From positions 1 through 44,372 of the forward strand of contig CAYWKE010000004.1 of assembly GCA_964459075.1 (NCBI GenBank): a stretch of DNA of 44,372 nucleotides, read 5' to 3'. Positions 1 to 44,372 of the stretch are shown here, piece by piece. The DNA is from an uncultured Candidatus Saccharibacteria bacterium (GTDB taxonomy: Bacteria > Patescibacteriota > Minisyncoccia > Phycocordibacterales > UBA12088). The notes under the pieces were generated by a model. The model saw only the letters and a program-made list of their open reading frames with translations. It ran no database searches and had not been told where the DNA came from. How positions within the stretch are numbered: the first letter of the stretch is position 1; each line of letters opens with the position of its first letter. The position numbers were made by a program, and so were the translations under genes.

Positions 1-71
1 TGCTATGCTTGAGGGACATTAGGAGAAAATTGCACTTCGGGTTGGAATTTGCAGAGACCGAGAGGGTGACA

Positions 72-410
72 TTACACCACACATTTTCGCAATAAATTGT
101 CCCTGTCCCCATTCCCCCCGGGTCGGCTCTTTTCGTAGCGAGGCAATCGCCGTGCCCGTTTGGCCAGTTTCTTGGCGATCTTGGCCTCGGTGCGGGCGAG
201 CGTCTTGAGACCATACTCGATGGTACGGTAGAGCAGGTTCTTGCTGGAGTAGTTGCAGAATACCCAGTGTTTGGCCTTCCTGAACACCGCATAGAGCGTC
301 TTGCGAGAGACCCGGTAGTGACGAGCCAGATCGCTGACCCGACCCCCGTCACGCCACCGCCGGAACGCTTCCCGACGTTGGTAGGGGAGTAATCTGGTAT
401 TCTGGTGCAT
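72..410 (-). CDS. Helix-turn-helix protein resembling the N-terminal DNA-binding part of an IS481/IS30-type transposase; no catalytic DDE region follows (probable transposase remnant)
   Basis: 112-aa ORF with HTH-like RVSDLARHYRVSRKTLYAVFRK. It also has an RYEKSRPG string of the kind that precedes the catalytic core in IS481-family transposases. The frame stops 14 codons later and no other frame continues it. Confidence 0.45.
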   Translation of the reverse strand: MHQNTRLLPYQRREAFRRWRDGGRVSDLARHYRVSRKTLYAVFRKAKHWVFCNYSSKNLLYRTIEYGLKTLARTEAKIAKKLAKRARRLPRYEKSRPGGNGDRDNLLRKCVV

Positions 411-512
411 GAAAGGCGTGGTGAGTGATTAATGGCGAACACCAGAAATCCTACCGCGCCTTTCGGCGTTTCAAAGAACTGTTACTAACGCGAGTGTAAT
501 GTACATCGTAGG

Positions 513-541
513 TTGCATAGGGAGGCGATATATGGTACTTT
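513..541 (+). promoter_or_regulatory. Putative rplU promoter: -35 TTGCAT, 17-nt spacer, extended -10 TGgTACTTT, 9 nt before the ATG
   Basis: TTGCAT at 513-518 and TGgTACTTT at 533-541; ATG at 551; no SD in between. Confidence 0.45.
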
Positions 542-550
542 TCTGCCACT

Positions 551-868
551 ATGGCATTTGCAGTAATTGAGACCGGCGGGAAGCAATACCGCGTATCAGA
601 GGGTGATTCGGTCACCATCGAGAAGCTCGTGGGCGTGTCTGAGGCCGGCGAAAAGGTTGTGTTTGACAAGGTCCTCCTCCTGGATGACGGGAAGACCACC
701 AAGGTGGGAACCCCCTACCTTGATGGGGTCACCGTCGAGGCAGAGCTCTCCGCAGTTGGGAAGGGTAAGAAGATACTTGTACGCAAGTTCAAGCGCAAGA
801 CCGGCTACATGCGCCGCTTGGGCCACCGCCAGCCCCAGATGAAGGTGAAGATCGGCGCGACGAAGTAA
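551..868 (+). CDS. rplU: 50S ribosomal protein L21
   Basis: MAFAVIETGGKQYRVSEGD... is the typical L21 N-terminus; 105 aa. Confidence 0.95.
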   Translation: MAFAVIETGGKQYRVSEGDSVTIEKLVGVSEAGEKVVFDKVLLLDDGKTTKVGTPYLDGVTVEAELSAVGKGKKILVRKFKRKTGYMRRLGHRQPQMKVKIGATK

Positions 869-880
869 AACGAATGAATT

Positions 881-909
881 GCACAACGGCTCCGAGGGGG
901 CCGTTGTGC
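881..909 (+). terminator. Hairpin terminator after rplU
   Basis: GCACAACGGC (881-890) pairs with GCCGTTGTGC (900-909) as a 10-bp stem, followed by TTGATTG. Confidence 0.6.
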
Positions 910-986
910 TTGATTGTGGAACTTTTGGGGCGTAGGATGAGTAGTGATTAGAGAGGGGAAGGTCATTATCCCTAACGCGAACCCAT

Positions 987-2807
987 ATGTGTGGCATTTT
1001 CGCCTATACCGGTGCGAAGGAAGCGGAGCGTATTCTCCTTGAAGGTCTGAGAACGCTGGAATACCGTGGCTATGACTCTGCAGGTATCTACCTGCCACAA
1101 GACGGCATCTTTAAATCAGTTGGCACGGTCGACGTGCTCGCGGGCGAGCTGCCGGAGCACGCCGCCAGCACCTCAGGTATTGCGCACACTCGCTGGGCCA
1201 CACATGGGTTACCTACGAAGAAGAATGCACACCCCCACCACGGCCCGGAGAAGCGCGTGTGGCTTGTCCACAACGGTATCATCGAGAACTACAAAGAACT
1301 GCGGCGGGGTCTTGAGGAGGAGGGGGATATGTTTCTGACAGAGACCGATTCAGAGGTGCTTGCCTACCTCATTGAGGGTGAGCTTTCAGATGCAGATTCA
1401 CTCGTAGAAGCGGTCACGCGCGCGCTGCGCATGGTGCGCGGCACGTACGGCATTGCGGTCATAGATGCATCTGAGCCCACCACCATCGTGGCCGCCCGGA
1501 TGGGAAGCCCTATTGCGCTTGGTCTGGGCGACGGGGAGAACATGATCGCCTCCGACGCCTCTGCGATCGTCCGTCACACCAAGCACGTGGTCTACCTCAA
1601 CGATGGTGAGTACGCGGTCGTACGCCCCGACTCCTACCAGGTCTTCACGCTCGACCACAAGAAGCAGGACCCGACCCCCTCCTTGATCGAGTGGGATATC
1701 GAAGATGTGAAGAAACAGGGCTACGCACACTTCATGCTCAAGGAGATCATGGAGGGACCCGAGGTGATCCGCAATACCATTCGGGGGCGTTTGAATCCAA
1801 TCGAAGGGGACGTGAAGCTGGGCGGCATTGAAAGTGTCGCTGAGGATCTGAAGAACATCGAACGCCTCGTCATCGTGGCATGCGGCACTGCCTACTACGC
1901 TGGGCTCTACGGGAAGTACCTCATTGAGGAACTTTCCGGCATCCACGTCGATGTGGAGATCGCGTCAGAATTCCGCTATCGAAGCACACAACTCTCGGGA
2001 AAGACCGCGGTCCTGGCGGTCACGCAATCGGGCGAGACCGCAGACACCCTCGCCTGTATCAAGGAGGCCAAGAAGAACGGCACCTTGACCCTGGGCATCA
2101 TCAACGTCGTCGGCTCGACCATTGCGCGCGAGGTGGACGCAGGCATCTACAACCACGCGGGCCCCGAGATCGGTGTGGCCTCGACCAAAGCGTACCTCTC
2201 GCAGTTGTCGGTCTTTGTACTGTTGGCACTCTACTTCGGTCGTCGTCACGGACTCTCCCAAGCAGAGGGGCTACGCCTCATTCATGCGCTTGAATCCATC
2301 CCTGCGCTACTTGAGCGTGTACTTCAGAGCAGCGATGAGATCAAGGCGCTCGCCGCGCGTTTCAAAGACCACCGCGACTTCCTCTACATCGGCCGCAAGG
2401 GTAACTTTGGCACGGCCTACGAAGGGGCGCTGAAGCTCAAGGAGATCAGCTACCTGCATGCCGAAGGGTACGGGGCAGGCGAGATGAAGCATGGGCCTAT
2501 TGCCATGATCGATCCGCACTTCCCGACGTTTGCGATAGCGCCTCGTGATTCGGTCTACGAGAAAACGGTGAGCAACGTCGAAGAGATAAAAGCGCGCAAA
2601 GGGCCGGTGATTGCGGTCGTGACCGAAGGTGACGTACCACTGCGGGAGCTTGCTGACGCGGTCGTTGAGATCCCCGACGTGACTGAAGAGCTCACACCGC
2701 TTCTTGCTGTGGTACCGCTCCACCTCTTTGCCTACCACCTCGGGGTCGCGCGTGGCTACAATGTCGATAGGCCTCGCAACCTCGCGAAGTCGGTGACGGT
2801 GGAGTAG
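987..2807 (+). CDS. glmS: Glutamine--fructose-6-phosphate aminotransferase (isomerizing)
   Basis: MCGIFAY Ntn-amidotransferase start, tandem SIS domains, C-terminal AKSVTVE; 606 aa. Confidence 0.97.
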   Translation: MCGIFAYTGAKEAERILLEGLRTLEYRGYDSAGIYLPQDGIFKSVGTVDVLAGELPEHAASTSGIAHTRWATHGLPTKKNAHPHHGPEKRVWLVHNGIIENYKELRRGLEEEGDMFLTETDSEVLAYLIEGELSDADSLVEAVTRALRMVRGTYGIAVIDASEPTTIVAARMGSPIALGLGDGENMIASDASAIVRHTKHVVYLNDGEYAVVRPDSYQVFTLDHKKQDPTPSLIEWDIEDVKKQGYAHFMLKEIMEGPEVIRNTIRGRLNPIEGDVKLGGIESVAEDLKNIERLVIVACGTAYYAGLYGKYLIEELSGIHVDVEIASEFRYRSTQLSGKTAVLAVTQSGETADTLACIKEAKKNGTLTLGIINVVGSTIAREVDAGIYNHAGPEIGVASTKAYLSQLSVFVLLALYFGRRHGLSQAEGLRLIHALESIPALLERVLQSSDEIKALAARFKDHRDFLYIGRKGNFGTAYEGALKLKEISYLHAEGYGAGEMKHGPIAMIDPHFPTFAIAPRDSVYEKTVSNVEEIKARKGPVIAVVTEGDVPLRELADAVVEIPDVTEELTPLLAVVPLHLFAYHLGVARGYNVDRPRNLAKSVTVE

Positions 2808-2860
2808 TGAAAGATGAGGAGGGATGGTGCGTAATCTTAGGGGTAACCGCTTTATACCCT

Positions 2861-4165
2861 ATGCATGACGAATACCCGAACACGTCAGTAGATACAATAG
2901 ACCGAACTTCGGCATCACCGCAGCAGCGACTTCTCTTAACGAGCGTGCTGCTCTCGTCGCTCCTCTCGGCCACGGTCGTCGGGGGAGGGGTTTTCCTCTA
3001 CCTGAGTGAGATCGATCTCACTCCCCGTGAGCGTACAGGCGCGTGGGCACCGGCTGTCTCTCGTGCGCCGTCTGGCGGAAGCCCTGGTGTTGTCCAGGCA
3101 GATCTTGCAGCATCAGAGAGCACCATCGTTGCCATCACTGAGCGTGCGAGCCCAGCGGTTGTCTCGGTCGTGGTGACCCAAGAGGTGCCGGTCTACGAGC
3201 GCTACTGGGAGGAAGTGGTGCCGTTTAAGGACTTCTTCGGACGCGAGTTTCGATATCAGGTTCCACAGGAGCGACAGCAGGGGACAGAGGAGCGTGAGGT
3301 GGGTGGAGGCTCTGGGTTCTTTGTTTCCGCAGACGGCCTCATCGTGACCAACCGCCACGTCGTTAGTCTCTCTGATGCGAACTACTCCATCCTCACCAAC
3401 GACGGTGAGAGTTTCCCGGTCGAGGTGCTGGCACGCGACGACGTGTTGGACATCGCTCTTCTCAAAACGACCGAAGTACCCACTGGCGGCTTCCCACACC
3501 TCACCTTTGGTGATGCGCGCTCGCTCAAGCCGGGGCAGACCGCGATAGCGATCGGGAACGCGCTTGGAGAGTTTCGCAACTCGGTCTCGGTCGGGGTCAT
3601 CTCAGGCCTCTCGCGCTCCATTGTCGCAGGGGACGGCATGGGCATGGCCGAGCGATTGGATGAGGTCATTCAAACGGATGCTGCCATCAATCCCGGCAAT
3701 TCGGGAGGTCCACTCCTGAATAGCCGCGGGCAGGTCATCGGGGTGAACGTGGCGGTCGCGTTCGGCTCAGAGAACATTGGATTTGCTATTCCTGCGGACG
3801 TTGTTGCGGACATCGTTGATTCAGTTGAACAGTACGGTGAGATCCAGCGACCATTCCTGGGTGTGCGCTACGTGAGCGTCTCACCACGTATTGCGGCCGA
3901 GGAAGGATTGGAGCGAGAGTATGGCGCGCTCATCATAGAGGGACGATCGGCGATGGATGTAGCCGTCCTCCCTGAGAGCCCTGCCGGGCGTGCAGGCTTG
4001 CGTGCAGGCGATCTCGTCACTGATATTGGGGGCGTTTCGCTTGAGGAGCGTACACTCGCATCTGTGATACGTGAGCGGCGCATCGGAGAGACGGTGGAGG
4101 TCATCTTTCTGCGAGATGGGCGCGAGAGGAGTGTCGAGGTGACCTTGGAGAAGGCGCCGGAGTAG
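2861..4165 (+). CDS. htrA: HtrA/DegP-family serine protease with C-terminal PDZ domain, N-terminal membrane anchor
   Basis: Catalytic-triad contexts TNRHVV, DIALLK and GNSGGPL. PDZ-like C-terminus and hydrophobic N-terminal segment. ATG 2861 preferred over GTG 2807, which abuts the glmS stop. Confidence 0.88.
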   Translation: MHDEYPNTSVDTIDRTSASPQQRLLLTSVLLSSLLSATVVGGGVFLYLSEIDLTPRERTGAWAPAVSRAPSGGSPGVVQADLAASESTIVAITERASPAVVSVVVTQEVPVYERYWEEVVPFKDFFGREFRYQVPQERQQGTEEREVGGGSGFFVSADGLIVTNRHVVSLSDANYSILTNDGESFPVEVLARDDVLDIALLKTTEVPTGGFPHLTFGDARSLKPGQTAIAIGNALGEFRNSVSVGVISGLSRSIVAGDGMGMAERLDEVIQTDAAINPGNSGGPLLNSRGQVIGVNVAVAFGSENIGFAIPADVVADIVDSVEQYGEIQRPFLGVRYVSVSPRIAAEEGLEREYGALIIEGRSAMDVAVLPESPAGRAGLRAGDLVTDIGGVSLEERTLASVIRERRIGETVEVIFLRDGRERSVEVTLEKAPE

Positions 4166-4197
4166 CAGGAACGTAACCAGAGCGTTTCGGTGCTGCT

Positions 4198-4812
4198 CTA
4201 CTTTCTTCCCTCAAGCGCACTCTTAATGGTCGCCGGATCGGCGTACTCAAGCTCTGAGCCGGTCGAGAGCCCGCGGCCAAGGGTGGTGATCTTGAAGCTG
4301 TGCTCGTTGGCAAGGGGCTCGAGGAACTCTCGCAAGAAGTATACGGTCTCGTCGCCATCGGGATTGACCGCGAACGCAAGGATGACCTCTTCAAGGTGCA
4401 CAGCACGCTCGGTCAGGAGCGCCCGCAGTTCGCGCATGCGCATGAAGGCCTCCGGGTCTTTCTTCAGTGGTGCGTAGAGTCCGCCGAGGACAAAGTAGCG
4501 CCCCGCAACCACGTGGCTCTTTTCGATGCTCTCAAGGTCAACATCTTTCTCGACGATGATGAGGTGGTGGTCGGAGCGATTGGGGTCAGCACACAGCGCG
4601 CAGCGAGTCGCGCCCGAGGGGGGCGGGGTGAAGTGGCGTTGGCACGAAGGGCATACTGTCACGCTCTCCTTGACCCGCTCGATGGACTCGCTCAATTCTC
4701 GAACCCACTGCTTGTTCTGGCGCAGCACGTAGTAGACCATCCGACGTGCCTGGCGAGGCCCCACGCCGGGGAACTTGATGAAGTACTCGGCCAATCGGTC
4801 GATCTCACTCAT
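4198..4812 (-). CDS. recR: Recombination protein RecR
   Basis: HhH motif FPGVGPRQARR, C4 zinc finger CPSCQ...CALC, Toprim-like C-terminal half. Start at MSEIDRL. Confidence 0.92.
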   Translation of the reverse strand: MSEIDRLAEYFIKFPGVGPRQARRMVYYVLRQNKQWVRELSESIERVKESVTVCPSCQRHFTPPPSGATRCALCADPNRSDHHLIIVEKDVDLESIEKSHVVAGRYFVLGGLYAPLKKDPEAFMRMRELRALLTERAVHLEEVILAFAVNPDGDETVYFLREFLEPLANEHSFKITTLGRGLSTGSELEYADPATIKSALEGRK

Positions 4813-4838
4813 GGTGATACATCCTAGCACACTGCGTG

Positions 4839-6245
4839 CTAGAACTCGTCAGCGTCGTCGCCGACCGAAGCCTCCTCGAAGGCGGAGAAATCGCTCTTCT
4901 CGATTGAAAGGTAGCTCGCCTTCTTCTCGTCGAAGTAGAGTTCTACCATGCCCACTGGGCCGTTGCGGTGCTTCTCAACGAGGATCTCGGCAATGCCCGG
5001 GCGCTCACTCTCCTTGTTGGATTTGTCATCCCGGTGAATGAACATCACGACATCCGCGTCTTGCTCGATAGAGCCGGAGTCGCGCAGGTCGGAGAGGCGG
5101 GGCTTGCCGCCGCGCTGCTCAACCGCACGAGAGAGCTGGGAGAGCGCGATGACGGGCACCTCCAACTCGCGCGCGAGCTGCTTGAGGGAGCGTGAGATCT
5201 CGGTGACCTGCTGAACCATGGAATCAGACGCGCGCGTGTGTGTCGGTGCCATGAGCTGTAGGTAGTCAATGATGAGGAGACCGAGGCCGTGCTCGCGCTT
5301 GAGGCGGCGGGCGACCGAGCGCATGCCGAGGATGGTGTTGGCGGGTTGGTCGTCGATGTAGATGGGTGCATCTGACATGCGCTCGAGTGCTGCGTGGAGG
5401 GATTCATACTCGTGCTCATTGAGCCGTCCGCCCGTGCGCAGCTTCCACCCGTCGACGCGCGCCTCAGCGGCGAGCATACGGTCGACGAGTTGTTGACTGC
5501 TCATCTCGAGCGAGAAGATACCCACCGGGGTCTTGTGGTGGATAGCGGTCTGGCGCGCGATATCAAGCGCCAGCGCGGTCTTACCGACCGAGGGACGTGC
5601 AGCCAGGATGATGAGGTCGGAGCGTTGGAAGCCGGAGAGCAGGTTGTCGAGCGGCTTGAAGCCCGACGGGACGCCACGGATCTCACCAGTATTCTTGGAG
5701 AGCTCTTCATACTGCGCGAAGGAGTCGAGGACCAGCGAGCGCATCGGCATGAACTTGTGCAAGGAGGGGGATTCTGTCACCTCGTATATCTTCTTCTCCG
5801 CCCGATCCAGGGTCTCGTCGACCTCGCCCGCGGTCTCATAGCCCAGCTCCGAGATGAAGTCGCCCGCTTCGATGAGCTTGCGCAAGAGGGCATTCTTGTG
5901 GACGAGGTTAGCGTAGTGGGGAACTGAAGCGGTCGCAGGTACGACCGTTGCCATCTCGGAAAGGTAGCTCGCGCCGCCGATGCGTTCAAGCTCCTTGCTC
6001 TCCTTGAGTTTACTGGAAACGGAAAGCAGGTCGATGGGCTCACCTTTTGCGAACAGGGCCACGATCGCCCGAAAGACGATGCGGTGCTTCTCAACATAAA
6101 AATCATCAGCTCCGAGCACATCCGTCACGTCGTGCATCGCATCTGGTTTGATGAGGAGTGCGCCGAGTACTGCGCGCTCTGCCTCGATGTTTTGCGGAGG
6201 CAAACGTAGGTCTTGCTTCTTTGCGTTGTGATCCCCTGACGCCAT
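4839..6245 (-). CDS. dnaB: Replicative DNA helicase DnaB
   Basis: N-terminal PPQNIEAERAVLGALL and Walker A ARPSVGKT; RecA-like C-terminal domain. Start at MASGD (6245) is supported by a -10 box 9 nt upstream. No intein-sized insertion. Confidence 0.95.
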   Translation of the reverse strand: MASGDHNAKKQDLRLPPQNIEAERAVLGALLIKPDAMHDVTDVLGADDFYVEKHRIVFRAIVALFAKGEPIDLLSVSSKLKESKELERIGGASYLSEMATVVPATASVPHYANLVHKNALLRKLIEAGDFISELGYETAGEVDETLDRAEKKIYEVTESPSLHKFMPMRSLVLDSFAQYEELSKNTGEIRGVPSGFKPLDNLLSGFQRSDLIILAARPSVGKTALALDIARQTAIHHKTPVGIFSLEMSSQQLVDRMLAAEARVDGWKLRTGGRLNEHEYESLHAALERMSDAPIYIDDQPANTILGMRSVARRLKREHGLGLLIIDYLQLMAPTHTRASDSMVQQVTEISRSLKQLARELEVPVIALSQLSRAVEQRGGKPRLSDLRDSGSIEQDADVVMFIHRDDKSNKESERPGIAEILVEKHRNGPVGMVELYFDEKKASYLSIEKSDFSAFEEASVGDDADEF

Positions 6246-6254
6246 CGGACTGAC

Positions 6255-6263
6255 ATTGTACCA
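6255..6263 (-). promoter_or_regulatory. Extended -10 (TGgTACAAT) 9 nt upstream of the dnaB ATG
   Basis: The reverse complement of 6255-6263 reads TGGTACAAT; the ATG begins at 6245. Confidence 0.45.
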
Positions 6264-6312
6264 CCGGCAAACAGCAAGGGAAGTGCGGCGCGTTGCAATG
6301 AATGAGGGATAA

Positions 6313-6331
6313 CGTGGGGAGAACCCCCACG
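6313..6331 (-). terminator. Hairpin after cysS
   Basis: CGTGGGG/CCCCACG 7-bp stem with a 5-nt loop, 25 nt downstream of the cysS stop, followed by a U-rich stretch on the minus strand. Confidence 0.5.
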
Positions 6332-6355
6332 CTTGGTGTATGCTGGGCACAAACG

Positions 6356-7834
6356 CTAGGAGGCAGCGTAGACCTCGGTCCCCTCAGCGGCGTCTGTGAC
6401 CGTGTAGCCCAACGCGGCTATCTCGTCACGGATCTCATCGGCACGCGCAAAGTTCTTCGCTTCGCGCATCTCCTCGCGCGCAATGACGAGGAGTCGTACC
6501 TCCTCAGGGAGCTCTGCGAGGTGCACTGCGGGAGTGTGGGAGAGGACCGGAACCTTTGCCGTCGAGCCGGGCTCGCGACGCACGCCGATGGCGAGAACCT
6601 TGTCCATTTCAAGAAGTGTGGCCTTCTTCACCTGGGGTGTGTACGTGTCGTCCTTGACCACTTCCCACACCAACGCGAGCGCACGCGGGGTATCGAGATC
6701 ATCGTTGATGGCCTCGCGAAAGCGATCAAGCACCGCTTCGTCGGCCACGCCTGGCTCGACCCCGTCGAGGGTCTCGAAGAAGAAGCGATGCAGACGCGTG
6801 AGTGCGGTCGCGGCAGCCTTGAGAGCTCCCCATGAGAAATCGACTGGTGAGCGGTAGTGAGCGGTCAGGAGCCAGTAGCGGTAGGCGAGTGGGGTGAACC
6901 CTTGCTCACGGACGTGCCGCAGGTACAACGTATTGCCTATCGATTTTGATATCTTTGCGCCGTCCATGGTGATGAATGCGTTGTGGAGCCAGATGCGGAC
7001 GAACGGACGTCCCGTCGCTGCCTCACTCTGAGCTATTTCGTTGTTGTGGTGCGTGCGAGCAAGATCCTCGCCGCCGGTGTGTATGTCGATGGTGCGACCG
7101 AGGTGCTCCATGGCCATCGCGGAGCATTCGATGTGCCACCCTGGGAATCCACGTCCCCAGGGGCTGTCCCACCCAATGGACGGCTCACGCTTCCAGAGAG
7201 CGAAATCAGCTGCATTGCGTTTCTCTGGATGCTCTTCGACGCGTGCACCCTCTTTCAGTCCATCGATGTCAATATTTCCCAATGCGCCATACGAGGGAAA
7301 GCGCTTGGTATCGAAGTAGACGCCGTCGGAGGTTTGGTACGCGTACCCCTTCTCAACGAGGGTAGTGATCAGGGCGATCTGCTGCGGGATACACTCCGAA
7401 GGGCGCGGCATTGCGTGCGGGCGTTTGATGTTGAGTGAGTCGAGGTCAGCGAGGAACGCCTCGATGACCTCGTCCGCGTACGCATGCATGTTCTCGAGTG
7501 TTGGTTCGAGGCCCCGCTCTTTGAGCGCCTTGGCCATCTTGTCGTCCCCACTGTCGCCATCGCCCACCAGGTGGCCCACGTCGGTGAGGTTCATGACCTG
7601 CTTGACCTTGTAGCCATTGAGGCGCAGCGTGCGACGAACCAGATCTGAGAGGATGAATGAGCGATAGTTCCCGAGGTGCGGAGGACCGTAGACCGTTGGG
7701 CCGCACGAGTAGAGGCGTACCAGGTCAGGCTTCTGGGGGGTGAAGGTCTCTTTCTCACCGTTGAGCGTATTCAAAAAGCGCAGGGGACGCTTGGGCTCCT
7801 CGTCGGTGGTGCCTAGGATGAATGGGAAGAGCAT
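6356..7834 (-). CDS. cysS: Cysteine--tRNA ligase
   Basis: HIGH-type HLGN and KMSKS-type KISKS motifs; class I fold; 492 aa. Confidence 0.95.
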   Translation of the reverse strand: MLFPFILGTTDEEPKRPLRFLNTLNGEKETFTPQKPDLVRLYSCGPTVYGPPHLGNYRSFILSDLVRRTLRLNGYKVKQVMNLTDVGHLVGDGDSGDDKMAKALKERGLEPTLENMHAYADEVIEAFLADLDSLNIKRPHAMPRPSECIPQQIALITTLVEKGYAYQTSDGVYFDTKRFPSYGALGNIDIDGLKEGARVEEHPEKRNAADFALWKREPSIGWDSPWGRGFPGWHIECSAMAMEHLGRTIDIHTGGEDLARTHHNNEIAQSEAATGRPFVRIWLHNAFITMDGAKISKSIGNTLYLRHVREQGFTPLAYRYWLLTAHYRSPVDFSWGALKAAATALTRLHRFFFETLDGVEPGVADEAVLDRFREAINDDLDTPRALALVWEVVKDDTYTPQVKKATLLEMDKVLAIGVRREPGSTAKVPVLSHTPAVHLAELPEEVRLLVIAREEMREAKNFARADEIRDEIAALGYTVTDAAEGTEVYAAS

Positions 7835-7936
7835 GGTCTACAGAGGGTACAAGGGGCGGCGGATATCGCAAAGCCCCAACGAAAACAGGATACAGTCACC
7901 AGGACGTGTCAACCACACCGCTTCTTACGTAGTGCA

Positions 7937-8851
7937 TCACAGCCATCGTTTGTACTTGAAGTAGAGGAAGGTGAGCGCGGTCGCACTCAGCATCAGGGTG
8001 ACGATGATGACGAAGTCGTGGTCACTGCCCACAATGGGCATGTTGACTGCATTCATACCAAAGACACCCGCGGCGACCGTCAGTGGAAAGGTCACGAAGG
8101 CAAGGGTGGTAAGGTTCTTGGTGATCTCGTTCTGCTTGGTCGAGAGCAGTGAGTCGTTGGTGATGCGAAGCTCGCGCAGGGAGTCGGCATTCATGTTCCT
8201 GAGGGTCGTGATGCGGAAGTACTCGTTCTGAATGAGGATGAGATCATCGTGAAATGCGTCACCCCAGAAGGCGAGTGCTGCGGGCCGCAAGCTCTCCAGG
8301 ATGTCCTTGTGGACGGTGATGGCTTGCTTGATGTTGAGAAGGTCGCGACTGATCTTCGAGAGCTCGATGACCATTTCGCGTTCGTGTCCAGCAAAGATCT
8401 CTTCCTCTGCCTCCTCAAGGCGGTCGTGCAGGTAATCCAGTTCGTGACCGATGGAGCGGTAGAGCTTCATGATGAGGGCGAAGAAGACGTGGCCTGCGTG
8501 GGGCTCCTCTTCCTCGCGACCCAAAATAGAGCGGACCTCAAAGAGCTTGCTGAACTTGTGGAGCGCATCCACGGTGTCGTAGCGAACCGTAATGAGAAAG
8601 TCGCGCCCGAGAATGAAGTCGACCTCTTGGTCGCTCTTCTGGCTGTTGGTGTGGCGCAGCGCGGGGAAGTAGAGAACGAGGTAGAGGTAGTCATCGAAGC
8701 GCTCTGCCTTGGGTCGGATCGATGGCGCCAGGAGCTCCTCGGCGACCGAGGGTCGAATGGAGAACTCCGCCATCAGTGCACGCGTCTCGTCGATGGTGGG
8801 CTCGAAGACATCGACCCACGTCACGCCTTTGTACGTGTAGCGCTCAACCAT
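7937..8851 (-). CDS. corA: CorA-family magnesium/cobalt transporter
   Basis: GMN signature (VFGMNAVNMP) between two C-terminal TM helices. ATG 8851 is preferred; the ORF track starts at GTG 8866, only 2 nt after a CGGTATACT -10 box at 8869-8877. Confidence 0.88.
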   Translation of the reverse strand: MVERYTYKGVTWVDVFEPTIDETRALMAEFSIRPSVAEELLAPSIRPKAERFDDYLYLVLYFPALRHTNSQKSDQEVDFILGRDFLITVRYDTVDALHKFSKLFEVRSILGREEEEPHAGHVFFALIMKLYRSIGHELDYLHDRLEEAEEEIFAGHEREMVIELSKISRDLLNIKQAITVHKDILESLRPAALAFWGDAFHDDLILIQNEYFRITTLRNMNADSLRELRITNDSLLSTKQNEITKNLTTLAFVTFPLTVAAGVFGMNAVNMPIVGSDHDFVIIVTLMLSATALTFLYFKYKRWL

Positions 8852-8953
8852 ACCAATGAACACCACTCAGTATACCGCAGAGTGGTGGCGCAGTACGCGC
8901 GTCAGCTCACTCTCGTGGGGAGAACCAGGAACATTGCGTTGCGCCGTTGATTT

Positions 8954-8962
8954 TGAGATACT
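8954..8962 (+). promoter_or_regulatory. Extended -10 (TGaGATACT) 7 nt upstream of the ctpA ATG
   Basis: TTGAGATACTAGAGCGC then ATG at 8970. Confidence 0.4.
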
Positions 8963-8969
8963 AGAGCGC

Positions 8970-10214
8970 ATGTCTCGACCTCTCTACGTGAGTATGAGCG
9001 CCGTCCTTGTGGGAGTGGCGTTCTTCGCTGGTCTACAGCTCGGCTCACAGGACACCGAAGCAAGCGTGCTTGCCTCCCTCTCTTTCACAAGCTACGAGCA
9101 GCCAGAAGACCTCGATTTCTCGGCCTTTTGGAAAGCGTGGCATCTCCTTGAGGAGAAGTACAGTCCCGCGACGACGAGTGACTCGATCACCAATGATGAG
9201 AGGGTTTGGGGGGCGATCGAGGGTCTTGCAAAGAGCTACGATGATCCGTACACGCTCTTCCTGCCACCTGCTGATGCAACGATGTTTGAGGAGGATATCA
9301 GCGGTGCGTTCGGTGGTGTGGGTATGGAAGTGGGGATGCGCGACGGCCTCATCACTATCATAGCGCCGTTGAAAGATACACCCGCCGAAGAGGCCGGCTT
9401 GCGAGCCATGGACCGCATCATCACGATCGACGATGTTACCACGAAGGGGATGTCGATCGATGAAGCCATTCGCCTCATTCGAGGTGAGATCGGTACCGAG
9501 GTCGTGCTTGGCATCGCACGTGAGTCGGAAGGTGAACTGCTTGAGATACCGGTCACCCGCGGCGAGATACGCATCCCGACCGTCGAAACGACCGCGCGAC
9601 CGGATGGGGTCTTTGTCATCGAGCTCTACAACTTCGGTCGCACGGCTCCCCAGGAGTTCCAGCAAGCACTGCGCGAGTTCATCCTCTCCGGTTCTACCGA
9701 TCTTGTGATCGATCTGCGCAGCAACCCTGGTGGGTACATGGAAGCGGCAGTCGACGTGGCGAGCTGGTTCTTGCCGATGGGAAAGATCATCGTGCAAGAG
9801 AAGTTTGGCTCAGAAGGTCACAACACCGTGCACCGCAGTCGGGGGTACAACATCTACCGCGATCACTGGAACATCGTCGTCCTGATCAACGAAGGTTCGG
9901 CCTCTGCATCTGAGATCGTTGCGGGAGCACTGAGTGAACATGATCGAGCGACCCTCATCGGCAAGCAGACCTTCGGCAAGGGGTCGGTGCAGGAGTTGGT
10001 CGACGTGACGCCGTCGACGTCGCTGAAGGTGACGGTCGCTCGGTGGCTCACGCCGTTGGGTAACTCCATCTCACCTGATGGGTTGGCGCCTGATATCGAG
10101 GTCGACCTCACCGTGGAGGATCTTGAGGCAGACCGCGACCCGCAACTTGAAAAAGCCGTCGAATTCCTGTTGAATGGCGCAGTACTGCCCGAAACGCAGG
10201 ACGTATCAGACTAA
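8970..10214 (+). CDS. ctpA: Carboxy-terminal processing (S41) peptidase with PDZ domain
   Basis: TM anchor, PDZ region, S41 serine context NEGSASASEIVAGAL. Start at MSRPLYV is supported by the adjacent -10. Confidence 0.9.
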   Translation: MSRPLYVSMSAVLVGVAFFAGLQLGSQDTEASVLASLSFTSYEQPEDLDFSAFWKAWHLLEEKYSPATTSDSITNDERVWGAIEGLAKSYDDPYTLFLPPADATMFEEDISGAFGGVGMEVGMRDGLITIIAPLKDTPAEEAGLRAMDRIITIDDVTTKGMSIDEAIRLIRGEIGTEVVLGIARESEGELLEIPVTRGEIRIPTVETTARPDGVFVIELYNFGRTAPQEFQQALREFILSGSTDLVIDLRSNPGGYMEAAVDVASWFLPMGKIIVQEKFGSEGHNTVHRSRGYNIYRDHWNIVVLINEGSASASEIVAGALSEHDRATLIGKQTFGKGSVQELVDVTPSTSLKVTVARWLTPLGNSISPDGLAPDIEVDLTVEDLEADRDPQLEKAVEFLLNGAVLPETQDVSD

Positions 10215-10224
10215 CACCACACAT

Positions 10225-10671
10225 ATGCAGGTCATTCTCCTTGCCGATGTACCAAAGATCGGCCACAAGTTCGAAGTGAAGCAGGTCGCAGACGGATTCG
10301 CACGCAACAACCTCATTCCACGAAAGCTCGCTGAGATGGCGACCCCGGCCAAGCTGGCTGCCATCAAAGCAAAGCAAGCATCGGCCGAGCTGCAGCACGC
10401 AGCTGATGTCGCAGGGCTCAAGAAGCAATTTGAGACGATCGCGGGGCAATCGCTCCACCTGCACGCCAAAGCCAACGAACAGGGTCACCTCTACCAGGGA
10501 CTCAAGGCTGAGGATATCGTCGCGTGCGTGAATGAGAAGCTCAGCACTCGCATTGCCCCCGCACACGTCACGCGGCAAGAGCCAATCAAGGAGGTGGGTG
10601 ACCACGAGATCGAGCTCGCGTACGAGGATCTTTCGTCAACCTTTACCCTGGTGGTGAAGGGGGAGGAGTAG
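10225..10671 (+). CDS. rplI: 50S ribosomal protein L9
   Basis: MQVILLADVPKIGHKFEVKQVADGFARNNLIP is a typical L9 N-domain. Confidence 0.93.
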   Translation: MQVILLADVPKIGHKFEVKQVADGFARNNLIPRKLAEMATPAKLAAIKAKQASAELQHAADVAGLKKQFETIAGQSLHLHAKANEQGHLYQGLKAEDIVACVNEKLSTRIAPAHVTRQEPIKEVGDHEIELAYEDLSSTFTLVVKGEE

Positions 10672-10705
10672 ATGTCATCACCTTTTCGATACAACACTAA
10701 GCAAC

Positions 10706-10729
10706 AACCCCCGCCGTACGGCGGGGGTT
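10706..10729. terminator. Bidirectional hairpin between convergent rplI and rpmA
   Basis: AACCCCCGCC gtac GGCGGGGGTT, a 10-bp GC-rich stem. Confidence 0.65.
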
Positions 10730-10732
10730 GCG

Positions 10733-11005
10733 CTACTCGACGTCGACAACCTTCTTCTTCATAGTCTTTCCATTGAAGTGGGTCTTGCGCTTCTCGCGGA
10801 AGGAAATCGTACCTTCGGATGTTGCAAAGAGCGTGTAATCCTTACCGGCGCGTACGTTCTTGCCCGGGAGGATCTTAGAACCGCGCTGGCGCACGATGAC
10901 CGAGCCCGCTTGCGCTTTCTGGCCTGCGTAGAGCTTGGTGCCGAGATATTTCGGATTCGAGTTGCGGAGATTTTTCGCGGTTCCACCCGCTTTTCTTGTT
11001 GCCAT
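10733..11005 (-). CDS. rpmA: 50S ribosomal protein L27
   Basis: MATRKAGGTAKNLRNSNPKYLGTKLYAGQ... is canonical L27. Confidence 0.96.
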   Translation of the reverse strand: MATRKAGGTAKNLRNSNPKYLGTKLYAGQKAQAGSVIVRQRGSKILPGKNVRAGKDYTLFATSEGTISFREKRKTHFNGKTMKKKVVDVE

Positions 11006-11062
11006 AGGTGATTCGTGTTGCTATTCCTTGCGTTTATGGCCCACCGGCCCGAAAATTGAGGT

Positions 11063-11449
11063 GTGGGAACTATAGCAGACTTCCTCAAACGTGACAAGGT
11101 GCGGGACTTCCTGGGCGTCCTCATTATCATTCTGGTAGCAGTGGTCTCGTTCGGCCTCGGGAAGCTCTCCGAGCAGGAGCGGGAGCGCGGTGGAGAGAGA
11201 ACGCCCGTGCGTATCGAGGGAGCAGCAGCTGCTATCTCTGCGCTCGATACGAGCGAGACAGAAGGAACGGCCCCTACACCCTATCCTGAGGGCAAATTCG
11301 TTGCCTCACGCAACAGCGACGTGTTTCATTTCCCGTGGTGCCCGGGGGCAGCGCGCATCAGCGAAGCGAACAAGGTGTGGTATCCGAGCAGGGAAGCGGC
11401 GGAGGCCGCGGGCCTGCGGCCCGCGGCCAACTGCAAGGGTCTTGAGTAG
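11063..11449 (+). CDS. Membrane-anchored protein with C-terminal Ada-Zn-binding-like (sunset-type) motif
   Basis: N-terminal TM segment. C-terminal FHFPWCPGAARISEANKVWYPSREAAEAAGLRPAANC resembles the YHxxxC...I...N...F.S..EA..AGYRPC motif. GTG start is uncertain. Confidence 0.55.
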   Translation: MGTIADFLKRDKVRDFLGVLIIILVAVVSFGLGKLSEQERERGGERTPVRIEGAAAAISALDTSETEGTAPTPYPEGKFVASRNSDVFHFPWCPGAARISEANKVWYPSREAAEAAGLRPAANCKGLE

Positions 11450-11450
11450 C

Positions 11451-11459
11451 TGGTATACT
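11451..11459 (+). promoter_or_regulatory. Extended -10 (TGgTATACT) 7 nt upstream of the exonuclease ATG
   Basis: TGGTATACTGGCACTC then ATG at 11467. Confidence 0.45.
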
Positions 11460-11466
11460 GGCACTC

Positions 11467-12057
11467 ATGCTTGTGCTCGACATCGAAGCCAGTGGCACCA
11501 ACTACGAGAAGCACTCGATCGTCTCGTTGGGGGCGCTTGACCTCGAGAACCCGGATAATCGCCTCTACCTTGAGTGTCGGGTGTGGGACGGGGCGCACAT
11601 TGATGAGGGGGCGCTTGAGGTGAACGGCTTCACCGAATCGGAGCTCCTCGATGAGAACAAGATGAGTGAGGAGGAGCTCCTGCGAAATTTCTTGGGCTGG
11701 GCCGAAGGGGTGCGTGACCGTACCTTGGCAGGGCAGAACGTCTCCTTCGACCGCGACTTCGTGCGTGCGGCGTGCTTGCGCTACGGTGAGGAGTTCCCGT
11801 TTGCGTACCGCACCATCGATACCCATACCCTCGCGTACATGCACATGGTGAAAGCGGGGATCACACCACCCTTCGATGAGGAGCATCGCCGCTCTGCACT
11901 GAATCTCGACGCCGTCCTCAACTACGTCGGCATCCCTGACGAACCCGAGCCGCACAACGCGCTCACGGGCGCACTCTCTCACGCAGAGGTCATTTCGCGG
12001 CTCCTGTATGAGAAGAAACTGCTGCCTGAGTTTACGCAATTCGATACCCCATTTTGA
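11467..12057 (+). CDS. DEDDh-type 3'-5' exonuclease (DnaQ/epsilon-like)
   Basis: Exo I LVLDIEASG, Exo II GQNVSFDRDF, Exo III-like H...HNALTGALSHAE. Confidence 0.85.
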   Translation: MLVLDIEASGTNYEKHSIVSLGALDLENPDNRLYLECRVWDGAHIDEGALEVNGFTESELLDENKMSEEELLRNFLGWAEGVRDRTLAGQNVSFDRDFVRAACLRYGEEFPFAYRTIDTHTLAYMHMVKAGITPPFDEEHRRSALNLDAVLNYVGIPDEPEPHNALTGALSHAEVISRLLYEKKLLPEFTQFDTPF

Positions 12058-12060
12058 TCA

Positions 12061-13893
12061 ATGGCATACACCCCCATCCGCGATTACGCTCTCATCACCA
12101 ACCGCCGCTCAGCGGTTCTGGTCTCCAAGCACGGCTCCATCGATTGGGCGCCGGCACCCTTCATCGACAGCCCGTCGGTATTTGGCGCCTTGCTTGATGA
12201 GAACCAGGGCGGGTACTGGCGTATTCGTCCCTCGGGTGACTACTCGGTCGAGCAGTTCTACGTCGAGCGCACGAACATCATCGTCACCGAATTCACGACC
12301 CCAACCGGCATTCTTGAGGTGACCGACTACCTGCCGCTTGAGGAGGAGAAGTTCTACGTCCCCGCGACCGAGGACACCACGTTCAAGATCAAGCGTCGTG
12401 TGCGGTGTTTGGATGGCGAGGTTGAGGTTGAGATGCTGTTTGAGCCGCGTTTCGACTACGGCCGAGGAACGACCCGCATGAGTCCAATCGAGCGCGGCAT
12501 CTACGCCCAGCATAATGAGATGCACGGGGTCCTCGTGATTCACCAACCGTACGACCTCAACGAGAGTGCGGGGTTGGCGCGCAGTGTTTTCACCCTTCAA
12601 CAAGGGGAGAGCGACTTCATCGTATTCAGGTACAACGCAGGCGACGTCGACCTCCTTAAGGATAGCAACGAGCACCATGAGGAAGAACTCGAGCTCACCA
12701 TCAGCAAACACCGCTCGTGGTGCGATAAGTACGACCTGCCCAACGAGCAGGTGCCCTCGCGCTGGAAACGTCAGGTGCTCCGCTCCAAACTCGTCCTCAA
12801 GGCGCTCTTCTTTGAGCCAGTTGGCACGATCGCCGCCGCACCCACCACCTCCTTGCCCGAGTGGATAGGCGGGGTGCGCAACTGGGACTATCGCTTCACG
12901 TGGATACGCGACTCCTCCTTCGTCCTCGGAGCATTCTTTAAGCTCGGGCACGTCGCCGAAGCAGAGTCCTACCTCAACTGGCTCATCAACATCTGCTCCA
13001 TTGAGGGAGCAGAGAATCTGAAGATCATGTACGGCATGCGCTCGGAGGTCGACCTCGACGAGCAGATACTGCCGCATTTGGAGGGGTACCGACACAGCAA
13101 GCCCGTCCGCATTGGCAACGGGGCGCACGACCAGCGTCAGTGGGACATCTATGGGAGCGTTCTCAATGTTGCCTACCACCTCTACGAACTCAAAGGACAG
13201 CAGCCCGACATGCATCGATGGCGTACGTTCCGTGATATTGCGGACCACGTGTGTCGCGTATGGGAGGAGCCGGATGAGGGGTTGTGGGAGGTGCGTGGCG
13301 GCGCGCAGCGCTTCACCTACTCGGCTGTGATGAATTGGGTCGCACTGGATCGGGTCATTCGGCTCGCTGAAGAGTATGGCCTTGAGGGCGATATTGAGAC
13401 GTGGCGAGCGGAGAGGCGCCGTATTCACGATGCTATTTTGACCCAGGGCTGGAGCGAAGAGAAGCAGGCCTTCACGCAGGCGTTTGAGAGTGAGGAGCTC
13501 GATGCGGCGATACTCCTCATGCCGATCGTCGGCTTCATTGACGCGACCGATCCACGCTTTGTCTCGACCATGCGCGCCATCGAGCGTGAACTCTTGGTGA
13601 ACCACTGCCTCGTGTTGCGCTACATAGCAGAAGATGGTCTGCCGGGTCGTGAGGGGGCATTCCTGCTCTCCAGTTTTTGGTACGTGGATGCACTTGCGCT
13701 TGCAGGGGAGCTTCCTAAGGCGATCGAGCTCTTTGAGGAGCTGCTCACGTTTGCCAACCACGTCGGTCTCTACGCTGAGGAGATCCATCCCGAAACGCAC
13801 GAATTCCTCGGCAACTTCCCTCAGGCCTACACCCACATTGGGCTCATCAATAGCGCCTTGCTGCTGGAGCGCTTGAGACAACGCGGGGCGTAG
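12061..13893 (+). CDS. Glycoside hydrolase family 15 protein (glucoamylase/trehalase-related)
   Basis: N-terminal YALITNRRSAVLVSKHGSIDW and an (alpha/alpha)6 catalytic region with WDYRFTWIRDS and EEIHPETHEFLGNFPQAYTHIGLI; 610 aa. Confidence 0.88.
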   Translation: MAYTPIRDYALITNRRSAVLVSKHGSIDWAPAPFIDSPSVFGALLDENQGGYWRIRPSGDYSVEQFYVERTNIIVTEFTTPTGILEVTDYLPLEEEKFYVPATEDTTFKIKRRVRCLDGEVEVEMLFEPRFDYGRGTTRMSPIERGIYAQHNEMHGVLVIHQPYDLNESAGLARSVFTLQQGESDFIVFRYNAGDVDLLKDSNEHHEEELELTISKHRSWCDKYDLPNEQVPSRWKRQVLRSKLVLKALFFEPVGTIAAAPTTSLPEWIGGVRNWDYRFTWIRDSSFVLGAFFKLGHVAEAESYLNWLINICSIEGAENLKIMYGMRSEVDLDEQILPHLEGYRHSKPVRIGNGAHDQRQWDIYGSVLNVAYHLYELKGQQPDMHRWRTFRDIADHVCRVWEEPDEGLWEVRGGAQRFTYSAVMNWVALDRVIRLAEEYGLEGDIETWRAERRRIHDAILTQGWSEEKQAFTQAFESEELDAAILLMPIVGFIDATDPRFVSTMRAIERELLVNHCLVLRYIAEDGLPGREGAFLLSSFWYVDALALAGELPKAIELFEELLTFANHVGLYAEEIHPETHEFLGNFPQAYTHIGLINSALLLERLRQRGA

Positions 13894-13895
13894 TT

Positions 13896-13904
13896 TGCTA
13901 CACT
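13896..13904 (+). promoter_or_regulatory. Extended -10 (TGcTACACT) 7 nt upstream of the zwf ATG
   Basis: TTGCTACACTAGAGCCT then ATG at 13912. Confidence 0.45.
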
Positions 13905-13911
13905 AGAGCCT

Positions 13912-15309
13912 ATGACCCCAGAACAGAACACGCCCCTGTCCATCATCATCTTCGGCGCAACGGGGGACCTCGCCAAGAAGAAGCTCCTGCCCGCTCTGCT
14001 GGATCTCTCGTGCGCCGGGTTGCTTCCTACGCGCGTGCGTATTGTGGGGTTCTCGCGGCAGGATATGACCGACGAGGCGTTTCGTGCATTCGTCAAAGAC
14101 GCAATTGATGCTAGAGCACATGAACACCCACGCGAGAAGGTTGATGCGTACCTGCGCTCGATCACCTACTGTAGTGGCGATTTTACGCAGGAGGAGAGCT
14201 ACCACAAACTTGAGGACTACCTCGAGCACCTCGATGCGACCAATGGCCTGTGTACCAATAAGCTGCTCTACCTGTCAGTCCCGCCGACGCTCTACGAAAC
14301 CATATTTGAGCATGTCGCTGCGTCAGGTCTTGAAAAGAATTGTGGCGATCTGAATTGGGTGCGCATTGCCGTTGAGAAGCCCTTTGGGCGAGACAGTGAG
14401 ACGGCGCGCAAGCTCGACGAGAAGCTCGCATCACTCTTCTCAGAGGAGCAGATATTCCGCATCGATCACTACCTTGCGAAGGAGGCGCTGCAGAACATCC
14501 TTACCTTCCGCTTTAGCAACGTACTCTTTGAGCCAGTGTGGAATCGGGAATATATCGATCGTATTGAGATCGATTTCCATGAGAACTTCGGGGTGGGAAC
14601 GCGGGGTGCCTTCTACGAGGACATCGGCGCGCTGCGTGACGTGGGCCAAAACCACGTCCTGCAGATGCTTGCTTTGGTCGCACTCGAGAATCCGGGAGCG
14701 TTTACGGCCGAGGCAATTCGTACTGCACGAGAGGAGGTCCTCTCACGCCTGCGCTTGGCAGCAGAGCGTGAGATACGCAAGGGTCAGTATCGTTCGTACC
14801 ATGAAGAAGGTTCGGTAGCGGAAAATTCATCCACCGAAACCTACTTTCAGCTCACTCTTGGGATGGATTCAGAACGCTGGCGCGGAGTGCCGTTTGTTCT
14901 TTCGGGCGGCAAGATGCTCGGTGAGGATAGGATCGAGATACGCGTGTACTTCCGTGAGTCAGCAACATGCGTCTGTCACAATGAAGCGGAGCTGGGCACG
15001 CGAGGGAATGTGTTACGCTTCACGATGCGACCCACGGAGGAGATCGGGGTCACGCTTTGGGCCAAGCAGCGAGGCTTTTCGATGGACATTGAGGAGCAGC
15101 AAGTCATCATTCAGTATAAAGAGACCACGGGGCGCACACGTGACGCGTACGAGAAGATCCTCCTCGATGTGATCCGCGGTGACCAGACCCTGTTCACGAC
15201 GAGTCGCGAGGTTGCGGCTTCGTGGGGTCTCATTACCCCGATCATCGAAGGTTGGCACGGACAGAAGCCCTTCATCTACGACGATGGGTGGGTGCCGGAG
15301 CGTGGCTAG
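13912..15309 (+). CDS. zwf: Glucose-6-phosphate 1-dehydrogenase
   Basis: NADP motif FGATGDLAKKKL and active-site RIDHYLAKE. Confidence 0.95.
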   Translation: MTPEQNTPLSIIIFGATGDLAKKKLLPALLDLSCAGLLPTRVRIVGFSRQDMTDEAFRAFVKDAIDARAHEHPREKVDAYLRSITYCSGDFTQEESYHKLEDYLEHLDATNGLCTNKLLYLSVPPTLYETIFEHVAASGLEKNCGDLNWVRIAVEKPFGRDSETARKLDEKLASLFSEEQIFRIDHYLAKEALQNILTFRFSNVLFEPVWNREYIDRIEIDFHENFGVGTRGAFYEDIGALRDVGQNHVLQMLALVALENPGAFTAEAIRTAREEVLSRLRLAAEREIRKGQYRSYHEEGSVAENSSTETYFQLTLGMDSERWRGVPFVLSGGKMLGEDRIEIRVYFRESATCVCHNEAELGTRGNVLRFTMRPTEEIGVTLWAKQRGFSMDIEEQQVIIQYKETTGRTRDAYEKILLDVIRGDQTLFTTSREVAASWGLITPIIEGWHGQKPFIYDDGWVPERG

Positions 15310-15377
15310 TTGCGTGAAGTGAGACGGCATGGTCTACTTTTCGGCAGACCAATCACCGGACAGAAAGGAATCTCCCG

Positions 15378-16280
15378 ATGGGTGTCGGACTCGACTACCA
15401 CCTTGCTCCCATGAACACAGCGAAACTGACTCGCATCTACGGGCCTGGTAGCGAACGTTTTGTGCAGAGCGATCTTGCTCGCTCGCGGCTCGCACAAATT
15501 CTTTTCTCGGCCCAAGCAGCCGCAGAGAGCTACTGTATTGGGCGTCATTCGGGGTGGGAATTGTTGTGGCGTAGGGTGTTGCGAGAGACGCACAGGTGTG
15601 TCGCAGGAGCCAGGGGCCTCGATCACCTTCTACCACGTATCGAAGAAGCTTTGACCGCGCTCGATGCCATTGACATAGGCTCCTGTCTGTACGAAGAGAC
15701 GGTACCTGCTCTTGAGGGTATGGTGTCCTGCGTTGGTCCTGGCAACGTACTCCTGTTCACCCAGGGCTGCCCGCGACATCAACTGTCCAAAGTACAAGGA
15801 AGCGACGTTCTTGGGATCATTGGCCGCAGCGAAAGCGAGTTCGATACTATCGGCGGGGACAAGTATCTAACACTCTGCAGGATCAATGCAGCCGTGTCTG
15901 GGCGCACGCTCTTTATCGTTGACGATTCTCCGTCTGTGCACGAGAAGGTAGCTGCAGCGCTTCCCCCAGAAGCGCATTGGCTGTCGTTGTGTGTGCGTAC
16001 TGGTCATCAACGGGGAATAGATGGACCTATGCTTGGTGGCTCTTCGCGGGTGCTTGATTCCGTGAGGCGCCGTCTTGATTCGATGAATATTTCGCAAGAA
16101 GAATACGCTCCCCGCATCACGCTCTCGCACGCCCAAGCTGTTCTGTCGTGGCTGAGTGAGATGAGAAGGAATCCCCGGGTCCTACTTGATTGCGACGGTA
16201 CGCTTTGGAACAACGGAAGGATGCGTGTGTTGCAGGCCGAGGCACTCCTTCCGTTCATCATTCGCGCGATCAGAGTGTGA
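15378..16280 (+). CDS. Hypothetical protein with HAD-superfamily-like motifs in unusual order
   Basis: 300-aa ORF, last gene of the zwf unit. Contains VLLFTQG (motif II-like), GGDKYL (K) and LFIVDDSPSV (motif IV-like). A DxDGT motif-I-like VLLDCDGTLWN sits only 30 aa from the C-terminus. Confidence 0.55.
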   Translation: MGVGLDYHLAPMNTAKLTRIYGPGSERFVQSDLARSRLAQILFSAQAAAESYCIGRHSGWELLWRRVLRETHRCVAGARGLDHLLPRIEEALTALDAIDIGSCLYEETVPALEGMVSCVGPGNVLLFTQGCPRHQLSKVQGSDVLGIIGRSESEFDTIGGDKYLTLCRINAAVSGRTLFIVDDSPSVHEKVAAALPPEAHWLSLCVRTGHQRGIDGPMLGGSSRVLDSVRRRLDSMNISQEEYAPRITLSHAQAVLSWLSEMRRNPRVLLDCDGTLWNNGRMRVLQAEALLPFIIRAIRV

Positions 16281-16286
16281 TCGCTT

Positions 16287-16330
16287 GCGGCGAGTTCCCC
16301 CTTTCGGGTGAACTCGCCGCGCTTGTTTTT
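16287..16330 (+). terminator. Rho-independent terminator after the zwf unit
   Basis: GCGGCGAGTTC / GAACTCGCCGC 11-bp stem (further CCC/GGG pairs inside) followed by GCTTGTTTTT. Confidence 0.8.
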
Positions 16331-16338
16331 GGTATAGT
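16330..16338 (+). promoter_or_regulatory. Extended -10 (TGgTATAGT) upstream of gnd
   Basis: TGGTATAGT lies directly after the terminator U-tract; the ATG is at 16372, giving a leader of roughly 27 nt. Confidence 0.45.
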
Positions 16339-16371
16339 GGAAGGGTACTCGTCTAATACTAATACAGTTTT

Positions 16372-17271
16372 ATGCGCATAGGATTCATCGGACTCGGACG
16401 CATGGGAGCGAACATGGTGGCGCTTCTGCTTGAGAAGGGGCACGAAGTGGTCGCGTTTGATATCAACCTAGAGGCAGTTGAGGAAGCGAAGGGAAGAGGG
16501 GCGACGGGTGCTAGCTCGATCGCTGGGGTGGTCGAACACTTGGAAACACCGCGAACCGTCTTTGTCATGGTGCAGCGAAAGCACGTGCAGGGCGTCATCG
16601 ATGAGCTCTCGCCACTCCTTTCAGAAGGGGACACGATCGTTGATAGCGGCAACACATTCTACAAAGAGACACTTGAGCGTGTCGCGGCAGCAAAAGAGCA
16701 GGGACTCAACTTCATCGATGTGGGCGTCTCAGGTGGCACTGAGCGGGCGCGTACGGGAGCGACGTTGATGGTCGGGGGGCCAAAAGAGGTGGTCGCTCAC
16801 CTTGAGCCTGTCTTTCGCGACCTAGCGCAAGACGGCGGCTATGGCCACATGGGTGAGAGCGGCGCAGGGCATTTTGTAAAGATGGTTCACAACGGCATTG
16901 AGTATGGCATGATGCAGGCCATCGGCGAGGGTATGCAAGCCATTGATGAAGCGAAGGCGCAGTTTGGGACCGACCTGGGGATCGTGCTCAGGGTCTACAA
17001 TCACGGCTCCATTGTGGAGAGTTCACTCGTGGCGTGGAGCTTGCGTGCGTGGGAAAAGGACCCGGGCCTCAGCGAGATAGAGGGTTCGGTTCCCACAGGT
17101 GACACCGAGGCCGAAATGGAATCACTGAATGAACTAGCGCACATGCCGGCATTGGATGTGGCGCTCGCAGAGCGCAAGAAGAGCCGCGCGCATCCTTCGT
17201 TCTCAGGCAAGTTCGTCGCCGCGATGCGCAACGAGTTCGGTAGCCATACCGTGAACAAAAAACAGAGCTAG
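16372..17271 (+). CDS. gnd: 6-phosphogluconate dehydrogenase, short (~300 aa) form
   Basis: Rossmann start MRIGFIGLGRMGANM; GAGHFVKMVHNGIEYGMMQAIGEG. Confidence 0.9.
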   Translation: MRIGFIGLGRMGANMVALLLEKGHEVVAFDINLEAVEEAKGRGATGASSIAGVVEHLETPRTVFVMVQRKHVQGVIDELSPLLSEGDTIVDSGNTFYKETLERVAAAKEQGLNFIDVGVSGGTERARTGATLMVGGPKEVVAHLEPVFRDLAQDGGYGHMGESGAGHFVKMVHNGIEYGMMQAIGEGMQAIDEAKAQFGTDLGIVLRVYNHGSIVESSLVAWSLRAWEKDPGLSEIEGSVPTGDTEAEMESLNELAHMPALDVALAERKKSRAHPSFSGKFVAAMRNEFGSHTVNKKQS

Positions 17272-17274
17272 GAC

Positions 17275-17982
17275 ATGGCAGTCATCTGGCACCACGAAGA
17301 AGATATCGGTGTGCGTGCGGCACGGTGCCTCGCTGAGACACTCCGCACACATGCAGAAGAGGGAACACCCGTGCTCTTGCTCCTCTCGGGTGGTTCGTGG
17401 TTCTCGATCATTGACCCGGTGCGCGTGCCTGAAGGATGCGACCTCACGATTGGCATGCTCGATGAGCGATTCAGTGAGGATGGCTCGTTCAACAACTTCG
17501 CCCAACTATCGGAAACTCACTTTTTCAAGGCACTGCCAGAGCGGGTCGCGCTTCTCGACTCGCGCGTGCACACCGGAGAGACCCGAGCTGCGCACGCGTC
17601 GCGATTTGAACAGGGAATAAGCGACTGGTGTGATGCTCACCCCGAAGGGATCATCGTTGTCACCATGGGACTTGGTGTGGATGGACACACAGCAGGCGTG
17701 CTGCCGGGCGTGTACGATGAACAGACGTTCACAGAGCTCTTCCTTGAGACTGATGTGTGGGTGCGCGACTACTCCGTTCCTCCTGAGGTGAATGAGCACA
17801 CACAGCGGGTGACGGTCACGCTTGCATTCCTGCGCGAGCACGTCGATCACGCCATCCTCTTTGCGCGAGGCAAAGCACAGCAGGTCGCTGCACTCAAGGC
17901 GCGTGAGCGGCGTGTGCATGAGGTGCCCGGACTCATCGTGCACGAGATGCAGCTCGTGGATATCTTCGCAGAGGGTGCGTGA
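17275..17982 (+). CDS. pgl: 6-phosphogluconolactonase
   Basis: LLLSGGS, GMLDERF and GLGVDGHTAG motifs of the SugarP_isomerase/6PGL family. Confidence 0.87.
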   Translation: MAVIWHHEEDIGVRAARCLAETLRTHAEEGTPVLLLLSGGSWFSIIDPVRVPEGCDLTIGMLDERFSEDGSFNNFAQLSETHFFKALPERVALLDSRVHTGETRAAHASRFEQGISDWCDAHPEGIIVVTMGLGVDGHTAGVLPGVYDEQTFTELFLETDVWVRDYSVPPEVNEHTQRVTVTLAFLREHVDHAILFARGKAQQVAALKARERRVHEVPGLIVHEMQLVDIFAEGA

Positions 17983-17988
17983 TATACT
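17980..17988 (+). promoter_or_regulatory. Extended -10 (TGaTATACT) inside the pgl 3' end, 8 nt upstream of the LOG-family ATG
   Basis: GTGATATACTTAGAGCAA then ATG at 17997. Confidence 0.4.
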
Positions 17989-17996
17989 TAGAGCAA

Positions 17997-18728
17997 ATGT
18001 CGCAAGTTCCAAAACGGCACGACCCGAACGACGAGTACGTCCGTGCGTACCGCAAACACTGTCGAGTCGAGAGTGACCTGCTTGACGGTGTAGAGACCGA
18101 CACGATCTCATCGTGGCGTATCTTTAAGATCATTTCGGAGTTCGTGCAAGGGTTCGAACTGTTGCGGAAATACGGTCTTGCGGCAAGCATCTTCGGCTCG
18201 GCGCGCTCTACGCCCGACATGCCGATCTACCACGACGCCGAGAAACTTGGAGGGTACTTAGCACGCGAGGGTTTTGTCGTAATGACCGGTGGCGGTGGAG
18301 GCATCATGGAGGCGGCGAACAAGGGAGCGTTCGAGGCGGGAGGTGCCTCGGTGGGACTCAACATCCGGCTCCCCGACGAACAGGCACTCAACCCGTTCGT
18401 CACTGATGCGGCGACCTTCCACTACTTCTTCACACGCAAGGTCTCACTCGCATTTGCAAGCGAGGTCTACATCTACTACCCGGGTGGATTTGGAACACTC
18501 GATGAGATGTTCGAGATACTCACCCTCGTGCAGACCGGTAAGATCAAGCGTATCCCGATCGTTCTCGTTGGACGCTCCTACTGGGAGCCCTTGGTCTCGT
18601 GGTTTCGGCAAACGCTTCTAATCGAGCGACACACCATTCGGCAAGAGGACCTCGAGCTTTTCCACGTGGTCGACAATGCTGACGAAGCGCTCGATTTGAT
18701 CAAGCGCATGGTTGATTTTGACCGTTAG
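17997..18728 (+). CDS. LOG-family (TIGR00730-type) nucleotide phosphoribohydrolase
   Basis: GGGGGIMEAANKGA and PGGFGTLDE signatures. ATG 17997 is preferred to GTG 17979. Confidence 0.87.
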   Translation: MSQVPKRHDPNDEYVRAYRKHCRVESDLLDGVETDTISSWRIFKIISEFVQGFELLRKYGLAASIFGSARSTPDMPIYHDAEKLGGYLAREGFVVMTGGGGGIMEAANKGAFEAGGASVGLNIRLPDEQALNPFVTDAATFHYFFTRKVSLAFASEVYIYYPGGFGTLDEMFEILTLVQTGKIKRIPIVLVGRSYWEPLVSWFRQTLLIERHTIRQEDLELFHVVDNADEALDLIKRMVDFDR

Positions 18729-18731
18729 CGT

Positions 18732-20045
18732 ATGTGCCTACTTCGCTACAACGATTCCATTCGCCTAAGCGCCGGTACGTTCGAGGAGCATACTGAGCAC
18801 CTTGAGGGCTACCGCGAACGAATGGCGCGCGTGGTGGCAGAGCAGGAGTGGCACGCGCCTCAGGCGTCACTCTTGGCACCCAGCGACGATGTTGCCGCGC
18901 AGGGGACGTACGCTGTTGCTGATGCGCTGAAGCACGATGCACTCGAGCATGTCTTCCTGGCGGGTATTGGTGGCTCAAACCTCGGCACCAAGGCGATTCT
19001 CGATGCGCTCGGTCACCACTACGCGACCCTGGCCACACTTAGGCCTCACGTGCACTTCCTCGATACGACCGACCCCAGTTTGCTCGCTCACGCGCGTACA
19101 CGCATCGCAGCACTACCAGCACCCGAATCGGTCGCGGTCATTATCATCAGCAAGTCGGGCGGAACGACCGAGACCCTCTTCAATGCTGAGGTGGTCCTTG
19201 CAGCGCTTCGGGAACGGTTCGGTGAGGCGGCCACTACGCGTGTTGCTGTGGTGAGTGAGCCAGACAGTGCACTATCGCGTGAGGCTCGTGAGCGGGGCTT
19301 CCATACCGTCGCACACCCACCTGAGATCGGTGGCCGCTACTCGGTCTTCACGGCGGTCGGGCTCCTCCCCTTGGCACTGGTCGGTATTGACGTGGAAGCG
19401 TTGAGGGCGGGTGCTCGCGAGGCTCGTGCTCGCGGTCTTGAGGATTCCGACCGCAATGACGCGCGGGCTTCGGCGGTATGTCTCTTTGCGCACTACGACC
19501 GCGGTCTTTCCATTCACGACACATTCGTCTTTGCTCCGCAGCTCCACTCACTCGGTCTCTGGTACCGTCAATTGATGGGGGAGAGTGTTGGAAAAGAGTG
19601 CGATCGCGAAGGTGTAGTGGTACACGCAGGGATGACGCCAACGGTCTCCGTAGGCTCGACCGACCTGCACAGCGTGGGGCAGCTCTACCTGGCAGGCCCG
19701 CGTGACAAGGTCACGACCTTCGTGAGCATTGCGGCGCCGCGCGATACGGTCTCGACCCCAGAGGAACGCGTGTTCCCGAGCCTGGTCCCCATGATCAACG
19801 GTCACGATGCGGCCGAGGTGACACGCGCCATTCTTGAGGGAACGAAAGCGGCATACCGCGCTCACGAGCGGCCGTACATGGAGCTCATCGTTCCACAGCT
19901 TGATGCCCATTCGCTGGGTCAGGTCCTGCAACTGAAGATGCTCGAGATGATGTACCTCGCAGAGTTGATGCAGGTCAACGCATTCGACCAGCCGAACGTC
20001 GAGAGTTACAAGGTCGAGACGAAACGATCACTTGAGGGAGCGTAG
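18732..20045 (+). CDS. pgi: Glucose-6-phosphate isomerase (short bacterial/archaeal type)
   Basis: GIGGSNLG and ISKSGGTTET SIS motifs; 437 aa. Confidence 0.92.
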   Translation: MCLLRYNDSIRLSAGTFEEHTEHLEGYRERMARVVAEQEWHAPQASLLAPSDDVAAQGTYAVADALKHDALEHVFLAGIGGSNLGTKAILDALGHHYATLATLRPHVHFLDTTDPSLLAHARTRIAALPAPESVAVIIISKSGGTTETLFNAEVVLAALRERFGEAATTRVAVVSEPDSALSREARERGFHTVAHPPEIGGRYSVFTAVGLLPLALVGIDVEALRAGAREARARGLEDSDRNDARASAVCLFAHYDRGLSIHDTFVFAPQLHSLGLWYRQLMGESVGKECDREGVVVHAGMTPTVSVGSTDLHSVGQLYLAGPRDKVTTFVSIAAPRDTVSTPEERVFPSLVPMINGHDAAEVTRAILEGTKAAYRAHERPYMELIVPQLDAHSLGQVLQLKMLEMMYLAELMQVNAFDQPNVESYKVETKRSLEGA

Positions 20046-20046
20046 C

Positions 20047-20571
20047 ATGGCACAGCTGTACCCGAAAATCACGGTGTCAGATGAGCACGACGACAATCCA
20101 CAGTTCGTTGAGTTCTTTGATGCTCTCGAGAAGGGACTGATACGACGGGTTTCGCGCGTATTCATTCAGGATGGGGATGGGCGCATTTTCCTCCAGCGGC
20201 GTGGACCGGACCTTGAGATTCTTCCTTCGCACTGGGACATCTCTGCAGGTGGGCACGTTGATGAGGGGGACACATATTTCACGGCGGTTCGCACAGAAGT
20301 GCGCGAGGAACTCGGTCTTGTTGGACTCTCGTACGTCACACTTGGAAAGTGGTTTGTTGAGGAGTCTCGCAATGGGCAGGCTACTCCGGCGTGGCACATG
20401 CTCTACCGAGCAACGTGGAGCGGCTCCCCGCTGGTGCTTGCCGAAGGAGAGGTCGCTGAAGGGAAGTGGTTCACGCGGGAAGCCGTAGACAAATTGTGCG
20501 ACGCTACAGACGAGCTGGTCGCACCGACCTTGATAGCCAACTGGCGCGACTGTCGGGCTATGCTATCCTAG
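20047..20571 (+). CDS. NUDIX hydrolase
   Basis: Nudix box GGHVDEGDTYFTAVRTEVREELGL. The ATG lies 1 nt after the pgi stop. Confidence 0.88.
   Translation: MAQLYPKITVSDEHDDNPQFVEFFDALEKGLIRRVSRVFIQDGDGRIFLQRRGPDLEILPSHWDISAGGHVDEGDTYFTAVRTEVREELGLVGLSYVTLGKWFVEESRNGQATPAWHMLYRATWSGSPLVLAEGEVAEGKWFTREAVDKLCDATDELVAPTLIANWRDCRAMLS
20561..20569 (+). promoter_or_regulatory. Extended -10 (TGcTATCCT) 9 nt upstream of the ROK-kinase ATG
   Basis: ATGCTATCCTAGAGCGCAT then ATG at 20579. Confidence 0.4.
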
Positions 20572-20578
20572 AGCGCAT

Positions 20579-21424
20579 ATGTATCTACTCTTTGATATTG
20601 GAGGCACGAAAACCCGTATCGCGCTCTCAGAGGATGGTGAGCACATAGGCGAAGAGGTGAAGTTCGAGACCCCGCATGAGTTTGAACCTGGGATAGCACG
20701 CGTGGTCAGTGAAGCCAAACAGTTGACCAACGGAGCGCCACTCACAGCGATCGCAGGGGGTGCCTCAGGTCCTTTGTCGCGCGAGAAGGATCGCTTCGTC
20801 AATGCACCGAATCTGCCGCTATGGAATCACCAGCCGCTGGCTGCGCGTCTCTCTGAGGAGCTAGGCGCACCGGTGTACATGGAGAACGATTCCGCGATCG
20901 TGGGTTTGGGTGAAGCCCATTTCGGAGCGGGGCAGGGGTTTGGTATTGTCATGTACCTTACCATCTCTACGGGAGTTGGTGGTGCACGCATCGTCGACGG
21001 ACGGATCGATAGGAGCGCGTTCGGGTTCGAGCCAGGACATCAGATCATCGACATAGACAAGACCCTATGTACCGAGTGCGTGAGTGGTGAGGCGGAGGAC
21101 ACGATCTCCGGCACCGCGACCGCCCACCGCTACGGCAAGAAGGCGTACGAGGTTACCGAGCCCAATGCCTGGGAGGAACTAGCGCACTGGAGCGCAGTTG
21201 TTGTCAACAACAGCGTCCTACACTGGTCACCCGACGTCGTCGTGTTGGGGGGCTCAATGATCGTCGGGGATCCCGCGATACCCATTGAGCGTATCAAAGC
21301 TCACATCGACCGTATCCTGACCATCTTCCCCGAAAAGCCCATTCTCAAAAAAGCGGAGTTACGTGATGTGGGCGGTCTCTACGGAGCGCTGGTTTATGCT
21401 AAACAAAACCACATAACAGAGTAG
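20579..21424 (+). CDS. ROK/BadF-type sugar kinase (probable glucokinase)
   Basis: N-terminal phosphate-1 motif LFDIGGTKTRIAL and actin-fold ATPase layout. The genomic context is pgi and the pentose-phosphate genes. Confidence 0.78.
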   Translation: MYLLFDIGGTKTRIALSEDGEHIGEEVKFETPHEFEPGIARVVSEAKQLTNGAPLTAIAGGASGPLSREKDRFVNAPNLPLWNHQPLAARLSEELGAPVYMENDSAIVGLGEAHFGAGQGFGIVMYLTISTGVGGARIVDGRIDRSAFGFEPGHQIIDIDKTLCTECVSGEAEDTISGTATAHRYGKKAYEVTEPNAWEELAHWSAVVVNNSVLHWSPDVVVLGGSMIVGDPAIPIERIKAHIDRILTIFPEKPILKKAELRDVGGLYGALVYAKQNHITE

Positions 21425-21463
21425 TATGTCAAGTTTTGTCCTTACAATACTGTTAAAATAAGC

Positions 21464-21471
21464 TGTATTTT
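21464..21471 (+). promoter_or_regulatory. Possible -10 (TGTATTTT followed by CTAGAG) for the transglycosylase-like gene
   Basis: Lies in an AT-rich spacer. It has the same hexamer-plus-CTAGAG arrangement as other promoters in the window, but here about 110 nt of leader follows. Confidence 0.35.
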
Positions 21472-21587
21472 CTAGAGAAAAATACTTGATATCGCTTGGG
21501 GAGAGTTCCAATGCGTGGTATCATCTCTCACGGTCCGGTACTACCGGACCTGTTGCGTTTCGGATCTCATGAGATGCTCGTGGACTA

Positions 21588-22094
21588 TTGAAGAGATGTG
21601 GTCGACACGGGTATCCGCATGCTTCGGCGCACGAAGTTGAAACTAACAACTGGCTTATAATATCCATCCTGCTTCTCGCAGTGACCTCTGGGGCAGCAGA
21701 GCGTGACATCGCGCTCGCCCACACCCCTCAGCTTGCGGACCCGGTTGTCCTTCAAGCACCCACTGAGGTTGTCGTCGTGCAGCGTTCAACCGAGGATATC
21801 GTCCGAGAGTACTTCGCTGATATCCCCGTCATGATCGATATCGCGTACTGCGAATCGAAATTCACGCACTACCTCCCATCAGGCTCGACGTTGCGTGGAC
21901 GCATGGTTCACACGGACCTTGGCGTCATGCAGATCAACGAGTACTTCCACGGCGCCGCTGCGGCACGACTCGGACTCGACCTGCACACGCTCGAGGACAA
22001 TCTTGCCTACGCGCGCTACCTGTATCTTCGTGAAGGAACCCGTCCGTGGTATCCCTCGCAAGCGTGCTGGAGTCGACGCATCGCGCAGCGATAA
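21588..22094 (+). CDS. Secreted/membrane-anchored lysozyme-like transglycosylase domain protein
   Basis: Basic N-terminus plus a TM segment, then IAYCESKF...GVMQINE, typical of SLT/transglycosylase-like domains. TTG start is uncertain. Confidence 0.68.
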   Translation: MKRCGRHGYPHASAHEVETNNWLIISILLLAVTSGAAERDIALAHTPQLADPVVLQAPTEVVVVQRSTEDIVREYFADIPVMIDIAYCESKFTHYLPSGSTLRGRMVHTDLGVMQINEYFHGAAAARLGLDLHTLEDNLAYARYLYLREGTRPWYPSQACWSRRIAQR

Positions 22095-22119
22095 CTCGAC
22101 TCTGTAGATAAGTAGAGAC

Positions 22120-22150
22120 AAGAACCCGGCCCTGTGGAGGCCGGGTTCTT
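22120..22150 (+). terminator. Hairpin terminator after the transglycosylase-like gene
   Basis: AAGAACCCGGCC / GGCCGGGTTCTT 12-bp stem with a 7-nt loop. Confidence 0.75.
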
Positions 22151-22158
22151 GGTATACT
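22150..22158 (+). promoter_or_regulatory. Extended -10 (TGgTATACT) 9 nt upstream of the EVE-domain gene ATG
   Basis: TTGGTATACTTATCGGCGT then ATG at 22168. Confidence 0.45.
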
Positions 22159-22167
22159 TATCGGCGT

Positions 22168-22632
22168 ATGGCACAACGATACTGGCTCATGAAGAGCGAA
22201 CCGGACTGTTACTCGATCGATGACCTTGCGCGCGACGGCAGGGCAGCGTGGGATGGGGTGCGCAACTACCAAGCACGAAATTTCATGCGTGAGATGCACG
22301 AGGGAGATTCTGTTTTCTTCTACCACAGCAACACCTCCCCGCCAGGAGTCGTAGGTCTCGCTCGGGTTTGCCGAGAGGCCTACCCCGATTCTACTGCGTG
22401 GAAGAAGGGAAGCGAGCATACCGACCCACGGTCGACCCCGGACAAGCCGCTGTGGGACATGGTCGACGTGTGTTTTGAGGAGAAGTTTGCCCACCCAGTG
22501 TCCCTTGGGGAGATGCGGCAGATCAAGGAACTTGATGGTATGCTGGTACTGCAGAAAGGCCAGCGCTTATCGGTGATGCCGGTCAGCAAAGAGCACGCAC
22601 ACGTTCTCGTGAAGCGAGGACGAGCAAGGTAA
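22168..22632 (+). CDS. EVE (PUA-like) domain protein
   Basis: MAQRYWLMKSEPDCYSIDDL...WDGVRNYQARNFMREM..GDSVFFYHSN is the characteristic EVE-domain signature. Confidence 0.85.
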   Translation: MAQRYWLMKSEPDCYSIDDLARDGRAAWDGVRNYQARNFMREMHEGDSVFFYHSNTSPPGVVGLARVCREAYPDSTAWKKGSEHTDPRSTPDKPLWDMVDVCFEEKFAHPVSLGEMRQIKELDGMLVLQKGQRLSVMPVSKEHAHVLVKRGRAR

Positions 22633-22646
22633 TTTAGACGAGACGT

Positions 22647-22841
22647 ATGGTTACAGGAAAAATGATTCTCAAGGTACTTACCGGTATCATCATCGTGCCG
22701 GGTTCGATGCTCCTCAAAGTGTTGTGGGAGACGGCTGAGAATAAGCAGCGACCACGCATCCTGCGCTGGACGTGTGTTGCGCTCGCATTCCCACTCTTTT
22801 GCATCGTAGCGCCGTTCGGGGATTGGTGGAATGACCTCTAG
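22647..22841 (+). CDS. Small hypothetical membrane protein
   Basis: 64-aa ORF with two hydrophobic segments, 14 nt after the EVE gene. No recognisable family. Confidence 0.3.
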   Translation: MVTGKMILKVLTGIIIVPGSMLLKVLWETAENKQRPRILRWTCVALAFPLFCIVAPFGDWWNDL

Positions 22842-22886
22842 CGAATAGCCATTAGCTCTGTTCACTGAGTTTCTTCCACAAAAATA

Positions 22887-22907
22887 CCCCGTCCCGTAAG
22901 GGCGGGG
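22887..22907 (-). terminator. Rho-independent terminator (minus-strand sense) downstream of the recombinase gene
   Basis: On the minus strand, CCCCGCCC uuacg GGACGGGG is followed by UAUUUUUGUGG. Confidence 0.6.
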
Positions 22908-22919
22908 ATGGAGTGAGTT

Positions 22920-23013
22920 CCTGTGTCGTTTGAGACACAGGTCAAACAGCTACGCTGTTTGACTGAAAGAAAGCGCAGCTGTCGTTGATACCCTGTGGCG
23001 TAAGCCCAGGGTA
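22920..23013 (-). other. Cluster of three strong hairpins between the recombinase stop and its terminator (structured 3' region or recombination-site-like palindromes)
   Basis: CCTGTGTC/GACACAGG (22920-22941), GTCAAACAGC tac GCTGTTTGAC (22941-22963) and TACCCTG/CAGGGTA (22989-23013). Confidence 0.4.
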
Positions 23014-23015
23014 GT

Positions 23016-23987
23016 TCATTCGTCGTTGTGTGACCCACTATGAAATCGCTCGTGAATATCACGGAGCTGTTTGTTGGTGACGTGCGTATATATCTGCGTG
23101 GTGGCCACGTTCTGGTGTCCGAGGAGTTCTTGCACACTACGTAGGTCGGCACCGTGTGAGAGGAGGTCGGTTGCGTACGTATGACGCAGCGTGTGCGGGG
23201 TCACCTTTTTACTCAGTCCGGCAAAGCGAGCGTAGCGAGCTATCATGAGCTGGATGGAACGGGGGGTGAGGCGACGTTCGCCCGGTTCGCGGGAGCGGTA
23301 GTTGATGAAGAGGGGTTTGAAGGTGTCACGCCGTTGTGAGAGGTATCGTCGAAGCCAGGTGGCGGCTCGCGGCGAGATGAAAATGGTACGCACTTTCTTA
23401 CCTTTACCCACAATGGACAGCTCGTAGGTGCGCGATTCGCTTCCATCGCGGAGCATGGAGAGTTGGTCGACGTTGAGCGCGGTCAACTCGGCGATGCGCA
23501 TGCCCGAAGAGAAAAAGAGCTCCATGATGGTGCGGTCGCGCAGACCCGATGGTGTGGACACGTCCGGCTGTTCGATCATGCGCTGTATGTCCGACAGCTC
23601 GAGGAACGATATGGTCTCCTCTGACTTCTGCTTCGCAAGCTTCACCTTGCTTGAAGGGAGTGTCTCGATGTCGCGATCGGCAAGAAAGTCCAAGAGTGAG
23701 CGCAAAGCGATGAGGTAGTAATTCTGAGACTTCTTTGAGAGGGAAGAGCAGCGCGTGGTCACGTAGCCACGTGCGAGGAAGAGCCGGTAATCCCAAATGT
23801 GCTGCGCGGTCAATTCGTGCGGCAGCAGGTCTCGCTGACCGATGCGCTCGAGCCAGTGGGTGAAGAGGGCGAGGTACTGCGCGTAGTTGCGTTGCGTGTT
23901 GCTTGAAAGTCCCTTCTCGATCTCGCAGTAGTCGAGGAAGGGGAGTACGTGTTCACGAAGAGGTGTGGTGCTTGTACCGGAAGGCAT
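23016..23987 (-). CDS. Tyrosine site-specific recombinase (XerC/XerD-like)
   Basis: N-terminal SAM-like core-binding domain (LSSNTQRNYAQYLALFTHWL). Catalytic residue contexts GMRIAEL, HTLRHTYATDLL and LGHQNVATTQIYTHV. Confidence 0.9.
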   Translation of the reverse strand: MPSGTSTTPLREHVLPFLDYCEIEKGLSSNTQRNYAQYLALFTHWLERIGQRDLLPHELTAQHIWDYRLFLARGYVTTRCSSLSKKSQNYYLIALRSLLDFLADRDIETLPSSKVKLAKQKSEETISFLELSDIQRMIEQPDVSTPSGLRDRTIMELFFSSGMRIAELTALNVDQLSMLRDGSESRTYELSIVGKGKKVRTIFISPRAATWLRRYLSQRRDTFKPLFINYRSREPGERRLTPRSIQLMIARYARFAGLSKKVTPHTLRHTYATDLLSHGADLRSVQELLGHQNVATTQIYTHVTNKQLRDIHERFHSGSHNDE

Positions 23988-23995
23988 TAAGGCCT

Positions 23996-24026
23996 AGTAT
24001 ACCGTATTGTGTTTATTCGCACAATA
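23996..24026 (-). promoter_or_regulatory. Putative recombinase promoter (-35 TTGTGC, 17 nt, -10 TATACT, 8 nt to ATG) overlapped by a 7-bp inverted repeat
   Basis: Minus strand reads TTGTGCGAATAAACACAATACGGTATACTAGGCCTTA then ATG. TATTGTG (24005-24011) and CACAATA (24020-24026) form a palindrome over the -35/spacer. Confidence 0.4.
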
Positions 24027-24031
24027 TATGT

Positions 24032-24195
24032 AAAACGAACCAAAGCCATACGCTTTGCGTTCGTTTTACATAACGCAGATTTTGCGAATATACGTATTCG
24101 CAAGAATCTGCTCAAAACGAACCAAAGCCATACGCTTTGCGTTCGTTTTACATAACGCAGATTTTGCGAATATACGTATTCGCAAGAATCTGCTC
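24032..24195. repeat. Two perfect tandem copies of an 82-bp unit, each unit holding two long near-perfect palindromes; partial third start (AGAACGAA) at 24196
   Basis: 24032-24113 is identical to 24114-24195 by direct comparison. Palindrome A is TAAAACGAACCAAAGC catac GCTTTGCGTTCGTTTTA. Palindrome B is GCAGATTTTGCGAAT atacgt ATTCGCAAGAATCTGC. Confidence 0.95.
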
Positions 24196-24227
24196 AGAAC
24201 GAATAACCCTCACCTTTGCTCGATTCA

Positions 24228-24850
24228 CTAAGCCTGTTCTAAACAAAGCTCCAGGATCGCTTCTGTGGACCGTTCGTTCGATACCTGGTATGCAGTACCA
24301 CCTCGCTGCCGGAACACAGCACACGCGTTTTGAAAATCATCGATCAAGATGCTTGCTTAGATCGAATGCTCCCAGTTCTTCACATACATCAACAAAGAGC
24401 TGGCCGTCATCATCGGTCTTGTACCGACCTGAGTCTGCTGAATTCTAGAGGCGAGTGAAGTAGCGATCTAGGCCAAGTGCGGTCCAGGTCCAGCGCGTGA
24501 TCGTGTCGCTGTTCGTGGTAATGAGCATCGTGTGGAAGCGTACACGCAGCTTCCCCACTCTCGTGAAGAACTCTTCCCTGATTGACATTGTGCGACATTT
24601 AGCTTGAGTTTTCTTTTCAAGAAGAGTGGATCGTATCCCAGCTCACGACCCAACGCTTCACATACTTCCTCTGCGCTCGTGCGTCCTCGCATCCATGCTG
24701 CTGTGTTGCTGTTGCCAAACAGTCTCTCTTGGAGGCTTTCGTACACGTCTGTTGGGAGGTCACTCCAAACCGCTCAAAGCAGATGGTTCCATCGAAATCG
24801 ATGAACAGAATGCGTTCTCGATGCTCCCCTCCCTGTTCCGGCACGAGCAT
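24228..24850 (-). pseudogene. Degraded HAD-superfamily hydrolase gene (at least 3 frameshifts and 1 in-frame TAG)
   Basis: Hand translation of the minus strand finds the HAD motifs in order but in different frames. These are ILFIDFDGTICF (motif I), then WSDLPTDVYESLQERLF..., then VRFHTMLITTNSD...LGLDRYFTRL-TAG(24445-24447)-NSADSGRYKTDDDGQLFVDVCEELG, then SILIDDFQNACAVF (motif IV). One shift falls at an A-run near 24606-24618. Confidence 0.75.
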
Positions 24851-24876
24851 GATCTAACGTCGCACAATAAACTAGG

Positions 24877-25134
24877 CTAGTTTTCCTTTGGCTCATCCAG
24901 ATGCCTCGTGAAGTGCTGCTTCAGTGTCCCGTCGATCGTCTTTTGAAAATTGATGGCATGCTGGGGGGTGAGGACGATCTCTGAGACGAGCTGCGCCTGG
25001 TCAGTATTAGGTCGTACAAAGAGGAACTGCAGCACGACCGCATCATCTGATACGTTGAGGTGCACGGAGTTCGCAAACGTAGGCTGGTGCTCTCTACTCA
25101 TCTGCACGTTGAGTTGCTTTTTGTTCTGTTCCAT
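24877..25134 (-). CDS. DUF3467-family small protein
   Basis: 85 aa. The pattern FANSVHLNVSDDAVVLQFLFVRP....QLVSEIVLTPQHAINFQKTI matches my recollection of the DUF3467 consensus (YAN......S..EF.LDF....P......V.SR...TP.HAK.L...L). Confidence 0.7.
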   Translation of the reverse strand: MEQNKKQLNVQMSREHQPTFANSVHLNVSDDAVVLQFLFVRPNTDQAQLVSEIVLTPQHAINFQKTIDGTLKQHFTRHLDEPKEN

Positions 25135-25155
25135 TGGTGAATGTTGATCATTTTC

Positions 25156-26517
25156 TTATAAGTAACTCAAAGGATTGAGATATGCTTCAAATCCCGCCAC
25201 AGGTATTGCCACAGGACTACATGCGGTAATGGGGCGTCCGGGAATGTCCCCTAGCTTTTGGATGCTCACGCCTTCTGTGGCGTACACTGAGAAGTGGAGG
25301 TGGGGGCCGGTCGAGTAGCCCGTGTTGCCACTGTACCCCACAATATCGCCGGTCGCCACCTTCTGCCCCGGTGTGACACCAATGTGGGAGAGGTGTGCGT
25401 ACATGGTCGAGAGCCCGTTGGCGTGCTCGATCATCACCCACTTGCCGTAGGAATAGCAGCCGGCGGCTGCATCCGTGTTGCCCGTTCCTTTGACCGTGCC
25501 TGCAAGCGCTGCGGTCACGGTGGTGCCGGGTGCAGCACGAAAATCGATGCCATTGTGGCCTTGGCCGTTGTACGCTCCTCCGGCAGCAAAGGCCGTGTTA
25601 CCGAAGTACTGCGTGATGCACTTGTCGTTCCCGAGTGCGCTGGTGAAGGTCGGGCAGTTGAGCATGTAGTCGGTCGCGAACGGCCACGCAAGCACGCCCG
25701 AGCCAACCGCAGGAATGGTCGCTGGGTTGAGGATGAAATCCAGCTGCGACTCGAACGTCCGCAGTTCAGCCAAGAACTTCTCCCGTGCAGCGATACGGTC
25801 ATTGAGGAGCTGCTGGTACTTCTCTTCTTCGCTTTGGGTGACCTCAAGAAGTTCGCTCTTCTCGTCGAGGTTCGCATCGACCACGGCTCGCTCGTTTGCA
25901 AGTTCACTTTTGAGACCCGAGAGACGGCCTTTCTTCTGTGCGTTGAGATCGCGCGCACCCTCAAGCTCATCTTTTGATTCGCGCAGATCGGCGAGGTGCG
26001 TTTGAATAGCGAGTTGGAAGCTTTCGATCTCAGCAAGGTTCTCCCAGAACTCTGCAAGTGTATCGTTCTCCAAGAACGCTTCGACCATGCTCTTCTCACC
26101 AAGCGTGTTGAGGGCGCGTAGCGAGACGGCTATCGCTTCTGCGCTTTGAGCGATCTGGAGTTCTCGCTCTCGAATGCGGATCTCCAACTCGCGTATCTCG
26201 AGATCGGTCGAGTTGATCTCCTCCTCGGTGACGCGCATCTCGGTGGCGACCTTGTTGCGTGAGAGATCGAGTTCGTTGATGGTCGACTCAAGTGAGCGCT
26301 TCTCCTGGCTGACGACGTTCAGTTCTTGCTGGTACTCCTCGATCTCTTCACGCAGCTCGATGAGGCGCTTGTTGTGTTCGAGGATCTTCGAGCGCAGCTG
26401 CCCTGCCTCATCAGCATTCACGTGAGGGATCACAATACTGGAGAGGATGCCTGCCGAGAAGAGGCATATAAGAACAAGTGCGCTGTACGTGCGGGTGACC
26501 ATCTCAGGTAAGGACAT
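25156..26517 (-). CDS. M23-family metallopeptidase with long N-terminal coiled coil (EnvC-like architecture)
   Basis: TM anchor, about 230 aa of heptad-rich E/L/K sequence, then M23 motifs HNGIDF and GNTGYSTGPHLHF. Start is ambiguous (26532, 26517 or 26502). Confidence 0.87.
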   Translation of the reverse strand: MSLPEMVTRTYSALVLICLFSAGILSSIVIPHVNADEAGQLRSKILEHNKRLIELREEIEEYQQELNVVSQEKRSLESTINELDLSRNKVATEMRVTEEEINSTDLEIRELEIRIRERELQIAQSAEAIAVSLRALNTLGEKSMVEAFLENDTLAEFWENLAEIESFQLAIQTHLADLRESKDELEGARDLNAQKKGRLSGLKSELANERAVVDANLDEKSELLEVTQSEEEKYQQLLNDRIAAREKFLAELRTFESQLDFILNPATIPAVGSGVLAWPFATDYMLNCPTFTSALGNDKCITQYFGNTAFAAGGAYNGQGHNGIDFRAAPGTTVTAALAGTVKGTGNTDAAAGCYSYGKWVMIEHANGLSTMYAHLSHIGVTPGQKVATGDIVGYSGNTGYSTGPHLHFSVYATEGVSIQKLGDIPGRPITACSPVAIPVAGFEAYLNPLSYL

Positions 26518-27838
26518 CGTGTGCGACCACAATGCGAGCTAAGGTCTCGGCCTTTCCGAGGGCTTCTGCAATGGTTGCGGGGTCAGGAGAGCGGTCGCGT
26601 CCTGAGAGCGCATACCGGACGGGCCAGAAGACACCTCCCTTCCCTCCTTCCAGTGCACAGGACTCGAGTGCGGCAAGGATCGCGCTTCGTTGCCATGCTG
26701 ACTCAGCTATAGTATCCAACGTTTTTGCGGCGAGTGCAAGTCGCTCTGCGGTACGCTGTGGGTCGGGTTCTTTTTTGAAGGGGATGCGTGCGGGGTCGAG
26801 TTCGGGGCGTGTTGTGTAGAAGTCGTACTCCCCGTGTGTTGCGAGGTCGCTCACCTCACCCCAGACACTCACCCGCTCGATGAGGTCAGCGGTAGCCGCC
26901 TCAGAGGCCATGATGACGTCTCGTAGTGTGGGCCGCGGTGCGAGCGTTCGTGCGATACCCTCCTTCTGTGCGTCATGGGGGAGGGCACGGAGATACTCAC
27001 GGTTCACCCAGGAGAGCTTCTCAAGTGTGAAGATGGCTCCTCCCTTCTGAACCTGCGCAAGGTCGAACGCGTGGGTGAGCTCGTCGAGCGAGAAGAGCTC
27101 TTGGTCGGTACCGGGGTTCCATCCTAAGAGTGCAAGGTAGTTCACGATCGCTTCGGGGAGGTACCCACGTTCCCGGTACCACTGCATTTGGGTCGCGCCA
27201 TGCCTTTTGGAGAGCTTGCTGCGATCTGCACCCAGGAGGAGCGGCAGGTGGGCGTAGGTGGGTCGAGGCACACCCAACGCCTCTTGGATGAGTATTTGGC
27301 GAGGGGTGTTGGAGATGTGGTCCTCACCACGAATGACGTGGGTCACCCCGGCGAGGGCGTCGTCCACGACGACCGTGAAGTGGTAGAGCGCATCGTCGAG
27401 CGAGCGTGCGATGACCAGGTCACCTAGCTCCGTTGTATCAAAGGTGATGTCGCCCCTGACCGCATCCGTGAACGTGATCCTGGAGCCGGGGTTCCTGAGG
27501 CGGACGACCGAGACGATGACCCCTGGCTCACGCTTACTTTCCTCGTTGGAGATGTACGCCCGGTCTGCGGCAATGAGCTCCTCGAGCTTTTCACGGTAGA
27601 TGTCACTGCGCTCTGACTGACGTGAGAAGTCGTCCCAGCTGAGACCTAACCAGTGCAGACCCTCAATGATCTCTTCCTCATACGCTGCACGTGAGCGTTC
27701 TCGATCTGTGTCCTCGCTGCGGAAGATGAATTGACCACCGTGACGACGGGCAAAGAGGAAGTTGTAGAGCGCGGTCCGGGCGGTACCGACGTGAAGATGC
27801 CCCGTGGGGCTCGGGGGGATTCGAGTGACGATGGGCAT
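26504..27838 (-). CDS. gltX: Glutamate--tRNA ligase
   Basis: MPIVTRIPPSPTGHLHVG (HIGH) and KLSKR (KMSKS). The ORF-track N-terminal extension overlaps murG and is rejected. Confidence 0.95.
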   Translation of the reverse strand: MPIVTRIPPSPTGHLHVGTARTALYNFLFARRHGGQFIFRSEDTDRERSRAAYEEEIIEGLHWLGLSWDDFSRQSERSDIYREKLEELIAADRAYISNEESKREPGVIVSVVRLRNPGSRITFTDAVRGDITFDTTELGDLVIARSLDDALYHFTVVVDDALAGVTHVIRGEDHISNTPRQILIQEALGVPRPTYAHLPLLLGADRSKLSKRHGATQMQWYRERGYLPEAIVNYLALLGWNPGTDQELFSLDELTHAFDLAQVQKGGAIFTLEKLSWVNREYLRALPHDAQKEGIARTLAPRPTLRDVIMASEAATADLIERVSVWGEVSDLATHGEYDFYTTRPELDPARIPFKKEPDPQRTAERLALAAKTLDTIAESAWQRSAILAALESCALEGGKGGVFWPVRYALSGRDRSPDPATIAEALGKAETLARIVVAHDVLT

Positions 27839-27839
27839 A

Positions 27840-28988
27840 CTAGGTGACGGTCTGCTCGTGTTTGATACAGATCGCGAGGAGCTCTTCTGCGATACGGGTC
27901 GCAGAATCGGGGCGGTACAGCTCTTTCGTAGCAGCCGACATAGCACTACGCTTCCCTTCGTCTTGCATGAGCCGGGTGATCTCTGACACGAGAAGGTGGG
28001 GCGTGAGGTTGTTCTCCTCGATGACGTTCCCCGCTCCGAGTCGTGCAACAGCATACGCATTCTTGCGCTGATCTCGCGATACTTCTTCGCTGATGGGGAC
28101 GAGGATCATGGGAATACCCCACGCCGAGGCCTCGAAGATGGTGGTCGAACCAGCGCGCGCGATGATAAGGTCGGTCGCGCCAGCGGCCATGCGCATGGCA
28201 AGATCGTCGAGGTAGCCAAATCCTTTGTAGCGGTGGCGGTAGGGGTGGTTCTCGAGAATGATGCGGGCTGTGCCGGTGACCTCGGTCTCATGTGCGGGAC
28301 CCGTTTGGTGAATGACCTGGTAGTGGTCGAGCAACTCTGGCAGCGCGTCGAGTAGGGTGTCATTCATTTTCTTTGCCCCTTGCGAACCGCCCAGAAAGAG
28401 TAGCGTTGGTACGTCATCGGTAAAGCCCAAGTACGCATGCGCACCTTGGTGCTCAGGATGGAGTATCTCGCGGCGCACAGGCACACCAACGACCGCGATC
28501 TTGTCGCGGTACTTCTTCGGGAAGTGGTCGATAGCTTGCGGATAGGAGATGCCGATACGCAGCGCGAAGCGAGCTGCGAAGAGGTTCGCACGACCAGGGA
28601 TGGCATCTGAGTCGTGGATGATGATCGGGATGTTGAGGATCTTTGCGGCGATGACGGTCGGGATACTGACGAACCCACCCTTACTGAAGACCACATCAGG
28701 AAAGACGCGCAAGAGCATGGAGATCGCCTTGACGGTCCCAAAGAGCGTCTTGAAGAGATCGGTGAAGTTCTTGATAGAAGGATACCGGCGTAGCTTCCCT
28801 GCTGGAGCGTGGAGGTAGGTGATCTCATTCTCGTAGAGCGCACGTTCGTTGTAGGGGGTCGTGCCGATGTAGTAGAGCTGCGGTGATATGAGACTACGCT
28901 CCTCAGCGAGACGCACGACCTCCTCCGCGACCGCGATGATCGGGTAAAAGTGACCTCCTGTACCTCCTCCGGTGAATGCGATCTTCAT
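27840..28988 (-). CDS. murG: Undecaprenyl-PP-MurNAc-pentapeptide GlcNAc transferase MurG
   Basis: MKIAFTGGGTGGHFYPIIAV; GT28 two-domain layout. Confidence 0.93.
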   Translation of the reverse strand: MKIAFTGGGTGGHFYPIIAVAEEVVRLAEERSLISPQLYYIGTTPYNERALYENEITYLHAPAGKLRRYPSIKNFTDLFKTLFGTVKAISMLLRVFPDVVFSKGGFVSIPTVIAAKILNIPIIIHDSDAIPGRANLFAARFALRIGISYPQAIDHFPKKYRDKIAVVGVPVRREILHPEHQGAHAYLGFTDDVPTLLFLGGSQGAKKMNDTLLDALPELLDHYQVIHQTGPAHETEVTGTARIILENHPYRHRYKGFGYLDDLAMRMAAGATDLIIARAGSTTIFEASAWGIPMILVPISEEVSRDQRKNAYAVARLGAGNVIEENNLTPHLLVSEITRLMQDEGKRSAMSAATKELYRPDSATRIAEELLAICIKHEQTVT

Positions 28989-28989
28989 A

Positions 28990-30081
28990 TTACCTGCGCC
29001 GTTGTCGTGATACGTTGAGGATGATACCCACTCCTGCAAGGGTCGTCAGCATTGCGGTGCCGCCGTTACTAACAAATAGTAGCGGAACACCGGTCAGTGG
29101 CATGACACCCAACATTGAAGCGATATTCATCAGTGATTGTGACATAATGAGTATAACAATCCCGAGCACCAAGAGTCCACCAAAATGGTCACGTGCGCGC
29201 GAAGCGATCAGGAGACCACGCCACGCAAAAAAGGTAAAGAGGCTAAGTAAGAGGACCATCCCCACGAAGCCGAACTCCTCCGCTGCGACCGAGAATATCG
29301 AGTCACCAATGGGTTCCGGCAAGAAACTGAACTTCTGGATGCTCTGCCCGAACCCGCGGCCGAACCAGCCACCCGAGCCGACTGCGATCAGTGACTGCTG
29401 AAGCTGGTAGCTTGCACCCAAGGGGTCGGCGGCAGGGTTGAGGAACGTCAGGATGCGCTCCATCAGGTAGGGGCGAATGAGAATGAGAGTACCCAGGGCG
29501 ACGGTCGCAATACCTGCGAGTGTGGCAAGATCGATGGGACGAGCCCCTGCAGCAATGTACATGCCGGTGAGTGCAAAGCCGATGACAAGCAGGGTGCCCG
29601 TGTCGGGCTGTAGCAACAGAGTGAATGCGACCATGCCAGTGAGTATAAGGAACGGGACGAGTCCGCCGCGGAAGGTTGCGGTCTTGCGTCCCGAGAGCGC
29701 GAGCCAGTGCGCGGCAAGCAGGACGCTGGCGTACTTCAGGAACTCGGCTGGCTGGATGGAGAGGAGGCTGAGGTCTATCCAGCGACGCGCGCCGTTGTGT
29801 TCGAACCCAAGCCCGGGCACGAACACCAGTAAGGTGGCAAGGAACGAGAGTACGAAGAAGGGCACGGCTGAGCGCCTGAGCTTCGCGTAGGGTACGTGCA
29901 TGAACAGAAGCATCAGCCCAAGTCCGAGCGCGATCGCAGCAACCTGGCTCACGGCGATGGTCGAGATGTGGTGTCCAACACGCGCCATCTGTCCCAGCGA
30001 CGCCGAGGCAAAGATCAAAAAGCCCACCGTGAGGAGGATGAGGACCGTAATGAGGAATACGCGATCGTAGCTTCGAAACAT
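28990..30081 (-). CDS. ftsW: SEDS-family peptidoglycan glycosyltransferase FtsW/RodA
   Basis: About 10 TM helices, conserved PEFLK-like and GVMPLTGVPLLFVSNGGT C-terminal motif. Located between mraY and murG. Confidence 0.9.
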   Translation of the reverse strand: MFRSYDRVFLITVLILLTVGFLIFASASLGQMARVGHHISTIAVSQVAAIALGLGLMLLFMHVPYAKLRRSAVPFFVLSFLATLLVFVPGLGFEHNGARRWIDLSLLSIQPAEFLKYASVLLAAHWLALSGRKTATFRGGLVPFLILTGMVAFTLLLQPDTGTLLVIGFALTGMYIAAGARPIDLATLAGIATVALGTLILIRPYLMERILTFLNPAADPLGASYQLQQSLIAVGSGGWFGRGFGQSIQKFSFLPEPIGDSIFSVAAEEFGFVGMVLLLSLFTFFAWRGLLIASRARDHFGGLLVLGIVILIMSQSLMNIASMLGVMPLTGVPLLFVSNGGTAMLTTLAGVGIILNVSRQRRR

Positions 30082-30084
30082 GGA

Positions 30085-31131
30085 CTAGCTGGTGAGTGCA
30101 ACGATGACCCCGATGAATGCAGCCATGATGCCCAGTATCCAAAAGCGCATGACGACCTTCTCGGGAGGCCACCCCGCAGCCTGGAAGTGGTGGTGGATGG
30201 GTGCCACGATGAAGACCTTACGGCCGAGAAATCGCTTCGCGAGCAGTTGGAGGGCGCTCGAGCCGGCGGCAGCGACCAGGAGGATGGAAATGATGGGCAA
30301 CACCAAAACCGCTTCGGTCAGGAAAGCAACGACGGTGAGCGCGAGGGTGAGCGCGGTCGTTCCCGTGTCTGAGAGGTAGAATCGTGCCGGGGGGACATTG
30401 AACCAGAGGAATGCCAACAGCGCGCCCATGACCGAGAAGGAGAACGCAGCGAGATCGATCTGTGCTTGGTTGAAGGCGATGAAACCGTACGCTGCAAAGA
30501 TGATCGCAAACACACCCCCAGAGAGCCCGTCAATGCCGTCGATAACCCCGCCCGAGTAGATGCCGATGATAACGAGGATACAGAATGGGATGAAGAGAGG
30601 TCCCAATTCGAGTGCTCCCCAATACGGTACGGCGACCGAACTGACCTCGAGCTTGTCGTAGAACCACCACGCGATCACGAGACCAACCGCGCCGACCAAC
30701 AACAATCGTTTGCCAGAAGAAAGTCCCCCACCCTTCTGGTCGTAGTGTTCCAGGACCGCCATGACATCATCAATGAGACCTATGAGAGCACCGATGAGGA
30801 GTGCTGCCAACGGCAGCCACGTTTGGCTACGGGAAAGAAAGTTGAGCTTCTCACCGATCGCACCATCGAATGCGCTAAACAGCCAAAACGTAGCGGTCAC
30901 GACGGCCACGCTCGCCCACACGACGATACCTCCCATGCGCGGGGTCTGGCGTCCCTCATCGTCATGGAGAGACGCAGAGATAGGTGCTGCTTTGCCATCT
31001 GTGGTGTAGGCAACGCTCTTCTTCTTCCACGCACGATGCTTGTAGAGGAAGTGGGTGACGAGCGGAGTGATCGCAATACCTACCGCGAATGCGGCCGTTG
31101 CTGGAAGGAGTACTTTGATGACGTCGATCAT
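30085..31131 (-). CDS. mraY: Phospho-N-acetylmuramoyl-pentapeptide transferase MraY
   Basis: GLIDDV, DGIDGLSGG and APIHHHFQ motifs. Confidence 0.95.
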   Translation of the reverse strand: MIDVIKVLLPATAAFAVGIAITPLVTHFLYKHRAWKKKSVAYTTDGKAAPISASLHDDEGRQTPRMGGIVVWASVAVVTATFWLFSAFDGAIGEKLNFLSRSQTWLPLAALLIGALIGLIDDVMAVLEHYDQKGGGLSSGKRLLLVGAVGLVIAWWFYDKLEVSSVAVPYWGALELGPLFIPFCILVIIGIYSGGVIDGIDGLSGGVFAIIFAAYGFIAFNQAQIDLAAFSFSVMGALLAFLWFNVPPARFYLSDTGTTALTLALTVVAFLTEAVLVLPIISILLVAAAGSSALQLLAKRFLGRKVFIVAPIHHHFQAAGWPPEKVVMRFWILGIMAAFIGVIVALTS

Positions 31132-31222
31132 AAGGCATACACCGAGCTCCCACCTGAGCTGGCGGGTTGGGTCACTCGGGGTTGTAAGGGTTCAAAGAAG
31201 CGCGCAACTTCTTATGCTTTCC

Positions 31223-31231
31223 AGTATACCG
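31223..31231 (-). promoter_or_regulatory. -10 box CGGTATACT upstream of the mraY-ftsW-murG-gltX-M23 string
   Basis: The reverse complement of 31223-31231 reads CGGTATACT, about 90 nt before the mraY ATG. Confidence 0.4.
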
Positions 31232-31273
31232 CGTTTGGGGGCTGTCGACAGCACTTCTCAACAGCTTACTCTG

Positions 31274-32311
31274 CTAGACCAATGAGAAAAGTCGTCCGAT
31301 GAAGAATACGTAGAGCACGAGGTAGAGGGAACCCTCCCAAATATGGATACGGCGCGAGATACCAGAGATGACGAACAGGAGGGTTGCCACGACCATAACA
31401 GGAAGCGCGAGCGTGAGCGTTTCGCGATCGAGGGGCAGTGCCACAAAGAGACCAGGGATCCCCACGACCAACAACAGGTTGAACACGTTGCTGCCAAAAA
31501 TGTTGCCGAGCGCTACCTCTGATTTACTACTTAACGCCGCTTTTGCGGAAACCAAGAGCTCAGGCAGCGAGGTTCCGACCGCGACCGCAAAGAGTGCCAC
31601 GGCGCTTGGCGCGATCAACAGGAGCTCTGCTGCAGCAATGACCGAATCGATGAGGTACTTTGCTCCACCAGCGAGAGCGACCACACCCACAACCAAGAGG
31701 ATAAGGTCGCTGGTGCGTACCGACTCAGGAGCGGTGTCGGTACGTGCTCCACTCTGTGGTGCGGTATCAGGCGCAGCAGCTTCTGCAGGTGGCGCATCGA
31801 TCGAGACGGCGTGGGGGCGTGGCAGTACGCCCCCTCCCTCCCCGGTGGTCTCCTCGTCGCTCTGGTGTTTGAGCGTGTAGGCGAAGTACATGATGAAAGC
31901 GAGGATAAGGAAGCCGGACTCAGCACGCGTGATGAGACCGTCGTACGCAACGCCGACGAAGAGGGTCGTGGTGATCGCAATGAGCGGTAGGTCGAGGTCG
32001 ATGAGACTCTTGGTCACGGTCAGCGCTCGGGCGAGCACTGCAGCTGATCCGACCACGAGGAGGATGTTCGCAATGTTCGAACCTATGGCATTTGCCGTGA
32101 CGATCGATGGTTCCCCGGCTATGAGAGCGAACACAGATGAAATGAGCTCAGGAAGTGACGTACCGATACCCACGAGTACGACACCGATGATGAATGGCGA
32201 GAGGCCGAGTGCGCGCCCGATACGCTCTGCGCCCAGAAGAAGCCAGTCCGCACCCTTGACGAGGGAGGCAAGGGAGACAACGAAGACGAGTGCTACGAGT
32301 GCGAGCGTCAT
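31274..32311 (-). CDS. CaCA-family cation/Ca2+ exchanger (YrbG-like)
   Basis: Two alpha-repeat GTSLPEL motifs and two 5-TM halves joined by a low-complexity loop. The ATG overlaps the upstream stop (ATGA). Confidence 0.87.
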   Translation of the reverse strand: MTLALVALVFVVSLASLVKGADWLLLGAERIGRALGLSPFIIGVVLVGIGTSLPELISSVFALIAGEPSIVTANAIGSNIANILLVVGSAAVLARALTVTKSLIDLDLPLIAITTTLFVGVAYDGLITRAESGFLILAFIMYFAYTLKHQSDEETTGEGGGVLPRPHAVSIDAPPAEAAAPDTAPQSGARTDTAPESVRTSDLILLVVGVVALAGGAKYLIDSVIAAAELLLIAPSAVALFAVAVGTSLPELLVSAKAALSSKSEVALGNIFGSNVFNLLLVVGIPGLFVALPLDRETLTLALPVMVVATLLFVISGISRRIHIWEGSLYLVLYVFFIGRLFSLV

Positions 32312-33474
32312 ACACCCGTGAGGTAGGAGCGTGCGGCGTCCGTGAGGGTCTCCACATCACTGAACCGCTCCTCAAACGTCGAGCCGAGGACGACGATGAT
32401 GAGGGGGTGTGCAACGCCCGCGTCGACCGCAACCGCGAGGTTCCCCCCTGCCAGATCGGTGAAGCCGGTCTTCGAGCCGATCATCCCCGGCACATCGCCG
32501 ACCGTGCCATTGGTATTCGTTGCTTGATGGACGAACCCAGAGCGCGATTCAAACGTACGCGTAGGAAAGCGAGATGCTTCAAAGACGTCAGGATACTCAC
32601 GCATCATCGCTACCAGCATGCGGGTCGCGTCTCGCGCCGAGCCCTCAGAGCCCGGGGTCGTCTGCGAGGTATCAAGACCTGTTGCGTTGCGGAAGCGGGT
32701 CGAACGCATACCCAAACGCCCCGCCTCTGCGTTCATTTCCTCGACAAAGCGCAGACGCGCTGCGGCCTCTTCCGATTCGGTCAGGGTGGTACGCGAGGTG
32801 GTCGCACCCGCTCCTTCTGATGTTCCAAAACGAAGCTGTGCGCCAGCTGCTGCGGCGAGCGCTTGTGCTGCGTCGTTGCTTGAGGTCATGAGCATGAACG
32901 CTGCAAGGTCCTGTGCACGCCACTCCTCGTAGGCGATGAGCCCGCTGTCACCTTCTGTCGCGAGCGCCCCGGGGAGGATCGGTACGATGGCATCACTGCC
33001 GAGGACCTTCAGTGCTGTGTAGGCGGTCATGAGCTTGCCGACCGACGCGAGGGGTAGTGGTGCATCTGCCTCACGCGCAAAGATGATGGTGTCCTCGGTC
33101 GTATCGAGTACGACCGCGGAGCGTGCCCCGAGCGTCACGTTTGAGAACGCGGAGAGGTCACGCACGATGCCCTCATCCGGTTCCAGGATCGGTGCCTCGA
33201 GCGCGATCGCGGCCAAGGGTTCACTCGAATCCACGGTGTGTGGACCTATGAGCGTGTAGCTTAGTGCGACGAGTCCGCCCACAGACGCAAGTGCGACCAC
33301 GAGCATCATGATGATGAGTGCGTCGTGGTGGCGGGTCGCCAAAGGTGGAGCGGGGTCATGCTCGTGGGTCGTGAGGGTCGGGTCACCAAAGAACGGGAGC
33401 TGCTCAGTTGGCTCACTCCCCTCCCTCGTCCTCGCTTCGCTCGAGTGCTCGGGCAAGTTTATCCTGTAGTTCAT
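32308..33474 (-). CDS. Serine-type D-Ala-D-Ala carboxypeptidase (S11, PBP5-like)
   Basis: SxxK (ASVGK), SxN (SSND) and KTG (KTGFT) motifs. Start is uncertain: 33474 overlaps scpB by 62 nt, and the alternative is the MM at 33309. Confidence 0.82.
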   Translation of the reverse strand: MNYRINLPEHSSEARTREGSEPTEQLPFFGDPTLTTHEHDPAPPLATRHHDALIIMMLVVALASVGGLVALSYTLIGPHTVDSSEPLAAIALEAPILEPDEGIVRDLSAFSNVTLGARSAVVLDTTEDTIIFAREADAPLPLASVGKLMTAYTALKVLGSDAIVPILPGALATEGDSGLIAYEEWRAQDLAAFMLMTSSNDAAQALAAAAGAQLRFGTSEGAGATTSRTTLTESEEAAARLRFVEEMNAEAGRLGMRSTRFRNATGLDTSQTTPGSEGSARDATRMLVAMMREYPDVFEASRFPTRTFESRSGFVHQATNTNGTVGDVPGMIGSKTGFTDLAGGNLAVAVDAGVAHPLIIVVLGSTFEERFSDVETLTDAARSYLTGV

Positions 33475-33970
33475 GATGATCTGGGAGGTCCTCGATACGT
33501 GCCACGCCGAGGTGTGCCAGGAGTTCCTGGGTGGCTCGGTAGTAGTGCATCCGTGCGCCACTACATGCGTCGAGGCGTTCAACAAGACCCCGTACCTGCA
33601 GGGTGCGCAGGATGTAGGATGAATTGACACCTCGAATATGGTCTATCTCGGCACGCGTGACGGGACCCTTATACAGTACTATAGCAAGGGTTTCGGCACC
33701 AGCACGGCCAATGTCACGGGAAAGCTCGTGCTTGCGTACGGATTCGATGAGCGGGGCGACCGAGGGAGCGGTGCGTAGCGCGAGTGCCCCATCATCCTCG
33801 ATGAGAGCTATACCGCCATTACTGAAGCGTTCGCGCAGCGCAGGGAGTGCCTGGTGGAGCTCGTCATCGGATATGCCGAGGAACGTAGCCAGCTTGGCCT
33901 TGGGTGTGGGTTCGGCGAGGTAAAAGAGAAGCGCCTCCAGGTTGTGCGTGAGGGGGGTATCAGCTTCCAT
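33413..33970 (-). CDS. scpB: Segregation and condensation protein B
   Basis: Tandem winged-helix pattern EALLFYLAEPTP...GGIALIEDDGALALRT...ETLAIVLYKGPVTRAEI. Confidence 0.9.
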   Translation of the reverse strand: MEADTPLTHNLEALLFYLAEPTPKAKLATFLGISDDELHQALPALRERFSNGGIALIEDDGALALRTAPSVAPLIESVRKHELSRDIGRAGAETLAIVLYKGPVTRAEIDHIRGVNSSYILRTLQVRGLVERLDACSGARMHYYRATQELLAHLGVARIEDLPDHHELQDKLARALERSEDEGGE

Positions 33971-34721
33971 AGTGGGGGGTACTAACTTGATCTGACTCCA
34001 TCACTATATCAGCAAAGTTACCGTACTGCTCAACCTTCAGTGTCCCCTGCTTAACCAACTCAAGCATAGCGAGGAAACTCACGACCACGTTCACCTTGCT
34101 CTCGCGACCGTGCCCGGAAAACTCACGGAAGCTGGTGCGGCTCGCACTCTTGACCCGGTCGATGAGTCGGTCGATCATCTCCTCGAGCGATACGATCTTT
34201 TGAACGACCGCGCGCGGCACCTGCTCTTCCTGTTTGGGAAGTGCCGCAAGAACACGGTCGGCCGCAGCACGCAACTCCTCAACACTACACCGTGCATCGG
34301 GATGAAATAGGGGCTCCTCGTCTTTGTGGTCGAGTGGTTCAAAGAGGTAGTTGTGCCCGAAGCGCTCCTGAATTCCCTTCCCTGCCCCGCGGAACATCTG
34401 GTAGAGGCGCAGGCGCTCTTCCAACTCCTCCACACTCTCTTGTTCCTCTTGCGAGAGTTCGAGTTGCGGAAGGAGCGATCGGGATTTGATGAGGACGAGC
34501 GTCGAGGCGACGAGGATGAAGTGCGCGGCCTCACCCATGGGGAACTCGGGGTGCCGCTTGAGGTAGTCGACGTACTCATCCGCGACACGCGCGAGCGCTA
34601 TCTCATTGATGAGGAGCTTGCGCTTCTCGATGAGAGTAAGAAGAAGGTCCAGCGGACCCTCGAACACTTCGGTTTTGACGTGAATGGTTGGTTGCACGTC
34701 TCTATTGTACGATAGAGGCAT
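33960..34721 (-). CDS. scpA: Segregation and condensation protein A
   Basis: FEGPLDLLLTLIEKRKLLINEI signature. Start at MPLSY (34721) is preferred over the longer ORF. Confidence 0.88.
   Translation of the reverse strand: MPLSYNRDVQPTIHVKTEVFEGPLDLLLTLIEKRKLLINEIALARVADEYVDYLKRHPEFPMGEAAHFILVASTLVLIKSRSLLPQLELSQEEQESVEELEERLRLYQMFRGAGKGIQERFGHNYLFEPLDHKDEEPLFHPDARCSVEELRAAADRVLAALPKQEEQVPRAVVQKIVSLEEMIDRLIDRVKSASRTSFREFSGHGRESKVNVVVSFLAMLELVKQGTLKVEQYGNFADIVMESDQVSTPHYGS
34708..34713 (+). promoter_or_regulatory. -10-like TACGAT 6 nt upstream of the MFS ATG (inside the first codons of scpA)
   Basis: TTGTACGATAGAGGC then ATG at 34720. Confidence 0.35.
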
Positions 34722-35931
34722 GTCTCTGCGAACCCCGCTATCCCTGTTCATTCTTGGCTCCCTGTTGGGCACCATCACGAGCGTGGGCGGGTGGCTCCTC
34801 GCGCCCATCGAATCGGTCTACCTATCTCGTCTCACCGATAACGAGTTTTTGATCGGGTGTACGTTCGCGCTTGGCTCGATCGCTTCTGCGCTGCTCGCGC
34901 TCTACCTCGGTCGTTTGTCCGATTGTGTTGGGCGCAAGCGTATCCTCTTGGCTGGTCTTGCGCTTGGAGTTGTGTTCCCCCTCATCTACTCCTTCGCGAT
35001 CAACATAGTGATGTACATGGGCGGGAAGCTCCTGTGGGCGACCACGGCGGTTGCCGCCGGACCCTTGCTGGGCGCATACCTCCAAAGTTTGGTGCAGGGT
35101 CTACCGCAGCGTGGCCACTACCTCTCGCTCTACTACAGCGCCATGTCACTCTCGGGGGCCTTGGGCCACTTTCTTGGCGGCTACATCACGGATGCGTTCA
35201 GCTTTACGGCGACGTTCTTTACCCTCGCTGGTATCTACGCCGTCGCCACGCTTGTGGCGTGGTTCATCCTGCATGAGGATCCGCGCCCGACGGGGCACCT
35301 ACAGCGGGCAGATGAGCCGGAGCCACGCGATCTTTTCTTCGGCATCCGCTACATCTTCACCCGCGTAGCTCTTGTCTACTACTTCATCCTGAATTCCTCG
35401 TTTGCGGTCGCGTATGAGACCAAGTTACTGCTGTGGCCACTCATTGTGTTTCAGTTCACCGAGAGTGCGCAGGTCATGGGGACGATATTTGCCATGACCG
35501 GTGTGGTGGCTTTCGCGATACTCCTGCGCAGTGGGAAGGTCGTTGACCGGTTCGGACCGTACATGGCGGTTCACATCGCTTTTACGAGTGGTATCGTCGG
35601 AGGCGCGTTGATGGGGGTTGCCGATGGGGTGTGGCTGTTTGCGCTCGGTGCATTCTTCTTCACGGTCGCTGAGGCATTCTACGGATCTGCACAAGGGGTG
35701 CTTCTCATCGATCACGTTGACAATCGCTATCGTGGCGAAATTCTTGGGGTTGACCACATACTCGACAGCACACTTTCGGCAGGAGCAATGCTTCTTTCGG
35801 GCGCTCTCCTACTTGTATTTGGAGCCCAATTTGTTTGGCTTATTTTTGTGGCTCTTCTCACCTTAAGTTATGTCGCGGCAAGCTGGTATCGACTTCTTCG
35901 TATACGGGAGTTTTCTGCAATCAAATCTTGA
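34720..35931 (+). CDS. MFS transporter
   Basis: 12 predicted TM segments and a motif-A-like GRLSDCVGRKR between TM2 and TM3. Confidence 0.85.
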   Translation: MSLRTPLSLFILGSLLGTITSVGGWLLAPIESVYLSRLTDNEFLIGCTFALGSIASALLALYLGRLSDCVGRKRILLAGLALGVVFPLIYSFAINIVMYMGGKLLWATTAVAAGPLLGAYLQSLVQGLPQRGHYLSLYYSAMSLSGALGHFLGGYITDAFSFTATFFTLAGIYAVATLVAWFILHEDPRPTGHLQRADEPEPRDLFFGIRYIFTRVALVYYFILNSSFAVAYETKLLLWPLIVFQFTESAQVMGTIFAMTGVVAFAILLRSGKVVDRFGPYMAVHIAFTSGIVGGALMGVADGVWLFALGAFFFTVAEAFYGSAQGVLLIDHVDNRYRGEILGVDHILDSTLSAGAMLLSGALLLVFGAQFVWLIFVALLTLSYVAASWYRLLRIREFSAIKS

Positions 35932-35955
35932 CAAATTGTATATTTAGTGTACGCT
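35928..35955 (+). promoter_or_regulatory. Putative promoter (-35 TTGACA, 16 nt, TACGCT) for the orphan ORF
   Basis: TTGACA at 35928-35933 overlaps the MFS stop; TACGCT is at 35950-35955. Confidence 0.35.
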
Positions 35956-35992
35956 ACGAGCCAGTCACGCCACGCATGGATGGAGAAGGGCT

Positions 35993-36343
35993 ATGGGGTA
36001 TTCCTTACCCAAACCGTTACCCAACTACCTGCGGCAATTTGCCGGCACCTCAACAAAAACCATCGTCGGGAAAATCTTCCCTGGGAGGGATGGAAAAACC
36101 TGGAGAGATGGAATCTCGGTCGAATCCCTCACACTTCACGGTGCCACCAAATGGTACGTGTCGTGCGTCTTGAAGGAGAGCGACGAGCTCGGAAATGACC
36201 TCTGGTTGTACTTCCACTCCGATGGAAAGTGGAGGAGAAGCATGCAACGTTTTCCCAAGGACAACAAGCTCCTCGGGTACTACCCCACTGAGCAAGAGGC
36301 CAGAGGGGCACTCAAAAAGGTTTTGAGTTGTCGCAACTACTGA
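35993..36343 (+). CDS. Hypothetical protein (orphan, AT-richer than its surroundings, has a Shine-Dalgarno)
   Basis: 116-aa ORF with ordinary amino-acid composition. GGAGAAGGG lies 7 nt upstream of the ATG. No family recognised. Confidence 0.45.
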   Translation: MGYSLPKPLPNYLRQFAGTSTKTIVGKIFPGRDGKTWRDGISVESLTLHGATKWYVSCVLKESDELGNDLWLYFHSDGKWRRSMQRFPKDNKLLGYYPTEQEARGALKKVLSCRNY

Positions 36344-36349
36344 AGCAAC

Positions 36350-36373
36350 CGGCCGGAGCATATGCTCCGGCCG
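36350..36373. terminator. Bidirectional palindromic hairpin between the convergent orphan ORF and aspS
   Basis: CGGCCGGAGCAT/ATGCTCCGGCCG, a perfect 24-nt palindrome. Confidence 0.7.
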
Positions 36374-36390
36374 TGATGAATATATGTGCA

Positions 36391-37722
36391 CTACTCCGGC
36401 TTACTGAGCCTTGTATCAATACGATTGATATCGCGCGGGAAGAGAGTTGCTTCTTTGACACTCTCAAGACCCAGGAACTTCTGGGTGAGTCGCTCAAGAC
36501 CCATACCCCAGCCGCCGTGCGGGGGCATGCCAAACTTGAAGGCTTGGAGGTAAAACTGGAAGTTCTCAGGATCGAGCCCCTTCTCTTTGAGTCGCGTGAG
36601 GTACTGATCGTACTCATGCACACGTTTTCCTCCCGTCGTAATTTCAACGCCACGGAAGAGGAGATCGAACGAGAGTGTGTGGTCGGGATCTTCCGGATCG
36701 ACGAAGGTGTAGAAAGGACGCTTCTTCGTTGGGTAGTGGGTGATGAAGATAAAATCGCTCCCCAACTCGCGCTTGGCGTAGTCGCACAGCCAGCGCTCGT
36801 GGGCGGGCTCAAGATCTGGTTCCTCGGTGCAGTCCTCGCCTGTCTCTTTTGTGATGAGACGTTGTGCGTCCCGGAATTTCATGCGAGGGAAGGAGTCGGG
36901 TGTCATGGGAAGCTCGGCGCCAAGTGTGGCGAATTCAGCTTCAGACGTCGAGCGGAGACGTGTGACGATCGTCTGCAGTGTCTGCTCGAGAACCGCCATG
37001 ATGTCCTCGTGGCTTTCGATAAATCCCATCTCGGCATCGATGGAGGTGTACTCGTTGAGGTGCCGTGTGGTGGCATGGAGCTCAGCGCGGAAAACGTTCC
37101 CGGTGGTGAAGACGCGCTCGAAGGCTCCCACCATGATCTGCTTGTAGAGCTGTGGGCTCGTGGCGAGGTACGCATCCTGGTTTTTGAGATACTCAACCCG
37201 AAAGACGTTCCCGCCACCCTCGGCATCGTCCCCCACGATCTTAGGTGCCTGAATCTCGGTGAAATCCTGGGCGTACAGCCCGTCGCGGTAGCCGCGAATG
37301 ATCTCGCTCTGCACTTTGAAGATTGCGTGTTCGCGCTTCCTCTTGTGTGTGAAGGGGCGGTAGTCGAGGTTGGTGTCGATGTTGATGTCAGCGTTGAGAT
37401 CGAAGGGCAACTCCTGAGCTCGTGAGAGTATCTCGATTCTGGTGATCTCAAGCTCGATGTCGCCGTTTTGAACGCCTTCCTTGCGCATCTTCTCGGGCCG
37501 CTCGTTGACAATGCCTGTGACATTGACGACCCATTCAGGCCGCAAGGTCTTGGCTACTTCCAAGACCTCGGGCTTGCCGAAGACGACGCCCTGGATGAAG
37601 CCAGAGCGGTCGCGGAAGTCGAAGAAGGCCATTTTTCCCTGATCGCGCGCGGTGTCGACCCACGCGCCGATCATGACCTCCTCTCCCTTGTGTGAACTGA
37701 GCTGTGCGATGAGTGTACGCAT
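36391..37722 (-). CDS. aspS: Aspartate--tRNA ligase, archaeal/eukaryal-type (short, ~440 aa)
   Basis: N-terminal OB fold. Class II motifs FRAE, QLYKQ and GGWGMGLERL. It lacks the bacterial-type insertion domain, judged by length. Confidence 0.92.
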   Translation of the reverse strand: MRTLIAQLSSHKGEEVMIGAWVDTARDQGKMAFFDFRDRSGFIQGVVFGKPEVLEVAKTLRPEWVVNVTGIVNERPEKMRKEGVQNGDIELEITRIEILSRAQELPFDLNADINIDTNLDYRPFTHKRKREHAIFKVQSEIIRGYRDGLYAQDFTEIQAPKIVGDDAEGGGNVFRVEYLKNQDAYLATSPQLYKQIMVGAFERVFTTGNVFRAELHATTRHLNEYTSIDAEMGFIESHEDIMAVLEQTLQTIVTRLRSTSEAEFATLGAELPMTPDSFPRMKFRDAQRLITKETGEDCTEEPDLEPAHERWLCDYAKRELGSDFIFITHYPTKKRPFYTFVDPEDPDHTLSFDLLFRGVEITTGGKRVHEYDQYLTRLKEKGLDPENFQFYLQAFKFGMPPHGGWGMGLERLTQKFLGLESVKEATLFPRDINRIDTRLSKPE

Positions 37723-37734
37723 ATTCTAGTTTGT

Positions 37735-37769
37735 TAGGCGCTAGGCTTTAGGCACTAGGCATTAGGTTT
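37735..37769. repeat. Five tandem heptamers TAGGCNN spanning the S51-peptidase stop and the spacer before aspS
   Basis: TAGGCGC TAGGCTT TAGGCAC TAGGCAT TAGGTTT, read directly. Confidence 0.9.
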
Positions 37770-38423
37770 GTTAAACGAATCTACCGTCCCTTCGCCGACA
37801 ACTTCGACCTCGCCATCGACGACTGCGAGTGCGGAGGTGTCGTCGACCGCGTAGAAGGTCTCTTGTATCGAGCCGGCAATGTCCTCCATAACGCCCTTAC
37901 GGGCGTTCGGGAAGTCATGTGAGTTGTAGTGGGGGCGGAAGTGAAAAGGGACGAAGTTGAGGGCGGGTTTGCCTGCGTAGCTCTTGTCTTCATAGTACAT
38001 GTCAATATCTTCTGAGGAAACGAAGGTCGTGGGGCCGGTCACAATCGAGCCCGCACTGATGCCGGCGTAGACACGGGTCTCAAGAAGTCGTGGCAGCTCT
38101 GTATCAAGCCCAGCTTCGCGCATGTGGTCAATGAGGTGGTGCGTATCGCCGCCTGAGAAAAAGAGTACATCAGCCGCTTCGAAGCGCGGGAGCCACTCCT
38201 CTTTTTTGAGCGCAGAGAAATCGACAACGTCAAACTGCTTGAGGCCCTGCGCGTGAATGCGCCAGATATCGTTCACGAACCAGGTCTTGTTCCCCTCGGT
38301 CGGGTTCATTGCGGTCGGGACGAATGTGATTGTGGTCTCGCTTGCGGGTTTTTCGACGAGCGCAAAGAGCTTCGCTGCAATACTCTCAGTCGAGAGGCCG
38401 TTTGAGGTGAGAAGTAATTTCAT
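37755..38423 (-). CDS. Peptidase S51 family protein (dipeptidase E-like)
   Basis: LLLTSNG start, FSGGDTHHL and nucleophile elbow YAGISAGS, as in PepE/cyanophycinase-type class-I amidotransferase-fold peptidases. Confidence 0.83.
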   Translation of the reverse strand: MKLLLTSNGLSTESIAAKLFALVEKPASETTITFVPTAMNPTEGNKTWFVNDIWRIHAQGLKQFDVVDFSALKKEEWLPRFEAADVLFFSGGDTHHLIDHMREAGLDTELPRLLETRVYAGISAGSIVTGPTTFVSSEDIDMYYEDKSYAGKPALNFVPFHFRPHYNSHDFPNARKGVMEDIAGSIQETFYAVDDTSALAVVDGEVEVVGEGTVDSFNKPNA

Positions 38424-38441
38424 ACAAGTGAATTAGACACG

Positions 38442-38526
38442 AAAATCGCCCCTTCGAACTCATCTGCCCGTGCTCATATCCGGAGGTTTCACCTCTGGAC
38501 AAAGCTGATGAATTCGCAGGGGCGAT
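38442..38526 (-). terminator. T-box terminator: long interrupted hairpin followed by a U-tract
   Basis: Minus strand: AUCGCCCCU (38526-38518) pairs with AGGGGCGAU (38453-38445). GAAUUCAUC (38515-38507) pairs with GAUGAGUUC (38464-38456), including a U-G wobble. An inner hairpin is capped by GAAA. UUUUC follows. Confidence 0.75.
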
Positions 38527-38800
38527 CTCAAGTGTGCGGGTTATTCTGCCCTACTTGGCCGCGGTGCCACCCTGGTTTGTTGCTTCATTCTTGCGCTGTG
38601 TCGGGCGCGCCCGGAGGGGTCTACTGGTCTGCCCCAAAACACATGTGGCAAACGTTCTTCCCTCGTCCTCGTCGGTGTCAGCCGGGTCGGGGGACGTAGG
38701 TATGACCATAAAACAAAGTTGTCTTCTCTGCAAGTCCTGACGACGTTAACCGGCGCTTGCGCGCCGGTTATCTCGTTCATCCCCAAGGTTCTTCACCGCG
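38442..38800 (-). promoter_or_regulatory. T-box riboswitch leader (probable tRNA-Asp specificity) controlling the S51-peptidase/aspS operon; 5' boundary uncertain
   Basis: AGGGUGGCACCGCG (38573-38560) matches the conserved T-box sequence. Antiterminator helices A1 (CAGGG/CCCUG) and A2 (GCG/CGC) flank a 7-nt UGGCACC bulge. The competing terminator shares the CGCCCCU segment. GAA-GAC-A at 38726-38720 is a Specifier-like string. Confidence 0.75.
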
Positions 38801-38939
38801 GGCAGCCTGGTCGCCGACAAGCTTCCCGTCGAATAGAATTGTTCCGACGCTTCCCAAGCATGGCACTAACCATGGCCAAGACCACAGTACAGCCACCACG
38901 ATGGGGAGAGTTGTGCTAAGCAACAACGTTTTTGCACTC

Positions 38940-38945
38940 ATTATA
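38940..38945 (-). promoter_or_regulatory. Perfect TATAAT hexamer that could start the long leader transcript
   Basis: Minus strand reads GGAATAATATAATGAGTGC. No convincing -35. Confidence 0.3.
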
Positions 38946-39025
38946 TTATTCCTCCCAATTCTCAGCGTCTGTGATGCTTCGCAGACGGTTCCTGGTGGCC
39001 AGTGTGCAATCTCGATCGTAACTTG

Positions 39026-39982
39026 TCAACCAATATTCACCCCAAGCCGCTCTTTCACCAGTGCTATCTTTTCTAAGGCTAGATTCCTGGCCTTTTCGCT
39101 CCCTTCCTCGATGACCTGCAGGACCTCGGTATCGGTGATACTGTTGCGACGTTCGCGCATCGGGCCGAAGTAGGCTTCGATATCTTCGATGAGGGCTTCT
39201 TTGAGGGCTTTGTACTTCCCTTCGTGCTCCTGGTAGAGGGGTTCGAGCTCGGCTTCGCTTTTGAGGAGTTTGTGAATGGCGTAGACGTTCTCAGGGCGGG
39301 TGCCGGAGGAGTCGGTGACAATGCTCATGACCGCTTTGGCGATGATGTCCTTCGGGGCGAACAAAGGAATGGTGTTCTTGTAGCTCTTGCTCATTTTCTG
39401 GCCGTCGGTCCCGGGTACAACGCCCACGCCCTCGATGATCTTCTCCTGGGGCATGTTAAATGTCCCGCCGTAGGCTTGGTTGAACTTGGTTGCGGCCTCG
39501 CGCGTATACTCCACGTGCTGCTTTTGGTCGTGGCCCACGGGCACAATGTCGGTGTCGTACAGCAGAATGTCCGCCGCCATGAGCATGGGGTAGTTGAAAA
39601 GGCCTGCGGTGGGCTCGATGCCCTTGGCGATCTTGTCTTTGTATGAGTGAGCCTGCATCAAGAACGGCACCGTGACGAGACACTCGAATATCCACGCGAG
39701 CTCGGTGTGCTCGGGGACGCGTGACTGCTGAAAGATGATGGCTTTCTCAGGGTCCACGCCAGTCGCAAGGTAGTCCTTCACAACTTCAGGGATGTTACGA
39801 CGTAGGACCTCCGGGTCGCGCACGGTGGTGAGCGCGTGGTAGTCGACGACCATGAGAAAGCTCTCGTATTCCTCGTAGAGGTCCACGAATGGCTTCAGGG
39901 CGCCGAAGTAGTTACCGATGTGGAGTTGCTCACCCGAAGGTTGGAGACCCGTGAGGAGGCGCTGTTTGAGAGTATCCCTCAT
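39026..39982 (-). CDS. trpS: Tryptophan--tRNA ligase
   Basis: LTGLQPSGEQLHIGNY (HIGH) and KMSKS motifs; 318 aa. Confidence 0.95.
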   Translation of the reverse strand: MRDTLKQRLLTGLQPSGEQLHIGNYFGALKPFVDLYEEYESFLMVVDYHALTTVRDPEVLRRNIPEVVKDYLATGVDPEKAIIFQQSRVPEHTELAWIFECLVTVPFLMQAHSYKDKIAKGIEPTAGLFNYPMLMAADILLYDTDIVPVGHDQKQHVEYTREAATKFNQAYGGTFNMPQEKIIEGVGVVPGTDGQKMSKSYKNTIPLFAPKDIIAKAVMSIVTDSSGTRPENVYAIHKLLKSEAELEPLYQEHEGKYKALKEALIEDIEAYFGPMRERRNSITDTEVLQVIEEGSEKARNLALEKIALVKERLGVNIG

Positions 39983-39988
39983 GCGGTT

Positions 39989-39997
39989 AGTCTAGCA
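39989..39997 (-). promoter_or_regulatory. Extended -10 (TGcTAGACT) 6 nt upstream of the trpS ATG
   Basis: Minus strand reads CTGCTAGACTAACCGC then ATG (39982). Confidence 0.4.
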
Positions 39998-40016
39998 GAA
40001 AAACGGGCAAATTAAA

Positions 40017-40039
40017 GCGCCGCGCCGAAGGCGCGGCGC
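40017..40039 (-). terminator. Rho-independent terminator after the histidine kinase gene
   Basis: GCGCCGCGCC / GGCGCGGCGC stem. On the minus strand it is followed by UUUAAUUUGCCCGUUUUU. Confidence 0.75.
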
Positions 40040-40072
40040 CCTGATACCCATACTCACCCCTCATACTGAAAA

Positions 40073-41773
40073 CTAGTACTCCCCCACCTGCTGCTCATGC
40101 TTATCGGTGATCGGTAAAGTGAAGCTGAAAGTCGAACCCTTCCCTTCCTCGCTCTCGACCCAAATCCGCCCCTTGTGTGCCGAGATGAGCTGCATCGCAA
40201 TATAGAGTCCGAGGCCTGTACCTTGGACGCTCGCTGAATTGGCATTCTCGGCACGAACGAACTTCTGGAAGAGGTCGGGCAGGTTCTGCTCGGGAATGCC
40301 GATACCAGTGTCGTGCACGCTCACCTGCATCTCCGCCATGTTGGGCAGCGTGACTGACACGGTGATCACGCCTTCTCGCGTGTACTTGATCGCGTTGTCG
40401 ATCAGGTTCGTCACCACCTGCTTGATCTTACTCCGGTCGGCGTGCACCTGTACGGAGTGCTCGAGGAGTTGCGTCGAGAGCGCAAGCTGCTTCTCTTCGG
40501 CAACGAGCTTGAGGTCCTCGGTCGTGTTCTCGATCAGTTCGTTGATATCGAATGGTTGGAAATCATACTTCATCCTTCCCTGCTCGATACGCGTTACGTT
40601 CAAGAAATCATCAACGGCGACCGACATCATCTTGCCAGAGCGGAGGATCTTGGTGAGCGCGCCACGCACCTTGCCGCTGATAGGGCCAAACGACCCTTCG
40701 AGGATGAGCGAGCTGTACCCGGTTATGGCGGTCAAGGGACTTCGCATCTGATGGCTCGCGATCGAGACGAATTCGGTCTTCATTGTGTCAAGTTTGGTCA
40801 AACGATCGTTCGCCTTAGTGAGCTTGTTCACAAGGAGTTCGATCTCGCTACGCTGTTCCAGCTCGGTCCGTATCGCTCGTATCAGTTGGATGCCCAGGAT
40901 AGCAAACAGGACAAGTGTAATGAAAATGACGATACGAATGGTCTGTATGTCTTGTAAGAAGATGAGGGAGAGGATCAGAAGCCACAGACCGATGACCAGC
41001 GCCTCCGCTGAGAGTACCTGAACCTGGAATGTTTTTGAACGGACGATCTGCATTCCAACAATTCCCATGAAGAAGACCATTCCAAACAGGGCGTACATCT
41101 CCAAGCGAGAGTCGGTCAAGTACCCCAAGGTAGTCAGGTGGGTAACGATGAAGGTAGTACTCACAAATACGAATAAGAAGAACTCGATGCCGATACCCAT
41201 GAGTGTTATCTCGCGCCTTCGCTCGGGCGAAGCACGACGGTAGGTAAGCACTATGAGCACGAATATCCAGATGATCGAAAGGTATCCGATCCCCGTGTAG
41301 TAGAGCTTGTACCAGAAGCCCTCATACACGAATGCATCACATCCGACCAGATCAAACCCTCTTACGCTCGCGTCAAGGTGCGCGAGGAGGAACACGGGTG
41401 CCAAGAGCCCGAGGATCGTTGCTTTCACAGAGAACGGAGCATCTCGCTCGTACAGGAACACGTACATGAAGTACACGCACACAAGCGCCATGAGCGCTTT
41501 GAGGATGCCAAAGAATGGCCAAATAAACGCAATGAGCTCTCCGTGTACGTTCGTCCAGGCGATCAAACTAAAAAAGGTCCACGCAGAGAAACACAGCGCT
41601 ATGAGCAAAAGGAGTCGATTCAGAAGGCTGCGTGGTGACGTAGCAAATACCAGGAACCCGATCACGAGTGCAAGTATGGTTGTCGGGATGTGGGAATAGT
41701 AGAGGATGGCCGGAAGATCCGGAGCAAAGAAGAAATACGTTGGTGCTTCAAAGAGGTAGCACTGCATGATCAA
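40073..41773 (-). CDS. Sensor histidine kinase with multi-TM N-terminal domain
   Basis: About 7 TM helices, a coiled linker, the H-box SIASHQMRSPLTAI, and N/G1/G2 boxes NLIDNAIKY, DTGIGI and GTGLGL. Confidence 0.9.
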   Translation of the reverse strand: MIMQCYLFEAPTYFFFAPDLPAILYYSHIPTTILALVIGFLVFATSPRSLLNRLLLLIALCFSAWTFFSLIAWTNVHGELIAFIWPFFGILKALMALVCVYFMYVFLYERDAPFSVKATILGLLAPVFLLAHLDASVRGFDLVGCDAFVYEGFWYKLYYTGIGYLSIIWIFVLIVLTYRRASPERRREITLMGIGIEFFLFVFVSTTFIVTHLTTLGYLTDSRLEMYALFGMVFFMGIVGMQIVRSKTFQVQVLSAEALVIGLWLLILSLIFLQDIQTIRIVIFITLVLFAILGIQLIRAIRTELEQRSEIELLVNKLTKANDRLTKLDTMKTEFVSIASHQMRSPLTAITGYSSLILEGSFGPISGKVRGALTKILRSGKMMSVAVDDFLNVTRIEQGRMKYDFQPFDINELIENTTEDLKLVAEEKQLALSTQLLEHSVQVHADRSKIKQVVTNLIDNAIKYTREGVITVSVTLPNMAEMQVSVHDTGIGIPEQNLPDLFQKFVRAENANSASVQGTGLGLYIAMQLISAHKGRIWVESEEGKGSTFSFTLPITDKHEQQVGEY

Positions 41774-42165
41774 AAAAAGGTTTCCTCAGTGGTCTCCGGT
41801 GGCCTGTCGTGCTCGGTCAAGGTCTCGCATTCGTCACCGTAGGTAGCGTGTGGGCAGTAGTAGATGACGCAGTCCTCTTCAGTGTCGGTGCATGCTTCAG
41901 CTGCTGCACAGTCGAGCACGCTGTCACCGCAAAACTGGCGGATGACGCGGGCACTCCGCTCGATGGTTGAGTAGTAGAACGGTTCAGTGCAAGCCTCGTC
42001 CTCGCAGTACACAAAACATTCCTCCGTGTATGGATCGCATGGCCCCTCGTAACTTGCCAGGTAATCGTATGAATATAGAAAGCGGTGATAGGAGGCCGCG
42101 ACCGAGAAGATGACCAGTGTGGTCAGAGCGATGGCAAAGTAATGCTTTTGAAAGAACGCGCGCAT
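41770..42165 (-). CDS. Cys-rich, acidic, membrane-anchored hypothetical protein
   Basis: 131 aa. One N-terminal TM segment followed by an extracytoplasmic part with 10 Cys and many D/E/Y. Its stop overlaps the kinase start (ATGA). Confidence 0.6.
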   Translation of the reverse strand: MRAFFQKHYFAIALTTLVIFSVAASYHRFLYSYDYLASYEGPCDPYTEECFVYCEDEACTEPFYYSTIERSARVIRQFCGDSVLDCAAAEACTDTEEDCVIYYCPHATYGDECETLTEHDRPPETTEETFF

Positions 42166-42190
42166 GGTTCCGCGTTGTTACAGTAGGCTT

Positions 42191-42199
42191 ATTGTAGCA
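42191..42199 (-). promoter_or_regulatory. Extended -10 (TGcTACAAT) upstream of the Cys-rich/kinase pair
   Basis: The reverse complement of 42191-42199 reads TGCTACAAT, 25 nt before the ATG. Confidence 0.4.
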
Positions 42200-42238
42200 G
42201 AGCGCACAGGTCGAGCGAGCAAGTGCCCGTGTATAACC

Positions 42239-43162
42239 TTAGGGTGTGACGGAGAGGAGGAGCCACGTCCCGTAGCCGGTCACCACCATCGCCAGAAGCT
42301 TCTGGGCAACATTAAAGCGCGTCAATCGTTCTTGGTAGATGTGTGGATAGACAAGGGTGAGGAAGACGCCAATGAGAAAAACGAAGAACGTTTGGAACGA
42401 TTGCCCAAGTAGTATGAGCGTGACTGGAGCGAGCATGACCGCGAACGCGACCGTGATATTCCCGATCATGTATAAGGATTCGTTGGTTACGTTGAGGCCG
42501 AGAATAGCGGCTGAATTCTTTCTCAATGCTATAAGGAAGTGGTGTCGATATGAACGGATGCAGGTAAAAAGAAAGATACCGATCAGAACTAGCATGAGGT
42601 GCTCCCAAAAAAGTGAGCGCCACACATCTTCCTCAAGCGCCACATACTTGAAAAGCACTGATTCAAGCGCCCACGAGAGCGCGGCGAGGGTCATAAAGAC
42701 GACAGTCCCGGTTCGCAGTTTGAAAGCGTTATCCTCATCCAGCTCGAACGAGATGAGCGTCGTGCCGAGGATGACGATCCCCATTGCGAAGAGCTGGGTC
42801 GTCGTAAGGGTCTCTCCGAGAATGACATACCCGAGACCTAACGCAAAGACTGGGACGAGCTGGTAAAAGACGATAATGATGGAGGGCTCATCTCCTTGGA
42901 GAGCGAGGAGGTAGAACCAAAGTATTGCTAGGTCAAGGAGGCCGACGGTGGCTAGAATTACGATGCGGTATGGGTCGACCGATAGTACCTCGGGGTCAGC
43001 AATAAGGATGATCGGGAGCGCAAGTATGGAAAGCAATGACGAGAACAGAACAAGCGTGCCTATGCCCCCCTCTTTGAAATACTTCGAAAGCAACCCTTTA
43101 TCAATGTGGTTCGTGATCGCGTAGAGAAACGGCGCTACGAGTGCAAGAAGAAACCAGGTCAT
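42239..43162 (-). CDS. EamA/DMT-family transporter
   Basis: 10 TM segments in two EamA-like halves. Start at MTWFLLAL (43162). Confidence 0.83.
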   Translation of the reverse strand: MTWFLLALVAPFLYAITNHIDKGLLSKYFKEGGIGTLVLFSSLLSILALPIILIADPEVLSVDPYRIVILATVGLLDLAILWFYLLALQGDEPSIIIVFYQLVPVFALGLGYVILGETLTTTQLFAMGIVILGTTLISFELDEDNAFKLRTGTVVFMTLAALSWALESVLFKYVALEEDVWRSLFWEHLMLVLIGIFLFTCIRSYRHHFLIALRKNSAAILGLNVTNESLYMIGNITVAFAVMLAPVTLILLGQSFQTFFVFLIGVFLTLVYPHIYQERLTRFNVAQKLLAMVVTGYGTWLLLSVTP

Positions 43163-43170
43163 ACTGGAGA

Positions 43171-43176
43171 AGTATA
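43171..43176 (-). promoter_or_regulatory. -10 TATACT 8 nt upstream of the EamA ATG, inside the 3' end of the purD-like gene
   Basis: Minus strand reads CACGTATACTTCTCCAGT then ATG. Confidence 0.4.
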
Positions 43177-43191
43177 CGTGATACAAACCAC

Positions 43192-44372
43192 CTAGAGATA
43201 CCCCCACTCTTGCAGCTGCTTCTCCTCACGCTGTAAGAACCGGTCCCCGATGTCGGTTCGGTAGAACGCCTTAGGAATGTGAATGGCCTCCACGAGGTCG
43301 TAGGCGTGCTTCTGTGCCGCTTTGACCGATTTACCAGAGCCGGTGACGTAGAGGACGTAGCCGTGGCGTCCTGCGAGGTAGTAGTGACCTTCGGGATGCC
43401 GTGCGACTTCCTCGAAGTGGATGCGACGGCGCTCTTCCTGAGTAAGCTCTCGGTTGAAGAACAGTCTCGTACCCTTCATCGATACTCGGCCAAGTCCCGT
43501 CGGGGGGTACGGGTTCGGGGGGACGGCCATCGTGACCACGATACCTTTATGACCTGCTTTATGCTTCAGATCGTACTCCTTGCCTGCGGCGACAGCACTA
43601 AGAAATTCACCCCACGGTGAGAGGTGCAGCTCGGTTTGCAGTTCGGTCGAGGGCGTGCCAAAGCGGGCGGTGAACTCAAGGGGCCATATCCCCTCCTGGT
43701 TGACGATACATCCTACATCAATGTCGCCCCGAAAATCGATCGCACGTAGGTGGGGAACGAGGGGTGAAAGTATCGACGTGAACAGCGGGTTGCGCTCATC
43801 GGTGTACCACATCAAGGTACCCATCTCACCGGTCATGGGGCCGATGTCACCGTTGTGGAGCGCCTTGTGCTCACAATTGATCTCGACCGGTCCCACCCAG
43901 TCGAGCCCGTTGAAGTAGCGACCTACACCCACCTCGACTCCCGCAACCGTGCGCTGCAGATGTATGCTTCCCCGGTATGACCCCTTGTATGATTCAAGCA
44001 TGCTGATGACGTCAGCACCCGTAGGGTCGCGCCCTACGTAGTTGAACATGCCGATGTGGTCATTCTGCTTGATGACCCACGCTGATGGGTGCTGCTGTAC
44101 GAATTCGATGGCATGATCGAGCGTCGGTAGATCGTAACTGGGGAGGGTGGGGATGCCGTGCTGGGCGAGGATGTGTTGCGCGTGCTGGCGTTCAAGCTCG
44201 AGGCGGTCACCCCCAGCACTTCCCCCCACGACGCGGTAGCCCGCTTTTCGTAAGCGATCCTGGGCCGCTCCATAGATGACGTCATCGAAAACGATAAGAC
44301 CCTCCGCTCCAACCCAGGAGAGCTCACGTCGCCAGTCAGTAGTTTTTGTGACGATCCCGTCAAGGCATTCCC
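43192..44372 (-). CDS. purD: Phosphoribosylamine--glycine ligase-like ATP-grasp enzyme, 5' end outside the window
   Basis: EHKALHNGDIGPMTGEMG aligns with PurD QDHKR..D.GPNTGGMG. EFTARFGTPSTE aligns with EFNCRFGDPETQ, and the C-terminal GRHGYVLYVTGSGKSVKAAQKHAY...YRTDIG with the PurD C-domain. The frame stays open to position 44372. Confidence 0.8.
   Translation of the reverse strand, partial: ECLDGIVTKTTDWRRELSWVGAEGLIVFDDVIYGAAQDRLRKAGYRVVGGSAGGDRLELERQHAQHILAQHGIPTLPSYDLPTLDHAIEFVQQHPSAWVIKQNDHIGMFNYVGRDPTGADVISMLESYKGSYRGSIHLQRTVAGVEVGVGRYFNGLDWVGPVEINCEHKALHNGDIGPMTGEMGTLMWYTDERNPLFTSILSPLVPHLRAIDFRGDIDVGCIVNQEGIWPLEFTARFGTPSTELQTELHLSPWGEFLSAVAAGKEYDLKHKAGHKGIVVTMAVPPNPYPPTGLGRVSMKGTRLFFNRELTQEERRRIHFEEVARHPEGHYYLAGRHGYVLYVTGSGKSVKAAQKHAYDLVEAIHIPKAFYRTDIGDRFLQREEKQLQEWGYL

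Follow-up and report, generated by a model that had tools for sequence, protein, structure and literature searches.

Tandem hairpin elements at the edge of a candidate dif site beside a Xer-type recombinase gene in a candidate-phyla bacterium

The tandem repeats upstream of a Xer-like tyrosine recombinase gene in the window (the whole stretch of 44,372 nt that was analysed) are best explained overall, with moderate confidence, as a gene-less element that sits at the edge of dif, is built from copies of dif arms and exploits the adjacent Xer.

The repeat search revealed two 82-bp units at 100% identity, 24032-24113 and 24114-24195, and Tandem Repeats Finder reported the array at 24032-24203 (period 82, 2.1 copies, score 337), including an 8-nt remnant of a third unit (AGAACGAA at 24196-24203) that differs from AAAACGAA by one mismatch. 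The array begins 45 bp and ends 216 bp upstream of the xer start. A sequence-only reading of this DNA had already described the identical units, the third one begun, their place upstream of a Xer-like gene and two palindromes, A and B, with one bulged base each, and all of this was borne out. Palindrome A reads TAAAACGAAC-CAAAGC / CATAC / GCTTTG-C-GTTCGTTTTA and palindrome B reads GCAGATT-TTGCGAAT / ATACGT / ATTCGCAA-G-AATCTGC, with no further copy of either in the window of 44 kb when as many as 3 mismatches were allowed (chance expectation 0). Folding of the 211-nt region was much more stable than that of its shuffles (DNA z = -13.8, RNA z = -10.6). Independent support for the repeat came from a Logan unitig of run SRR7048222 (L202), which has 0 mismatches to the window and starts exactly at the first 31-mer unique beyond the repeat, as a de Bruijn graph behaves if the preceding 30-mer has two continuations; this indicates at least two units and speaks against an artefact of the assembler.

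Comparison with relatives suggests that the repeats are to be parsed as two tandem 62-nt hairpin elements, each accompanied by a 20-nt spacer (Table 1). The proximal element, TTCGTTTT-GA-GCAGATT-C-TTGCGAAT-ACGTAT-ATTCGCAA-AATCTGC-GTTATGT-AAAACGAA in xer-sense, consists of a direct and an inverted pseudo-dif separated by a 6-nt loop, with palindrome B as its upper stem, and the first spacer holds the small hairpin CAAAGC/GCTTTG, which together with the flanking arms makes up palindrome A. The broken-off third unit corresponds to the outermost arm of the distal element (xer-sense TTCGTTCT, one mismatch), as the insertion of N elements at an arm must leave N+1 arms. Each element thus carries two inverted pseudo-dif sites with dif-like arms (TTCGTTTT, TTGCGAA) and foreign centres of unequal length, the spacing between the boxes being 21 and 25 nt versus 20 in dif. 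As a single strand, it folds into one long stem composed of the arm duplex, an asymmetric bubble, a second duplex, the bulged base and a terminal stem-loop.

Table 1. Features at and around the repeat array, in window coordinates.
Feature	Position	Strand	Basis
Xer-like tyrosine recombinase gene, 323 aa, intact	23016..23987	-	ORF, HMM and alignment
Predicted xer promoter, overlapping candidate dif	24006..24034	-	Consensus scan: -35 TTTACA, -10 CACAAT
Candidate dif core site, xer-sense TTCGTTTTACATATATTGTGCGAA	24016..24039	-	Conservation, uniqueness, terminus position
Spacer 1, 20 nt, between candidate dif and proximal element	24040..24059	-	Fold, repeat analysis
Proximal hairpin element, 62 nt	24060..24121	-	nhmmer profile (E = 4.7e-16), structural alignment, DNA fold
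Spacer 2, 20 nt, identical to spacer 1	24122..24141	-	Repeat analysis
Distal hairpin element, 62 nt	24142..24203	-	nhmmer (E = 3.2e-15)
HAD-like hydrolase pseudogene (context only, outside the element)	24225..24850 (about)	-	Three-frame translation

The xer product aligns end to end with Escherichia coli XerD (1A0P), with the catalytic R, K, H-x-x-R, H and Y all present, and contains the Pfam Phage_integrase domain (E = 2.7e-36) and a SAM-like N domain. Its best NCBIfam and PDB matches were XerC (226 bits), XerD (222 bits) and 1A0P (6.7e-38), both NCBIfam scores being under the equivalog cut-offs, and XerS and XerH matched at 107 bits and 1.3e-13, respectively. Orthologues with 53-79% identity were found throughout Parcubacteria/Paceibacteria metagenome-assembled genomes. 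The suggestion of a decaying gene does not apply to xer; it does hold for the HAD-like pseudogene, which has at least three frameshifts and one in-frame stop, with its DFDGT, LITTNS and IDD motifs spread over three frames and no Pfam match to its fragments. Gene strands in the window converge at 22.6-23.0 kb, and the vicinity has no tRNA or tmRNA that could have been targeted for integration instead.

Conservation among related loci pointed to a recombination site other than the palindromes. Neither palindrome, proposed earlier as the core site, was conserved in 80 related Parcubacteria loci; what was conserved is a 24-mer, found in 58 of the 80 at no more than 4 substitutions (identical in 35). 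In these 58 loci it occurs once per locus, in fixed orientation and always just upstream of the same Xer gene, in most at a distance of 15-60 bp, and it was found only once in the window. The information content is about 2 bits across exactly the 24 positions and about 0 in the flanks, and the site has been kept although the Xer proteins have diverged (53-77% identity) and the site-distal DNA spans 35-61% G+C. Its parts are an outer (xer-distal) arm TTCGTTTT, a centre ACATATAT and an inner arm TGTGCGAA, an 8+8+8 split deduced solely from the insertion junctions, and its dyad symmetry is confined to the outermost 4 bp (TTCG/CGAA). Across the 42 loci with enough flank, the GC skew changed from +0.044 distal of the 24-mer to -0.058 beyond xer (distal higher than downstream in 38 of 42), the AT skew from +0.080 to -0.056, and the co-oriented ORF strand coverage from 85% to 25%, a convergent, terminus-like arrangement; in the window itself, the GC skew showed no sign change at the 24-mer. 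As it lies at the flip of GC skew and gene orientation, the 24-mer is probably the dif of this Parcubacteria lineage, the site at which the adjacent Xer would bind and recombine. The repeats cannot be that site by the measure of the sequence-only reading itself, which had named absence from relatives as evidence against it, as they are absent from most relatives.

The predicted promoter places its -35 hexamer within the 24-mer and its -10 hexamer 17 nt downstream, and a -10-like hexamer (at least 5 of 6 positions) occurred 16-19 nt past TTTACA in 34% of the 58 loci versus 3% of the background, suggesting that this region may act as the xer promoter. A 7-bp palindrome noted earlier at the promoter belongs in part to the conserved site, its right half overlapping the 24-mer, as do the first 8 nt of the repeat. 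An origin of replication, suggested by a DnaA-box-like word, was ruled out by the terminus-type switch (positive to negative skew, convergent genes). An apparent second, inverted half-dif (TCGCACAATAT) 480-613 bp distal of dif in five loci (L001, L002, L005, L019 and L030) proved to be a coding coincidence, since it encodes the CRTIF motif of an isomerase-like gene, which L019 and L030 have in intact form and which seems to have decayed in L001.

The same hairpin element was detected in four other lineages (L038/L198, L205-207/L210, L208 and L209; E ≤ 1e-14), and 12 copies were scored by profile, some of them repeat samplings of one species. In all five lineages it lies directly distal of dif, in one orientation and at the arm/centre boundary, and no copy was found away from dif within the window or 2.05 Mb of related loci. 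The lineages hold 1, 1, 2, 3 and at least 3 copies; the three units of the L208 array have differing spacers, and the L038 array contains a run of N. The right end of the element is a variable spacer without inverted repeat, which in the other lineages measures 6-23 nt and differs in sequence. Mean column identity of the element is 81%, whereas the neighbouring intergenic DNA is unalignable, and the internal non-dif sequences (GCAGATT/AATCTGC, GYTATGT) recur in lineages with a Xer identity as low as 65-72%. On a structural alignment made by hand (MAFFT misplaced one lineage by one base), all 24 of 24 stem pairs were kept across the five lineages, five of them with compensatory double changes. 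Among these is an arm pair that tracks the host's own dif variant (TTCGCTTT / AAAGCGAA in L205), and the direct pseudo-site of L208, TTCGTTTT GAGCAGAT TGTACGAA, has dif arms with just the 8-bp centre swapped. The bubble has 2 versus 7 nt, and in 4 of 5 lineages its GTTATGT strand is complementary to ACATA, the opening 5 nt of the dif centre; a loop of 6-11 nt separates the pseudo-sites, and single-sequence DNA folds range from -16 to -20 kcal/mol.

The insertion separates the outer arm TTCGTTTT from the centre ACATATAT precisely at their boundary, so that a perfect dif is regenerated beside xer, while the far end of the array carries a hybrid arm (TTCGTTCT in the window) followed by a foreign centre, a layout observed in all five lineages. 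Comparison of L205 with six close relatives revealed a clean 68-bp insertion after ...tgtggataag TTCGCTTT, with empty sites in the same flank in L257/258, L259, L261, L262/263 (Xer 90-92% identical), L039 and L040; all three arms of L205 are of the host's C variant. Carriers are scattered in the Xer tree, each with closer empty relatives. The six empty relatives of L205 favour gain of the element; because only about five species carry it, among at least 495 genome stretches encoding a relative of this Xer, an ancient origin followed by repeated precise loss may be an alternative.

These observations are consistent with a relationship of the element to the integrative mobile elements exploiting Xer (IMEX) of the CTXphi type, of which it would be a non-autonomous form devoid of cargo. 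Xer would bind the arm duplex of the folded, single-stranded element together with dif and exchange strands at the arm/centre boundary, after which the insertion would be fixed by replication and the regenerated dif could take up a further copy. Alternatively, units may be gained or lost through unequal Xer-mediated or homologous exchange between pseudo-sites on sister chromosomes; either route, repeated insertion or unequal exchange, would keep the copies identical. In its most specific form, this proposal describes a cargo-less 'mini-IMEX', a selfish attP-like hairpin of about 70-90 nt that Xer splices as a folded single strand into dif, that amplifies in tandem and that spreads from one candidate-phyla bacterium to another, perhaps by way of natural DNA uptake; we regard it as possible though rather doubtful.

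Several observations speak against such an IMEX-like origin. A free form of 68-90 nt would be far below any known IMEX in size and too small for recombination as a double-stranded circle. In the orientation found, the strand that is joined to the chromosomal arm starts with GAGCAG and is not homologous to the dif centre; it is the opposite strand of the bubble that shows such homology. Simple import from a donor with the T variant would not predict the all-C-variant arms of L205. The element was not seen in a free or circular state, nor was a larger, gene-carrying relative with the same ends found in viral contigs or in phage or plasmid collections: BLAST of the 211-bp region against the phage and plasmid collections gave no match, the dif motif had 0 matches in viral contigs, and the 46 matches there to a 17-mer of arm plus AGCAGATT, about the number of a rough chance estimate, included none with the rest of the element. 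An exact 22-mer, a pattern that was too strict, had no match in metagenome contigs, and a generic hairpin search (GTAAAACGAA N4-30 TTCGTTTTAC) of genome contigs returned only unrelated terminator-like hairpins from many phyla.

The array could instead serve the host, its TTCG/CGAA half-sites binding Xer and thereby tuning the xer promoter (autoregulation) or forming a topological filter at dif like that of plasmid cer/psi. Such an accessory role agrees with the co-variation of the half-sites with the resident dif arm, with the position of the array directly upstream of the predicted -35 box inside dif and with the conservation of the element beside unalignable intergenic DNA, and cer likewise has accessory DNA beside its core site (PMC5357621). 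We nevertheless consider it unlikely, given that the array is missing from the vast majority of genomes that have this Xer and dif, including relatives at 90-92% Xer identity, indicating that it is not a needed part of the Xer/dif system. Moreover, its copy number and spacers vary freely, and the box spacing of its pseudo-sites is not that of dif.

Growth of the palindromes in situ, independent of Xer, likewise seems improbable. In that scenario, template switching or fold-back duplication of a dif arm, followed by slippage or unequal homologous crossing-over, would have produced a neutral, vertically inherited array that is repeatedly lost through its 8-10-bp direct arm repeats. The perfect identity of the two units would fit recent slippage, precise loss would restore a perfect dif and leave a patchy distribution, the arms of L205 are all of the host variant, and the symmetry of the palindromes could be maintained by intrastrand templated repair. 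What this account leaves unexplained is the sharing of non-dif internal sequences by lineages with such divergent Xer proteins, for which selection or transfer would be needed, and the identical insertion point and orientation in five lineages; the uniformly empty sites of the six close relatives of L205 also argue for gain.

A role at the RNA level, whether as a structured small RNA or as bidirectional intrinsic terminators, insulators or REP/BIME-like 3'-end stabilisers separating xer from the co-oriented genes upstream, appears quite improbable, although the hairpins are very stable (z of -10.6 to -13.8), the covariation of the stems would fit an RNA equally well and a terminator scan flagged the small CAAAGC/GCTTTG stem with CGTTCGTTTT as terminator-like on both strands. 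The flagged stem is the 6-bp inner one, whereas the long stems have no proper T-run, and 0 Rfam models matched the window at the gathering score, and in 23500-25300 all matches were at chance level, the best being to eukaryotic miRNA and snoRNA models (E ≥ 0.04). Furthermore, this role does not explain why the stems are made of dif arms that track the host's dif variant, why the element occurs at dif and not after other genes, or why most relatives lack it.

The proposal of the sequence-only reading that palindromes A and B are themselves dif/lox-type crossover cores, giving four tandem crossover sites, rightly related the palindromes to Xer sites: B does offer 8-bp arms around a 6-bp spacer, and the arms share CGAA/TTCG boxes with the conserved site. 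It is very unlikely to be correct, as neither palindrome is kept in the 58 loci that have both the recombinase and the 24-mer. In B, the CGAA boxes adjoin the 6-bp spacer in a polarity opposite to that of the 24-mer arms, which makes it two back-to-back pseudo-sites, and its inner stem and loop vary between lineages, as does the ATACG centre that A and B share here. The distance between the arms of A is 18-20 nt here and 6-23 nt elsewhere, A being the junction of one element, a spacer and the next outer arm. The four supposed sites are therefore better described as two inserted elements, each with two non-dif pseudo-sites. Finally, duplication by the assembler is scarcely credible: the units are perfectly identical, short-read assemblies often misjudge tandem copy number and the L038 array has its run of N, but the independent unitig ends exactly at the repeat boundary, as for a true repeat, and four other assemblies contain homologous arrays, which range from 1 unit to at least 3 and in L208 have differing spacers.

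Three further readings were rejected. A transposon running from GAGCAG to the spacer end with an 8-bp target duplication (TTCGTTTT) is at odds with the variable right end and the lack of a terminal inverted repeat; a REP/BIME or MITE is at odds with that right end and with the lack of dispersed copies in the window and the 2.05 Mb of related loci. An inversion switch between the inverted sites was rejected on geometry, intervals of 6-20 nt being judged too short to synapse.

No description of the 24-mer was found in the searchable literature, and it would be the first candidate dif for Parcubacteria/Paceibacteria, coupled to its recombinase gene and overlapping the promoter of that gene; as a dif, it would provide a terminus marker for genome finishing and replication-rate estimates. 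Should the element be mobilised by Xer, it would represent a minimal natural substrate, an attP-like hairpin plus spacer with no genes, in which the DNA requirements of IMEX-type single-strand integration are isolated, and dif hijacking would extend deep into uncultured bacteria with reduced genomes. A 'mini-IMEX' would, moreover, be the smallest known parasite of a site-specific recombinase and the first sign of Xer acting on folded single-stranded DNA outside filamentous vibriophages. Even if the element is neutral or regulatory, the location of the real recombination site is corrected.

Among known systems, the REP/BIME sequences of enterobacteria consist of imperfect palindromes that alternate in orientation, are joined by short and long linkers and in some cases are amplified in tandem. 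They are dispersed in hundreds of copies, whereas the present element, with arms that duplicate the dif arm, was not seen anywhere but at dif. Integron attC sites are imperfect palindromes that a tyrosine recombinase recognises in their folded single-stranded form; they have two paired boxes, an unpaired spacer between them, one or more extrahelical bases and a variable terminal stem-loop. The imperfect palindrome of the element has the same fold layout, but the xer product scored only 102 bits (TIGR02249, cut-off 265) and 67 bits (cut-off 435) against integron integrase HMMs, no cassette ORFs lie between the sites, and the element is located at dif rather than attI. Xer-type sites also alternate in orientation in the pdif modules of Acinetobacter (PMC12907356, PMC11705084); there, the sites border plasmid modules that carry genes and span hundreds to thousands of bp, in contrast to the intervals of 6 and 20 nt found here on the chromosome at the main dif.

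In XerS/difSL, the dimer-resolution site adjoins the gene of its recombinase as one module (PMC5357621), and the sequence-only reading was right to recognise a Xer/dif-type module of this kind. Similar to XerS/difSL and XerH/difH, a conserved 24-bp site lies upstream of xer at the skew switch, although the protein is nearer to XerC/XerD, the site sequence is unrelated and the dyad symmetry of the 24-mer is in the outermost 4 bp and not beside the centre.

In the phage CTXphi, two dif-like sites that face in opposite directions and have centres of 12 and 7 nt form a forked hairpin, and CTXphi-type IMEX have no recombinase of their own and form tandem arrays at dif (PMC3089051, PMC3442271, PMC5357621). 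The element would at best function as an IMEX does and falls outside the standard members of this class, having neither genes nor a known free form. Its spacer of 6-23 nt takes the place of the 7-kb phage genome of CTXphi, its sites are separated by a loop of 6-11 nt, as against about 90, it is the opposite bubble strand that has homology to the dif centre (compared with the attP1 and dif1 sequences in PMC3089051), and it resides in a candidate-phyla (CPR) bacterium whose Xer is a different one. The likenesses are nonetheless extensive: inverted dif-like sequences with unequal centres fold into a stem with an unpaired bubble, the element likewise lacks a recombinase and forms tandem arrays at dif, dif is regenerated on one side with a hybrid site on the other in five lineages, and presence/absence polymorphism is accompanied by clean empty sites.

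The 82-bp repeats are best read as two copies (as assembled) of a hairpin element built from dif arms and inserted at the true dif. Tandem Repeats Finder placed the only strong array of the window at 24032-24203 (period 82, 2.1 copies, score 337), and a repeat search of the window gave 100% identity between 24032-24113 and 24114-24195, confirming the identical tandem units of the sequence-only reading. Its palindromes A and B, each with one bulged base, were present as described, upstream of the tyrosine recombinase gene (xer). The third unit that appeared to break off does exist as 8 nt (AGAACGAA, 24196-24203) continuing the array, with 1 mismatch to the first 8 bases of the unit, but these bases are the outer arm at the far junction. 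The region folds more stably than its shuffles (z = -13.8 as DNA and -10.6 as RNA), and neither palindrome had a further copy across the 44 kb at ≤3 mismatches, shuffles likewise giving 0. None of the retrieved independent contigs covers window 24062-24800.

For comparison, 80 loci that encode related recombinases (53-77% identity) were used, every one from a Parcubacteria/Paceibacteria-type metagenome-assembled genome. When the repeat region was compared with these loci by short-word BLAST, neither palindrome was matched; the match was a stretch of 24-27 nt at 24013-24042, with 100% identity in many loci. The 24-mer within this match occurs at ≤4 substitutions in 58 of the 80 loci and is identical in 35, with one copy per locus, a constant orientation, and a position usually 15-60 bp upstream of the xer start. 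Information content is ~2 bits across exactly 24 positions and ~0 on either flank. This conservation, despite proteins that are only ~70% identical and a G+C content of 35-61% distal of the 24-mer (away from xer), suggests a DNA site recognised by a protein.

Among the 42 loci having at least 2 kb on both sides of the site, mean GC skew was +0.044 distal of it and -0.058 beyond xer (distal > downstream in 38/42), AT skew changed from +0.080 to -0.056, and 85% of long ORFs on the distal side versus 25% on the far side were co-oriented with xer. A skew that turns from positive to negative where genes converge is the mark of a replication terminus, and the site thus lies at a terminus-type switch. 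In the window, gene strands converge at 22.6-23.0 kb (left mostly +, right mostly -), and GC skew of the + strand in this 57% G+C genome is positive throughout 1-44372, with no sign change at the site, indicating a C-rich sense strand for the genes on the right; in related genomes of lower G+C the skew switch is present at the site. A dif beside its own recombinase gene is known as a 'single module' from xerS/difSL, and the 24-mer adjoins the Xer gene in the same layout (PMC5357621). Being single-copy, terminus-located, conserved, and beside the Xer gene, the 24-mer is identified from these comparisons with high confidence as a candidate dif; a literature search found no prior description of its sequence, nor of dif in candidate phyla. 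The Xer/dif module proposed from the sequence is supported in part, with its core site shifted from the palindromes to the 24-mer.

In 28 of the 58 loci (e.g., L010, a relative's locus, 3930-3938), the DnaA-box-like word TTATCCACA (≤1 mismatch, either orientation) stands on the distal side of the candidate dif, 4-5 nt away from it, against a chance expectation of 0.006 per 30-nt window, an odd finding in that such a word is unexpected at a terminus. In the window, the repeats fill the position where relatives carry this word. The sequence TCGCACAATAT, inverted and 480-613 bp distal of dif, was considered as a second, inverted dif and rejected as coding sequence, corresponding in L019 and L030 to the CRTIF motif of an isomerase-like gene (SGGSALDV...GDER). 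The corresponding reading frame of L001 meets a stop, suggesting a decayed copy.

The xer product aligned full-length with E. coli XerD, all catalytic residues being kept, and the XerC and XerD models scored about equally, both below their equivalog cut-offs. A -35-like TTTACA lies within the 24-mer (window promoter span 24006-24034, minus strand), followed after 16-19 nt by a -10-like hexamer (≥5/6 positions) in 34% of loci versus 3% of background. The predicted xer promoter thus seems to overlap dif, in which case dif-bound Xer would repress its own gene. The decaying gene reported nearby proved to be a HAD-like hydrolase pseudogene on the far side of the repeats, whereas xer itself is intact; the DFDGT, LITTNS, and IDD motifs of the pseudogene are split among three reading frames, and its fragments gave 0 Pfam matches. 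Two Logan contigs (L203 and L204), from runs SRR7048222 (0 mismatches to the window) and SRR7048223 (15 mismatches), end at one base, window 24801, just inside the start of this pseudogene, suggesting that the population varies or the graph branches there. Between the pseudogene and the DUF3467 gene, ~810 bp distal of dif, the 10-mer TCGCACAATA (+ strand, 24850-24859) is identical to a stretch of inner arm and centre in the candidate dif, with no outer arm adjoining it (~0.08 chance matches expected in the window).

The tandem repeat begins inside the site, its first 8 bases (24032-24039) forming the outer arm of the 24-mer; counted this way, two units are inserted and the outer arm is present three times. 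Written along xer (xer-sense), the order is flank, TTCGTTCT plus element body, 20-nt spacer, TTCGTTTT plus element body, 20-nt spacer, dif, and xer, the dif next to xer being TTCGTTTT-ACATATAT-TGTGCGAA (outer arm-centre-inner arm). The element, TTCGTTTT-GA-GCAGATT-C-TTGCGAAT-ACGTAT-ATTCGCAA-AATCTGC-GTTATGT-AAAACGAA, comprises a direct dif-like sequence, a 6-nt loop, and an inverted dif-like sequence, both with dif-like arms but with foreign centres that differ in length. Palindrome B corresponds to the upper portion of the hairpin, and palindrome A arises where the inverted arm of one element, the spacer (itself containing a small hairpin in this genome), and the following arm meet. This anatomy is assigned with high confidence.

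Features of the window and of related loci
Feature	Location	Strand or orientation	Details
xer, Xer-type tyrosine recombinase	23016-23987	-	323 aa, intact
Candidate dif	24016-24039	-	xer-sense TTCGTTTTACATATATTGTGCGAA
Proximal hairpin element	24060-24121	-	62 nt
Distal hairpin element	24142-24203	-	62 nt
HAD-like hydrolase pseudogene	~24225-24850	-	at least 3 frameshifts and 1 in-frame stop
Element, CAZADB010000012 (L038/L198)			at least 3 copies; array with 99-nt run of N at L038 3772-3870
Element, Hainich groundwater species (L205-L207, L210)			1 copy
Element, PJEL010000135 (L208)	L208 1700-2035		3 copies, spacers differ
Element, Ga0209542_10088294 (L209)			1 copy
TCGCACAATAT copies	L001 3409, L002 3359, L005 3065, L019 3330, L030 3346	inverted vs dif

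Scanning for patterns with the outer arm inverted beside dif revealed four more lineages that carry this hairpin element. A search profile derived from the units recovered all copies at E ≤ 1e-14 in 2.05 Mb of retrieved DNA and found there no element copies beyond those at dif. All copies lie directly distal of dif in one orientation, with a perfect dif kept beside xer. In a structural alignment made by hand, 24/24 stem pairs are maintained across the five lineages, with compensatory double changes in five pairs; the arm duplex contains one of the five, and there the Hainich dif variant TTCGCTTT is accompanied by the matching change in 3/3 arm copies. The direct pseudo-site of L208 (a dif-like sequence with a foreign centre), TTCGTTTT-GAGCAGAT-TGTACGAA, is dif with only the 8-bp centre swapped, providing the best clue to the 8+8+8 division of the site. 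In addition, the L208 flank before copy 1 (ccacaataca) returns in inverted form (tgtattgtgg) behind copy 2, and after it come two DnaA-box-like words arranged as a palindrome (tgtggat/ttatccaca); the DnaA-box-like word also occurs in two inter-element spacers; the history of this array is more complex than plain tandem duplication.

In the Xer tree the five carriers are scattered, every one of them having closer relatives that lack the element. For the Hainich species, four nearer relatives (Xer 90-92% identical, one sharing the upstream gene) and two further relatives (87-89%) are all empty. The empty site in these six reads ...tgtggataag-TTCGCTTT-ACATATATTGTGCGAA, and the carrier has 68 extra bp exactly at the arm/centre boundary, with the arm duplicated, which fits a crossover inside the arm or at its edge. 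Six empty relatives against one filled site favour gain. A cut-and-paste transposon with target duplication was rejected, the right end of the unit being a variable spacer without an inverted repeat.

A possible alternative is an Xer-binding array serving the host, through autoregulation of the dif-overlapping promoter or as cer-like accessory DNA, although such an array is missing from nearly all relatives. Neutral palindrome growth in situ with vertical descent and repeated precise loss would account for the perfect tandem identity, but leaves unexplained the six empty relatives and why internal sequence other than dif is conserved between deep lineages. Terminators or a structured RNA would explain the fold stability, but the stems are dif arms that track the host dif variant, the element occurs at dif only, and Rfam gave no meaningful match. 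The palindromes as crossover core sites, the version of the sequence-only reading, fail the comparison with the 80 loci, 58 of which share the 24-mer instead. An assembly artefact is unlikely, as an independent unitig terminates precisely at the repeat boundary and homologous arrays are present in other assemblies.

The inserted dif-arm element is best described, by analogy, as working like a miniature IMEX (integrative mobile element exploiting Xer) of the CTXphi type. As a cargo-less, non-autonomous relative of these, it would be inserted by Xer at the arm/centre boundary of dif and could have multiplied by re-insertion into the regenerated dif or, alternatively, by unequal exchange between pseudo-sites of sister chromosomes, which share their centre with one another and not with dif; either route would keep the copies identical. 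Confidence in these steps is moderate to low: the element is not known in a free form, its 68-90 nt would make it far smaller than any known IMEX, the homologous bubble strand is not the one expected from the CTXphi attP1/dif1 sequences as read here, and the arm variant in L205 (a Hainich locus) is uniform, where simple import from a different donor predicts otherwise. In CTXphi, attP1 and attP2 of the single-stranded phage genome fold into a forked hairpin, XerC exchanges one strand pair with dif, and replication finishes the integration, regenerating a new dif (PMC3089051, PMC3442271, PMC5357621). The present element differs in having neither body nor cargo, which places it outside IMEX membership proper, but shares with the CTXphi type a functional dif accompanied by two inverted non-functional dif-like sequences with unequal centres, able to form a paired stem that leaves a bubble open. 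In 4/5 lineages the bubble strand GTTATGT complements the dif centre over its first 5 bases, and may represent the sort of short homology that IMEX strand exchange needs.

Follow-up and report, generated by a model that had tools for sequence, protein, structure and literature searches.

Closest described systems

The canonical T-box leaders of Rfam family RF00230 (e.g., those of B. subtilis tyrS and glyQS) share with the leader described here the T-box sequence with its 7-nt UGGN bulge, mutually exclusive antiterminator and terminator folds, a K-turn, a Stem II with an S-turn, and a Stem IIA/B pseudoknot with its F-box; their Stem III is also found in two relatives of our leader, L216 and L217. 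The canonical leaders differ in their longer Stem I, which has some 74 model positions missing from the present family, comprising the AG bulge, the distal loop and an internal Specifier loop that bears an S-turn itself. According to the current view, transcriptional T-boxes require such a long Stem I for sufficiently fast capture of the tRNA, and both the elbow platform and Stem III have been called important for T-boxes of this kind (PMC7583486).

The actinobacterial ileS T-boxes with an ultrashort Stem I make up "class II" of TBDB, and T-box-tRNA structures have been published for those of M. tuberculosis and N. farcinica (PDB 6UFG, 6UFM; PMC7583486). Like them, the present leader has a K-turn, a very short Stem I with the Specifier in its apical loop, no double T-loop elbow platform, an S-turn in Stem II, a IIA/B pseudoknot, a T-box bulge, and helices A1 and A2 with insertions in A2; decoding by a short Stem I, as in the class II definition (PMC7583486), is thus seen here as well. 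Unlike them, it has a predicted intrinsic terminator as its expression platform rather than a Shine-Dalgarno sequestrator, it carries an Asp (or Asn) Specifier ahead of aspS rather than Ile ahead of ileS, its hosts are Patescibacteria rather than Actinobacteria, and Stem III is absent from five of the seven copies.

A T-box of Clostridium acetobutylicum (Firmicutes), said to have been described by Saad et al. in 2012 in J Biol Chem, reportedly has a canonical long Stem I and an Asn Specifier and controls an operon for a non-discriminating AspRS and GatCAB. One of our copies, L084 (Specifier AAC), similarly appears to set a non-discriminating AspRS under a T-box reading tRNA-Asn, whereas most copies of the present family would read Asp.

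No paper linking T-boxes with Patescibacteria (CPR) was found in a full-text literature search, some look-ups of which were incomplete, and as far as could be found the combination of a short-Stem-I decoding module with an intrinsic terminator is without earlier description. Such leaders would be missed by the TBDB pipeline, since they escape RF00230 and the pipeline applied its short-Stem-I model to Actinobacteria alone.

The locus and its host

The DNA analysed here (the window) is 44,372 nucleotides long. It comes from a member of the Patescibacteria (CPR), as a preliminary description of this DNA had surmised, and domain searches agree with the identities given there for trpS, the S51 peptidase gene and aspS. 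The genes of concern are:

36391-38423, minus strand: regulated operon, S51-family peptidase gene plus aspS
38423-37755, minus strand: S51-family peptidase gene (Pfam PF03575)
37722-36391, minus strand: aspS, encoding an archaeal-type non-discriminating aspartate-tRNA(Asn) ligase (PF00152 and PF01336; NCBIfam NF003483)
38941-38777, minus strand: putative 54-codon ORF with a GGGAGG Shine-Dalgarno sequence, in the 600-nt gap between trpS and the S51 peptidase gene

The aspS product scores 502.7 bits against NCBIfam NF003483, over the cut-off of that model, and aspartyl dipeptidase PepE is among the solved relatives of the S51 peptidase. Reading of the sequence reveals no Shine-Dalgarno motif ahead of the peptidase ATG at 38423. 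The gap had been thought to hold no credible ORF, a statement that must be withdrawn in view of the 54-codon ORF with its Shine-Dalgarno sequence; Pfam searches with the 54-aa product and with that of an 81-aa ORF in the gap gave no matches.

On the minus strand of this gap, from about 38698 to 38442, lies an element with its own putative promoter that is very probably a T-box sensing tRNA-Asp and controlling the S51-peptidase-aspS operon through transcription attenuation. Its modules follow one another in the order K-turn, ultrashort Stem I, Stem II, IIA/B pseudoknot, antiterminator and competing terminator, with only about 120 nt between K-turn and T-box and with the antiterminator complete some 180 nt from the K-turn:

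38705-38733, minus strand: putative sigma-70-type promoter (-35 TTGCAG at 38733-38728, 17-nt spacer, -10 TATGGT at 38710-38705)
38665-38695, minus strand: ultrashort Stem I on a predicted K-turn; the same scheme fits all seven copies
38614-38664, minus strand: Stem II; base helix and S-turn-like loop conserved, upper helix compensatory
38593-38613, minus strand: Stem IIA/B pseudoknot; the loop and its downstream partner co-vary
38575-38592, minus strand: purine-rich single-stranded linker AAGAAUGAAGCAACAAAC at the usual site of Stem III (from sequence)
38517-38574, minus strand: T-box sequence and antiterminator (exact 14-mer, MFE fold, covariation)
38442-38529, minus strand: predicted intrinsic terminator (hairpin and U-run, overlapping the antiterminator)

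Both promoter hexamers and their spacing are kept in the related copy L081 (TTGCAT-N17-TATGGT), where the spacer and all upstream sequence are unrelated, and comparable hexamers can be picked out by eye in L209 (TTGCAA...TATAAT), L216 (TTGAAC...TACAAT) and L217; a consensus promoter scan of the window did not call the promoter at 38733-38705.

Copies in other Patescibacteria

Six further, diverged copies of the leader were found in Paceibacteria-like Patescibacteria (L081, L084, L209, L211, L216 and L217; the copies in L212 and L213 are identical to that in L211 and were counted with it as one). All of the copies lie upstream of aspS or of the S51 peptidase-aspS pair, in the same synteny. GCA_009908485.1 and GCA_007115985.1 are among the assemblies in which the leader occurs. 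The leader is lacking from L087, L210 and L214, where trpS adjoins aspS, and contigs L083, L086 and L208 hold too little upstream sequence, the truncated L083 retaining the 3' half of the terminator. Conservation and covariation among relatives, which had been proposed as a check, proved extensive: in the main seven-copy alignment, built by hand around the proposed structure, the paired cells amount to 98.6%, compensatory double changes occur at 15 of 33 pairs, and all eight helices covary. None of 500 shuffled controls attained the observed values, pairing fell to 39-50% when the register was slid, and MAFFT with RNAalifold found the same helices in the unedited sequences.

The preliminary description had also suggested a search with RF00230, with the lack of a hit to count against a T-box. 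This search gave no T-box match at any threshold used, whether in the whole window (gathering score) or in 38350-39100 and 38430-38720 (E<=10). A global alignment of the model is obtained for L217 (46.5 bits, E=1.8e-9), in which 4 nt stand in for 74 positions of Stem I; the modules aligned are the K-turn, the GAA/AGUA S-turn of Stem II, IIA with the F-box (CCGUUA corresponding to CCGUCA), Stem III and the T-box. L081 gives a local match of 14.1 bits. The best score of any copy, 46.5 bits, is half the gathering score of 93. The proposed test is too strict: at that gathering score RF00230 also misses six of seven control loci with ordinary UGGC T-boxes. With this global match in L217 and covariation of every helix through seven diverged copies, the original identification of a T-box is upheld.

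No tRNA genes lie within the window or any locus carrying the leader. The patescibacterial tRNA-Asp(GUC) of L018 has G73, which fits the UGGC of the T-box bulge. In L211 the bulge is UGGU and the Specifier still GAC, so that a U.G wobble with G73 or another discriminator base would be needed there.

Stem I, K-turn and Specifier

Stem I is predicted to rise from a K-turn. The C-stem GUCC/GGAC (38695-38692 with 38668-38665) is followed by the 3-nt bulge CCC (38691-38689), the tandem G.A/A.G (38688-38687 with 38670-38669) and a non-Watson-Crick C.C at 3b.3n (38686, 38671), and then by the 4-bp Stem I helix CCGG/CCGA (38685-38682 with 38675-38672), closed by the 6-nt apical loop CUGACA (38681-38676). 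This pattern of C-stem, 3-nt bulge, GA...GA and non-Watson-Crick 3b.3n fits all seven copies, in which Stem I consists of a helix of 3-4 bp and a loop of 6-7 nt. Both the C-stem (GUCC/GGAC, GACC/GGUC, ACC/GGU) and the Stem I helix (CCGG/CCGG, ACAG/CUGU, GCGG/CCGC) covary, and both were recovered by RNAalifold from unedited sequences. There is no extended Stem I whose AG bulge and distal loop would form the tRNA-elbow platform (IDTM). Earlier, neither a K-turn nor a distal platform could be folded; the second part of that statement stands, while a K-turn can be placed at 38695-38687 with 38671-38665. The suspicion that this was an atypical variant was thus well founded, with an ultrashort Stem I and no distal platform.

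The predicted Specifier is GAC at 38679-38677, followed by the conserved 3' purine A38676, so that GAC-A (38679-38676) matches the amino acid of the regulated aspS. Through the seven copies the loop CU-NAC-A is unvarying but for the first base of the codon, which is G in all except L084, where an A gives the Asn codon AAC with the following A also kept. The change from GAC to AAC fits the non-discriminating nature of the AspRS, an Asp-tRNA(Asn) ligase, and the rules of a third-position C (the C rule) and of a purine after the codon (PMC7583486) hold for GAC and AAC alike. The aspartate specificity first proposed is borne out by GAC-A, though by a different site from the one named at the time: the GAAGACA at 38726-38720 then taken for the Specifier falls within the 17 nt that separate the hexamers of the putative promoter, beyond the conserved RNA, and is not kept in the 90%-identical L081, which has unrelated sequence there.

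Other tRNAs might in principle be read by a functional T-box at this site, either through another frame of the loop, which holds four overlapping triplets (CUG for Leu and ACA for Thr among them), or by use of tRNA-Asn in the window itself. The latter is also a substrate of the AspRS encoded here, L084 presents AAC, and G73 is common to bacterial tRNA-Asp, tRNA-Asn and tRNA-Trp. The single variable position of the loop is nevertheless the first base of the GAC frame, and GAC-A alone matches the regulated synthetase. It is also the only one to satisfy both the purine-after-codon and the C rules (PMC7583486), and we find the reading of a different tRNA in the window scarcely credible.

Stem II, the IIA/B pseudoknot and the linker

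The base helix of Stem II, GAGGG/CCCUC (38664-38660 with 38618-38614; GAGAG/CUCUC in L217), leads into an S-turn-like internal loop in which GAA (38657-38655) faces AGUA (38625-38622), and above this stands the helix GUUUGCC/GGCAGAC (38653-38647 with 38633-38627) with a variable apical loop. The segments GAG(G/A)GAAGAA and GUAGA(A/C)C(C/U)CUC are kept throughout the seven copies. The upper helix and its loop differ wholly from copy to copy, and yet the helix still pairs, with compensatory changes at all four pairs sampled.

In the adjoining pseudoknot, IIA is CGG/CCG (38613-38611 with 38604-38602) around the loop GCGCGC (38610-38605), and in IIB the GCGC of that loop (38608-38605) pairs with GCGC at 38596-38593; CCGACA (38604-38599) is the counterpart of the F-box. 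The IIB partners are GCGC:GCGC in the window, L081, L216 and L217 and GGCU:AGCC in L084, so that three of four pairs are compensatory; L209 forms only three of the four pairs, and L211 was left out of this comparison for its large insertion.

Stem III is described as flanked by the motif 5'-RRRxG ... AA-3' (PMC7583486). At its usual site the window has the linker, in which GAAGC (38586-38582) and AA (38578-38577) resemble these flanks. Stem III itself is present with correct flanks in L216 (AAGCG-[CUCAGUC...GACUGAG]-AA) and L217 (AAAGG-[GUUCUA...UAGAAC]-AA) and missing from the window, L081, L084, L209 and L211, where 0-4 nt lie between the flank-like purines. The linker may do the job of Stem III in these.

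With the Stem I platform missing, and Stem III missing from the window as well, function should not be taken for granted. The leader might be descended from a T-box and no longer sense tRNA, serving as a constitutive attenuator or one controlled otherwise (e.g., by a protein or by RNA polymerase pausing), particularly as the elbow platform, gone from all copies, and Stem III, gone from five of seven, are held to be important or indispensable for tRNA binding (PMC7583486). The parts expected to contact the tRNA are, however, the most conserved ones through all seven lineages -- the CU-NAC-A loop, the purines of the S-turn, UGGNACC and the RRRxG...AA flanks -- and the loop's single change makes sense, turning an Asp codon into an Asn codon. 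A decaying relic would hardly retain these parts while its helices were being rewritten, and we consider loss of sensing quite unlikely.

T-box sequence, antiterminator and terminator

The T-box sequence AGGGTGGCACCGCG that had been reported at 38573-38560 on the minus strand is indeed there. This 14-mer matches the conserved AGGGUGGNACCGCG exactly, it is the sole zero-mismatch match in the window, and UGGNACCGCG, with the AGGG preceding it, shows no difference among the seven copies except at N. In the antiterminator, A1 is CAGGG/CCCUG (38574-38570 with 38521-38517), the 7-nt bulge UGGCACC occupies 38569-38563, with UGGC (38569-38566) complementary to the tRNA 3' GCCA, and A2 begins with GCGG.../...UCGC (38562-38559 with 38525-38522) and has an extended apical part. 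The helix as originally drawn (CAGGG, the UGGCACC bulge and GCG pairing with CGC-CCCUG, extended by CAAGU/ACUUG) is the MFE fold of 38580-38512, and the antiterminator is likewise the MFE fold of its own segment in every other copy. Covariation is seen in A1 (CAGGG/CCCUG versus UAGGG/CCCUA) and at the fourth pair of A2 (G.U, A-U, U-A), and both helices were recovered by RNAalifold.

The antiterminator is weak, at about -17 kcal/mol. Overlapping it and mutually exclusive with it, as had been proposed, is the predicted terminator hairpin at 38529-38442, which folds at -50.2 kcal/mol (z = -6.8; the stability for the window is about -48 to -50). The 3' strands of A2 and A1 are used again in its 5' strand, AUCGCCCCU-G-CGAAUUCAUC..., and its 3' strand ends in AGGGGCGAU (38453-38445) and runs into the U-run at 38445-38442; the U38512-G38459 wobble pointed out earlier is likewise present. 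In the window the U-run is short, UUUU-C at 38445-38441, 18 nt ahead of the ATG at 38423. An equivalent hairpin of -26 to -48 kcal/mol followed by U3-U6 is found in all seven copies, with runs of U5-U6 in L081, L084, L209 and L217, and in the alignment of this region the paired cells come to 91.4%, with compensatory changes at 5 of 15 pairs.

The same T-box could be imagined to act on translation, its 3' hairpin being a sequestrator that blocks ribosome binding as in actinobacterial ileS. The decoding module of ultrashort Stem I, Stem II S-turn and IIA/B has so far been tied to translational T-boxes, insertions in A2 such as that of the window are said to be typical of these (PMC7583486), and the U-run of the window is merely four U. 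Six of seven copies, however, lack any Shine-Dalgarno-like motif in the stretch that separates the U-run from the start codon, and the exception, L211, has one AGGA a long way ahead of its start. The hairpin never takes in the start codon but ends at a variable distance before it, between 18 nt (window) and over 90 nt (L084), and in every copy U3-U6 stands directly behind the stem. The SD-occluding sequestrator of the class II definition is thus not seen in this family, and control of translation appears very unlikely.

Proposed mechanism and implications

If the leader works as other T-boxes do, it would bind tRNA, sense whether that tRNA is aminoacylated, dock its S-turn and choose between termination and read-through as follows. 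Transcription would start near 38698, from the putative promoter at 38733-38705, and the nascent RNA would fold the K-turn and the 4-bp Stem I, the apical loop of which displays GAC-A. The S-turn of Stem II, placed by the IIA/B pseudoknot, would dock on this loop, and the GUC anticodon of tRNA-Asp would pair with GAC (38679-38677). An uncharged tRNA would pair through its 3' GCCA with UGGC (38569-38566) and stabilise the antiterminator; with CGCCCCUG (38524-38517) thereby sequestered, no terminator would form, and transcription would read through into the peptidase gene and aspS. With charged tRNA, or with none, the terminator, by far the more stable fold, would form and end transcription at the U-run (38445-38442). 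An amino-acid-scavenging CPR cell would in this way likely raise its AspRS, along with a peptidase that possibly frees aspartate, when charging of tRNA-Asp drops.

We are somewhat inclined to see in these leaders a minimal terminating T-box without elbow platform and mostly without Stem III, the first family of tRNA-sensing riboswitches from the CPR, in which the switch between Asp and Asn Specifiers tracks the non-discriminating AspRS. If that is true, parts deemed essential for co-transcriptional tRNA sensing would be dispensable, and T-box regulation would reach the Patescibacteria. A working example of an elbow-free decoding module coupled to a kinetically controlled terminator would directly test the view that a long Stem I is needed, and the five copies that have lost Stem III yet keep its purine flanks offer a natural experiment on that stem. 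As a natural scaffold of about 180 nt, the leader would be compact enough for use in structural studies and in the engineering of tRNA sensors. It would also seem that a CPR cell, though reduced and auxotrophic, still monitors the charging of one tRNA, coupling AspRS to a peptidase.

Comparison with other T-box sequences

Searches beyond the aspS-linked copies gave no further members of the family. No T-box core stood upstream in any of 80 S51-peptidase loci of <=62% identity drawn from GTDB species representatives, and RF00230 at its gathering score found no T-box in the 127 kb of those loci; blastn of the leader against plasmids gave no match. A metagenome scan for the pattern CAGGGTGGNACCGCG-N(12-42)-CGYCCCTG returned at least 120 ordinary T-boxes; among the matches listed, an nhmmer profile placed none in the family of the window's T-box, and a crude regex screen found none with the short architecture.

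Within the window there are six matches to the T-box sequence with two or fewer mismatches, against 1.58 expected. The only site with a single mismatch (10976-10989) lies within the coding sequence of rpmA and is attributed to chance. The G-C that replaces G.U at the base of A2 in our leader was at one point considered a deviation; this was dropped, as 33 of 115 ordinary T-boxes likewise have G-C there.

T-box core and gene context

The T-box sequence reported on the minus strand is real: AGGGUGGCACCGCG at 38573-38560 is the sole exact match in the window to the consensus AGGGTGGNACCGCG. The gene order trpS, S51 peptidase, aspS around it has also been confirmed, and among the window's aminoacyl-tRNA synthetase genes (cysS, gltX, trpS and aspS) such a leader is found at the aspS operon only.

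39982-39026, minus strand: trpS
38941-38777, minus strand: 54-codon ORF between trpS and the T-box promoter, with GGGAGG about 8 nt before its ATG
38748-38769, minus strand: GC hairpin AACCGGCGCGCAAGCGCCGGUU, just 3' of the small ORF, without a U-run
38423-37755, minus strand: S51 peptidase
37722-36391, minus strand: aspS, archaeal-type, non-discriminating

The canonical antiterminator drawn in the preliminary description is the minimum-free-energy (MFE) fold of segment 38580-38512 (CAGGG, the 7-nt bulge UGGCACC, GCGG...UCGC, CCCUG), and the proposed mutually exclusive terminator is borne out by an overlapping hairpin at 38529-38442 (-50.2 kcal/mol, z = -6.8), directly followed by UUUU-C and lying 18 nt upstream of the ATG at 38423. 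The one near match to the T-box consensus, at 10976-10989, has been set aside as chance; this sequence, CGGGTGGAACCGCG (13 of 14 positions), falls within the first codons of rpmA (ribosomal protein L27; window 10759-11010, minus strand, beginning MATRKAGGTAKN...), and is the kind of false positive that a motif scan flags.

Anatomy of the leader

A promoter, TTGCA(G/T)-N17-TATGGT (38733-38705), is conserved between the window and L081, the contig of its closest relative (GCA_009908485.1); sequences 5' of it are unrelated, and identity starts abruptly just 3' of it. The transcription start site is a predicted position. The GAAGACA at 38726-38720 first taken for the Specifier lies in the promoter spacer, is not conserved in L081, and has been rejected, though the idea of a GAC (Asp) Specifier survives at another site, the Stem I loop. 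Comparison of seven copies, the window's and those on six related contigs, gives the following modules, 5' to 3'.

Base of Stem I, minus strand: K-turn with C-stem GUCC/GGAC, 3-nt bulge, tandem G.A/A.G and a non-Watson-Crick 3b.3n pair
Loop 38681-38676, minus strand: Stem I, a 3-4 bp helix with loop C-U-G-A-C-A, presenting GAC (Asp) then A
Minus strand: Stem II, with base helix GAGGG/CCCUC and an internal loop of GAA opposite AGUA (S-turn)
Minus strand: IIA hairpin CGG[GCGCGC]CCG, whose loop GCGC pairs with a GCGC further 3' (IIA/B pseudoknot)
Between IIA/B and antiterminator, minus strand: purine-rich linker, the site of Stem III in L216 and L217
3' end of the element, minus strand: T-box antiterminator, then terminator

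The K-turn missed in the preliminary description is thus present, while the rest of a canonical Stem I is not, there being only the short helix and its apical loop. Among the seven copies that loop varies at one position only, the first codon base; in L084 the Specifier is AAC (Asn), again followed by A, which would fit an AspRS that also charges tRNA-Asn. The upper helix and loop of Stem II have unrelated sequences among the copies, yet pair in every one. L216 (2710-2840) has an insertion of about 130 nt in apical Stem II, with S-turn and base helix unchanged. In L084 the IIA loop reads GGCU and its 3' pairing partner AGCC; L209 forms a weak pseudoknot. In L211 (1990-2070; identical in L212 and L213) the IIA hairpin has an insertion of about 50 nt containing CAGA[GCGC]UCUG, an inner hairpin from which the pseudoknot bases could be displayed. 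A genuine Stem III occurs in L216 and L217, with 5' flanks AAGCG/AAAGG and 3' flank AA, matching the described RRRxG-Stem III-AA motif (PMC7583486); the other five keep the flank-like purines with just 0-4 nt between them, Stem III having been lost.

Covariation and homology to RF00230

The orthologous leaders do covary. In a seven-copy alignment, hand-made around the proposed structure, padded and with variable apical inserts replaced by N, 98.6% of cells pair in the tRNA-bound-state structure, and 15 of 33 pairs show two-sided changes, with at least one in each of the eight helices, pseudoknot included. None of 500 shuffles reached the observed values, slid registers pair at 39-50%, and the terminator shows 91.4% pairing with 5 of 15 pairs compensatory. 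Because that alignment was built around the structure, MAFFT and RNAalifold were also applied to five copies in unedited form; this recovered the K-turn C-stem, Stem I with its 6-nt loop, both Stem II parts, IIA, A1 and A2 (the antiterminator helices), with 11 of 33 pairs compensatory.

The RF00230 match expected of a T-box is absent from the window at gathering score, at E<=10, and on the isolated 291-nt element; no Rfam family reaches gathering score across the 44 kb. This counts only weakly against a T-box, since six of seven control loci with ordinary UGGC T-boxes are likewise missed at the gathering score. Run in E-value mode, RF00230 gives a global alignment to L217 (model 1-219, 46.5 bits, E=1.8e-9), with K-turn, Stem II GAA/AGUA, IIA, F-box (CCGUUA ~ CCGUCA), Stem III, T-box and antiterminator falling on the annotated modules and 74 Stem I model positions replaced by 4 nt; in L081 it matches the antiterminator alone (14.1 bits).

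By this homology the leader is assigned to the T-box superfamily, and its combination of modules and its host mark it as an apparently new variant. Like actinobacterial ileS T-boxes, it carries the Specifier in the apical loop of an ultrashort Stem I, an arrangement known from translational ileS T-boxes, mostly in Actinobacteria, in a description that calls Stem III indispensable (PMC7583486). Unlike them, it has an intrinsic terminator, an Asp/Asn Specifier and a candidate phyla radiation (CPR) host; these, joined to an actinobacterial-style decoding module and frequent loss of Stem III, are what seems to be new. The TBDB short-Stem-I model was searched only in Actinobacteria and in RF00230 matches with truncated Stem I (PMC7778990), and full-text literature searching found no paper linking T-box riboswitches to Patescibacteria or the CPR.

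Expression platform and tRNA

Each of the seven copies has the bulged antiterminator as the MFE fold of that segment (-11 to -22 kcal/mol), and a competing hairpin of -26 to -48 kcal/mol is followed by U3-U6. This hairpin and U-run, the absence in six of seven copies of a Shine-Dalgarno-like sequence between U-run and start codon, and a hairpin-to-start distance of 18 to >90 nt point to transcription attenuation, not Shine-Dalgarno sequestration. Sensing of the tRNA, termination and read-through are the predicted steps.

ARAGORN finds no tRNA gene in the window's 44 kb, nor is there one in any leader-carrying locus. The tRNA-Asp(GUC) of another Patescibacteria contig (L018) has G73, which would fit UGGC, and its CCA is not encoded. 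L211 (also L212, L213) has the bulge UGGU, not UGGC, with the Specifier still GAC; a U.G wobble is a possible explanation.

Distribution and synteny

S51 peptidase and AspRS homologues belong to Patescibacteria, under names that include Paceibacterota, Yonathbacteria and Kaiserbacteria. No T-box core was found upstream of S51 genes at 80 loci from species representatives (<=62% identity); the six further copies come from contigs that carry closer relatives of the AspRS or S51 proteins.

L081 (90% S51 identity): HK-trpS-Fic-leader-S51-aspS
L084: leader-S51-aspS
L209: leader-aspS, without peptidase gene
L211 (L212, L213 identical): leader-S51-aspS
L216, L217: leader-aspS-M17 peptidase
L083: 3' half of the terminator alone, at a contig end

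No leader was seen in relatives where trpS abuts aspS. Leader genomes fall in at least three lineages of an AspRS neighbour-joining tree, interspersed with leaderless ones, so the leader would be either ancestral in the group with several losses, or transferred between lineages.

AspRS is repeatedly tied to a peptidase, encoded either by an S51 gene upstream or by an M17 gene downstream. In many relatives aspS is overlapped or immediately followed by a gene for an M17 (leucyl/PepA-type) aminopeptidase; these include L216 (4337-5749) and L217 (4359-5792), where the gene overlaps the end of aspS, and the leaderless L087, L210 and L214. The aspartyl dipeptidase PepE is among the structurally solved relatives of the S51 peptidase; an amino-acid scavenger would do well to couple peptidases to AspRS through a sensor of tRNA-Asp charging.

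Other features of the window

The trpS-S51 gap, once thought free of any credible ORF, holds the 54-codon ORF with its good Shine-Dalgarno sequence, and the strong GC hairpin. The ORF product, MSAKTLLLSTTLPIVVAVLWSWPWLVPCLGSVGTILFDGKLVGDQAARGEEPWG, has a hydrophobic N-terminal half, then a charged tail, and no Pfam match. The hairpin (z = -5.6, with -26.1 kcal/mol over the 51 nt around it) may mark where the trpS transcript ends; a resemblance to Rfam Mcr7 (9.4 bits) was dismissed as a weak chance match. L081 lacks the small ORF and has at the corresponding position an inserted Fic/Fic_N-domain gene (4591-5682) that separates trpS from the T-box promoter and has an AT-rich upstream region unlike the neighbouring DNA. 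This site, immediately 5' of the leader, seems to be a hotspot of gene insertion.

23987-23016, minus strand: tyrosine recombinase/integrase, adjoining a low-GC kilobase (region 23016-25000)
12061-21424, plus strand: sugar-metabolism cluster, with GH15 glucoamylase/trehalase-like, glucose-6-phosphate dehydrogenase, 6-phosphogluconate-dehydrogenase-like, phosphoglucose isomerase and ROK kinase genes

The window has a single low-GC kilobase, 24001-25000 (GC 0.49 vs about 0.57 elsewhere), which together with the integrase may mark the boundary of a mobile element. The sugar cluster represents an oxidative pentose-phosphate entry that is fairly complete for a CPR genome.
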